This document shows, in pieces, positions 1 through 27,501 of a DNA stretch of 27,501 bases; position 1 is the first letter of the stretch, and every line of letters starts with the position of its first letter. The notes below the pieces were generated by a model that was not told where the DNA came from, did no database searches, and was given only the letters and a program-made list of their open reading frames with translations. Source of the stretch: a virus. The translations under genes were made by a program, and so were the position numbers. The DNA is taken from the IMG/VR virus record IMGVR_UViG_3300031867_000457, positions 1 through 27,501 of that record. The stretch is one strand, 5' to 3'.

Positions 1-502
1 TAAACATACCCTGTAAAGAGAATCCATTTAATTTATCTCCGTTTATTATTTCATTCCAAAGGTTTTCATTTTCCACTTTGTAAGAACAAACCCAACTACC
101 TTCTGGAATGTCTGAAAATTCAATAGGGTTTATTCCTCTTTCTTTGTCTGTAATATAGGATTCAACCATGTAAATTCCATCAACAAATTTTGTATCATCG
201 TGTTGTAAATTTACTGATGCAAACAAACCATCTTTAGCAAATTTTTCAACCATCTTTCTAATGGTTTCTTTTGTAAATACTACATAATATTCACCAAGTT
301 TTTCATTATATCTGTAAATCGGTGTATCTGCTAAGCAAACAACACCTGTAATAATGTGTTTGGAATTATCAAATTTTAATTTTATCGGTTTATCTTCCTT
401 ACTAAAACAAAGAAAGTCTTTTTCAACAGCAGGGGATTGAACTAAAGAAATTGCATCAATCCCCATTACTGCATCATCTATTGTAATATAAAATACTTTC
501 AT
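1..502 (-). CDS. XkdF-like putative prohead protease / scaffold-associated protein, 5' part only (ORF runs off the left edge of the window)
   Basis: Not in the supplied track. ATG at 500-502 (rc) in ACTATG context; frame open to base 1 (167 codons). Translation: MKVFYITIDDAVMGIDAISLVQSPAVEKDF...PEGSWVCSYKVENENLWNEIINGDKLNGFSLQGMF. The C-terminal W...lW..I..G.l.GfS..G pattern recalls the PBSX XkdF family, recognised from memory. Confidence 0.4.
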   Translation of the reverse strand, partial: MKVFYITIDDAVMGIDAISLVQSPAVEKDFLCFSKEDKPIKLKFDNSKHIITGVVCLADTPIYRYNEKLGEYYVVFTKETIRKMVEKFAKDGLFASVNLQHDDTKFVDGIYMVESYITDKERGINPIEFSDIPEGSWVCSYKVENENLWNEIINGDKLNGFSLQGMF

Positions 503-556
503 AGTTAATTTAGTTTAAGTCCCTTCATAATATATATATCGTTTATGCAGAAAAGG

Positions 557-2299
557 TTAAAATCTTGCTTCATTTTCTGTCACACTCACTTTATTTTGGG
601 TATTGGTAATATCTGTTTCGGTTACATATACCTTAGTATCTTTAATAGCACCTTCGATAGAAGCACCTTGAACATCTTGGGTATATTGGACAGGGGCGTT
701 TATTGATGCTAAAGCACCTGTTGAAGATTTTGCGCCTGAAGCCACACTTTTAGCATTGTTTTTATTTGTTTGTGCTATCTTTGCTATATTAATTGCACCT
801 GCTGTTGCAATTGCTGCTGCTTGTGCTGCGGCTATTGCAATATCCCAAACGCCCGAGTGAGTTGTAAAAGTTCCTGATATTGCTTCTACTATACCCGCAA
901 TCATACTAACAGTTGCACCCATTATTTGAAATGCTTTCTGTTCTTCAGAACCTTCTTCCATTAAATCACCTAAGTTAGAAAATATATCACCTATTGATTT
1001 TGCAGCAGTTGAATATCTTAAAATCTCATTTTGGGTTTGTTCTTTTTCAAGTGCATCCTTTAACTTTAGATATTCTTCTTCTTTAATTAACTTTGTTTTC
1101 AATGCTAAATCCAAAGCATCTATTTCTTGCTGATATTGTTCTTCAGGTGTCATGAAAGAACTACGTAACGATTCAATAGTTCCGAGTATTTTTTCTTTTA
1201 AGGCATCCGCACTACTTGTATCTGCTTCTTCCTCTTGTTCAAAACTAAAATCTACAGGAATTTTTAAGGCTTTACCTTCAAATTTCTTATCTAATTCTTC
1301 TTGCAGCGATTCAGGACGTATATATTGTACTGAACTTGCTAACAATATTGCTAATTCTTTCTGTGTCTCGATGTATTTCTTTTCTTCATCAGTTAACACT
1401 TTATATGAATCTGCACTATCAAGTATTGCTTGCTGTTGTTTTTCTGATAATCTGATGTTTTCTAACAATGCCTGTCCTTCTGCATTAAGGGCTTCCCATC
1501 TTTCCCTACTTTGATTCTCAGGCAATTTTTGTTTTTCACCAACGATTGCTAATTGTTTGTAATATCCTTCAAGTGCTGTTGCTAAATCTTCATATTGTTT
1601 TTTAGCATCTGAATTGAGATTGCTGATTTTTTGTTGTTTCTCCCATTCCTCATAAGAACCTTCAAGTTTCTTAATTTCACCTTGCAGTTCCTCAACTTTC
1701 TTCTTCTGTTCGTCAAGTTTCTTCTTGGTGTCTTCGTTGATGATTCCCCAACGCTTCATAGCATCTGAAACTTTATCCCAATTTGCTGCTAAAGCGCCAA
1801 CTGCAATAACAGCCAACCCAATACCTGTTGATGCAAGCGCGGCTTTCAAACTACTCATACCCGCGGTTGCAGATTTAATAACAATTCCCAAACGCTTAAA
1901 GGCTTTAATACCATTATCAATAGATGGTAATGCCTGTGTAATTGCCATTAGATTTTGCATTCTTTCTAATGACTTTATCACATCTTCATTTTCTATTCCA
2001 AATAAGTTCATTGTAGCCTTAGCCGCCTGTAACCCTGCTACCATACCACCTGTAGCCTTAACAAGATTGCTGGTAATCTGTCCAAAGTCCATAGCAGAAG
2101 CATTCAGTTCTTCTGTTTGTTCCTTAAGTGTGTGTTGTATATCTGCTGCCTGTTGAAGCACTTTGTTGTATTCCTCAGTACCTTGTTCAGCAGACAACAT
2201 TGCATCCTTTAATGCCTTTAACTGTTGTCTCAATTCCTTTACTGATGTTTGTGCAGGATTGGTGTCCAATTTTACTACGCGTATATTTTCTGTTGCCAT
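557..2299 (-). CDS. tape-measure-like protein (580 aa)
   Basis: Track ORF with ATG start. Long E/K/Q-rich coiled-coil-type sequence interrupted by Gly/Ala-rich hydrophobic segments (GIGLAVIAVGALAANW; MGATVSMIAGIVEAISG...AIAAAQAAAIATAGAINIAKIA). It lies in the tail module. Assignment rests on composition and position only. Confidence 0.55.
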   Translation of the reverse strand: MATENIRVVKLDTNPAQTSVKELRQQLKALKDAMLSAEQGTEEYNKVLQQAADIQHTLKEQTEELNASAMDFGQITSNLVKATGGMVAGLQAAKATMNLFGIENEDVIKSLERMQNLMAITQALPSIDNGIKAFKRLGIVIKSATAGMSSLKAALASTGIGLAVIAVGALAANWDKVSDAMKRWGIINEDTKKKLDEQKKKVEELQGEIKKLEGSYEEWEKQQKISNLNSDAKKQYEDLATALEGYYKQLAIVGEKQKLPENQSRERWEALNAEGQALLENIRLSEKQQQAILDSADSYKVLTDEEKKYIETQKELAILLASSVQYIRPESLQEELDKKFEGKALKIPVDFSFEQEEEADTSSADALKEKILGTIESLRSSFMTPEEQYQQEIDALDLALKTKLIKEEEYLKLKDALEKEQTQNEILRYSTAAKSIGDIFSNLGDLMEEGSEEQKAFQIMGATVSMIAGIVEAISGTFTTHSGVWDIAIAAAQAAAIATAGAINIAKIAQTNKNNAKSVASGAKSSTGALASINAPVQYTQDVQGASIEGAIKDTKVYVTETDITNTQNKVSVTENEARF

Positions 2300-2325
2300 A
2301 TTTCTTTATTGTATTTGTTACTTTA

Positions 2326-4911
2326 TTAGTTTGTATAACCTGTTACATCTTGAATTGTTATTAAGTCAACCTTTGTTGGCTGTGTACTTGTAATGTCATA
2401 ATCGTATATCTTGTTTACTATATATAACTGATTATCGATTTTAACAAATTTATTGAACTTAAAGTTTATCCAATCCAACGGTGTTAGTTTGATATAACAT
2501 GTTACCTTTTTGTTTTGTATGTTATAACGTTCGTCCAAATAATTCTTCCAATATAATTCATATATTGAATTTTTACCACTATAGTTGTTATTGTATGTGA
2601 AGTTCGTACTTGGAACATTAAATGTACATATATTGTTATTATACACTACGTCAAGAAATGGATATGTAAAAGAAGTTACATAATCACTTTGTACAAAGGT
2701 GTAGAAATATGTGTTATTTAATCGTTGAAACGTTGAATCATCACTAATCTTTGGAATTACCAAATGAAGGCTGTTTTCTCTGTTGAAATTTTTCAAACCA
2801 TTATGAAAATATAACGTTCCAAATATGTCAACCTCTTTATTATCTTTATCCCTGTTTGCAACATAAATCTCATTTGGAAAACTGTAGAATATTTTGTGCC
2901 TATTTAATGTAAGCCAAGATAATACAGATTCCGTATAAACAATCGGCGATTTGATTTCTTTGAAAAGATTAGTTGTTTCATCATTGAAGTTATAATTGGT
3001 TGTAAGACGATAATCACCAAAATTCACACCGTATTTAGTTTTATAGGATTTACCGATTTCAACCTCAGAATCTTTATAATTAAACAAAACATATTTACTA
3101 TCAAAAGCAATAGGTTTAATTACAAAATCTCTTGAAAAATCAACTTTGTTTGTCCAATCAACAACTTCATAATTTTCAAAATATTTATTGCTTGATTGAA
3201 AATAAATCTTCTTACCTAAATCATCTACAGATATTTTTATATGATATGACTTACAATATTTAAGAATTTCATCAAATAAGTTATATTCATTGTTCCACAA
3301 ATCGTTAAAGGTAAAGTATGAATTGCTTTTAGTTCTATTGTTAATTTGTGCTGCAAGTTGGCTTGTTGTTGAACTAAAGTAAAAGGTGTTTAAATGTGTT
3401 CCATATCCACCATAAGGTTGTCCATTCAAAATAAATGGTAACGTATTATTTTCCCACTTTGCACTACATCTAAATTTTACATATTGTTTTGCATCGTGAT
3501 ACATTCCTGTAAAATTTATTACAGGGTTAATATCAAAATTGTATTGGGCATTCTCATCTGTTGCTTTCTTAAAGCGAAATATACTGTCATAATTTCCTGA
3601 AACTGTATAATTTTCACTACACATAAGAATTTTATATGTTAGTAATATATTATCACTTTCATTCAGCACTTCTACTGTGATATTTAACGCATTCGTATCC
3701 CCCCAATATAAATCTTTCCATTCTGATGCTGCTTCATTCGGATGTATTCGTAATCTGCCATCTAATGCCCAACTAAATTGAACATCATACTTATTTGAAA
3801 TCCTAAACTGTGCAGGTTTTGTTCTAAAACCGTTTATAATAAGTGGAAATGATTCTGTTGTTTCATATACACCCCAATAATCTGTTTGTGTTGATGCACC
3901 ATAACCATCTTTACTCCATCTATATGTATCACTAAAAATATTGTAATAATTTGTTGCTGAATCTGTACTGCTTTCTGTGTTTAACTTTTTAAGCATATAA
4001 ACAAGGTTATACCAATAAGGATTATTGGTGTTAAACCAATCTGAATCCAACACAAAAGAATAACCTGTTAAATCTTCCGCTTTCTTTTGGAACATTTGAA
4101 ACAACTTATTCCAATAAACAAACGGTAATTGGTTATAACTACGAAATTCACCCATTCCCCTTGGTGTTATTCCGTTTGAGATAACCGTATCAGGTTCTAT
4201 ACCTAAATCATCTGTAAAACTATCACCCAATAATTCAACAAGTGTTCTTGATTGGTTTGAAGATGCTTGTACTGTTTTATAATCAAACCCACTTGAAAAT
4301 GCAGTATTAGGTGCAAATCCAATAATATCGTATAACCTGTAATTTATATTTTGAATAGGCATTTCTTGTTCTGGATATTTATATTTTGTTTCCAATTCTG
4401 AATGTGTTTGCCCTTGAGAACTCCATGATGAAGCCACTAAATTTTTATTTATATATTCTTCAACATAATGTCTTCCGTTGATTATATATTTTTGTTCAGG
4501 ATATGTGGTATCAAATGTAATTTTTTGCATTTCTAATAACACCCTACCAAGTTCACCAAACAAAGTGATTTCATAAGTACCTTTACCATCTTTTTGTTTT
4601 ATTTCATTCATCTTGGCGTAACCTGTCATAAGAACGTTATCACCATCTTGCAGGCGAAAATCCATCTTCAATGTCGGGTTGAAATATATACCTGTGTTCT
4701 TATCTGTTCCATCTGTCACAATCAGTCTATCTGTTTTATAGATATTACCAAACAGATTATTGTTTTTCTGTGTAAAAGGAATAGATACCGTTTTACTCCA
4801 ATCATTTATAATGGTAGTAGGATTAGATAAATCTTCAAACTGCTTGGTAATCGCAAATTGTACGGATTTATCCAATTCTACTTCTTGATTTTCTATGAAT
4901 AGTCGTGTCAT
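2326..4911 (-). CDS. large virion tail-tip/baseplate-type structural protein (861 aa), function unassigned
   Basis: Track ORF with ATG start, 2-nt gap to the upstream gene. N/Y/F/T-rich beta-type composition typical of tail hub or host-recognition proteins. Lies between a Dit-position gene and the tape-measure-like gene. Confidence 0.45.
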   Translation of the reverse strand: MTRLFIENQEVELDKSVQFAITKQFEDLSNPTTIINDWSKTVSIPFTQKNNNLFGNIYKTDRLIVTDGTDKNTGIYFNPTLKMDFRLQDGDNVLMTGYAKMNEIKQKDGKGTYEITLFGELGRVLLEMQKITFDTTYPEQKYIINGRHYVEEYINKNLVASSWSSQGQTHSELETKYKYPEQEMPIQNINYRLYDIIGFAPNTAFSSGFDYKTVQASSNQSRTLVELLGDSFTDDLGIEPDTVISNGITPRGMGEFRSYNQLPFVYWNKLFQMFQKKAEDLTGYSFVLDSDWFNTNNPYWYNLVYMLKKLNTESSTDSATNYYNIFSDTYRWSKDGYGASTQTDYWGVYETTESFPLIINGFRTKPAQFRISNKYDVQFSWALDGRLRIHPNEAASEWKDLYWGDTNALNITVEVLNESDNILLTYKILMCSENYTVSGNYDSIFRFKKATDENAQYNFDINPVINFTGMYHDAKQYVKFRCSAKWENNTLPFILNGQPYGGYGTHLNTFYFSSTTSQLAAQINNRTKSNSYFTFNDLWNNEYNLFDEILKYCKSYHIKISVDDLGKKIYFQSSNKYFENYEVVDWTNKVDFSRDFVIKPIAFDSKYVLFNYKDSEVEIGKSYKTKYGVNFGDYRLTTNYNFNDETTNLFKEIKSPIVYTESVLSWLTLNRHKIFYSFPNEIYVANRDKDNKEVDIFGTLYFHNGLKNFNRENSLHLVIPKISDDSTFQRLNNTYFYTFVQSDYVTSFTYPFLDVVYNNNICTFNVPSTNFTYNNNYSGKNSIYELYWKNYLDERYNIQNKKVTCYIKLTPLDWINFKFNKFVKIDNQLYIVNKIYDYDITSTQPTKVDLITIQDVTGYTN

Positions 4912-4913
4912 AA

Positions 4914-6428
4914 TTAGTAAACTATATTTTGTTTATTGTTTAGTTCTAAGTTCAGCGTTAAATTAAATAGTTTCTTTTGGTTGCTGAATGTTTTTTCTGT
5001 ATAATCACTATCCGTAACCAATACTGAATATCTTTTATCTTCTTTTGTATCATATAGGAACAGAACAGGTGAGGTAAAAATACTTTCGTAATACGGATAT
5101 AAATCTTCTTTAATCCAATCTGTATTTATTTTGAACTTGCCTGTGACACCGACATTTGATAATCTTTTTCTGCCTTGATAATCCGTTAAAGTTTCTGTTT
5201 CAAATGATTCTGAATAAGTGTATTTATCATTAAATGGTTGAGATTGAAAACCACCCATTCTATCCTGCCATTGTAGGTAGTATCTTGTAGGGCAATTATC
5301 TATTTGTGCAACATAATCACCTGCAATTTCCAATTGAGTTGGTAAAGCATCAAACGGAATAGGAATTGATTGATTTGTTATACTCCATGTACCATGATGA
5401 ACTTCTTGTGGTGTGAAATTAAACGTGATGTGTTGTCCAACTTCTAAATTGGTAAAAGTAACAGGAACTGAATCATATTTCAAAACAGATGGATTTATAA
5501 ATAGTGATGATGGGCTAAATAATAGTCTTAAATTACCCGATTTATTTATAAAATCCTGTGTTACTGTAAGTCTACCAACACCTGTGGATTTTGTGAAACG
5601 TTCTCCAATAGTCACCGTACCTGATGGAACATAAACTAACATACAATAGCAACTTAACCCTTGTTCATTTTCGTTAATTACAATACCTTCTGAATTGTTA
5701 TCAATTATAAACTTCCCAACAGGTGTAACAGGCGAACCGAATGCACTTGTAACAACTCTTGGTGTGGCATTGTTATATAGATTTTCAAGTGTATATGTAA
5801 TATCAGAAGTTGGTGATACAAATGGAACAGTAAAACTACCACTTAATCCACCTCTAAACTGTGCTGTATAAGATGATAAACCTGTACCTACTTCTGATGC
5901 TAATATCATTCTGTAGTTGTCTGTTGATATATATGGGTATCTTGGCATTAAATGATATTTACCTTTACCGCCGTCACTATATCTACCTTGCAATGGAAAT
6001 GAAGCACTACCTGTTGATTCAGTCCAATCAAAAAATACATTATCCTGCATTGCTGCGATGTAATGCGGATAAGGATAAACTTTAGCAACTTGAATTTGTG
6101 CTGAAAGTGCATCTTCTTCAGGAATTTCTACATAGTAAGCATTTATAAGTTTATTTTCATTAGCAAATCTATCAAGTGTGTTGTATAGTGCATCTTCTGT
6201 TGGTGTCCACATATCGTTTCTAACAATATCAGTAATATCAATTGAAAGGGTATAATCTGTAGTTGATTTATAAGTATTACCGAAAAAGATAATATCATAG
6301 GTTCTGCTATCAGATGTATCAATTTGTGTATAACCTGATTTAAGCCTGTAAACCCTGTATTGAAGCATTCTTGCAACAGGTAATATATTACTAAATTCTG
6401 CTTTTATTCGTTCGTTTAAGTATTTCAT
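4914..6428 (-). CDS. tail/baseplate structural protein (504 aa), distal-tail-protein-like position
   Basis: Track ORF with ATG start; 4-nt ATGA overlap with the upstream gene. Beta-rich composition. No motif I can name with certainty. Confidence 0.35.
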   Translation of the reverse strand: MKYLNERIKAEFSNILPVARMLQYRVYRLKSGYTQIDTSDSRTYDIIFFGNTYKSTTDYTLSIDITDIVRNDMWTPTEDALYNTLDRFANENKLINAYYVEIPEEDALSAQIQVAKVYPYPHYIAAMQDNVFFDWTESTGSASFPLQGRYSDGGKGKYHLMPRYPYISTDNYRMILASEVGTGLSSYTAQFRGGLSGSFTVPFVSPTSDITYTLENLYNNATPRVVTSAFGSPVTPVGKFIIDNNSEGIVINENEQGLSCYCMLVYVPSGTVTIGERFTKSTGVGRLTVTQDFINKSGNLRLLFSPSSLFINPSVLKYDSVPVTFTNLEVGQHITFNFTPQEVHHGTWSITNQSIPIPFDALPTQLEIAGDYVAQIDNCPTRYYLQWQDRMGGFQSQPFNDKYTYSESFETETLTDYQGRKRLSNVGVTGKFKINTDWIKEDLYPYYESIFTSPVLFLYDTKEDKRYSVLVTDSDYTEKTFSNQKKLFNLTLNLELNNKQNIVY

Positions 6429-6871
6429 AATTCTTTGTCAATTTCTTTTTCTAATTGATTAGATATTTCATTTACTAATGCAGAAATCAAATCATCTGCA
6501 CCATCAATTGTTTGTTGTAATAGTTTTGTTGGTTTAGTTCCTTTAACACTTATACTTCTTGCAATCAAATATGCCAATTGTTTAGTTGTAGGAACTCTGC
6601 CATTCATAGCCTGTGGTACAACAGGTTTTATTCTTATCCATTGTTCTATTTTATCGGTTGGCGGAAAGTGTGGTTTAGTTCCATTTTCTAAGTATTTCCA
6701 ATAGTCTTGAAGATTGAATATAAGTTCAAAATATTTACCATCCCATTTTGTAATGTATCTTGCACTATTGGATAATTCACCGCTTGCATAATGTCCGCTA
6801 TCTTTTATTGATTGTTTGTAGCGTTCAAGAAGTTCAGAACAAATATTATTTATATCCTGTGTAATTTCCAT
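6425..6871 (-). CDS. HK97 gp10-like neck/tail-completion protein (148 aa)
   Basis: Track ORF with ATG start. Pattern ASGELSNS...YWKYLENGTKPHFPP...IEQWIRIK...GTKP resembles the sG.L..S ... Y...vE.Gt core of gp10-like head-tail joining proteins (from memory). Confidence 0.4.
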   Translation of the reverse strand: MEITQDINNICSELLERYKQSIKDSGHYASGELSNSARYITKWDGKYFELIFNLQDYWKYLENGTKPHFPPTDKIEQWIRIKPVVPQAMNGRVPTTKQLAYLIARSISVKGTKPTKLLQQTIDGADDLISALVNEISNQLEKEIDKEL

Positions 6872-6872
6872 T

Positions 6873-7169
6873 TTAATTTCTCCTTTGTAAACGTTTTATT
6901 TGTTTCTCCTGTTCCTTAGCCTTTATTACCTCATAAGATACAATATAGAACAATGTAGATATATCAAATTCCATTGCTGAAGTAAAGGTTTCATTGGTTA
7001 CTTCACAGAATTTTAAAATGAATGGGATAATACCAAATCCACTGATTCCTTCACTACCTTTATCATGTTCTTCTTGGTTTCCTTCGGCAGATTCAACTTC
7101 TTTATTCTCTTGATTGAATAAGATTGGAAAATTTGAATGAATTTTTCCAATTGTCTTTTGAAAAAAAAA
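6873..7169 (-). CDS. -1 frame extension of the 7013..7630 gene (predicted frameshift fusion of about 253 aa, lambda G/GT-like)
   Basis: Hand translation: after the T9 run the -1 frame reads QKTIGKIHSNFPILFNQENKEVESAEGNQEEHDKGSEGISGFGIIPFILKFCEVTNETFTSAMEFDISTLFYIVSYEVIKAKEQEKQIKRLQRRN with no stop for 95 codons. It ends at TAA 6873-6875, one nt before the ATG (6869-6871) of the next gene. Confidence 0.55.
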   Translation of the reverse strand, partial: FFFQKTIGKIHSNFPILFNQENKEVESAEGNQEEHDKGSEGISGFGIIPFILKFCEVTNETFTSAMEFDISTLFYIVSYEVIKAKEQEKQIKRLQRRN

Positions 7170-7630
7170 GCAGTAGAATTTACAACAGGAATCGGTAACT
7201 GTTCAATGTCATTTATTACTTCAAGCATATCATAACCATCATTATATTTGTGCCCTTCAGGAATAATAAATACTGATAACATTTTAGCCATATTTCCCGA
7301 TTTGCTGTGATTGGTAAAATCTACATATTGTGCCGTTGATATGTTACCAAGCAAACTATCAATGAAATATTTCTTTCCGTTTAATTCTATCTTCTTAGGC
7401 GGTATGCCATCAGGAATAGGTTCTTTCATGAACTCTAATTTTGCAATTTCTTTCTTGAACTCACTTATAGGTAAATTTGTAACATCATTTCCTAAAATCA
7501 GTTCAGCAATAGCAATAGTTCTTTCAGTTTCATCTTCAATCTTTATCAATTCCTGTAATCTTTCAAACTGATAAAGTGTTACGTTATACCAATTATATTT
7601 CTTTATATTTTTCATAACATTTTCATTCAT
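7013..7630 (-). CDS. putative tail assembly chaperone-like protein, zero-frame product (205 aa)
   Basis: Track ORF. The ATG at 7628-7630 lies inside motif copy c1, and a second in-frame ATG sits 5 codons later (MKNIKKYN). Contains an in-frame GCU UUU UUU UUC run at 7160-7171. Chaperone call rests on the frameshift architecture, not on sequence similarity. Confidence 0.45.
   Translation of the reverse strand: MNENVMKNIKKYNWYNVTLYQFERLQELIKIEDETERTIAIAELILGNDVTNLPISEFKKEIAKLEFMKEPIPDGIPPKKIELNGKKYFIDSLLGNISTAQYVDFTNHSKSGNMAKMLSVFIIPEGHKYNDGYDMLEVINDIEQLPIPVVNSTAFFFKRQLEKFIQIFQSYSIKRIKKLNLPKETKKNMIKVVKESVDLVLSHSF
7123..7169 (-). promoter_or_regulatory. putative -1 programmed ribosomal frameshift signal
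   Basis: Plus strand has A9 at 7161-7169, which is U9 in the mRNA. In-frame heptamers are U UUU UUU (7169-7163) and U UUU UUC (7166-7160). An 8-nt spacer (aaaagaca) follows. Then comes a perfect 9-bp stem AUUGGAAAA (7151-7143) / UUUUCCAAU (7131-7123) with an 11-nt loop. Confidence 0.55.
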
Positions 7631-7661
7631 ATATTCATAAAAATAGAAAAATCAAACACTT
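7622..7661 (-). promoter_or_regulatory. copy c1 of the 40-bp bipartite motif GTGTTTGA-N16-AATATATG
   Basis: Minus strand reads AGTGTTTGA-TTTTTCTATTTTTATG-AATATATGAATGAA. It fills the 32-nt gap between the terL stop (7663) and the next gene, and the ATG of box B is that gene's annotated start. Confidence 0.5.
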
Positions 7662-7662
7662 C

Positions 7663-8898
7663 TTATCTTATTGCATAAGTGCCTTTATTTATACAATCCA
7701 ATGCAAGTAACATAGCAATAATACAGTCATCATGATAGCCATTGGCGGCATTGTATGTGCGTTTGCCATTTGCATTAGTTTTCATTTCGTACATATCCAA
7801 TTGTACCTTTAATGTTGGATTATCCAATATAGTTACCTGTTTGTTTTGCATATAAACCTGAAACTGATTTATAATTCTTTCTTTACTTTCATTGGTTGTA
7901 GTAAATTTAAGCAACATAACAGGTAAACCATTTGCCTTAATCGCTTTATCCAATAAGCCATAGAACACCGCGCCAATGCTGTTTGTTTCTACCTGCACCT
8001 TTAACGGTTTGTAACGCTTGATAAGTTCAATAATATAATCAATTGTTTGTGTTTCATCCTTATCGCTAAAATGATACAAACCTATCATTTGTCTTTCACC
8101 GTTAAAGATTGCAATGGCTGTTTCATCTTGATGGTTTCCTGTACCCCAATCAATCCCGAAGTAACAGTTACCATTGGTATTGAAGTTATTGTTTATAATA
8201 CCTGAATAATTTCCAAATACGCCACCTTCATTATCAAGAAACTCGCCTAAAAATTCTGTTTTGAATTTAGATGGCGGTATCTGTTTACGATATTCTTCTA
8301 ACTTTTCTTTGGGTAATAATGCAGAAGTGTCAAATTCACTCCAATTGTAGGATAAAATTGAATTTCCGTTTTCCAATCCCATTGTGTAGTATTTATAAAA
8401 GAATCCTGTCTTATGGTTTGGTGTGCTACATATAATTACAGGGGCTTGAGAAACATTAACCCATGCAAGAATTTCGTAAAATATGTTATCCGATATATAA
8501 GCCCCTTCATCTATACACAAAATACCTGTAACTGTGTAACCTCTTAAACCGTCACCTTGTTCAGCCGATTTAAATAATATTTCGCTGCCATTACACAACT
8601 TGATATACAACTGCAAATCATTGTGTTTGTAATATATCTTTGTAGGCTGTATAACCGTTTTACAGGCATTGAACACCTTTCTTGCTTGTTCCAATGTAGG
8701 TGAAACAAAGATTGAAGTTGTTTTTGAATTGTTTATGGCTGTTTGTAAAATGATTGATTGAAGTAAAATGGATTTTCCAACCTGCCGCTTTGATTTTATA
8801 ACATGTATATAACCGCGCCAATTCGCCTTAACATTATTTATTACCTGTGTCTGCCAAGGATAGAATTTAAGATTAGATTTTACTTTAACAACATCCAT
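7663..8898 (-). CDS. terL: terminase large subunit (411 aa)
   Basis: Walker A-like KSKRQVGKS, Walker B ILCIDEGAY, CSTP coupling-type motif, then an RNaseH-like nuclease half (GIDWGTG ... VETNS ... GYHDDCIIA). Follows a small HTH/acidic protein. Confidence 0.9.
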   Translation of the reverse strand: MDVVKVKSNLKFYPWQTQVINNVKANWRGYIHVIKSKRQVGKSILLQSIILQTAINNSKTTSIFVSPTLEQARKVFNACKTVIQPTKIYYKHNDLQLYIKLCNGSEILFKSAEQGDGLRGYTVTGILCIDEGAYISDNIFYEILAWVNVSQAPVIICSTPNHKTGFFYKYYTMGLENGNSILSYNWSEFDTSALLPKEKLEEYRKQIPPSKFKTEFLGEFLDNEGGVFGNYSGIINNNFNTNGNCYFGIDWGTGNHQDETAIAIFNGERQMIGLYHFSDKDETQTIDYIIELIKRYKPLKVQVETNSIGAVFYGLLDKAIKANGLPVMLLKFTTTNESKERIINQFQVYMQNKQVTILDNPTLKVQLDMYEMKTNANGKRTYNAANGYHDDCIIAMLLALDCINKGTYAIR

Positions 8899-8900
8899 AA

Positions 8901-9311
8901 TTATTCATCAGTTTCCTCAGTTTCGCTATCTTCATTAGTTTCACCAATATCAAATACCAAATTGATTTCCGAATTACCTTCAATCTTTACTTTCTCGGTA
9001 TAGCCACCTGCAAGTTTGTTCTGTGTGTCGATAGCCTTAATTGCATTACGCCTGTCACCATCATTTATAGAATCTGATATAATACTATCAAGCCTTTCCA
9101 TATTCATAGCAATAAGTGCATCTTTTGTTGCATCAGAACGCATAAAGGCTATAGTATCACAAACATATAATTCTGATGTTTTGGGACTAACACCCCATTC
9201 ATCGGCTAAACGTTGAACAAGGTGACTAAATCTTTCACCCTTTGCAATCGCTTCCATTATCAGGATTCTCTTGGCTTCCTGACTTATCGTTTTTATTTCC
9301 GTCTTTTTCAT
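8901..9311 (-). CDS. terS: putative terminase small subunit (136 aa)
   Basis: Directly upstream of terL with a 2-nt gap. N-terminal HTH-like segment (GERFSHLVQRLADEWGVSPKTSELYV) and an acidic tail (ETNEDSETEETDE). Overlaps the previous ORF by 77 nt, so the true start may be an internal Met at 9257. Confidence 0.5.
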   Translation of the reverse strand: MKKTEIKTISQEAKRILIMEAIAKGERFSHLVQRLADEWGVSPKTSELYVCDTIAFMRSDATKDALIAMNMERLDSIISDSINDGDRRNAIKAIDTQNKLAGGYTEKVKIEGNSEINLVFDIGETNEDSETEETDE

Positions 9312-9564
9312 TTTCTTGTTCCTTCTTTAACTTGTTATCAACAATCTTTTGTTGCATTTCAAAGTATGGTATAGCCAACTTTGATATAAAATCTAATGCA
9401 CATTTGGGACAATGGTTGTTCTTGTACGTAATTCCCAATTCTGCACCTATTGTAATTAAATCTTCTATCTGTGCATTTGTAAGGCTTCTTATATATCCTG
9501 CCTTACTTGCCGTAGTTAGATAGGTTTCGTATTTCTTTAACTTGTTGTAAGTAGTTATCTTCAT
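9235..9564 (-). CDS. hypothetical protein (109 aa)
   Basis: Track ORF with ATG start and 4-nt overlap with the upstream gene. Contains HCPKC and a K/E/N-rich tail. No family recognised. Confidence 0.5.
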   Translation of the reverse strand: MKITTYNKLKKYETYLTTASKAGYIRSLTNAQIEDLITIGAELGITYKNNHCPKCALDFISKLAIPYFEMQQKIVDNKLKKEQENEKDGNKNDKSGSQENPDNGSDCKG

Positions 9565-9905
9565 TTGTCTATAAATTTAGAATAAATTGTTTGGATTATT
9601 TTTGTTATAATATCTTCTACCAATAATATAGTATTTTTAATCAAACCACTAAAAGTTGCTAATAAGCACACAACCACTATATATTTTAGAGTGAAAGCAC
9701 CTGTAAAGAACAGATAGATTAAGCCACACCACCAAATGGTACACAGACTACAATCAAATGGTTTAAGCCTATAATCACAACCTGACATCCTACCCTTGGT
9801 TAATAACCACTTTAAACTGCTTTTCAACGTATCAATTGCCCCTGATATGTCAATCACAAAAACACATATCAAAGCAATCATCAATAGGTTTATTATTGTT
9901 TCCAT
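9561..9905 (-). CDS. small polytopic membrane protein with Cys cluster (114 aa)
   Basis: Three hydrophobic segments (LLMIALICVFVIDISGAI; TIWWCGLIYLFFTGAF; IVVVCLLATFSGLI) and C-x9-C-x2-C (GCDYRLKPFDCSLC). Overlaps the 3' end of the sigma region-4-like ORF by 56 nt. Confidence 0.55.
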   Translation of the reverse strand: METIINLLMIALICVFVIDISGAIDTLKSSLKWLLTKGRMSGCDYRLKPFDCSLCTIWWCGLIYLFFTGAFTLKYIVVVCLLATFSGLIKNTILLVEDIITKIIQTIYSKFIDK

Positions 9906-10323
9906 ATTTTTCAGTATATATTTTTCTTATTTTCTTTCTTGCATTATAAACAAGCACCTTTAACGTTGCAACATTTTTAGGGGCTGTACCTTCAAATGAT
10001 TTTATACATTCGGAATAACTTTTTGAACATTCTACTGCGATTAAAAGGTTACGTTCAGCAGGGGTAATTTCATTGTTAATAATGTCCCATAACCTGATAA
10101 ATTCAACTGATTTGTTATAATCAAAATAAGCATCCATTTCAAAAACCTCATGATTATCATCCTTAAACAATCGTATTTCTTCCTTTTTATCAAGATAAAT
10201 ATTGTTCATTGTTTCAATATATTCCTGTACTTCGGCTTTAGCAACTTCATATTTTGTTTTCTTCATCGTAGGTTGCCCAAAAGATGTCATCTTTTGTTTG
10301 GAAGGTTTCGTTGTATTTTCCAT
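9850..10323 (-). CDS. sigma-70/ECF region-4-like protein (157 aa; may start at the internal Met at 10266)
   Basis: ITPAERNLLIAVECSKSYSECIKSFEGTAPKNVATLKVLVYNARKKIRKIY matches the region 4.2 pattern Lp..eR.v..l.....s..EIa..lg.s..tVk..l.rAr.kLr. No region-2-like part is present in this ORF. Confidence 0.5.
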   Translation of the reverse strand: MENTTKPSKQKMTSFGQPTMKKTKYEVAKAEVQEYIETMNNIYLDKKEEIRLFKDDNHEVFEMDAYFDYNKSVEFIRLWDIINNEITPAERNLLIAVECSKSYSECIKSFEGTAPKNVATLKVLVYNARKKIRKIYTEKYGNNNKPIDDCFDMCFCD

Positions 10324-10636
10324 ATTTTTTATAGATTTTACTTGTTTTACTAATCAATTGTTGGTGAATTATACCTGTAACATATCCACTAATTGCAAAT
10401 CTTCCTTGAGAATATAATTCATTCCATCTTTTCTGAGGAACTTCACAAATCATAAGGTATATTTCCTGAATCTTATCCTGTACTTCCTCATTTTCCATTG
10501 TTTTCTTAAGTAAATAGGTAGTGTACCATTCTACAATGTGAATATCATAAATCCATTGTATAATATCATCCTTCTTATCTGATTTAAGCGGTAAGTCAGC
10601 AGAAAGAACCTTAAATTCATAGTAGTTATTTTTCAT
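10247..10636 (-). CDS. sigma-70/ECF region-2-like protein (129 aa)
   Basis: EEVQDKIQEIYLMICE ... FAISGYVTGIIHQQLISKTSKIYKKY resembles region 2.2-2.4 (aeDlvQe.fl.l ... f..WL..Ia.N..id..Rk..r). The ORF stops before any region-4-like part and overlaps the next ORF by 77 nt in a different frame. Confidence 0.4.
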   Translation of the reverse strand: MKNNYYEFKVLSADLPLKSDKKDDIIQWIYDIHIVEWYTTYLLKKTMENEEVQDKIQEIYLMICEVPQKRWNELYSQGRFAISGYVTGIIHQQLISKTSKIYKKYGKYNETFQTKDDIFWATYDEENKI

Positions 10637-10767
10637 ATTCCTAATATTTTTTTATAAATTTCACTTCTATCATCTGTTACTTTATAAAGGTTGTATTTAG
10701 CACCATCTGCTGTTAGTTTAGCAATATTGGCTGTAATAGTATCTCTTAATTGCTTATCCCTAACCAT
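10633..10767 (-). CDS. small hypothetical protein (44 aa)
   Basis: Not in track. ATG at 10765-10767: MVRDKQLRDTITANIAKLTADGAKYNLYKVTDDRSEIYKKILGI. Its TGA overlaps the next gene's ATG as ATGA, suggesting translational coupling. Confidence 0.3.
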   Translation of the reverse strand: MVRDKQLRDTITANIAKLTADGAKYNLYKVTDDRSEIYKKILGI

Positions 10768-10840
10768 CTTTGTAATAGCTTTAGCCCATCCTTTGCTTCC
10801 CTTTTGATTGTTTACTAATATGCAATTTTCTTCATATATT

Positions 10841-11524
10841 CTATTTCTTAAATATTGTTATGTTTCCGTTTTTAATTTGTACTGCGTAACGGCTAATTGT
10901 GTTGATTAGCGTATCGCGTGGTATGAGAATGTTGCAGGCGTGTTCTTGATAATTCATTTGATGTGTAATTTTAAATCCGTTGTAATATTCGGAAGGCTTA
11001 TTCATCATCCTTAAATTGTTTGCTACAGCCTTTAATGATGTAGAAGATAAGTTCTTTTTCCTTAAATAATCGTATAAATCCTGCTTATAAACAAGTACGA
11101 TAGTAGCATCTGTAATGTTTGTGTAGTCGTGTAATTTACCATCAGTAGAGTTAATCCCATCAATCCAAACTTCTACAAGCCATTCAGAAGCGGAATGAAA
11201 ATCAAGTAACCAACCGTCATATAATTGTCCTGCTACATTGATACTATTTATTTCATGGGCAAATGTCTGTAAGTTTCGCCCTGCCCAATGTGTAGCAGCC
11301 TTTTCATCTATCGTAAATTTATATCCGTTTGGATGAGTTGCAGAAATATCTAATCCTGCAATCTGTAACGCCTTATCTGTGTTACGCGTTGTAGAAGTTG
11401 TAAAGGTAGGGTAAAAGTAAGCATCAAGATAATCGCCTACTATCCTTTCATCTTGTACATCTTTACTTCTTCTGTTTCTGTAGTCAGCCTGTGAATCGGC
11501 TGTTGGTAAATAGTTGTAATTCAT
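10841..11524 (-). CDS. hypothetical protein with PD-(D/E)xK-like nuclease motif (227 aa)
   Basis: Track ORF with ATG in ACTATG context. GLDISATHPNGYKFTIDEKAATHW gives a D-x12-D-E-K spacing typical of restriction-endonuclease-fold nucleases. Weak, motif-level only. Confidence 0.3.
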   Translation of the reverse strand: MNYNYLPTADSQADYRNRRSKDVQDERIVGDYLDAYFYPTFTTSTTRNTDKALQIAGLDISATHPNGYKFTIDEKAATHWAGRNLQTFAHEINSINVAGQLYDGWLLDFHSASEWLVEVWIDGINSTDGKLHDYTNITDATIVLVYKQDLYDYLRKKNLSSTSLKAVANNLRMMNKPSEYYNGFKITHQMNYQEHACNILIPRDTLINTISRYAVQIKNGNITIFKK

Positions 11525-11694
11525 AGTCTTGCAAATGATTTTTTAGGTTTGTTAAACATTTCCCCGTCATATATAAGGTTGTGCATAGTCAAAAATATGC
11601 AGGGAAATGTATTTATTATTCGTCTTACTGTTTATCTCTATCCATCCATCCGCGCGAATATGCCGCAAACAGTAAAAAGGCTAAGCATACGGTG

Positions 11695-13218
11695 TTAATT
11701 ATTGTTAAGGTTATCATTTTTATTATTATGGTAATTTTTCTTTGCTTGTTGAACCTGATACATCGTACAGCCTAAAACCTTCATGTTTTTCCTAATGGAT
11801 AGTTCAGGATTGTAACCTTCTATGATTGTTTTCTTTGTACGTGTTTTTGGTTTTTCAGGCGTTATATTATTTTCCTTGCAGAATTGGTATAAACGACTTA
11901 TTGATACTGTATAACCTGCATTCTGCATCGTAAGTTGGTTTTCTTTGATTGTAAGAGTAGAATCAAACATACACCCTATAGTTTCATTCGTGATTTCCTT
12001 TCTTGCTGCGGCTACGGCTTGATGCTTATCTTCTACTGTCGGATTGATGATAAAGTTTGGTTTTTTATCTGATACCATTGATTTGATTTCCTCTTCGCTT
12101 GTAAGGAATGCAGCCTTTACTTTTGCCTTTAAGACTTCTACCGTTAAAACTTCATCCATATTATCAAAGTGTTTGTATCTGTCTATGTAAAGGTTGTAAA
12201 GCAGTTCATCAGGTGTTGTATCATCCTTCATCAATCTTCTAATAGATGCACGAATGTATAATTTCTTTCTTCTTTGATTACCGTCTTCTACCTTATTTGC
12301 TATGTAGAAGAGTTGATAATAATCTTCGGTAGTTGTTATATAATATTTATCCCCAAAATCTACAGCAGTTTTTGTAAAGTATCTTAATCCTTTAGCGTGC
12401 CATTTCCTAACTACAAACTCATACGGTAAACTTTCCATATCAGTAACCAATTCCTCTGTAAACGCTATTTTATTCGTTTTAACAGGTTTCTCTTCTATAA
12501 CCTGATATTCCTCTTCTACATCAGGTATAATTGGTTCTACGTGAAAATCATCCTTACTGTAGATGATGTGTGAATTATAAGTATCATCCGAATTGCTACC
12601 GTTCATATACTGACTAAATGAACATCCACACATATCTTGCATTTCTTCTTTAGTATCGGCTACTATTGAATCATATAAGGCAAAGGTTGTTTCTCTAAAC
12701 TCATCAACCGATAATACGCTGTCAAATACATAGACTAATCTGAATCTTCTGCTTATAACACCGTTCTTATCTTTTCTGTCGCTGTAAGAGTAATAAGCGC
12801 ATGTAGGTTTATTTGATAAGCAAGAAATGTAATCTGTAATAGATTGGTAGTGTGTGTAATCAACATCTACAAAGATTGTCTGACTACCTGCGAAAAACTC
12901 ATCCGATTTAAAGTTTAATTTGAAATAGCCTTTATTTAAACCCCTTCTGTAGATTGGATAGGTTTTAGTCCACCTACCACCTGTTCTAATCCAATATTGT
13001 TTTTCTGTGTCAAAGTGGAATAAGTTGCAGAATGAATAACCGTTAATAGCATATTCAAGAAATTCATCTACTGTTACCGTTTCTTCTTTAAACGCCATCT
13101 TCGGATGTCCTATTTCTTTAGCCGTTATAGAAGATAAACACATTTTAGCAGTTTCTTTGTTATCGTAACCTTCCCTACTAATAGAAGTTCTAAATGTAAA
13201 TTCTAAATCCTGTTTCAT
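11695..13218 (-). CDS. putative replication initiation / primase-polymerase-like protein (507 aa from ATG)
   Basis: The track start at 13227 is TTG; the first ATG is at 13216-13218 (MKQDLEF) with TTTG-N6 upstream. TIFVDVDY (hhhDxD) followed by RFRLVYVF is reminiscent of AEP/VirE_N-type primase cores. C-terminal third is basic and HTH-like. Confidence 0.35.
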   Translation of the reverse strand: MKQDLEFTFRTSISREGYDNKETAKMCLSSITAKEIGHPKMAFKEETVTVDEFLEYAINGYSFCNLFHFDTEKQYWIRTGGRWTKTYPIYRRGLNKGYFKLNFKSDEFFAGSQTIFVDVDYTHYQSITDYISCLSNKPTCAYYSYSDRKDKNGVISRRFRLVYVFDSVLSVDEFRETTFALYDSIVADTKEEMQDMCGCSFSQYMNGSNSDDTYNSHIIYSKDDFHVEPIIPDVEEEYQVIEEKPVKTNKIAFTEELVTDMESLPYEFVVRKWHAKGLRYFTKTAVDFGDKYYITTTEDYYQLFYIANKVEDGNQRRKKLYIRASIRRLMKDDTTPDELLYNLYIDRYKHFDNMDEVLTVEVLKAKVKAAFLTSEEEIKSMVSDKKPNFIINPTVEDKHQAVAAARKEITNETIGCMFDSTLTIKENQLTMQNAGYTVSISRLYQFCKENNITPEKPKTRTKKTIIEGYNPELSIRKNMKVLGCTMYQVQQAKKNYHNNKNDNLNNN

Positions 13219-13239
13219 AGTTTGCAAATGATTTTAAGA

Positions 13240-13389
13240 TTAAATTATTACGTCTGTGGCATCATGTGTAGTTACCACGAACTCTATTTCTCCATTCTTG
13301 ACAGCCTTATTAAATGCTGCATGCCCCATTGCTTTCTTCGCCTGCTGTCTATCGGGGTATGTCTGTTTAGTAATTTTGTTTTGTATCAT
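13240..13389 (-). CDS. small early-region protein (49 aa)
   Basis: Not in track. MIQNKITKQTYPDRQQAKKAMGHAAFNKAVKNGEIEFVVTTHDATDVII. The ATG is preceded by TTTGACAACT (TTTG-N6-ATG). Confidence 0.35.
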   Translation of the reverse strand: MIQNKITKQTYPDRQQAKKAMGHAAFNKAVKNGEIEFVVTTHDATDVII

Positions 13390-13408
13390 AGTTGTCAAAA
13401 TTTAAATC

Positions 13409-13546
13409 TTATCCGAAAAATATGTAATCGTATAATCCTTTATCATGCGTGTACATATCATATAAGTCTGTATCAGTCATATTGGTTATTACTTTATAAC
13501 CTGTCTTTGTCACCGACTGATAGGTGATAGTTTTGATGTTTCCCAT
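13409..13546 (-). CDS. small early-region protein (45 aa)
   Basis: Not in track. MGNIKTITYQSVTKTGYKVITNMTDTDLYDMYTHDKGLYDYIFFG. The ATG is preceded by CATTTGCAAACT (TTTG-N6-ATG). Confidence 0.35.
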   Translation of the reverse strand: MGNIKTITYQSVTKTGYKVITNMTDTDLYDMYTHDKGLYDYIFFG

Positions 13547-13865
13547 AGTTTGCAAATGTTTCCTTTCTTTTTATATTTATCTAAAAATTTTTTGTGATTT
13601 TTTGCATTTTTGTAAAACATTGTAAATCAATGGGAAGTGGTTATCTTTGATTTTCTTCTAATTAAATATAATTTAGGTATCAGGAAAGTCAATAGATATT
13701 TTATCCTTTTCTATATATAAATACTTTTTAACTTTCAAAAAGTGATAGAAAAAGTGATTTTTTTTTAATTTTTTTTCTGATATACAAAGGTATCAGGAAA
13801 ACGGCATATAAAAAAGTTCTACACCATTTTCCTGAAATAATAGAATAAGCCTGATGTGATTCTTC

Positions 13866-13952
13866 TTATTTACCTTTGCATGGGCGTGTAATACTCAAAA
13901 TTGCTTTAAGTTTACCGTCTCTGTAATACTTGATGTTAGTTGTTTTCTTCAT
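13866..13952 (-). CDS. mini-ORF (28 aa)
   Basis: Not in track. MKKTTNIKYYRDGKLKAILSITRPCKGK. Lies 17 nt downstream of the 40-aa ORF on the same strand. Confidence 0.2.
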   Translation of the reverse strand: MKKTTNIKYYRDGKLKAILSITRPCKGK

Positions 13953-13969
13953 AATATAAACCCTTTCTT

Positions 13970-14092
13970 TTAATCGGCAGAAGAATCAGGTTTATGTTTT
14001 CGTTCGTGCCTGTAACTAAATCTTATCACCTTATAGGAAAAATACATTACAGCACCGAAGAATAAAACTGTTAAGATTTCGGTTATAGTCAT
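13970..14092 (-). CDS. small single-pass membrane peptide (40 aa)
   Basis: Not in track. MTITEILTVLFFGAVMYFSYKVIRFSYRHERKHKPDSSAD. ACTATG start context. A TAACTTTG -7 box lies 27 nt upstream. Confidence 0.35.
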   Translation of the reverse strand: MTITEILTVLFFGAVMYFSYKVIRFSYRHERKHKPDSSAD

Positions 14093-14118
14093 AGTTTCTT
14101 TATTTTAATTATCTAATA

Positions 14119-14126
14119 CAAAGTTA
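14119..14126 (-). promoter_or_regulatory. Bacteroidota-type -7 promoter box TAACTTTG
   Basis: Plus strand caaagtta gives TAACTTTG on the minus strand, matching TAnnTTTG. The -33 position has TTTT rather than TTTG. Confidence 0.35.
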
Positions 14127-14378
14127 GTGAAAAATATCCATATAAAAAAGGTAAATACGATTTTTCTTGACTTAATGATTAAACAGCACTTTAACCTGTT
14201 TCCTGATAGGTTGATGTACACTTATTCCTAAATATCAAATTAAACTTAATCTGATTGTAATAATATCAATATATCTTCCTTATGGTTAATACAAAGATAA
14301 GTAAAAGAATTGATATTTACAATAGGTTTAAGATATTTGTAATAGGTTATTAATTATTCTCTAATCTCTAATCCATAT

Positions 14379-14418
14379 TACATACATATATTCATAGAAG
14401 AAGAATTTTCAAACACTT
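14379..14418 (-). promoter_or_regulatory. copy c2 of the 40-bp bipartite motif
   Basis: Minus strand reads AAGTGTTTGA-AAATTCTTCTTCTATG-AATATATGTATGTA. No ORF follows directly. 37/40 identical to the reverse complement of c5. Confidence 0.5.
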
Positions 14419-14515
14419 CTTTAAATCAACCCTAACCCTGCCATAATAACCATCAATCCAAACATGAATCCAAATACTACTACACCTATCACAATAGATA
14501 CCTTAAATAGATACT

Positions 14516-14671
14516 TTAACATAGCCCTAAATCCTTTCTTACTTTAGCCATAGTTTGATGATAAGTCTGAAATAAATCCAAATCAAACCCCCACCTAATC
14601 TGTGTTGCTTCAAAATACTCTGTAGGATTCATTTTTAGATAATTCTTTCCCCATAATCTAAAACTTTTCAT
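14516..14671 (-). CDS. hypothetical small protein (51 aa from ATG; the track ORF uses an upstream TTG at 14740)
   Basis: MKSFRLWGKNYLKMNPTEYFEATQIRWGFDLDLFQTYHQTMAKVRKDLGLC. ACTATG context at 14669-14671. No family recognised and coding status uncertain. Confidence 0.25.
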   Translation of the reverse strand: MKSFRLWGKNYLKMNPTEYFEATQIRWGFDLDLFQTYHQTMAKVRKDLGLC

Positions 14672-14788
14672 AGTAGTAAGACGGTTAACCACCCACCGAA
14701 AGGTTTTAAGTTTAGCAATAAAATCCCGATAAAGAAGCAAACCATCCTTCTTTATTCTTTCACCTATAAGAATTATGTTGATGAAAAT

Positions 14789-14824
14789 GGGAAAAAAGTG
14801 GGGGAAAATAGGGGGTTTTGGGGG
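14789..14824 (+). repeat. G-tract cluster G3-N8-G5-N6-G5-N4-G5 (potential G-quadruplex on plus strand, C-tracts on minus strand)
   Basis: GGGaaaaaagtGGGGGaaaataGGGGGttttGGGGG. Further GGG runs at 14841-14843 and 14854-14856. Conspicuous in a very AT-rich non-coding stretch. Confidence 0.6.
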
Positions 14825-14974
14825 TAAAATGGCTGTTCAAGGGTAGTTTTGAAGGGAAATGAGTAAATTTGGTTGTAAAGTTGGTAATTAGGTTGTAGAA
14901 TTGGTATTAGGTTATTATAGGTATTATCTCTATATTTCTTTCTATTCTCTCTTATATTATTATTCAAGTAATTC

Positions 14975-15017
14975 TACATACATATATTATTAGAAAAATA
15001 AAATTATTCAAACACCT
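14975..15017 (-). promoter_or_regulatory. copy c3 of the bipartite motif (19-nt spacer variant)
   Basis: Minus strand reads AGGTGTTTGA-ATAATTTTATTTTTCTAAT-AATATATGTATGTA. Its sense direction points into the C-rich, non-coding-looking stretch 14773-14967. Confidence 0.45.
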
Positions 15018-15100
15018 ATAAAAAATATCAATAATTTTTGTACTTTTTTGAACTATCAAACTATTTATATATAAATAACAAAATCAAATAATTATAGGAT

Positions 15101-15352
15101 ATGAAAACAATTCAACTTTATTTCAATAATGATTCTACTGTATCTGTAAAAGAATGCCTTAGATTATCAAGATATGACATGATAACAGTAGCAGAAGAAA
15201 CAGGTGAACATTACTACATTGAAGGTAATAATGAAGGATTCCAAAAAGGTTATTCATTTGGGGTTATTTATACGCTGTTCTTTATGCTTGTAGGATGGTT
15301 TGGTATCAGGATATTAGACAGGCTGAGAAACCCCAAGCAAATGAATGATTAA
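15101..15352 (+). CDS. small C-terminally anchored membrane protein (83 aa); the only plus-strand gene
   Basis: Track ORF with ATG start. Hydrophobic helix VIYTLFFMLVGWFGIRIL near the C-terminus. Followed by a hairpin plus T-run. Confidence 0.55.
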   Translation: MKTIQLYFNNDSTVSVKECLRLSRYDMITVAEETGEHYYIEGNNEGFQKGYSFGVIYTLFFMLVGWFGIRILDRLRNPKQMND

Positions 15353-15375
15353 GTGCTTATAAACCAAACAAAAAA

Positions 15376-15401
15376 GGATTAGGTGTTAAGCCTAATCTTT
15401 T
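15376..15401 (+). terminator. rho-independent-type terminator of the 83-aa gene (A-tract upstream, so potentially bidirectional)
   Basis: aaaaaGGATTAGG-tgttaag-CCTAATCTttt: a 7-bp stem plus one G-U pair, a 7-nt loop and a T4 tail. An outer TAAGTGC/GCACTTA pairing (15350-15356 / 15403-15409) encloses it. Confidence 0.55.
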
Positions 15402-15425
15402 GGCACTTATCCACAAAAAGCCCCC
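15390..15425. repeat. left terminal inverted repeat of the IS
   Basis: gcctaatcttttggcacttatccacaaaaagccccc aligns with the reverse complement of 16737-16772, ggctaaacttttggcagttaaccatgaaaacacccc. 28/36 identical, core CTTTTGGCA.TTA.CCA. The outer limit is uncertain by about 12 nt. Confidence 0.6.
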
Positions 15426-15469
15426 TGCACACTACCAACGATAATGTGCACTATAGTTCATAAAGGGGC
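15415..15469 (-). terminator. terminator of the transposase gene
   Basis: Minus strand reads GCCCC-tttatgaactatag-TGCACA-ttatcgttggtag-TGTGCA-g-GGGGC-TTTTT. That is nested 5-bp GC and 6-bp stems followed by T5. Confidence 0.5.
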
Positions 15470-15485
15470 GACTGTCAATTAGCCC

Positions 15486-16598
15486 TTATTCAAAATCTGA
15501 TAATGTGTAAACTTTCCCTTTGTTTCTTATTTCGGATAAACCAAATATTTCCATTCCCTTCTTTAAGGCTTCCATGTGTGCCTTTTCTTTGGCTTGTTTT
15601 TCTTGCAGTTTCTTCTTGCTTATAAACATTGCCTGAAAGTTATAGTTCCTGATGTCGTTATAGGTGTAATGTATGCCTATAGAGTTACTGATTATTTGGT
15701 TAAACTTATCTTCTGTTGATAGGCTTTTTGTGTTGAATCTAAAAGCATATTCATTAAGATATAACTGATGATATTTGCAATGGGTTATCTTACCGTTAAA
15801 TCCACGCTTAAACCAACTAAACCTGTTTTCTATTGCATTACTTGTTAACCCTTCCTTTGTTCGGTATTGGTTGTTGTGGTGATTATTGGTATATAATTTA
15901 CTGCCTGTAGCCTGTTCCCAATCTATGTATAAAGCACTTTCATCAGATACAACAGAACTACCTTTCTTTGCGTGTTTTTTGTATAGTGTTCTGATATATT
16001 CTTTCTTAATCGGATTGGGTGTAGCATACAATACAACCTTATCCCCATTAGTCATGCCAAATACAGGCTGTTTAAGGGCTTTATTTAAGGCAAATATATT
16101 TTCCTTCGTATATTTATAATCATCTTGTTTAATGAAATGATTTTTACGTAATAAATCCAATTTGCGGCTATAATGGAAGTTAGACAAACAACCACCAACA
16201 TACATTTCATCTTGGGCTATAATACCTTCCAAAATAACCTTATCCTGTGGCATGGCAAACCGTAACTTAGTCATTAACAGCCATGCAGATTTTTGGTTAA
16301 TGCCAAGTTTTTTTGACATTACTACAGAAGATATAAAGTTATCTACACTCATTTCATAGATTGCCTGCATCCAAACCGATACAGGTAACTTAGAACCGTG
16401 CATTAAGGTGTTTGTTTTGTCTGTGAAACGCCTTTTGCAACTATTACACTTGTACCTGTAACCGTCATATTCTGCAATGTGAAGGCTACCACAATAAGGG
16501 CAAACAACAATACCATAACCCCACCTTACACGATGGAAAATTACCTCTGCATTCCTGATAACTTTTGCCGTTGATAATGTGTGTTTTTTCGCTGTCAT
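15486..16598 (-). CDS. IS1595-family (ISXO2-like) DDE transposase, 370 aa from the first ATG
   Basis: N-terminal zinc ribbon CPYCGS...YKCNSCKRRF, then an HTH. Catalytic signatures are AQDEMYVGG, VVSDESALY, SNAIENRFSWFKR and YLNEYAFRFN. The track start at 16625 is TTG and lies inside the -7 box; the ATG at 16596-16598 (MTAKKH) is the likely start. Confidence 0.9.
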   Translation of the reverse strand: MTAKKHTLSTAKVIRNAEVIFHRVRWGYGIVVCPYCGSLHIAEYDGYRYKCNSCKRRFTDKTNTLMHGSKLPVSVWMQAIYEMSVDNFISSVVMSKKLGINQKSAWLLMTKLRFAMPQDKVILEGIIAQDEMYVGGCLSNFHYSRKLDLLRKNHFIKQDDYKYTKENIFALNKALKQPVFGMTNGDKVVLYATPNPIKKEYIRTLYKKHAKKGSSVVSDESALYIDWEQATGSKLYTNNHHNNQYRTKEGLTSNAIENRFSWFKRGFNGKITHCKYHQLYLNEYAFRFNTKSLSTEDKFNQIISNSIGIHYTYNDIRNYNFQAMFISKKKLQEKQAKEKAHMEALKKGMEIFGLSEIRNKGKVYTLSDFE

Positions 16599-16622
16599 AA
16601 TGTCAATTTCTAAAAAACAATG

Positions 16623-16654
16623 CAAAGGTACAGAAAATAAATCATTTATCCAAA
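16623..16654 (-). promoter_or_regulatory. canonical Bacteroidota sigma-A-type promoter of the transposase
   Basis: Minus strand reads TTTG (16654-16651), 20 nt, then TACCTTTG (16630-16623) followed by CA. An exact match to TTTG-N19-21-TAnnTTTG. Confidence 0.7.
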
Positions 16655-16736
16655 TATTTCATCCCTAAAATTCGGTATTTCGTCACATTTTTTATCCCTA
16701 TTTTATGGGATTAAATTGCTGATAATCATTGTATTT

Positions 16737-16772
16737 GGGGTGTTTTCATGGTTAACTGCCAAAAGTTTAGCC
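16737..16772. repeat. right terminal inverted repeat of the IS
   Basis: See the left repeat. The plus strand reads ggggtgttttcatggttaactgccaaaagtttagcc. Confidence 0.6.
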
Positions 16773-16788
16773 AAATTTGGAAATTTTT

Positions 16789-16824
16789 GGGAAAAATATA
16801 GAGAATATTTTAACTATTTTTCCC
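16789..16824. repeat. perfect 10-bp inverted repeat GGGAAAAATA / TATTTTTCCC with 16-nt loop, followed by TTTTCCC direct repeats
   Basis: Arms at 16789-16798 and 16815-16824. TTTTCCC recurs at 16829-16835 and TTCCCC at 16844-16849. Lies just outside the right IS end. Confidence 0.5.
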
Positions 16825-16963
16825 TTACTTTTCCCTATTTCAATTCCCCTAAACAATATGGGAAAAAGAGTATATAATAACAACTTAAAAGTAATATTTT
16901 TGAAAACAGGACATAAAAAATGGGCATTGTAATAATACCCACTTTATTCTTTAATAGATAGTT

Positions 16964-17047
16964 TCAACACAGACTGAACACTACATATAAAGCAATACTT
17001 AACAACAGAACAACACCACCTACAACTTCATAAATATCTTCTTTCAT
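16964..17047 (-). CDS. mini-ORF for a hydrophobic peptide (27 aa)
   Basis: Not in track. MKEDIYEVVGGVVLLLSIALYVVFSLC. The ATG lies 5 nt from the GTGTTTGA end of motif copy c5. Confidence 0.25.
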   Translation of the reverse strand: MKEDIYEVVGGVVLLLSIALYVVFSLC

Positions 17048-17051
17048 ATCA

Positions 17052-17091
17052 AGGTGTTTGAAATTTCTTCTTTTATGAATATATGTATGTA
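17052..17091 (+). promoter_or_regulatory. copy c5 of the bipartite motif, the only copy in plus orientation
   Basis: Plus strand reads AGGTGTTTGA-AATTTCTTCTTTTATG-AATATATGTATGTA. Its sense direction runs antisense into the 89-aa gene. Confidence 0.5.
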
Positions 17092-17108
17092 CAATGAATA
17101 GGGAATAA

Positions 17109-17378
17109 TCAAATACAATATATCTCTTTTATCTTATCCTTAACATCTATATTTTTAATCATACCTAACAATTTCTTAATACCAACCTTTTTTAATACTT
17201 TCAATTCTTGTTTATGGATAATATCAGGTATTTCATTATATTTATCCGAACTAAGATTGTTAAGTATTTCAGCCGTTTCTTCATAAGGAAATTTAAACCT
17301 TATGTGTTGTTCTTTAATCTGCTTGTAGGTTATTGGTTTACTATTTACCAATACCTTAACCATTTCTTCAAATTCCAT
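17109..17378 (-). CDS. hypothetical protein (89 aa)
   Basis: Track ORF with ATG start, 1-nt gap to the upstream gene. K/E/I-rich. No family recognised. Confidence 0.5.
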   Translation of the reverse strand: MEFEEMVKVLVNSKPITYKQIKEQHIRFKFPYEETAEILNNLSSDKYNEIPDIIHKQELKVLKKVGIKKLLGMIKNIDVKDKIKEIYCI

Positions 17379-17379
17379 A

Positions 17380-17931
17380 TTATAATTTTTTATAGGTTAC
17401 ATACAGATAACATTGGTTTATATCCTCATTTAGAATATTCCATTTTTCTTTATTATATCCTCTCCAATACCATTTATTATCTATCCCTATTTCAATTTTA
17501 TCCAAGGCATATAAATACCCATTATACATTCTTGCAGGCGATGGTGTGTTTTTAATAAGCGGATTATAAGCAAGTTCAATAAACCAATCAGGATTTATAG
17601 TTTCATTATATCTAACCTTAAATCCTATATGTACATCATTTTTAGTGTTATATTCAACCATATTACAAAGGTTATGAACATGTTTAACAAAATCCATTGT
17701 ATTTGGTTTATCACATCTGTTTAATAAGTCCAAAGCGGTATCAGTAAGTGTAATATCATAATCCCCTAATTCAACATATCCCATTTCCTGTAATTTCATC
17801 AATGATATTATTGCAGATGGTTCTATATTTAGTTCAATACCGTTTTGATATTTATATAGCAGTACACAAAGGGTTATCTGTTCAGAAATGTTCAATCCAA
17901 GTTGATGTAAAAGTTTATACAGGCTGTTCAT
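17380..17931 (-). CDS. hypothetical protein (183 aa), possible N-terminal winged-helix
   Basis: Track ORF with ATG start. LMKLQEMGYVELGD resembles a wHTH recognition segment. Preceded by a consensus host-type promoter. Confidence 0.5.
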   Translation of the reverse strand: MNSLYKLLHQLGLNISEQITLCVLLYKYQNGIELNIEPSAIISLMKLQEMGYVELGDYDITLTDTALDLLNRCDKPNTMDFVKHVHNLCNMVEYNTKNDVHIGFKVRYNETINPDWFIELAYNPLIKNTPSPARMYNGYLYALDKIEIGIDNKWYWRGYNKEKWNILNEDINQCYLYVTYKKL

Positions 17932-17955
17932 ATTGATTTAATTTAAAACAATCTG

Positions 17956-17987
17956 CAAAGTTACTAAATTATTTTCATATATCCAAA
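17956..17987 (-). promoter_or_regulatory. canonical Bacteroidota-type promoter upstream of the 183-aa gene
   Basis: Minus strand reads TTTG (17987-17984), 20 nt, then TAACTTTG (17963-17956) followed by CA. The ATG is 25 nt downstream. Confidence 0.65.
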
Positions 17988-17989
17988 TC

Positions 17990-18418
17990 TTATCTGATAT
18001 TTATGTATATTTTTTCTCCATTATCCCATGCTGTTTTAATTACACTCATCAATTTTTTCATTGATTTCTTACTATTTATAACCTTACCTTTTACTTTGTT
18101 TTCTCCTACCAATATACAGCCTTTTGTATCTTCTTTATTGTTACCTGCGTGGATTCTAATATCTTTGAACATTGGTACATCTAATAATTCAGGTAATATC
18201 TTTTTGAAGTGTGGGGAATAACTTAATATTACCTCATATCTTCCTTCAGGTATGGCTGTTTCTCCATATATCTTATCTTCAATTGTATCTAATGTTCTTA
18301 CCTTATCTTCTAAAGTATCACATAGATATTCACCATTTATATATAGGTTTCCAATGGTATAATCTTCTTTCTTATATAATCTATCTATTCTTATATCCAT
18401 ATATCCATTTACATACAT
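17990..18418 (-). CDS. candidate endolysin / cell-wall enzyme with His...Gly-Cys motif (142 aa)
   Basis: IRIHAGNNKEDTKGCILVGENK resembles the H-x(n)-G-C signature of YkuD-type L,D-peptidoglycan enzymes. It is the last gene of a holin-like / spanin-like / this-gene cluster. The ATG lies inside motif c4, with an alternative Met 6 codons later (MDIRIDR). Confidence 0.35.
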   Translation of the reverse strand: MYVNGYMDIRIDRLYKKEDYTIGNLYINGEYLCDTLEDKVRTLDTIEDKIYGETAIPEGRYEVILSYSPHFKKILPELLDVPMFKDIRIHAGNNKEDTKGCILVGENKVKGKVINSKKSMKKLMSVIKTAWDNGEKIYINIR

Positions 18419-18449
18419 ATATTCACAGAAAAAGAAAAATCAAACACCT
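18410..18449 (-). promoter_or_regulatory. copy c4 of the bipartite motif
   Basis: Minus strand reads AGGTGTTTGA-TTTTTCTTTTTCTGTG-AATATATGTATGTA. Box A overlaps the last codons and stop of the upstream gene (..G V stop = GGTGTTTGA). Box B contains the start codon of the downstream gene. Confidence 0.5.
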
Positions 18450-18874
18450 AACTTCCATTTAATAAGTTTGATTAGTCCGATTATTATTAGTATTGTTAGA
18501 ATGCCTGCTACATAACAAACAACATACCATTTTATACTTGGTTCTGTTTGTTTTGTTTCATCGGTTTGTTCTGTTTTATTTTCCTCTATTTCTGCCTTAT
18601 TATCTGTTTTTTCCTCTGTTACAACCTTATCATTGTTTACTTCCTTTATATCAATTTTCTTCTTTATCGGGTATTCATTTCTTATTGTGTCATAAATGGT
18701 TTCATATTCGTATATTGTGATATATTTGGTAGTGTTTTTATTGGTTGTTTCGGTTTTATCTGTTTTAGTTTCTGATTCTGTTATTTTCTCTGCTTCCTTT
18801 TCTATTTTGATATGTTGCTGTGTTTTACATGCAGGGAATAATAACAGGACTAATATTAACATCCATTTTTTCAT
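18440..18874 (-). CDS. lipoprotein with C-terminal TM anchor, u-spanin-like architecture (144 aa)
   Basis: Signal peptide plus Cys (MKKWMLILVLLLFPAC), an E/K/T-rich middle, and a C-terminal TM WYVVCYVAGILTILIIIGLIKLI. This is the same topology as unimolecular spanins such as T1 gp11. Confidence 0.4.
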   Translation of the reverse strand: MKKWMLILVLLLFPACKTQQHIKIEKEAEKITESETKTDKTETTNKNTTKYITIYEYETIYDTIRNEYPIKKKIDIKEVNNDKVVTEEKTDNKAEIEENKTEQTDETKQTEPSIKWYVVCYVAGILTILIIIGLIKLIKWKLGV

Positions 18875-18895
18875 ATCACATCATTTATTTAACGT

Positions 18896-18955
18896 TTAAG
18901 GGGCTTTTACAACTCAGTAATAAAAACTATTATCTAAATCATAAAAACCCCTTAA
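18896..18955. repeat. 8-bp perfect inverted repeat TTAAGGGG / CCCCTTAA, 44-nt spacer, in the holin-spanin intergenic gap
   Basis: Arms at 18896-18903 and 18948-18955. G/C blocks stand out in AT-rich DNA. Function unknown; could be an attenuator or terminator. Confidence 0.35.
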
Positions 18956-18967
18956 ATCTAATTTATT

Positions 18968-19201
18968 TCATTCTTCTTTGTTATCGGTTTCATTCTTCAA
19001 TTTTGCTATTTGAATCTTTGTATATTCTCCTATTCCAAAGACACTTCCAAAGAATGTTAGAAATTCACCTGTAGCAGTTAGAACAGAAGCACTAATTTCA
19101 CCTTCAGGTGGAACACAAAACCCTGCTATACATAAACCTATACCTGATAGAAAGGCTATAATAGCAGCAATCCATACAATATAATCACGTGCCTTTTTCA
19201 T
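18968..19201 (-). CDS. holin-like small membrane protein (77 aa)
   Basis: Two hydrophobic segments (IVWIAAIIAFLSGIGLCIAGFCV; FLTFFGSVFGIG) and a charged C-terminal tail (KLKNETDNKEE). Located directly after the fibre gene. Confidence 0.45.
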   Translation of the reverse strand: MKKARDYIVWIAAIIAFLSGIGLCIAGFCVPPEGEISASVLTATGEFLTFFGSVFGIGEYTKIQIAKLKNETDNKEE

Positions 19202-19232
19202 AGTGGTATAATTTTTAACAATATTATTTTAA

Positions 19233-22200
19233 TTAGAACAACGCCCCTATATCAACACCTACTGCATCAGCAATTTTTTTCAATATATCTTGCAATGTCA
19301 TAATATCAGGATTATCATACTTAGTTTCAGTTCCGTTATAATAACCCAAACCATATACATAGATGTCGCCATTTTGCATTATTTCAAAGGCATTCTTTCT
19401 TTCACCATCTTCACCAATACCTACTGAAACAACAGTATTGCCTTCGTGATGTACTTCCGAAACATCTACTGAGTGTGAAACATTATATCTACCTTGTGCG
19501 TGTTCGTTTATATTATTGGTTTCAGTTGCAAAACCTTCGGCGTGTGAATGTGTTGCACTTGCTTGAGTTATAGTTAAACACCCTTCTGCGTGTGAATAAG
19601 CACCTTCAGCAGAACATCCATCACCATTAGTTATAGAACCACAACCAGAATCATATCCATAACCAAGTGCAGAAATTGTATTGTTAGTGATGTCGATATT
19701 GTCGCCTGTTCCAAGTGCATCTTGTTTTCCTCTAATAGTTTCCTGCAAAGTCTGCAAACCACTTGGTGCACCTGTTTCACCTTTAATATGTACTCCATCA
19801 TAGTTACCAATACCAATCAAATAAACTTGTCCTGATTGCATTACTTCAACAGCGTTCTTTCTTGCATCATCAGCCGTACCGATACCTATAGAATGAACTG
19901 TATTACCCAAATTACCGTCGAAACTATCGGTTATGTAGTGCGAAACATTATAAGAACCTTGTGCGTGTTCAGCATTACACAATGTTTTGGTAAATCTACC
20001 TTCGGCGTGTGAGTTAAGTCCATTAGTGATTGTTTCACTTCCTTCAGCGTGAGATTGGTTACCATTTGCGATTGTTCTACTACCTTCAACGTGTGTGTTA
20101 TTACCATTTGCGATTGTGCTACCACCTTCCGCGTGAGAATTAGTACCTTTTGCAAACGTTAATTTGCCTTCTGAGTGAGAGTTAACACCATAAGCAATAG
20201 TGGCATTACCTTCAGCGTGTGCATAATCACCTGCATCTGTTTTACTATCAGCAGTTTTTGGATTAGTTGTTTCAGAAGCGTAATTACCACCTGTTTCTGA
20301 ACCATCACCCTCGGCGTGTGACGCATATCCATTAGCAACTGCTTGTCGTCCTTCTGTATGCGAATTTGTACCCTTTGCTTCTGTACTACCACCTTCAGCG
20401 TGTGAATTTATACCATCTGCTTTTGTACCACTACCTTCTGCGTGTGCACGTGCGCCCGATGCGACTGAATTTATACCTTCAGCGTGTGAACAATTTCCTT
20501 TTGCAAATGTTTGTTGTCCCTCTGAATGTGATGCAATACCATAAGCAATTGTAGCACTACCTTCTGCGTGTGAATAGTCACCCGTTGTTGTTGTTCTGCT
20601 ATTAGGTGTTTTAGGATTGGTTGTATTACTTGAATAATTACCACCTGTTTCGCAAGTGTCACCCTCAGCGTGTGAAGCATATCCATTTACTGTTGTATTT
20701 TTACCTTCAGCGTGTCCATTAGCACCAGCTGCTGCTACAGTTGTTACACCACCCTCTGCGTGAGAATGTGCACCAATTGCACGAGTACCATTACCTTCTG
20801 TATGTGAATAATTACCTTTAGCAAAAGTTGTTTTACCTTCTGAATGTGCAGCAACACCATACGCAATGGTAGCATTACCTTCAGCGTGTGCATACGCACC
20901 TGCATCTGTACTACCACCTGCTGTTTTGGGGTTAGATAATACAGAACCATAATTACCACCTGTTTCTGTATTATAGCCTTCAGTGTGTGATGCATATGCT
21001 GTACTATTTGCTTTAGTTGAACGTCCTTCTGCGTGGGAAACATTTCCACTTGCTGTTGATTCTGCACCCTCAACGTGGGATGCAATTCCTTCTGCATTTG
21101 TGTTACTACCTTCTGCGTGTGAGTTATTACCACTTGCAATTGTTGATAATCCTTCAGAGTGGGCAGTTGAACCTTGTGCTGTTGTACCATTACCTTCTGC
21201 GTGTGAAGCCCGTCCTGTAGCACTAGTATTAATACCTTCAGCGTGCGCCATAATACCTGTAGCAGTTGATTTATAACGAATAGTACCGTTTTCATCAATA
21301 TCCCTATCACCTTCAGCAAAAGCACCGTTTGATGTATTATATCTATAACCAATTGCCTTTATAGCATTGTTGGTAATGTCTATGTTATCACCTGCAGAAT
21401 AAGTTGTATCATTTGCAGATATAGTAGTACCATTGATTGTGATGTTATTACCTGCTGTAAGTGTGGCTTGTTTACCACCCAATAATGTATCAACTTCTGT
21501 TTTGTTGTAATAGTTTGACAAATCAACCTCAGTAGAACCAATCTTTTCCCAAGCATTGTTGATGTACATATATTCGTCATAAACATCAGGATTTGCACCA
21601 CCTGCTTTAGGAACGAAATATATAGTATTCACTTCACCTGTTGCAGGAAGTGTTTGAACAACTTCTACACTAAATCCTGCATCAATCACAGCGGATATAG
21701 TATTGTTTGTGATAACTATATTTTGTCCTGCTGTCAACACATCTTGTTTACCACTGATAACCTGTTGAAGTGTTTTTACAGTTTCATATCCTTGTTCAGA
21801 TTTGATATGCACACCATCATAATTACCAACACCTTTGATATAAACATCTGCGTTCTGCATTACCTCAACAGCATTGGATTGTGTATCTGTGTATCGTCCA
21901 TTACCGATAGAATGAAGTGTGTGATTACCGTCACCTTGCCAAGTAGTTGCAGCATTAGATGCTGTTTTGTGTGATATGTTTGCAGCACCTTGTGCGTGTT
22001 CTGCGTAGTTTTGTGTTTGAGTGAACAAACCTTCTGTATGTGAGTCATCACCAACAGCACATAAATCATCAGCAGAAGCACCTTCGCCCTCAGCGTGTGC
22101 CCTTAAACCTCTTGCTTTTGTATATCCGCCTTCAGAGTGTGATTGTCTTCCAATTGCTTTAGTTTGGTAGCCTTCTGCGTGTGAATAGTTTGCTTTTGCT

Positions 22201-22790
22201 TCTGTTTCACCACCCTCGGCGTGTGATGCTGTTTCAGATGCTTTTGTCAAGTTGCCTTCAGCGTGTGTAACAAATCCCGAAGCCTGTGTTAAGTTGCCTT
22301 CAGCGTGGCAACCATAATCACCGCTTGCTGTTGTGCTATATCCTTCTGCGTGAGAACCTAATCCTGTAGCAGTATTTTCAACAACCTGTCCACCATCAGC
22401 AGCATCTTGTTTGTATTTCTCAGCAAAACCGCCATTTGTATCACCGTTGAACTTGTAACCTTTAGCAGAAATAGTATCGTTAGCAATATCGATGTTTTCG
22501 CCTGCTGTCAACGCGCCTTGTTTGTTTGATAGTTCGGAGTTTATTTTGTTTGAACTCCAAGTTTTATCGGTTCTTACAGAAGTATCATCTATAATGTGTC
22601 CTAATTCCTCAGCCAACGGTAATATTTCTAAAAGAATAGAATAAACATCATCAAAATCTTCCTCACTACCACCAAGTTCCCTGTATATATTCATTGAAAG
22701 CGAATAAATACTTTCAAAAGGTATAGGTTCTGTACCTAACCTTGCACTAATTTCCTGTGCTATTTCGTAATTTGAATTAAAATCTGCCAT
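19233..22790 (-). CDS. tail fibre / host-adhesion protein built from 14-residue H-x-E-G repeats (1185 aa)
   Basis: About 35-40 copies of (S/A)H(A/S/T)EG spaced 14 residues apart, for example SHAEGGETEAKANY-SHAEGYQTKAIGRQ-SHSEGGYTKARGLR-AHAEG. Three modules each end in EHAQG..N.SH...HSIG.G...NA.E.MQ.G..Y..G.G.Y.G. GKQ..LTAG.NI.I.N.TISA linkers join them. A fibre-collar motif is present: LPATGEVNTIYFVP...YDEYMYINNAWEKIGS. Confidence 0.75.
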   Translation of the reverse strand: MADFNSNYEIAQEISARLGTEPIPFESIYSLSMNIYRELGGSEEDFDDVYSILLEILPLAEELGHIIDDTSVRTDKTWSSNKINSELSNKQGALTAGENIDIANDTISAKGYKFNGDTNGGFAEKYKQDAADGGQVVENTATGLGSHAEGYSTTASGDYGCHAEGNLTQASGFVTHAEGNLTKASETASHAEGGETEAKANYSHAEGYQTKAIGRQSHSEGGYTKARGLRAHAEGEGASADDLCAVGDDSHTEGLFTQTQNYAEHAQGAANISHKTASNAATTWQGDGNHTLHSIGNGRYTDTQSNAVEVMQNADVYIKGVGNYDGVHIKSEQGYETVKTLQQVISGKQDVLTAGQNIVITNNTISAVIDAGFSVEVVQTLPATGEVNTIYFVPKAGGANPDVYDEYMYINNAWEKIGSTEVDLSNYYNKTEVDTLLGGKQATLTAGNNITINGTTISANDTTYSAGDNIDITNNAIKAIGYRYNTSNGAFAEGDRDIDENGTIRYKSTATGIMAHAEGINTSATGRASHAEGNGTTAQGSTAHSEGLSTIASGNNSHAEGSNTNAEGIASHVEGAESTASGNVSHAEGRSTKANSTAYASHTEGYNTETGGNYGSVLSNPKTAGGSTDAGAYAHAEGNATIAYGVAAHSEGKTTFAKGNYSHTEGNGTRAIGAHSHAEGGVTTVAAAGANGHAEGKNTTVNGYASHAEGDTCETGGNYSSNTTNPKTPNSRTTTTGDYSHAEGSATIAYGIASHSEGQQTFAKGNCSHAEGINSVASGARAHAEGSGTKADGINSHAEGGSTEAKGTNSHTEGRQAVANGYASHAEGDGSETGGNYASETTNPKTADSKTDAGDYAHAEGNATIAYGVNSHSEGKLTFAKGTNSHAEGGSTIANGNNTHVEGSRTIANGNQSHAEGSETITNGLNSHAEGRFTKTLCNAEHAQGSYNVSHYITDSFDGNLGNTVHSIGIGTADDARKNAVEVMQSGQVYLIGIGNYDGVHIKGETGAPSGLQTLQETIRGKQDALGTGDNIDITNNTISALGYGYDSGCGSITNGDGCSAEGAYSHAEGCLTITQASATHSHAEGFATETNNINEHAQGRYNVSHSVDVSEVHHEGNTVVSVGIGEDGERKNAFEIMQNGDIYVYGLGYYNGTETKYDNPDIMTLQDILKKIADAVGVDIGALF
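19971..20999 (-). repeat. tandem triplication (about 315-360 nt units) inside the fibre gene
   Basis: Three units (about aa 598-702, 703-820, 821-940) each read YASH.EG....ETGGNY.S...NPKT.......G.Y.HAEG.ATIAYG...HSEG..TFAKG..SH.EG. At DNA level they share near-identical blocks such as ccacctgtttc...caccctc.gcgtgtga.gcatatccatt. Confidence 0.7.
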
Positions 22791-22795
22791 ATTCC

Positions 22796-23350
22796 TTAAA
22801 TTGTTTCACCGTTAACTTTATGTAATATTTCTTGCAACAGTAGTGCTAATTGTGCATCCTGTGCTTTGTATTTATTTATTTCTTCTATTAGTTGTTTAAT
22901 CAACTTATCTTTATCATCTTCATAATCATAAGAATCCATTTCACACAATCCTATCGGACTATCAACAGTTATTTCAACTTCTGCATAAACGCCTGCAAGA
23001 TAATCCATGAATTTCTGTTCAAATGGTGTGTAGATTACGTTTTCAGGAATATCTGCTTCCCCTGTTTGATTAAGAATGTTGATTACCGACTGAATAACAT
23101 TAACACCATCTGTATAGATAGAGTTGTTATTTCTTTTATCCTGCAATAGTCTATCACCATAATACAGAATGAATGAATAAGTGGCAAAGTTACCGTTATA
23201 GGTAATGTTTTGTAATCCGATATTGAAACTGCCATAATTTGTTTCTGCTTTGTTCCAATTCTCATAAACATCACCATTATATACACTCATTACAGGCTGT
23301 TGTGAAAGTGCTATTTCAGATATTTTATTTATCAATTCATTTACATTCAT
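22796..23350 (-). CDS. virion neck/tail-proximal protein, unassigned (184 aa)
   Basis: Track ORF with ATG start. Lies between a connector-like gene and the fibre gene. AAGGAG lies 8 nt upstream of the ATG, one of the few SD-like sites here. Confidence 0.4.
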   Translation of the reverse strand: MNVNELINKISEIALSQQPVMSVYNGDVYENWNKAETNYGSFNIGLQNITYNGNFATYSFILYYGDRLLQDKRNNNSIYTDGVNVIQSVINILNQTGEADIPENVIYTPFEQKFMDYLAGVYAEVEITVDSPIGLCEMDSYDYEDDKDKLIKQLIEEINKYKAQDAQLALLLQEILHKVNGETI

Positions 23351-23362
23351 AATCGTATCTCC

Positions 23363-23875
23363 TTATCCCAAATATATTCCTGTTTTATAAGCGTCTTTAT
23401 TTGAAGGCATATCTGCACATGAATTTATCTTGCAATACTCAGGATATTTGTTTCTGTTTGCACTAAGAAAATCGGATAGTCTGTTACCATAGAAATTTGC
23501 CTTATTTTCATAGTTTTGTACAACATATTGCAAATCCTTCATTGATGGTGTATAAGTGTTTTCTCCTGTTTGCTGTACCACACCTTGATTTCTTAACTTG
23601 AAAGATAGCGGTATTTGTATATCGGCTGTTACTTTGTTTAGCAGGTATGGTGTTACATATTCATCCAATAAAAGTTTATAATCAGGTGCATCAACAATAC
23701 TTCCATCAGCAACCAAATCCATCAGTTTATTATATAGAACCGTACCTAAAAGGGGTTGAAGTCCTGCATCCTGTGCAAATTCAATAGCAGGTAATATATA
23801 CATGCCATCAACATTGTTATTGATTACACTATTTTCTTTAAGTGTTTTCTCTGATATTAAAAAACATTTAGCCAT
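23363..23875 (-). CDS. putative head-tail connector/adaptor protein (170 aa)
   Basis: Immediately downstream of the portal gene. The N-terminal ISEKTLKENSVI...ILPAIEFAQDAGLQPLLGTVLY resembles the opening of gp6-like head-tail connector proteins. Weak. Confidence 0.35.
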   Translation of the reverse strand: MAKCFLISEKTLKENSVINNNVDGMYILPAIEFAQDAGLQPLLGTVLYNKLMDLVADGSIVDAPDYKLLLDEYVTPYLLNKVTADIQIPLSFKLRNQGVVQQTGENTYTPSMKDLQYVVQNYENKANFYGNRLSDFLSANRNKYPEYCKINSCADMPSNKDAYKTGIYLG

Positions 23876-23878
23876 ATC

Positions 23879-24961
23879 TTATTCCCCTTCTTCTATTTTG
23901 AACGGTACGAATCCAATACTGTTATCAAGATTGAAAATCTTATCAAACGTTCTTGTTAAATCGTCTTGTATTGGTTTAACCGTTGTTTTATTGTATAATT
24001 TAAATGCTTCGTCAAATTCTTGTTTGTTAAATCCTGTACCCTCTAATGAATAACCAAACAACTGTGGAATAGCACGGAAAGCAACAAATATTTCTTTATA
24101 GGTATCGGTTCTTAAACTTTCATATTTTTTATCAAAGTTATCATCTTGGATTCTTTCAACTGTTACCCCATTATCCTTGCTATCGTTGAACGCCACCAAA
24201 AATTTACCTGCATTGTCTGCACCGCTGAATTTATCTTTAACTTTCTTTTCAATTTCCGCCTGTACATCTTCTGTTGGTTGTCCGTTGTTGAAGTTAATAA
24301 TAAAGTTACCACTAAAGTTGTTAAGTATGCTGTTCAAATGGAACTTACTTATTTCTGTACTTGTTTCAATTGCTGATAGTGCACCATTGTAACGTGGTAT
24401 CGGATAAACACCTCTTGAAATATGTCCTTTAAAATAGAAAACTGATGTTCCTTGTTTCTTTTCCGAATTAAATATATCGTAGGTAAGATAATCGTTTGCA
24501 TGCTTTACCCAATCTTCAGAATAATAGATTTTATCCCCTTCTTTGCTTCTACGTACATTACGGAAATCCAACCAATAAATTTCATTGATTTCACCCATTT
24601 TATTGTTGATAATCTGTAGTGCAAATCCACCAAATACAAGATAATCAACAATGATTTTCTTTATAACATCTTCAAGTGTTTCACCATCATTATTTGCTTT
24701 ATCCTTTAGTTTTTGTACCGTTGGATTTTCATTATAAATTATACCATTACCACCCGCATAATCTGCTGTGCCATTTATGATTGATTGTAATATTGCACTT
24801 CTAAGGTATAATTCCCACAGGTAGTTTGGAAATTTATTGTCATTACCATAGTTAAGATATGGTTTTCCGTAATTTTCTTTTTCAACAAATGTGGGTATCA
24901 CCTTAACAGCCGAATCATAAATGCTAAAATTCATTCTATCAATCTGTTTATTTTTAGCCAT
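23879..24961 (-). CDS. portal protein (360 aa)
   Basis: YGNDNKFPNYLWELYLRSAILQSIINGTADYAGGNG near the N-terminus. KFSGADNAGKFLVAFNDSKDNGVTVERIQDDNFDKKYESLRTDTYKEIFVAFRAIPQLFG matches the portal hallmark f.G..NaGk..v......v..i....d..y..l.......i...f..P..l.g. Confidence 0.65.
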   Translation of the reverse strand: MAKNKQIDRMNFSIYDSAVKVIPTFVEKENYGKPYLNYGNDNKFPNYLWELYLRSAILQSIINGTADYAGGNGIIYNENPTVQKLKDKANNDGETLEDVIKKIIVDYLVFGGFALQIINNKMGEINEIYWLDFRNVRRSKEGDKIYYSEDWVKHANDYLTYDIFNSEKKQGTSVFYFKGHISRGVYPIPRYNGALSAIETSTEISKFHLNSILNNFSGNFIINFNNGQPTEDVQAEIEKKVKDKFSGADNAGKFLVAFNDSKDNGVTVERIQDDNFDKKYESLRTDTYKEIFVAFRAIPQLFGYSLEGTGFNKQEFDEAFKLYNKTTVKPIQDDLTRTFDKIFNLDNSIGFVPFKIEEGE

Positions 24962-25202
24962 TGTATTGAATTTTTTGTTTGTTAAAAGTGTTATTTACTA
25001 TTACCTTTCTATCAAAATTACCGAACATCAGTAAACCTGTTTCTATAATTTCAGAATCACTATACAATTTATAAGTATATTCTCCTACGTTTAGTTTATC
25101 AAGGCTACCTAATGTGAATTTATAATAAAGGTTATTGGTAGAAATATTACCACCATCTTCAACCAAAACAACATCTTCTGATAAATGTGAAGATAAAAGC
25201 AA
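24954..25202 (-). CDS. small beta-rich hypothetical protein (82 aa, TTG start)
   Basis: Track ORF. Its first codon is TTG and there is no upstream in-frame ATG (TGA at 25215-25217). 8-nt overlap with the portal start. GEYTYKLYSDSEIIETGLLMFGN looks Ig/beta-sandwich-like. Confidence 0.3.
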   Translation of the reverse strand: MLLSSHLSEDVVLVEDGGNISTNNLYYKFTLGSLDKLNVGEYTYKLYSDSEIIETGLLMFGNFDRKVIVNNTFNKQKIQYNG

Positions 25203-25312
25203 AGTATAACTTCCATCACCTTTAAATTTATGTCTTGGTATCGTTATTGTACCGCTTGTTTCGTTTATATAAATAATATTGTTGTTTTGTTGTTTAGTAT
25301 TGTTAATAAAGT

Positions 25313-25350
25313 AAGGGGAAAATAAGCATGAAGTTACTTACTTTCCCCTT
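25313..25350 (-). terminator. hairpin downstream of the 181-aa gene
   Basis: AAGGGGAAA (25313-25321) pairs with TTTCCCCTT (25342-25350): a 9-bp perfect stem with a 20-nt loop, 18 nt after the stop codon. Confidence 0.4.
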
Positions 25351-25367
25351 TTATCATCACTCAGTTT

Positions 25368-25913
25368 TTAAGCAACTTCATCCAAAATTGAAGGTATTAC
25401 CGTTGCATCAACCTCATAAGGAAGTTCAGCAGATGTATCAGATAATGTAAGTTCGTAATGATTTGCATCACTTGCAGCCGTTCCTGTAGTAGCAGAACCT
25501 GCGCTGCACTCAACGTAATTATCTTTACCAAGATACCAATATTTATCATTAGCATCCTTTACGATTACTACACATGCTGACATCATAAGTGCCATAATTT
25601 CTATACGCTTTGCAGTCTCCATTTTCATGAATTGCAGCGTTACTTCATTTGTAAAATAAGAAGTAGAAGTTTCACTTGTATTTAGTGTACTTGTCAAGCC
25701 ACCTGTTGACTTCAGTAATTTATATTGTTTAAACTTCTTTCCTGTTTGCATAGCAGGTGTAAGAAGGTGTGTTTCTGAATCAACAGTAGTGCCTGATACA
25801 TCATCATACAAAGCAATCAATACTTCTTTAATACCACCGAAAGATGCTTCTTTACACATTACATTCATTCCTTCGAGGGTATAAGATAAACTATTACATG
25901 TATTTACTGCCAT
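25368..25913 (-). CDS. putative major tail (tube) protein (181 aa)
   Basis: Track ORF with ATG start. FGGIKEVLIALYDDV ... VVIVKDANDKYWYLGKDNYVECSAGSATTGTAASDANHYELTLSD fits the tube-protein pattern viv.d.nG.yw.lG......g..tg.a..d.N.y.l.l as I remember it. Bracketed by hairpins, as expected for an abundant product. Confidence 0.4.
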   Translation of the reverse strand: MAVNTCNSLSYTLEGMNVMCKEASFGGIKEVLIALYDDVSGTTVDSETHLLTPAMQTGKKFKQYKLLKSTGGLTSTLNTSETSTSYFTNEVTLQFMKMETAKRIEIMALMMSACVVIVKDANDKYWYLGKDNYVECSAGSATTGTAASDANHYELTLSDTSAELPYEVDATVIPSILDEVA

Positions 25914-25939
25914 AATATTTTAATGTTTTTTTAGTTTAT

Positions 25940-25961
25940 GGGGATAGCCTTAACTACCCCC
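25940..25961 (-). terminator. hairpin downstream of the major capsid gene
   Basis: Minus strand reads GGGGGTAG-ttaagg-CTAtCCCC: 7 bp with one bulge, 28 nt after the capsid stop. No U-tract, which is common in Bacteroidota. Confidence 0.4.
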
Positions 25962-25988
25962 ATTTATTATTTGTTACTGCTGATTAGA

Positions 25989-26879
25989 TTATTGCCATCT
26001 TGCATCTACAATCTCATCAGGGAATGCAACCTGTACACCTGCATTGAAGTTGATAGCAAGGCGGAACTCTTGATTATCTTGGCTGTACCATAAATCAAAT
26101 TTTTCCTCATCACCTTCCATATCAACACCATAATAGATGTTTTCAGGATTACCTGCAACAATAGCCTTTTGTCCGTTCAAACCTGCAACACCATAAACCT
26201 TAGTTGAAGTACCAGGAAGTACGATTTCCATAGAACCATCTACTTCAGGTGAATAGTGATAAAGATTCTTAGCGGTTAATTCAAGCACTAAGTCACGGAA
26301 ATTATCTACACCCATAAAGATTGCAGCCTTATCAAGAATCTTAGCAGGAATTGCTTGATATGCCTTTACGGTTTTCTCATAGATAGTATCACCTGATGCT
26401 AAGGTAGGTTGGATTGTAGAAGCAGAAGCAGCAGAAAGAATAGTTAAAATACCATCCATCTTGTCAGTTGCTTTCACACCTTTCCAAATCAAACCTTCAA
26501 GTTTATCTTTAACACCATCTATAATTCCGTTTACAAAATCTTCCTCAAAAGGAAGTGATTTTTGTCCTGCGGCTACTCTTACATCATAGCCATTCCAATA
26601 CTTCAACATTGCTTTGTCACAGAATGACATGTTTACTTTGAAGTTACCTACTTCAAGAACTCTCTGTGAAAATTCAGAAGTTCCTGCTTCATTCCAACCA
26701 CAGGTAGCACCATCACCAAAGGCTACAGTAGTGTTCAGAATATTTAATGCTGCTGCATGCTTAATACCTGTTTGAAGGTTAAAATGTTTTACTGAGGGTG
26801 CAGCGAAAATAGTTTTACGAATCAAAGGAAGTCTTTGTTCATCTACATAGGCTGTTAAGCCACTTACGTTAATTGCCAT
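25989..26879 (-). CDS. major capsid protein (296 aa)
   Basis: Follows the acidic scaffold gene. ACTATG start. The size and sequence style (MAINVSGLTAYVDEQRLPLIRK ... FNAGVQVAFPDEIV) fit small HK97-fold capsid proteins. Higher GC and codon quality than neighbours. Confidence 0.7.
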   Translation of the reverse strand: MAINVSGLTAYVDEQRLPLIRKTIFAAPSVKHFNLQTGIKHAAALNILNTTVAFGDGATCGWNEAGTSEFSQRVLEVGNFKVNMSFCDKAMLKYWNGYDVRVAAGQKSLPFEEDFVNGIIDGVKDKLEGLIWKGVKATDKMDGILTILSAASASTIQPTLASGDTIYEKTVKAYQAIPAKILDKAAIFMGVDNFRDLVLELTAKNLYHYSPEVDGSMEIVLPGTSTKVYGVAGLNGQKAIVAGNPENIYYGVDMEGDEEKFDLWYSQDNQEFRLAINFNAGVQVAFPDEIVDARWQ

Positions 26880-26910
26880 AGTTAAATAATTTTTTTAGGT
26901 TAATTTGTTA

Positions 26911-27417
26911 TTAGTTAAAATATTTCAATGCACCGCTTTTTTCTTCTTTCTTAACCTTATCTTTTGCAGGTTTGTCAGCGGACATTTCTAATTGTGCCTG
27001 TTTTTCTGCCAACAGGGCTTCAAGTTCTGCAATTCTTGCATCTCTTTCTGCTATAACAGCATTAAGTTCATCAAGTTGTGCTTGCATTTCTGCAATTTTT
27101 GCATCCCTTTCATCAGGTTCGGGTTCTTTAGTCTGTTCAGGTTCTGCCATTTGTTCAGGTTCTTGTGCAGGTTCTTCAGGTTCTTGTTCTGCTTCCTTTT
27201 CACGGATTTCAACAACTTTACCCTCCGCTACTACAATAACCTTATCTTCAGCAACATATTCACCATCTTCAGCAGGTACATAACCTTCTTCCTTTTCAAC
27301 AAATACTTCAACACCTTCAGCCAACTCAGATTCTATAATCAATTTGGCTTTATCGGTTTCAATCTCGGCTAATTGAAGCATTGCTTTCCATAGTTTAATC
27401 ACGTTGTTTAGATTCAT
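26911..27417 (-). CDS. head scaffolding protein (168 aa)
   Basis: Extremely E/A/K/Q-rich helical sequence (EKEAEQEPEEPAQEPEQMAEPEQTKEPEPDERDAKIAEMQAQLDELNAVIAERDARIAELEALLAEKQAQLE). Directly upstream of the capsid gene. Confidence 0.65.
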   Translation of the reverse strand: MNLNNVIKLWKAMLQLAEIETDKAKLIIESELAEGVEVFVEKEEGYVPAEDGEYVAEDKVIVVAEGKVVEIREKEAEQEPEEPAQEPEQMAEPEQTKEPEPDERDAKIAEMQAQLDELNAVIAERDARIAELEALLAEKQAQLEMSADKPAKDKVKKEEKSGALKYFN

Positions 27418-27419
27418 AG

Positions 27420-27501
27420 TTAGTTTAGTTGTTTTTCAAGCCATTCATCAAAGGTTTCTACCTTGGGTTGTTCTTGTTTTTCAAATTGTTCTTCTAACTT
27501 A
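27420..27501 (-). CDS. 3' end of an upstream gene (last 27 codons; the rest lies beyond the right window edge)
   Basis: Not in track. The frame reads ...KLEEQFEKQEQPKVETFDEWLEKQLN then TAA at 27420-27422, 2 nt before the scaffold ATG. Confidence 0.4.
   Translation of the reverse strand, partial: KLEEQFEKQEQPKVETFDEWLEKQLN

Follow-up and report, generated by a model that had tools for sequence, protein, structure and literature searches.

The gene considered here, called X, lies on the minus strand of a 27,501-nt stretch of viral DNA (the window, 33% GC), within a block of structural genes. Its zero-frame ORF (7630..7013, 205 aa) ends with TAA at 7015..7013, and the gap that follows (7012..6872) is otherwise without a gene. 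The slip region reads ...AAT TCT ACT GCT TTT TTT TTC AAA AGA..., with the run of nine T residues (T9) at 7169..7161. In the −1 frame, stop codons occur just upstream of T9; from the run onwards, this frame is open for FFF plus 95 codons (QKTIGK...LQRRN) up to TAA at 6875..6873, which is followed by a single A and then by the ATG (6871) of the next gene (TAAAATG), the latter having AGGAG 9 nt upstream. A preliminary description of this DNA had called attention to the heptamers U UUU UUU and U UUU UUC lying in frame within GCU UUU UUU UUC of the 205-aa gene, and to a −1 frame that stays open for 95 codons past the stop at 7013 and across the gap, to a TAA (6873-6875) abutting the next ATG. Its statements about the sequence hold on re-reading of the window, and these two are exact. 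It was also right to place X directly after terL and away from the tape-measure-like gene: the upstream neighbor matches phrog_2 (1e-33), and three genes lie in between. The features of the locus are as follows.

7013..7630, minus strand: zero-frame ORF of X, encoding the short product of 205 aa; acidic N-domain of ~157 aa and basic 48-aa helical-hairpin tail; 311 homologues
7161..7169, minus strand: slip site T9, GCT TTT TTT TTC, with two in-phase heptamers, U UUU UUU and U UUU UUC
6873..7169, minus strand: −1 ORF X′ (X-prime), FFF plus 95 codons plus TAA, for a predicted long product of 252 aa; kept as protein in relatives; its parts are a continued helix (..IHSNFPILF), a disordered acidic linker and a three-helix C-domain (FGIIPFILKFCEVTN...LFYIVSYE...)
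7123..7151, minus strand: A/U-rich 9-bp hairpin, 8 nt past the slip site; present in the window, not conserved
7663..8898, minus strand: terL, large terminase subunit, upstream neighbor; phrog_2 1e-33, Pfam Terminase_6N and 6C
6425..6871, minus strand: tail-completion/Neck1 gene (HK97 gp10-like), downstream neighbor; phrog_5 7e-4, homologue of P12024S gp42 (1e-12)
557..2299, minus strand: 580-aa coiled-coil protein, the only tape-measure-like gene, three genes downstream; weak PHROG tape-measure matches (1e-5)

The 580-aa protein is, in addition, weakly similar to the C-terminus of gp49 of Nonlabens phage P12024S (E 0.013), a protein that was called tape-measure-like by eye from its coiled-coil-rich sequence. 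T9 or A9 runs occur twice in the 27.5-kb window, against 6.2 expected at 33% GC, and the run in X is the only intragenic one. An intrinsic terminator at the T-run was considered and discarded, there being no upstream GC hairpin and no terminator called there; Rfam and tRNA scans of the window were empty.

Conservation of the slip site, the −1 frame and both tails

By our own arithmetic, which takes ~7.5% stops per codon at 33% GC, an alternative frame open for 98 codons has a chance probability of ~5e-4. The decisive evidence against chance is conservation in relatives. A protein search with the reconstructed fusion as the query retrieved 311 relatives, nearly all of them 195-210 aa long and covering only the N-terminal 60% of the fusion. 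Their DNA was taken from IMG/VR, GTDB genomes and JGI metagenomes, and 83 loci, spanning ~27-66% GC, were tallied. The run at the homologous position is T9 in 56 of these loci, T7 in 12, T6 in 8, T10 in 4, T5 in 3 and T8 in 2. Even genomes of 62% GC have GCT TTT TTT TTC at the slip site. TTC, TTG and TTA all occur as the third codon, encoding Phe or Leu, which argues that selection acts on nucleotides. Among the 83 loci, T9 is found in two codon phases (phase 2 and phase 0), and either the first or the second of the two T9 heptamers is retained, depending on the lineage. An in-phase T TTT TTY heptamer is also kept in every T6 or T7 lineage and in the single T8 locus with the standard arrangement; the T5 group has a tetramer only.

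At each of the 83 loci, the −1 frame becomes open at the run and from there codes for a recognizably homologous extension, consisting in relatives of a helix that ends in (N/G)FPxLF, a low-complexity acidic linker and a C-domain of ~55 aa. For the C-domain, close relatives have the sequence FGIIPFxLKFCEVTN...LFYIVSYE; distant relatives have WGWIANVD..SE..R.SWD.VW....EFLN..Y. Substitution rates at codon positions 1, 2 and 3 are.30,.20 and.56 in the part read in the −1 frame only, that is, with a third-position bias, and are flat (.41,.33 and.37) in the 48-codon overlap, as expected for dual coding. The zero-frame tail is likewise conserved to its end in the alignment of relatives, with amino-acid identity in the second half of the overlap reaching.40 in the zero frame versus.28 in the −1 frame, and its length is 43-58 codons among the close relatives that were tallied. 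The X arrangement is also kept by a clade in which TAG is a sense codon, and the homologue in Flavobacterium phage 6H has T TTT TTC and a downstream −1 ORF, with TAG in between.

Two isolate genomes carry the same arrangement. In the Nonlabens (Persicivirga) phages P12024S and P12024L (JQ823122, JQ823123), it is found directly after terL, with T9 at 23578 and a −1 ORF of ~80 codons, part of which is annotated as a separate hypothetical gene, 39. Genes 38 and 39 of these phages are a distant true homologue of X, and synteny is shared genome-wide. They differ from X in that T9 is in another codon phase (CTT TTT TTT TAT) and the products are 175 and 231 aa long; the annotation lists two separate hypothetical proteins and makes no mention of recoding.

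The relatives examined thus keep both the overlapping −1 ORF and the slippery run at the same place, a check that the preliminary description had proposed for its central claim of a programmed −1 shift at the T-run giving a C-terminally extended product; the exception is the P0195/L089 lineage, in which the T-run is absent. Conservation of the site, of the −1 ORF and of both tails supports that claim, and programmed recoding of X into two products is, in our assessment, very probably real.

Probable agent of the −1 shift

We propose that X is recoded by a −1 shift at the U-run to which the ribosome at least contributes, and put the probability of this reading, taken together with the scheme that follows, at roughly 0.6. 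Standard decoding would yield the 205-aa protein, with its acidic N-domain and basic helical hairpin. In a minority of decoding events, reading would step one base back on GCU UUU UUU UUC and continue in the −1 frame to give a 252-aa protein, which would combine the common N-domain with an acidic disordered linker and a three-helix C-domain and stop 1 nt before the start of the tail-completion gene. The most likely mechanism would be tandem tRNA-Phe −1 slippage on U UUU UUU or U UUU UUC with no dedicated downstream stimulator, as in lambda G/GT, where the frameshift works without one (PMC5009743). Slippage of RNA polymerase on T9, adding one U, probably contributes in the T9 members of the family.

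The preliminary description had presented the signal as a textbook one, complete with a hairpin. In the window, its in-phase heptamers, spacer and stem are exact: ATTGGAAAA (7151..7143) and TTTTCCAAT (7131..7123) form 9 bp closing an 11-nt loop, 8 nt after T TTT TTC, and the 60 nt past T9 fold with −9.5 kcal/mol (z = −3.3 versus shuffles). The hairpin, however, is not conserved. When 23 relatives are aligned without gaps, 58.9% of cells pair, compared with 59.2% in shuffles, with no covariation, and for most homologues the 60 nt downstream are no more stably folded than shuffled sequence (z −1 to +2). We therefore ruled out the hairpin as a conserved stimulator, the z of −3.3 being confined to the window. 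The conserved motif AATTTTCCA, which codes in both frames (NFP in the −1 frame, IFQ in the zero frame), forms the 3′ arm of the stem. Since no hairpin is conserved, −1 slippage on U UUU UUU or U UUU UUC is taken to be unstimulated.

As to the main agent of recoding, we lean towards the ribosome. Retention of an in-phase heptamer, the first or the second depending on the lineage, fits a ribosomal requirement. Moreover, codon phase matters to the ribosome only, and T6 is too short for efficient slippage by the polymerase; both points favor the ribosome.

Among bacterial genes, Thermus thermophilus dnaX uses A9 and Shigella mxiE uses T9. A run of exactly nine, the classic length for slippage by bacterial RNA polymerase, had been overlooked in the preliminary description; both slippage mechanisms yield the identical long protein (...AFFFQKT...). 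Genes with transcriptional slippage on A9 or T9 (T. thermophilus dnaX, Shigella mxiE and spa13, and many IS elements; PMC1088944; PMC5009743) resemble X in having an exact 9-nt run in the coding region, conserved at the nucleotide level, in fusing ORFs by one added nucleotide with no need for RNA structure, and in showing run-length variants among relatives. They differ from X in that the run is limited to T6 or T7 in many members of the X family, where it always forms an in-phase ribosomal heptamer.

If slippage were purely transcriptional, the polymerase would produce U8, U9, U10 and U11 mRNAs from T9 (A9 in the template), U9 encoding the 205-aa protein and U10 the 252-aa one, with no shift by the ribosome. 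We consider this less likely than a ribosomal shift, yet a serious rival for which several observations speak. The run is exactly nine in two thirds of the loci, in two codon phases and including genomes of 62-66% GC, and downstream structure is neither conserved nor needed. Nine A or T residues are the typical slippage-prone length in bacteria: in many of them, selection against slippage becomes visible at this run length, which IS elements exploit (PMC1088944). UUUUUUU and AAAAAAA are avoided in all frames of Escherichia coli genes, partly due to slippage (PMC4066793). Against the polymerase stand at least 20 loci from many lineages with T6 or T7 only, which is too short for efficient slippage in most bacteria; these loci keep the −1 ORF, always with an in-phase X XXY YYZ heptamer that is relevant to the ribosome only. 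Furthermore, some AT-rich bacteria suppress slippage on 9-mers (PMC1088944), and the phage DNA here has 33% GC.

Alleles with T10 bear on the same question. Rare single-ORF forms of 252-263 aa exist among the relatives, and the six examined (L018, L091, L092, L019, L088 and L090), as well as L054, all owe their continuity to T10, which brings the long form into frame; each retains an intact short tail in the +1 frame. T10 alleles occur in at least five lineages, with L018, L091 and L092 representing one allele in three samples. L018 and L091 are identical in their 5′ part, including T10, and differ in their 3′ parts, which points to a circulating allele and not to an assembly slip. In L072, T10 is found in the standard arrangement; the T8 of L063 is a shifted allele. 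If expression tolerates a run of changing length, T10 alleles in which both tails remain intact are more readily explained, and those listed above, together with L072, fit the tolerance of template length that slippage by the polymerase would confer. They could, however, also be viable mutants making the long form only, like the P0195/L089 lineage, which is genuinely fused, with neither T-run nor short tail, and in which the short form is thus dispensable. Once the ribosome and the polymerase have each been allotted their share as the main agent, the probability that is left belongs to a mix of both or to host dependence.

The shifted alleles, fairly common among contigs (T10 in at least five lineages, T8 in L063), might also suggest a genetic switch, that is, phase variation in which replication slippage interconverts T9 and T10, so that any one genome makes a single form of the protein, short or long, and nothing is recoded during expression. 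This we regard as highly improbable: by far the most independent assemblies, and both isolates, have T9 as their consensus, purifying selection acts on both tails also in lineages with a stable T6 or T7, and one infected cell would need both products, if they act as a pair. Scarcely credible is the remaining alternative, already raised in the preliminary description, that the true gene is one ORF of ~252 aa (~253 aa in that account) and the 205-aa ORF an artifact of homopolymer error in sequencing or assembly; homopolymers are indeed error-prone, and a few homologues are continuous (P0001, P0008, P0256 and P0287, one of these contigs having only 1.5x coverage), but all those checked are due to T10, except P0195, T9 recurs in the two isolate genomes and in 56 of 83 loci, which come from different studies and assemblers, and a conserved zero-frame tail predicted to fold with pLDDT 80-93 is not expected of an artifact.

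Protein family, gene order and candidate role

An exhaustive profile search collected 1,609 clusters (50% identity) at E ≤ 1e-3, and nearly all of the best 150 of these 1,609 contain proteins of 187-236 aa. Judging from these searches, X and X′ represent a large protein family without annotation, of ~1,600 clusters at 50% identity. Searches of Pfam and PHROGs with X and X′ gave nothing at E ≤ 0.01 and only scattered noise at relaxed thresholds; neither the window protein nor 30 relatives matched a tail assembly chaperone (TAC) family in these databases. No PDB match for X or X′ was found by sequence or profile, and none with E < 1 by Foldseek. Searches of INPHARED by blastn and tblastn with the window sequences, and with a distant family member, gave no match, and further protein searches found no named homologue of X.

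AlphaFold2 modeled the short form with pLDDT 86, its zero-frame tail being predicted as a helical hairpin (pLDDT 80-93). The fusion was modeled with pLDDT 86 and pTM 0.77, as an N-domain (residues 1-166), a disordered acidic linker (176-198) and a three-helix C-domain (202-251); the frameshift point falls inside a long helix of the predicted long form. The calculated pI is 5.0 for the N-domain, 10.2 for the short tail and 5.1 for the long form. In BFVD, there are many confident fold matches, all of them to uncharacterized proteins of uncultured phages, apart from I6R9M9 of Nonlabens phage P12024S (Foldseek probability 1.00), which by its length of 175 aa is gp38, and a weaker match to Flavobacterium phage 6H. 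Two further weak fold matches are to an annotated TAC (probability 0.60) and to H6WBL9 of phage RcapNL (probability 0.82, E 0.27). The latter corresponds by length to RcapNL gp16, the product of a 190-aa gene flanked by that for the major tail protein and by the tail/tape-measure genes, that is, in the TAC slot; as RcapNL gp16 has no clear −1 ORF, this support is positional.

Gene order is constant in the loci examined: terL, X, the phrog_5 tail-completion/Neck1 gene, a gene for a protein of 340-560 aa and one for a protein of 760-1,080 aa. The terL neighbor is also present in L020, L026-L028, L088, L090 and P12024S, and the tail-completion neighbor in L020 and L028 matches phrog_5 with 4e-8 and 9e-7, respectively. 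In the window, genes for 504-aa and 861-aa proteins accordingly also lie between X and the 580-aa tape-measure-like gene, an order that is the same in P12024S and in distant loci. The window phage and P12024S have in common terL, X, the tail-completion protein, the 861-aa, tape-measure-like, 296-aa and 181-aa proteins, the portal and the DUF6712 protein. Since the contig carries no terminal repeat, its wrap-around gene order is assumed. No other overlapping −1 pair was seen in the ORF list of the window. The P12024S genes gp47 and gp48, beside the tape measure, were considered as a second G/GT-like pair and rejected, for they have no slippery heptamer and gp48 has its own start.

What X and X′ do can be approached through the TAC genes of tailed phages, in which a −1 frameshift is conserved (PMC5009743). 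With these genes, X shares two overlapping ORFs joined by a conserved −1 shift and encoding products with a common N-terminus. It does not share their position between the major tail (tube) and tape-measure genes, being located between terL and the tail-completion gene, and its membership in a TAC family or fold is not evident in Pfam, PHROGs or PDB, the weak BFVD matches aside. Constant synteny, the lack of another −1 pair in the window and the two weak fold matches make a G/GT-like chaperone pair the best functional guess, which we put forward tentatively and by analogy. Under this analogy, X and X′ would be a morphogenesis chaperone pair made at a fixed ratio, like lambda gpG and gpGT; the N-domain common to both would hold one partner, and the C-domain encoded in the −1 frame would recruit another during tail or neck assembly.

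Nearly as likely is a role as a neck or packaging accessory. The recoding would then be real and the protein not a TAC, with two isoforms acting at head-tail joining, for example as a terminase partner or as a head-completion or connector chaperone. Such a role would suit the invariable position of X between terL and the tail-completion/Neck1 gene, never beside the tape-measure-like gene, the lack of a TAC family or structure match and the basic helical-hairpin tail of the short form (pI 10.2). On the other hand, X matches no terminase small subunit or connector in Pfam, PHROGs or PDB folds either; G/GT is the one −1 two-product pair whose conservation in the structural modules of tailed phages is well established (PMC5009743); and the weak fold matches are to an annotated TAC and to a protein of the TAC slot. 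A more specific combination seems doubtful to us, namely, that X and X′ found a large family that is set mainly by polymerase slippage on T9/T10 and acts as a terminase-adjacent neck or tail-joining chaperone pair, not as a tube/tape-measure chaperone. We know of no phage morphogenesis gene shown to use transcriptional slippage on A9 or T9; if this combination were true, X would be the first conserved case of such recoding in a tailed-phage morphogenesis gene.

Known recoding systems and significance of the family

The lambda gpG/gpGT pair, and the conserved −1 frameshift of TAC genes at large, were reportedly described by Levin in 1993 and by Xu, Hendrix and Duda in 2004. Like X and X′, gpG and gpGT have a common N-terminus, a −1 shift late in the upstream ORF and no strong conserved stimulator; in both cases, the −1 ORF runs up to where the following gene starts, and the arrangement is kept while the sequence diverges. 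Both pairs are also encoded in a structural gene block, and the X phage is distantly related to a siphovirus (Inhavirus), a genus formerly placed in Siphoviridae. The differences are nevertheless considerable. X has no homology to the TAC families of Pfam and PHROGs and no fold match in PDB; G/GT lies between the tail tube and tape-measure genes, whereas X is found between terL and the tail-completion gene, three genes away from the tape-measure-like gene; and the lambda slip site is G GGA AAG, as opposed to the T9 homopolymer of X. In X, 48 zero-frame codons follow the slip site. Another comparison is with 10A/10B of phage T7 and with the frameshifted extensions of major capsid and tail proteins in Listeria and SPP1-type phages. 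As with X, a gene of the structural module yields, through frameshifting, a minor isoform extended at its C-terminus. The proteins in those phages form the shell or tube of the virion and have known folds, whereas X is mostly helical and has no capsid or tube fold, and it is extended by a small helical domain that follows an acidic linker.

To specialists, recoding as such will be unsurprising. The logic of recoding in X is a known one; what is new is a large unannotated family, a non-canonical position and a homopolymer site that varies in length among natural alleles. Gene callers split or truncate X, so that ~1,600 clusters are called at ~200 aa and accompanied by orphan fragments of 57-113 aa, and recognition of the recoding site repairs annotation across a lineage of phages from the rumen, the gut and the sea. 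With so large a family, a T9 conserved in GC-rich genomes, T10 alleles and a cultured representative in P12024S, the choice between ribosome and polymerase, as well as the function, can be tested directly, and the natural series from T5 to T10, spanning 27-66% GC and both the standard and the TAG-recoded genetic codes, is suited to separating ribosomal from polymerase slippage. Should X prove to be a tail assembly chaperone, G/GT logic can operate away from its canonical position; otherwise, phage morphogenesis genes include a second class that relies on fixed-ratio recoding.

Named phages with the recoded gene or a structural relative

The following features were located in two named phages:

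Nonlabens phage P12024S (L087, JQ823122), 23136-23830: recoded gene, with T9 at 23578
Flavobacterium phage 6H (L094, KC959568), 10927..9900, minus strand: locus of a 191-aa structural relative

In RefSeq, genes 38 and 39 of P12024S are annotated as two hypothetical proteins. In fact both belong to a single recoded gene, one being its 0-frame product and the other a portion of its -1 extension; this applies equally to P12024L. In the 6H relative, TGT TTT TTC is located six codons ahead of the stop, and the following gap, where no gene is annotated, is occupied as far as the next gene by a -1 frame ORF of 105 codons. In that frame, a TAG codon directly follows the heptamer, preceding the candidate extension.

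Alleles of the slip run and a fused relative

Alleles of other lengths and an uninterrupted version of the gene were found among the related loci:

L018:2474, L091:1450, L092:1450, L019:549, L054, L088:1981 and L090:1974: loci whose slip run is a T10
L089:620-1318: protein P0195, the long form as one ORF

T10 places the long form in frame, while the +1 frame still holds an intact short tail. A single T10 allele is common to contigs of three separate samples and occurs in two differing 3' backgrounds. The slip run of locus L063 is a T8 allele, with both products disrupted. The junction region of P0195 lacks a T-run and reads ..LNAFSQVLQ.., and the short-tail frame is not open. This lineage has either lost the short isoform or can do without it.

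Other features of the window

Three further features of the window deserve description:

13758-13776, plus strand: second T9, with T8 2 nt further on
15486-16625, minus strand: 379-aa ORF in which Pfam identifies a DDE transposase domain of the IS1595/ISXO2 type (2.6e-16) and a zinc ribbon (1.4e-6)
19233-22790, minus strand: 1,185-aa protein, of which 10 repeated stretches match phrog_25468 (4.6e-70)

The T9 at 13758-13776 is the only one in the window besides the slip run. Around it, the stretch 13228-14515, which sits between replication-like and IS-like genes, contains only short alternative-frame ORFs in the ORF list and may have a regulatory role or serve as an origin; neither Rfam nor tRNA scans returned a match. 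The transposase-like ORF lies within the phage contig, with a gene-poor flank at ~13228-15485. The 1,185-aa protein, encoded downstream of the portal-proximal genes, is rich in repeats and probably acts as a fibre or in receptor binding.

A sub-clade with in-frame TAG codons

One sub-clade of related phages is distinguished by its use of TAG:

L005-L009, L043-L048, L052 and L019 (example, L006:3001-3567): TAG-containing loci

In these loci, the slip gene contains in-frame TAG in the 0 and -1 frames alike, aligned opposite Gln, and its true stop codons are TAA or TGA. Once TAG is counted as sense, plus-strand ORF coverage of the loci increases ~2x. The alignment with Gln in both frames, together with this approximate doubling, indicates that TAG is read as a sense codon in the sub-clade, the amino acid probably being Gln. 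The T9 recoding site is also retained in this TAG-as-sense sub-clade.

Follow-up and report, generated by a model that had tools for sequence, protein, structure and literature searches.

A putative two-subunit ECF-type sigma factor encoded by adjacent genes in an uncultured gut or rumen phage

Two-subunit sigma factors are rare to our knowledge, and few have been studied: SigO-RsoA, gp55/gp33 of phage T4, gp33/gp34 of phage SPO1 and, recently, Sig7-Sig8 of Tn916. The T4 protein gp33 has no homology to sigma-4; it does not bind DNA and requires the sliding clamp gp45. RinA, ArpU and LtrC are small helix-turn-helix (HTH) proteins whose genes lie just ahead of terS and which switch on the packaging and late operon. 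Reportedly, these are late activators of phages of Gram-positive bacteria, as Quiles-Puchalt and colleagues are said to have described in 2013. [quoted passage not shown] 2009), and split ECFs are named there as a thing to look for (PMC7826278). The split sigma Sig7-Sig8 drives the main transcription of Tn916, and both of its subunits associate with RNA polymerase (bioRxiv 10.64898/2026.10.01.756105).

The window analysed here is a stretch of 27,501 nucleotides of viral DNA (IMG/VR record IMGVR_UViG_3300031867_000457). It belongs to an uncultured gut or rumen phage and carries a sigma-like pair of open reading frames, ORF1 and ORF2, together with a membrane protein, ORF3. These three, like all other features located below by strand, lie on the minus strand. 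Together, ORF1 and ORF2 probably make up one phage sigma factor of the ECF type (group 4), highly divergent and naturally split into two subunits.

Gene order and homology to sigma regions 2 and 4

ORF1 (10247..10636, minus strand; 129 aa) is the sigma-2-like half, covering regions 2.1-2.4 and followed by a C-terminal tail that has an invariant F-W and is acidic at its end. ORF2 (9850..10323, minus strand; 157 aa from its first ATG at 10323) comprises a linker helix and the sigma-4-like half, and ORF3 (9561..9905, minus strand; 114 aa), which overlaps ORF2 by 56 nt, encodes a small conserved membrane protein. An earlier note on this DNA had given the three ORFs the same coordinates, and the peptide strings that it quoted were found. 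The homologues of all three ORFs show them to be true genes and not reading frames that arose by chance. Upstream, a 44-aa ORF (10633..10767, minus strand) overlaps the ORF1 start with its stop codon (ATGA), and the 73-nt intergenic gap upstream of this ORF (10768-10840) could be the site of the sigma operon promoter. The conserved neighbour of ORF3 in the same module is a 109-aa protein (9235..9564, minus strand) with a C-x2-C and a charged tail; it has no family match in the Pfam and PHROGs scans, and counterparts with the C-x2-C occupy the same position in the distant loci L076, L077 and L078. A 136-aa protein (8901..9311, minus strand), with weak family matches only, lies directly upstream of the large terminase and is a candidate small terminase by position only. 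With the large terminase (7663..8898, minus strand; Pfam Terminase_6N and Terminase_6C) begin the packaging and structural genes, which lie downstream of the sigma module.

The gene position upstream of the terminase genes is kept among relatives. Among cultured phages, relatives of the large terminase share only about 25% identity, leaving no usable cultured relative, and blastn and tblastn searches of cultured phages with the ORFs, a one-piece relative and a distant sigma-4 half gave no match. In IMG/VR, single-protein searches found no relatives and a profile search found two loci.

At the profile, or transitive, level, ORF1 is a homologue of sigma region 2. ORF1 itself has no direct match to Pfam, PHROGs or other sigma models. 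Its profile retrieves 229 representative clusters, a superfamily of at least that number, among whose members Pfam Sigma70_r2 (PF04542) is the family most often matched (19 of 129, best E 8.7e-5); NCBIfam TIGR02937 (sigma70-ECF) is matched by 10 members (best E 3e-10), and many other sigma models are matched as well. In hhalign comparisons the superfamily aligns with 23 genuine ECF sigmas in region-2 register (74%, P 2.8e-5), against P 0.1-0.8 for reversed controls; the close ORF1 family alone reaches only P 6e-3. The AF2 model of ORF1 has a pLDDT of 86, and among its fold matches in BFVD (TM 0.50-0.57) are phage proteins named as sigma-70 region 2 or as RpoE-like.

ORF2 is, on the same kinds of profile and fold comparison, a homologue of sigma region 4. 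It too lacks a direct match to Pfam, PHROGs or other sigma models, and the NCBIfam models most often matched by its family are sigma factors. The family aligns with region 4 of genuine ECF sigmas (hhalign 80%, P 1.4e-5), and the AF2 model (pLDDT 82) matches sigmaE region 4 bound to -35 DNA in Foldseek (2h27_A; TM 0.60, rmsd 2.7, 69 columns). The turn of the ORF2 HTH is unusually long (F-N-G-x-G...K-N), and DNA reading by this half may therefore differ from that of a canonical sigma-4. HMMER profiles of the ORF1 and ORF2 families found nothing significant among PDB sequences; Foldseek searches of the PDB with the two models gave non-significant E-values, although sigma structures were still among the few or best-fitting matches. 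The region-2 and region-4 claims of the earlier note are borne out by this profile and fold evidence, which replaces pattern recognition.

Seven one-piece relatives (170-211 aa) hold both sigma-2 and sigma-4. By hhalign they align with ECF sigmas across sigma-2 to sigma-4 (96.5%, P 1e-9), with ORF1 (99.4%, P 1e-21) and, through their C-terminal domain, with ORF2 (91.6%, P 8e-7); the HMMER profile of ORF2 did not detect this C-terminal domain, whereas hhalign did. All one-piece forms are distant relatives. No host sigma genes were found in the MAG containing one related locus (L005), so 12 other genomes of the same class supplied the ECF comparison sequences. The tree of sigma-2 domains is too poorly resolved to separate fusion-first from fission-first, or to give the number of events.

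The membrane protein ORF3

The hydropathy profile of ORF3 has one hydrophobic segment at the N-terminus and, at about residues 56-92, a double hydrophobic stretch; this is in keeping with the three transmembrane segments proposed in the earlier note. The cysteine motif given there as C-x9-C-x2-C had been miscounted: the actual spacing is C43-x8-C52-x2-C55, and only C52, C55 and W59 (C-x2-C-x3-W) are invariant in the family alignment. These residues form part of a D-C-S-L-C-x3-W at the start of the second hydrophobic segment. Eight of 10 family members match phrog_19792, annotated ‘membrane protein’ with its PHROG function unassigned (best E 8e-4), and this is the only family match of the ORF3 family. 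A resemblance to DUF1360 through C-x2-C-x3-W was not borne out by hmmscan.

ORF3 is unlikely to be an anti-sigma factor anchored in the membrane that would keep the split sigma inactive until a signal arrives. Its position is that of such a protein: the gene is adjacent to or overlaps the sigma genes in the window and in relatives, a homologue is present in every related locus that reaches far enough downstream, and it stands immediately downstream of the sigma genes in close relatives and in the distant split loci L077 and L078, as well as beside the one-piece sigma of L076, following the sigma genes in split and one-piece lineages alike. However, one genome layout is common to all these phages, so the conserved order of sigma genes and ORF3 is not independent evidence, and unrelated ORFs (a GIY-YIG endonuclease, a 50-aa ORF) can separate ORF2 from ORF3. 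The C-x2-C is invariant, the predicted cytoplasmic loop is net positive, and one subclade reads H-x3-C-x2-C, which we take to be the pattern of the zinc anti-sigma (ZAS) motif. Yet the His occurs only in L004, L005 and L056/L057/L070, with Lys in its place in all other members, including the window, and C43 is not conserved. A Pfam scan of the 10 family members gave no match, and hence no anti-sigma domain. ORF3 also lacks the N-terminal cytoplasmic domain of about 80-90 residues found in class I anti-sigma factors (ASD/ZAS), its soluble parts having only about 30 and about 20 residues, and it has about three hydrophobic segments against the usual single pass. A holin or other membrane function is equally possible, and the anti-sigma role suggested for ORF3 in the earlier note is left unsupported.

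A still less probable extension would make the sigma-2 half, the sigma-4 half, the C-x2-C membrane protein and the C-x2-C small protein a self-contained phage timing switch. ORF3 would then sequester one sigma half at the membrane, possibly via zinc or thiol chemistry at the C-x2-C, and the cutting of sigma in two would let holoenzyme assembly be gated. If true, this would be a new kind of anti-sigma mechanism, acting on a two-piece sigma.

Proposed joint action and separate cistrons

As subunits of one sigma factor, ORF1 and ORF2 would associate with each other and divide the usual contacts between them. By homology, host RNA polymerase would be bound by ORF1 at the beta-prime clamp helices and by the sigma-4 of ORF2 at the beta-flap tip; ORF1 would recognise the -10 element and open it, and ORF2 would read the -35 element. 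Between the halves, the cut falls in the linker; the N-terminal helix of ORF2 may stand in for the connection between sigma-2 and sigma-4, with the sigma-4 HTH after it.

A different possibility, which we regard as unlikely, is that both are sigma-derived proteins that do not act jointly as a sigma factor; ORF2 might be a stand-alone HTH late activator upstream of terS (RinA/ArpU/LtrC-like), and ORF1 might bind RNA polymerase as a sigma-2-only protein, acting like gp55 or in competition with the host sigma. The locus just upstream of the terminase genes, the atypical HTH of ORF2 and the existence of sigma-2-only relatives with no adjacent sigma-4 gene (L071-L073) agree with this alternative. 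In the family of the window, however, the two genes are always adjacent and usually overlap, and the one-piece relatives show both domains working as one protein elsewhere. RinA/ArpU models are also absent among the top NCBIfam families matched by the ORF2 family.

The overlap between ORF1 and ORF2 measures 77 nt, which falls to 20 nt with an ORF2 start at the ATG at 10266, and ORF2 is in the +1 frame relative to ORF1, in agreement with the overlaps and differing frames described in the earlier note. With this start, the junction (10247..10266, minus strand) places the ORF2 ATG within the last codons of ORF1. Candidate ORF2 starts are the ATGs at 10323 (157 aa), 10290 (146 aa) and 10266 (138 aa). 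In a database twin (P0091) the start is called at the equivalent of ATG 10290, and an 89%-identical relative (P0092) has Thr at the position equivalent to Met 10266, which leaves 10290 or 10266 as the probable start; in more distant relatives the alignment begins with the Met at 10266. With these starts the two cistrons of the window share 20-44 nt, an overlap suggestive of translational coupling and of similar amounts of both proteins.

In each of the 16 related contigs whose junction can be read, the two halves are encoded by separate cistrons, and the junctions are of three different types. Most relatives have the same kind of overlap (14-20 nt), and one subclade has a TAA, a spacer of 15-21 nt with a Shine-Dalgarno-like AGGGAG, and then an ATG. 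The frame relation varies by clade (+1, +2, or in frame behind the TAA and spacer), and in every case ORF2 begins at a conserved ATG of its own, with M-K-K or M-E at the N-terminus. A split is also present in L077 and L078, phages at a much greater distance, whose sigma-4 halves match the ECF profile directly (E 4.5e-10 and 1.7e-5). The claim that ORF1 and ORF2 are separate polypeptides thus stands, the split being conserved with three junction types.

Taken with the distant split phages, the 16 split loci and their three junction types leave virtually no room for a frameshift or an assembly error. A programmed +1/-2 ribosomal frameshift or stop-codon readthrough that fuses ORF1 to ORF2 in some translation events would fit the +1, overlapping ORF2 of most relatives, but it is very improbable, given the variable frame relation, the ORF2 start and N-terminus kept throughout, and a junction with no conserved slippery sequence. 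That a single ordinary ECF sigma gene was broken by an assembly or sequencing indel, as the overlap in different frames and the existence of one-piece relatives might suggest, is next to impossible with an identical ORF1 protein on 20 contigs, homologues of the lengths expected of single halves (90 for ORF1, of 85-145 aa and mostly 125-136 aa; 46 of 47 ORF2 matches, of 122-148 aa), and split distant phages and loci, one junction having a stop, a Shine-Dalgarno-like spacer and a fresh ATG.

Probable role at late promoters and the closest known systems

Placed where the replication module ends, directly upstream of the packaging genes, the split sigma most likely redirects the host RNA polymerase to phage late promoters. 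The earlier note had also linked the pair to a motif present in five copies, of which copy c1 (7624..7659, minus strand) sits between the terminase gene and the one that follows. The motif differs by a single mismatch from the Bacteroidota host promoter consensus and appears to resemble a host (Bacteroidota-type) promoter; the exact consensus is not enriched in the window. A relative with the split sigma and a complete genome (G014) lacks the motif, and a search of that genome for an equivalent multi-copy promoter-like motif found none; the only repeats found there are a triple tandem repeat in non-coding DNA and shared ribosome-binding and start contexts. Since the motif is host-promoter-like and missing from this complete relative, nothing links it to the split sigma.

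The pair would add a new, unannotated family with a conserved arrangement to the known two-subunit sigma factors. Two unannotated gene families that are common in uncultured phages of the gut and rumen thereby gain a putative function, and this phage group a probable late-gene regulator. The family supplies many natural ECF-type sigmas cut in the linker, with one-piece relatives and a conserved, coupled gene pair, and is useful in studies of how sigma-2 and sigma-4 can come together on RNA polymerase when no covalent linker joins them, and in the design of split-sigma genetic switches.

Among known late regulators, the RinA/ArpU/LtrC proteins resemble ORF2 as small HTH proteins encoded just upstream of packaging genes, but they are single proteins without a sigma-2 partner. 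One-piece ECF (group 4) sigmas, phage ones included, likewise have sigma-2 and sigma-4 only, with profile-detectable homology; the pair described here has this homology on two polypeptides instead of one, is cut in the linker, is too divergent for Pfam and NCBIfam thresholds and has a longer turn in the sigma-4 HTH.

The arrangement, with region-2 and region-4 functions assigned to separate polypeptides from adjacent genes, is that of a split sigma factor. No SigO, RsoA, Sig7 or Sig8 model is among the NCBIfam and Pfam families matched by the ORF1 and ORF2 families. As in SigO-RsoA, two polypeptides from neighbouring genes would be expected to form one factor. Here, however, the genes belong to a phage and not to a chromosome, sigma-2 precedes sigma-4 in overlapping cistrons, and one-piece relatives occur in the same superfamily. 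Tn916 Sig7-Sig8 is also a two-subunit sigma encoded by a mobile element; that element is conjugative and found in Bacillota, and its sigma is experimentally supported and of another sequence family, whereas the phage pair is a putative one. Like T4 gp55 and gp33, or SPO1 gp34 and gp33, ORF1 and ORF2 would be a two-protein phage late factor in the places of sigma-2 and sigma-4. No clamp gene was noticed in the window. In contrast to T4 gp33, a second subunit of the kind that does not bind DNA, ORF2 appears to be a genuine sigma-4 homologue with a sigma-4-type helix-turn-helix.

Sigma domains in two adjacent phage genes

Nearly all genes of the window, a linear sequence of 27,501 bp that CheckV places at 93% completeness, lie on the minus strand. 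ORF1, the sigma-2-like half (10247-10636, minus strand, 129 aa), and ORF2, the sigma-4-like half (9850-10323, minus strand, 157 aa counted from the first ATG), sit where the replication genes (11695-13227) give way to the packaging genes, followed by ORF3, a small membrane protein (9561-9905, minus strand, 114 aa). These coordinates agree with those of an earlier note made from the sequence alone, as does the overlap of ORF1 and ORF2 (77 nt, or 20 nt if ORF2 starts at ATG 10266). The frame of ORF2 is +1 with respect to that of ORF1. A third candidate start is ATG 10290, from which a database twin has been called (146 aa). The Met at 10266 is replaced by Thr in an 89%-identical relative, and the alignment of more distant ORF2 relatives begins at this Met. 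In the window's clade, ORF2 has a Cys-rich C-terminal extension (…KPIDDCFDMCFCD), encoded by 56 nt (9850-9905, minus strand) overlapping the ORF3 start; more distant relatives do not have the extension.

Searches with the ORFs recovered no relative among cultured phages, and the large terminase has matches at only ~25% identity; the phage lineage is therefore uncultured. A literature search found no published description of this phage family. ORF1 has 90 homologues with identities down to ~47% and lengths of 85-145 aa (mostly 125-136 aa). ORF2 evolves faster than ORF1: a single-sequence search returned three homologues, and a profile built from the ORF2 proteins of syntenic loci returned 47 matches (46 of them at 122-148 aa). 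When a profile of the ORF1 family was searched exhaustively against 1.84 billion representatives, 229 clusters matched at E <= 1e-3, most of 100-190 aa; among the representatives listed, seven (170-211 aa) have a C-terminal extension of the form L..(E/D)R..L..Y(I/L)...(helix-turn-helix)...I..I(R/K).

Four independent lines agree on sigma identity: recurrent weak matches, profile-profile comparison, structure, and distant split relatives. Direct scans of Pfam and PHROGs give no match for ORF1 or ORF2, and both score well short of the cut-offs that curated models use. When 129 members of the ORF1 superfamily were scanned one by one (Pfam, NCBIfam), the most frequent Pfam match was Sigma70_r2 (19/129, best E 8.7e-5), and 10 members matched NCBIfam TIGR02937 sigma70-ECF (best E 3e-10), with matches to many other sigma models as well. 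The most frequent NCBIfam models in the ORF2 family are all RNA polymerase sigma factors (5/46, best E 4e-4).

For hhalign, 12 Clostridia genomes supplied 23 genuine ECF sigmas, whose alignment served as the reference. The seven extended representatives are one-piece relatives, carrying both domains in a single polypeptide, and align with this reference over 140 columns from region 2 through region 4 (96.5%, P 1e-9). The ORF1 family in turn aligns with the N-terminal half of the one-piece relatives (99.4%, P 1e-21) and the ORF2 family with their C-terminal domain (91.6%, P 8e-7). Compared directly with the ECF alignment, the ORF2 family matches region 4 (80%, P 1.4e-5; L-P..R..i.L......s..EIA......tvk.r..RAR..L) and the ORF1 superfamily matches region 2 (74%, P 2.8e-5; D..QE.fL ... 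f..W/Y....i); the close ORF1 family alone matches region 2 weakly (6%, P 6e-3). Reversed-alignment controls gave P 0.12-0.83.

The AF2 models are confident (pLDDT 86 for ORF1 and 82 for ORF2). Three of six PDB matches to the ORF1 model are sigma region-2 structures, none of them significant; among viral models, ORF1 matches phage proteins of 160-230 aa with high probability (TM 0.50-0.57), under names including “sigma-70 region 2”, “RpoE sigma24 homolog”, and “Sigma70-ECF”. The best-fitting PDB match of ORF2 is 2h27_A, E. coli sigmaE region 4 on -35 DNA (TM 0.60, rmsd 2.7, 69 columns). In the distant phage loci L077 and L078, the sigma-2-like gene is followed by one that directly matches the ECF profile on region 4 (E 4.5e-10 and 1.7e-5). 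The region-2 and region-4 assignments of the earlier note are thus upheld, and ORF1 and ORF2 are sigma-2 and sigma-4 homologues, respectively, of the ECF type. The ORF2 helix-turn-helix (residues 84-99; window 9850-10266, minus strand) has an unusually long turn, with a nearly invariant F-N-G-x-G...K-N and about five or six residues more than ECF sigma-4; the longer turn may alter the way it reads the -35 element.

The membrane protein and its module

The ORF3 family is well conserved, with Cys/Trp invariance limited to D-C-S-L-C-x3-W (C52, C55, W59); one subclade has H-x3-C-x2-C. The C-x9-C-x2-C described earlier is in fact C43-x8-C52-x2-C55, and C43 is not conserved. Hydropathy indicates an N-terminal hydrophobic segment and a double hydrophobic stretch, separated by a positive loop of ~30 residues, with a ~20-residue tail at the end. 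Eight of 10 family members match phrog_19792 “membrane protein” over the full length (best E 8e-4), and none of the 10 matches Pfam.

The earlier proposal that ORF3 is an anti-sigma factor is unlikely. In its favor, an ORF3-type membrane protein follows the sigma genes of L077 and L078 as well as the one-piece sigma of L076, and in all three, as in the window, a ~115-aa C-x2-C protein comes next; this is weak evidence because all these phages have one genome layout. Against it, ORF3 has no Pfam match and could not accommodate a canonical anti-sigma domain, and unrelated ORFs can intervene between ORF2 and ORF3: a GIY-YIG endonuclease gene in L004 (3250-3687) and a 50-aa ORF in L002/L003 (3232-3384). 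This gap looks like a homing-endonuclease insertion site.

The C-x2-C protein (window 9235-9564, minus strand; L076 3907-4275, L077 3830-4171, L078 1617-1973) is ~110-120 aa long, has a single C-x2-C, and ends in a charged low-complexity tail. The window protein has no family match. In very distant phages too, such a protein always comes next after the ORF3-like membrane protein. Together with the sigma genes, these two make up a four-gene module whose place upstream of the terminase genes is conserved.

The five-copy motif and host signals

The repeated motif that the earlier note tied to the sigma pair lies at 7624-7659, 14371-14416, 14971-15005, 17054-17099, and 18410-18449. In gene orientation it reads (A/G)GTGTTTGA-N13-16-T(G/A)AATATATG(T/A)ATGTA, and its copies end a few bases ahead of an ATG or overlap it. 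At gene 7013-7630 the first ATG is inside the motif, so translation may instead begin at the ATG 15 nt further downstream (7615). The Bacteroidota primary-sigma promoter consensus is TTTG...TAnnTTTG; the motif, containing TTTG, ~21 nt (N21), and TAtgTaTG, is one mismatch from it. Exact matches to the consensus show no enrichment in the window. Promoters of this type would yield leaderless transcripts, and the weak Shine-Dalgarno use in the window (7/28 starts versus 16% background) fits a Bacteroidota-type host with such transcripts.

The motif is absent from G014, the complete 31.7-kb genome of relative L057, which carries the split sigma; nothing ties the motif to ORF1/ORF2, and its reading by this sigma is not supported. 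G014 has a triple tandem repeat of ~70-77 nt (GTTCATTTCAGAA ... ACCTCCCTTTTG; ~22762-22975) in a non-coding stretch between the end of one ORF at 22635 and the start of another at 24130; the repeat could represent iterons or operators. Locus L005 (contig CADBBS010000003.1, 29,759 bp) is whole-phage-sized and binned in a rumen MAG, “uncultured Lachnospiraceae”; its subclade has clear Shine-Dalgarno sequences, unlike the window phage. The family may therefore infect hosts of more than one phylum; alternatively, the contig may be misbinned.

Separation of the two halves

Of the related loci, 16 have a readable junction, and in every one of them the halves are separate cistrons, overlapping or close. 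Most commonly the ORF2 ATG lies 14-20 nt inside the ORF1 end in the +1 frame; in the subclade of L057, L060, and L070, a TAA, a 15-21-nt spacer with AGGGAG, and an ATG place ORF2 in the frame of ORF1; and in L005 the spacer carries AAAGGAA and the frame relation is a third one. L077 and L078 are likewise split, with sigma-2 domains only ~25-35% identical to ORF1. A programmed frameshift fusing ORF1 and ORF2 is very unlikely, since junctions and frame relations differ among loci and no slippery site is common to the 16 junctions. Assembly error is excluded by the 16/16 split loci, their differing junctions, and the split in L077 and L078. The split into two genes is thus real, bearing out the earlier reading of two polypeptides.

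In a tree of sigma-2 domains that is too poorly resolved to give the direction or number of fusion or fission events, one-piece forms are scattered in one half of the superfamily and absent from the window's half. Sigma-2-only relatives with no adjoining sigma-4 gene (144-181 aa) occur at ~2940-3420 in the more GC-rich contigs L071, L072, and L073; L072 has an integrase-like gene nearby, and L073 (60 kb) has a radical-SAM-like gene after the relative. These proteins may be orphan sigma-2 domains in integrated elements.

The cut falls in the linker. The ORF1 C-terminal tail has an invariant F-W and acidic residues, and the AF2 model of ORF2 opens on a long helix (residues 5-35) that precedes the sigma-4 helices; this tail and helix would stand in for the covalent linker. 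By analogy with ECF holoenzymes, ORF1 would sit on the beta-prime clamp helices and read the -10 element, and ORF2 would sit on the beta flap and read the -35 element. The pair would probably act as a late-gene switch.

The ORF1/ORF2 pair is a real, conserved split sigma of a kind already known. Two-subunit sigmas include Tn916 Sig7-Sig8, T4 gp55/gp33, and SPO1 gp33/gp34 (bioRxiv 10.64898/2026.10.01.756105), and the pair resembles SigO-RsoA in carrying sigma-2 and sigma-4 on two separate polypeptides (PMC7826278).

Follow-up and report, generated by a model that had tools for sequence, protein, structure and literature searches.

An element of about 45 bp marks the borders of exchanged gene cassettes in the window, by which we mean the whole 27,501-nt stretch of DNA analysed here. 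This stretch almost certainly represents the entire circular genome, 27.5 kb, of a phage with a probable Bacteroidota host. The element looks more like a portable gene-junction repeat than like a classic promoter. The explanation that we favour, tentatively and at somewhat less than an even chance, is a clade-specific, portable 'gene-junction' (linker) repeat which may serve as a substrate for cassette recombination, by analogy with the promoter-early stem-loops (PeSLs), the mobile regulatory cassettes of T4-type phages (Arbiol et al. 2010, PMC2839356; Comeau et al. 2014, PMC4122927). The initial annotation had centred on a phage-specific promoter; while the motif proved real and recurs in relatives, the element is a weak candidate for a promoter.

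The element and its copies

A search of the 27.5-kb window with the exact pattern GTGTTTGA-N(14-22)-AATATATG, i.e. box A, spacer and box B, returned five matches, at 7628-7659(-), 14385-14416(-), 14981-15015(-, N19), 17054-17085(+) and 18416-18447(-), compared with none in 100 dinucleotide-preserving shuffles, so that the five-copy bipartite motif described initially is clearly non-random. Allowing up to three mismatches with the extension AATATATGWATGWA revealed no further copies in the window. Alignment of the copies showed that the whole ~45 bp is conserved beyond the two boxes, with a left part of the form (T)A(A/G)(A/G)GTGTTTGA(A/T), a T-rich spacer enclosing a conserved TTTCT, and a right part AATATATG(T/A)ATG(T/A)A. 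As the spacer itself is ~75% conserved, the description 'two boxes + free spacer' understates the conservation. Across a 24-copy alignment from seven genomes GTGTTTGA is invariant and AATATATG-ATG-A near-invariant, although the large terminase (TerL) DNA is only ~72-92% identical there. Boxes A and B do not repeat each other, whether directly or as inverted copies. The element showed no RNA or DNA structure (MFE -1 to -6 kcal/mol, z-scores -0.4 to +1.3, no better than shuffled sequence), nor was there an Rfam or tRNA match, and a hairpin adjoins box A in only 4 of ~21 copies.

All copies are intergenic and, in both orientations, either start 0-17 nt after the stop codon of the gene on their 5' side or overlap that codon; copies that no gene precedes still have a TAA or TAG ahead of box A. 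The N16 copy c1 (7622-7661, minus strand) begins 3 nt past the stop of TerL (7663-8898, minus strand), the anchor used for finding relatives (828 by TerL), and has orthologous copies in some of these. Two copies lie in the early, small-ORF region, namely c2 (N16; 14379-14418, minus strand), 6 nt past the stop of a 33-aa ORF, and c3 (N19; 14975-15017, minus strand), which diverges from the one gene on the opposite strand (83 aa; 15101-15352, plus strand), a gene absent in L076-79. The N16 copy c5 (17052-17091, plus strand) runs antisense to the genes, 17 nt past the stop of an 89-aa gene and with its box A 5 nt before a minus-strand 27-aa ORF; an antisense counterpart occupies L058 1251-1301. 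In the N16 copy c4 (18410-18449, minus strand) the box-A TGA is, as noted at the outset, the stop of the upstream 144-aa gene (ORF 18440-18874); the direct repeat TAAATGGA, 8 nt long, stands on either side of this copy.

About 20 further copies, mostly with a 19-nt spacer, were found in a small group of related uncultured gut phages (TerL 83-100% identical). There are 3-5 copies per 27-kb genome; of all copies, about 13 are in sense and 8 in antisense orientation (8/21, 38%). Neither megablast of 14 kb nor tblastn of TerL matched any GenBank phage, which identifies the group as an uncultured clade. The exact pattern had no match in 185,579 bacterial genomes, and scans of IMG/VR with the exact pattern (N16, then N16-20) returned only unrelated coding sequences. 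The 20 matches in JGI metagenomes all belong to one unrelated, probably eukaryotic repeat with the spacer CCACTGTGCACGTTATA and a (TGTA)n tail, and blastn of 61 nt against GenBank phages gave only weak, AT-rich partial matches to Lak megaphages at chance level. With no true match in any of these collections, the possibility that the 40-mer is simply the end of a known mobile element is ruled out.

Cassette exchange at gene junctions

Presence of the element at one and the same junction differs between close relatives. As anticipated for a motif at equivalent junctions of related phages, a copy stands directly after the TerL stop in L058, L059, L062, L071, L074 and L076-79, as it does in the window, whereas the same junction is empty in L060, L061, L063, L036/L037, L072 and L073, the genes being 2-24 nt apart. 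The DUF5675 junction is filled in the window, L074 and L076, while in L063 the genes overlap by 10 nt without an element. Within the 12.5 kb of L063 examined there is no copy, and no alternative repeat replacing the element was found in this genome.

The segment between c3 and c2 (14419-14974, minus strand), a C-rich non-coding tract with a 51-aa and the 33-aa ORF, has been exchanged, with breakpoints exactly at both copies, c2 forming the right-hand boundary. Homology between the window and L074 (94.7%) continues through c3 as far as its final base and starts again 2 nt ahead of c2; box A of c2 is where similarity to L074 and L076 sets in; and the cassette, replaced relative to the close relative L074, is ~93% identical to L059. 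Copy c3 is itself a hybrid, its left flank matching L074 and its body, together with the following 500 bp, being 93% identical to L059. Where the window and L074 carry c3, a cassette and c2, L076-79 have a single c3/c2 hybrid, whose left spacer is like that of c3 and whose right end is like that of c2. The boundaries between L058 and L063 fall at 1296 and 2898, at element edges, and a 730-bp gene insertion in L071 starts exactly in box B. Relative to L074 and L076, the window has its own 1.1-kb insert (16818-17953, minus strand), comprising a canonical promoter, a 183-aa gene, the 89-aa gene, c5 and the 27-aa ORF.

Breakpoints were enriched at element edges against a whole-region null (P 0.03 and 0.007), but those within 12 nt of an element edge were not significantly enriched against an intergenic-only null (P ~0.3). 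The box-A side holds five of the six boundaries, which could also mean that cassettes bring their own 5' signal and that the element is not recombinogenic. The statistics on breakpoints are weak: these concentrate in intergenic, hypervariable DNA, which is also where the elements are found.

A 3-bp spacer deletion is common to all resident copies of the window's subclade (c1, c2, c4 and c5 of the window, and those of L074 and L076-79), while the orthologous TerL-junction copies in L058, L059, L062 and L071 are of the N19 form; c1 retains the ortholog-specific right end ATGAATGAAAAT. Copy c3 had originally been described as a variant. Its N19 spacer is confirmed, but N19 is the ancestral or common form and not the exception, and c3 was imported here by recombination, which accounts for the different spacer of this copy.

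Read in its own orientation, the element carries stops (TAA/TAG, then the box-A TGA), a T-rich unstructured spacer and a start-codon region GAATAT-ATG-(A/T)AT-G... Four or five near-identical copies between genes or cassettes would provide homology over 40-45 bp, and there recombination by the phage or the host may swap, insert or delete the flanking gene blocks; gene conversion would homogenise the copies within a genome. Transcriptional activity, if any, would be secondary, as in promoter-bearing PeSLs but with a non-canonical putative promoter. We infer that recombination uses the element as a substrate, beyond merely ending near it, and that a recombination machinery is involved; no gene for a recombinase or SSAP was recognised in the genome. 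The antisense copies are only loosely explained by such a junction repeat.

PeSLs are repeated intergenic cassettes between an upstream stop and a downstream start that mediate modular shuffling (PMC2839356). The element shares with them its repeated, conserved motif between the stop of one gene and the start of the next, its concentration in a plastic small-ORF region, and the indels and replacements between close relatives that end at motifs, here with no significant intergenic enrichment; in PeSLs, recombination of neighbouring copies removes the intervening ORF, which the hybrid copy of L076 fits. It differs from them in its 45 bp without a stem-loop, in more than one third of its copies being reversed, and in density, about 50 PeSLs being found per 170 kb as opposed to 3-5 copies per 27 kb. 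Furthermore, PeSLs match sigma-70 perfectly and have been shown to be strong promoters, whereas the boxes of the element miss the consensus of the host's housekeeping factor; the element belongs to phages of a presumed Bacteroidota host.

Lambdoid phages carry conserved 'linker' or boundary sequences between modules; Susskind and Botstein are said to have framed the modular theory, and boundary sequences have reportedly been described in HK620 and lambdoid genomes. The likeness lies in short conserved junction sequences at which mosaic joints fall, although lambdoid linkers are usually pairwise homologies at particular junctions, while the element forms a dispersed multi-copy family with defined boxes and both orientations. 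If the element is indeed a substrate for cassette exchange, it would offer a compact and tractable example of mosaicism in small gut phages of Bacteroidota-type hosts, in which a 45-bp sequence with stop and start signals lets unrelated gene blocks plug into fixed sockets, and the PeSL idea, so far one of large T4-type coliphages, would reach an uncultured group of phages that is very different from them.

The promoter reading

That the element is primarily a promoter, used by host RNAP with an alternative or modified sigma factor or by a split ECF-like sigma of the phage (a 129-aa sigma2-like plus a 146-aa sigma4-like protein), appears rather unlikely to us. Sense copies would then drive the downstream genes, and antisense copies would yield oop-like RNAs complementary to the 3' ends of the replication, transposase and lysis-cassette genes. 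Consistent with such a role, the conserved blocks are ~2.5 helical turns apart, the spacer is AT-rich and unstructured, and the TTTG in box A is followed 20-21 nt downstream by a -7-like octamer in both forms, albeit a different one in each (TTTG-N20-AATATATG in N19, TTTG-N21-TATGTATG in N16). Copies of the c3 type stand where a promoter is needed, beyond the terminator hairpin of the transposase and diverging from the single antisense gene, and no TAnnTTTG box occurs between 15015 and 14299. In four copies of relatives (L058 2888(-), L058 6272(-), L059 2303(+) and L062 6316(-)) a hairpin lies directly upstream of box A, and the PeSLs, as possible functional analogues, are promoters.

The sequence of box B speaks against this role. 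The Bacteroidota sigma-ABfr promoter consists of a -33 TTTG and a -7 TAnnTTTG (TAHHTTTG), in which T-12, A-11, T-8, T-7, T-6 and G-5 are nearly invariant and G is virtually absent at -10/-9 (PMC6847099). In such promoters the TTTG stands about 19-21 nt upstream of the -7 element, and transcripts start 4-5 nt past the latter. Beyond the TTTG of box A, the AT-rich spacer, a -7-like octamer 20-21 nt further on and the intergenic position, the likeness ends: box B lacks T-12 and T-7 if taken as AATATATG, while in the TATGTATG reading position -9 is G and position -7 is A, and the degenerate copies AATATAAGTAGTAG are still further from the -7 consensus. The suggested degenerate Bacteroidota -33/-7 promoter thus fails at near-invariant positions in both forms. 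Perfect canonical promoters exist elsewhere in the same genomes, and the TTTG-N20-TAnnTTTG sites at 16623-16654 and 17956-17987, which had been proposed as host promoters and do match the canonical pattern, are unlike the element, which moreover often points against genes. The alternative sigma-70-like reading does not hold either, the best version, TTGA(A/T)T-N16-TA(A/T)AT(T/G), fitting only 8 of the 12 positions of TTGACA-N16-18-TATAAT, a consensus that Bacteroidota RNAP does not use (PMC6847099). A scan with it placed no element copy among the best 60 of 72 sites, and the total number of sites was no higher than in shuffles.

Distribution and spacing are similarly difficult to reconcile with a promoter. 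The distance from box A to the rest of the element differs by 3 bp between lineages, the 38% of copies in antisense (about 8 of 21) face the 3' end of a gene and have no ORF to drive, and junction copies are dispensable in close relatives, the TerL-junction copy being missing in L060, L061, L072 and L073. Since the genes at TerL and DUF5675 junctions without the element overlap or are 2-24 nt apart, a promoter is not required there. Nor is the box-B ATG the conserved start codon. In L071, however, the downstream gene has no in-frame ATG other than that of box B, so that the element must lie inside the mRNA there, which must begin upstream of box B.

The two sigma-like proteins encoded at 9850-10636 had been put forward as readers of the element. 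The 129-aa protein (10247-10636, minus strand; AF2 pLDDT 85) has a fold resembling sigma region 2, with moderate support from its predicted structure: among its top matches in BFVD are proteins named phage sigma-70 region 2 or RpoE-like (probability ~1, TM 0.5-0.6, E 0.05-0.3), whereas all PDB structure matches are sub-threshold (E>1), with sigma chains making up 7 of 17. The 146-aa protein (9850-10290, minus strand) resembles sigma region 4 at its C-terminus by eye only, and its model (pLDDT 49) is unreliable and too poor for a structure search. Pfam and PDB sequence searches, including profile searches against the PDB, supported neither protein as a sigma factor. While the structural resemblance of the 129-aa protein thus lends some weight to the proposal, L063 keeps both genes yet has no element in 12.5 kb, and box A is invariant although the sigma4-like proteins are only 36-51% identical across the genomes concerned. 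Transcript data should come before any annotation of the repeat as a promoter.

Quite improbable, in our view, is a further reading in which a dedicated system of the phage recognises the element, either as a promoter class of the unusual split ECF-like sigma, with a distance from box A to the core (N16 or N19) that co-evolved across each lineage, or as the crossover site for cassette shuffling by the IS1595-type DDE transposase, which the clade has retained at one position. If a crossover site run by the transposase were true, it would amount to integron-like gene-cassette exchange in a 27-kb virus.

Protein binding, mobility and translation

A binding site for a phage DNA-binding protein, whether operator, 'stoperator'-like roadblock or architectural site, would, just after stop codons, control read-through between cassettes; we assign it only a small chance. 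Such a site would act on double-stranded DNA and therefore tolerate either orientation, in agreement with the orientation-independent, strictly intergenic and stop-proximal placement of the copies, with two strongly conserved boxes around a semi-conserved spacer, and with a spacing that changed in concert within one lineage. That two separate boxes are strongly conserved in diverged genomes hints at a protein that recognises them and counts against a pure patch of homology, which would have no need of this, although gene conversion could mimic it. Mycobacteriophage cluster A stoperators, asymmetric repressor sites near stop codons, offer a possible precedent, being likewise multi-copy, clade-specific and located, as are start-associated sequences, beside stop or start codons. 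Stoperators are 13-14 bp long, number 20-35 per genome, have a fixed orientation relative to transcription and a known repressor, and in none of these respects does the element correspond. At 45 bp it is long for a single operator, its boxes are not repeats of each other, searches turned up no repressor or HTH regulator, and L063 is entirely without sites although the compared regions are colinear apart from exchanged cassettes. Any protein-binding or promoter function of the element is putative.

Very unlikely is a miniature selfish element that inserts at gene ends and is mobilised in trans by the IS1595-type transposase or a homing nuclease. The resident IS1595-type unit (15390-16772, minus strand) is bounded by terminal inverted repeats (TIRs) at 15390-15425 and 16737-16772, contains the transposase gene (15486-16598) with its own canonical promoter at 16623-16654, and is kept in place in every well-covered relative; no confirmed relative of the transposase was found in bacterial genomes. 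Mobility would fit the presence or absence of the element at precise junctions, in both orientations and at no fewer than nine distinct loci, as well as the conservation of the transposase. The IS1595 family makes 8-bp target duplications, and 8-nt direct repeats flank c4 (TAAATGGA) and L058 2888 (GTAGATGT), a third tandem 8-mer at c4 resembling an excision footprint. Such flanking repeats, however, occur in only 2 of 16 copies, their implied boundaries disagree, and the c4 repeat is absent in L074. The element has neither TIRs nor dyad symmetry and is unrelated to the IS1595-type TIRs (GGCTAAACTTTTGGCA...), no copies were found outside this phage clade, L063 has the transposase yet no element, and filled and empty TerL junctions differ by replacement, with no clean insertion and duplication. 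Two related ideas were rejected: c3 and c5 are not inverted ends of the transposase IS, whose real TIRs lie elsewhere and which is fixed in relatives while element positions vary, and a derivation of the element from the transposase promoter rested on a spacer similarity in the window that is not seen in relatives.

Very little weight is given to an intercistronic cassette at the RNA level, in which stop, U-rich unstructured leader and AUG would allow re-initiation at the next gene, the leader helping Bacteroidota ribosomes that work without SD sequences. The element does begin with stops and end with ATG, is less structured than shuffled sequence, and has a box-B ATG that shares the reading frame of the next gene in c1, c4, L062 and L071, in the last as the sole in-frame ATG; behind the 227-aa gene, too, GAATATATGAA serves as a natural start context. 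Such a role is impossible for the antisense copies (38%), and the box-B ATG of c4 is out of frame in L074. Copies c2, c3 and c5, correctly recognised at the outset as lacking a downstream gene, are followed by ORFs of only 3-8 codons, as are most copies in relatives. The box-B ATG does open the longest ORFs at 7013-7630 and 17990-18418, with a second in-frame Met 5-6 codons on, but homologue alignment places the conserved start codons of the 200-aa gene and the DUF5675 gene at these second Mets, 7615 and 18400, the former 13 nt past box B of c1. The two start-codon calls made for the genes downstream of c1 and c4 are corrected accordingly.

The repeated element and its genome

Scanning the window with the pattern GTGTTTGA-N14-22-AATATATG, in which both boxes (A and B, respectively) had to match exactly, returned five matches, at 7628–7659 (c1), 14385–14416 (c2), 14981–15015 (c3, with a 19-nt spacer) and 18416–18447 (c4) on the minus strand and at 17054–17085 (c5) on the plus strand, compared with none in 100 dinucleotide-preserving shuffles of the 27,501 bp. 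These results confirmed the five-copy motif described in the initial annotation, a motif that is real and biologically meaningful; no extra copy was found in the window with the 3' extension added and up to three mismatches allowed. Alignment of the copies revealed conservation across the whole ~45 bp, with the consensus (T)A(A/G)(A/G)-GTGTTTGA-(A/T), a T-rich spacer containing a conserved TTTCT, and AATATATG(T/A)ATG(T/A)A. The element showed no dyad symmetry and no more tendency to fold than shuffled sequence.

The source contig, assembled at k = 141, is 27,640 bp long (27,501 + 139 bp), and its gene order wraps round the ends of the window, which almost certainly represents a single complete circular genome. 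The minus strand carries all genes except one (83 aa, 15101–15352), including the recognisable genes for TerL (7663–8898), a DUF5675 protein (17990–18400) and an IS1595-type DDE transposase (15486–16598); an S78 prohead protease and a tape-measure-like protein were also recognised. The window gave no tRNA or Rfam match, and GenBank phages matched neither its DNA nor its TerL. We infer a Bacteroidota-type host, since perfect TTTG-N20-TAnnTTTG promoters occur on the coding strand at just two sites (16623–16654 and 17956–17987) and every relative has a similar promoter 5' of its transposase gene. An 1185-aa gene (19233–22790) stands out by its GC content (0.39–0.43 versus ~0.31 for the genome) and matches phrog_25468 internally nine times; it was probably acquired horizontally and encodes a repeat-rich protein that is likely to be a tail fibre or to bind the receptor.

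Exact-pattern scans yielded nothing genuine in IMG/VR, where all matches were unrelated coding sequences, no match in 185,579 bacterial and archaeal genomes, and 20 matches in JGI metagenomes, all to one unrelated repeat that has another spacer and ends in (TGTA)n; the 40-mer therefore does not correspond to the terminus of any known mobile element. The JGI repeat (L038–L057; Ga0209782, Ga0209366, Ga0209737, JGI20166J26741), reading ...CAGATTCAAGCCTT-GTGTTTGACCACTGTGCACGTTATAAATATATGTATGTA-(TGTA)n, is a dispersed, coincidental pattern match of ~40% GC and looks like a eukaryotic host-genome repeat in those metagenomes. Related phage contigs were retrieved from Logan and ENA assemblies by TerL homology, and their copies were called with an nhmmer profile built from the element copies. 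Five copies were present in L058 (TerL 86% identical to that of the window), four in L062 (84%), three plus one decayed in L059 (83%), two degenerate ones in L060 (80%), one in L071 (84%) and one, at the contig end, in L072 (82%), while strains near-identical by TerL carried four (L074) or two to three each (L076–79). No copy was called in L063 (85%; 12.5 kb covered), L073 (81%), L061 (80%) or L036/L037 (68%). The spacer in the more distant genomes measures 19 nt (18 in one copy), and the alignment shows that 16-nt spacers have lost 3 bp adjoining box A.

Gene junctions and start codons

All copies in the window and its relatives are intergenic, ~13 in sense and 8 in antisense orientation to the genes (38%). 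In both orientations the element starts 0–17 nt past, or overlapping, the stop of the 5'-side gene in genome order, and TAA or TAG lies 5' of box A even without a preceding gene. The TerL junction is filled in the window, L058, L059, L062, L071, L074 and L076–79 and lacks the element in L060, L061, L063, L072, L073 and L036/L037, where the next gene follows 2–24 nt on; the DUF5675 junction is filled in the window, L074 and L076, and in L063 the genes overlap there by 10 nt. The motif thus recurs at equivalent junctions of related phages, as the initial annotation had proposed to check.

Its start and stop details hold at the ORF level: the box-B ATG opens ORFs 7013–7630 and 17990–18418, each with a second in-frame Met, and the box-A TGA ends ORF 18440–18874. 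As a start codon, however, the box-B ATG is not ancestral, because relatives align at the second Mets at both the TerL and DUF5675 junctions (MKNIKKYNWY in the window versus MLNVKELNWY in relatives for one gene, MDIRIDRLYKKEDYTIG versus MEIEVIRIFKGEDYTIG for the other), which makes these the conserved start codons. In L071 a PAPS-reductase-like gene has been inserted directly 3' of the element with the box-B ATG as its sole in-frame ATG, so that here the element must lie within the mRNA. This gene (SCSFGKDS motif; L071 8194–8976, L061 6781–7428) was inserted directly after TerL in both contigs, downstream of the 45-bp element in L071 and with no element in L061. At the DUF5675 start codon, a tandem 8-mer duplication (18393–18413, minus strand; AAATGGATAT-ATGGATAT-AAG) takes in the ATG, and its counterpart in L074 covaries with the second codon (ATGAAT...), which suggests slippage or conversion in a low-complexity, TATG-rich stretch.

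Cassette exchange and indications of concerted evolution

The window and L074 are 94.7% identical over the transposase region to the last base of c3, beyond which ~550 bp are unrelated until homology resumes 2 nt before c2, with box A as the c2 switch point. Ahead of c3, L074 is the match to the window; for the c3 body and the 500 bp beyond it, the match is L059 (93%). Because L074 homology breaks at c3 and c2 and L059 matches in between, the cassette between them must have been swapped, and each of the two joints lies within or at a copy of the element. The exchange accounts for the 19-nt spacer of c3, the N19 variant listed in the initial annotation, and of no other copy in the window. In L076–79, the place of the c3-cassette-c2 arrangement of the window and L074 is taken by one copy that is c3-like in its left spacer and c2-like at its right end, the product expected of c3 x c2 recombination. 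Further boundaries fall at element edges between L058 and L063 (at 1296 and 2898), and a 730-bp insertion in L071 starts in box B. Breakpoints lie close to element edges when compared with the whole region (P = 0.03 and 0.007) but not significantly so against intergenic positions only (P ~0.3). The case for recombination draws on how exactly the joints fall and on the existence of hybrid copies, not on counts. The 3-bp deletion is common to every resident copy in the window subclade and absent from orthologous TerL-junction copies of other lineages, while c1 keeps its ortholog-specific right end; the alignments thus indicate that copies within a genome evolve in concert. Tentatively, the element is best read as a portable junction or linker repeat; it would be the site of gene-cassette exchange, and its copies would evolve in concert.

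The closest documented analogue is the PeSL cassette of T4-type phages, a repeated intergenic motif between an upstream stop and a downstream start; PeSLs cluster in plastic parts of the genome, where modules are shuffled and deleted through them (PMC2839356). In contrast to PeSLs, the present element has no stem-loop and no consensus host promoter, occurs in few copies per genome, is often reversed and belongs to a different host group; because of these differences it is best regarded as a variant of that kind of repeat and not as a PeSL family member.

A C-rich non-coding tract downstream of c3 (14790–14900, minus strand; …CCCTTCAAAACTACCC…ACCCCCAAAACCCCC…TTCCCCCAC…), 93% conserved with L059 and resembling CCCCT-rich repeats in the distant relative L037 (509–717), may serve as an origin or a long leader. 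A variable cassette slot at 10633–10840, flanked by the 227-aa gene and the sigma2-like gene, carries no 45-bp element and holds only a 44-aa remnant in the window, a 393-aa gene in L074 and an EcoRI-like methylase (PF13651) in L076–79.

Promoter and other alternative readings

A genuine promoter read by a host or phage sigma factor, as the initial annotation proposed, is a less likely reading. In its favour, two conserved blocks lie ~2.5 helical turns apart across an AT-rich, unstructured spacer, box A contains TTTG, and a -7-like octamer follows 20–21 nt downstream in both spacer forms. Moreover, c3-type copies sit just past the transposase terminator hairpin and diverge from the single antisense gene, a location that calls for a promoter. 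However, the Bacteroidota -7 element TAHHTTTG is nearly invariant, with G virtually absent at -10/-9 (PMC6847099), and box B fails it in either register. Perfect canonical promoters exist elsewhere in these phage genomes, spacing differs by 3 bp between lineages, the antisense copies have no ORF to drive, close relatives do without the junction copies, and the L071 gene begins inside box B. Promoter function is possible, but the sequence rules that the presumed host follows do not support it.

That the sigma-like proteins at 9850–10636 read the element is only partly supported. The 129-aa protein (10247–10636) has a sigma2-like fold in a confident AF2 model (pLDDT 85), whose best BFVD matches in Foldseek include phage proteins named sigma-70 region 2 or RpoE-like (probability ~1, TM 0.5–0.6, E 0.05–0.3); among its sub-threshold PDB matches, sigma chains are over-represented. 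The 146-aa protein (9850–10290) gave no usable structural model and shows, by eye only, a sigma-r4-like C-terminal pattern, ERNLL...KNVATLKVLVYNARKKIRKIY. Pfam and PDB sequence searches gave no sigma support for either protein. The two genes, adjacent and overlapping on the minus strand just upstream of the packaging genes, may encode halves of a split ECF-like sigma; siphophage late activators of the RinA or ArpU type usually occupy this position. Against recognition of the element by this pair, L063 retains both genes without any copy, and box A is invariant, yet the sigma4-like proteins are only 36–51% identical.

A second recurrent minus-strand motif, (A)ATCATTTGCAAACTATG, at 13211–13228, 13382–13399, 13539–13556 and ~11530 and also in L058, L059 and L062, runs straight into the start codon of the 227-aa gene and those of small early genes. 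Its TTTG lies only 6–7 nt before the ATG and, if it is a -7 element, the mRNAs would be leaderless or near-leaderless.

An operator or stoperator-like protein site would accord with orientation independence and stop-proximal placement, but a regulator was looked for and not found; an RNA-level stop/leader/start cassette would fit the sense copies, and those only. IS1595-family transposases make 8-bp duplications, with which the 8-nt repeats flanking c4 and one L058 copy agree, but a mini-transposon is disfavoured by the inconsistency of these repeats (missing in 14 of 16 copies), the lack of terminal inverted repeats or relation to IS TIRs, and the transposase-bearing, element-free L063.

The IS1595-type unit itself (15390–16772; TIRs 15390–15425 and 16737–16772; transposase 15486–16598; hairpin 15377–15397) has its own canonical promoter and 34–43-nt inverted repeats; no close homologue of the transposase was confirmed in 185,579 bacterial genomes. 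A perfect DnaA-box-like TGTGGATAA lies in its transposase-distal repeat; next comes a hairpin with a stem that covaries from one genome to another. All well-covered relatives (L058, L059, L060, L062, L063, L074 and L076–78) carry the unit at the same place in the genome, which makes it a long-term resident, perhaps a domesticated one.
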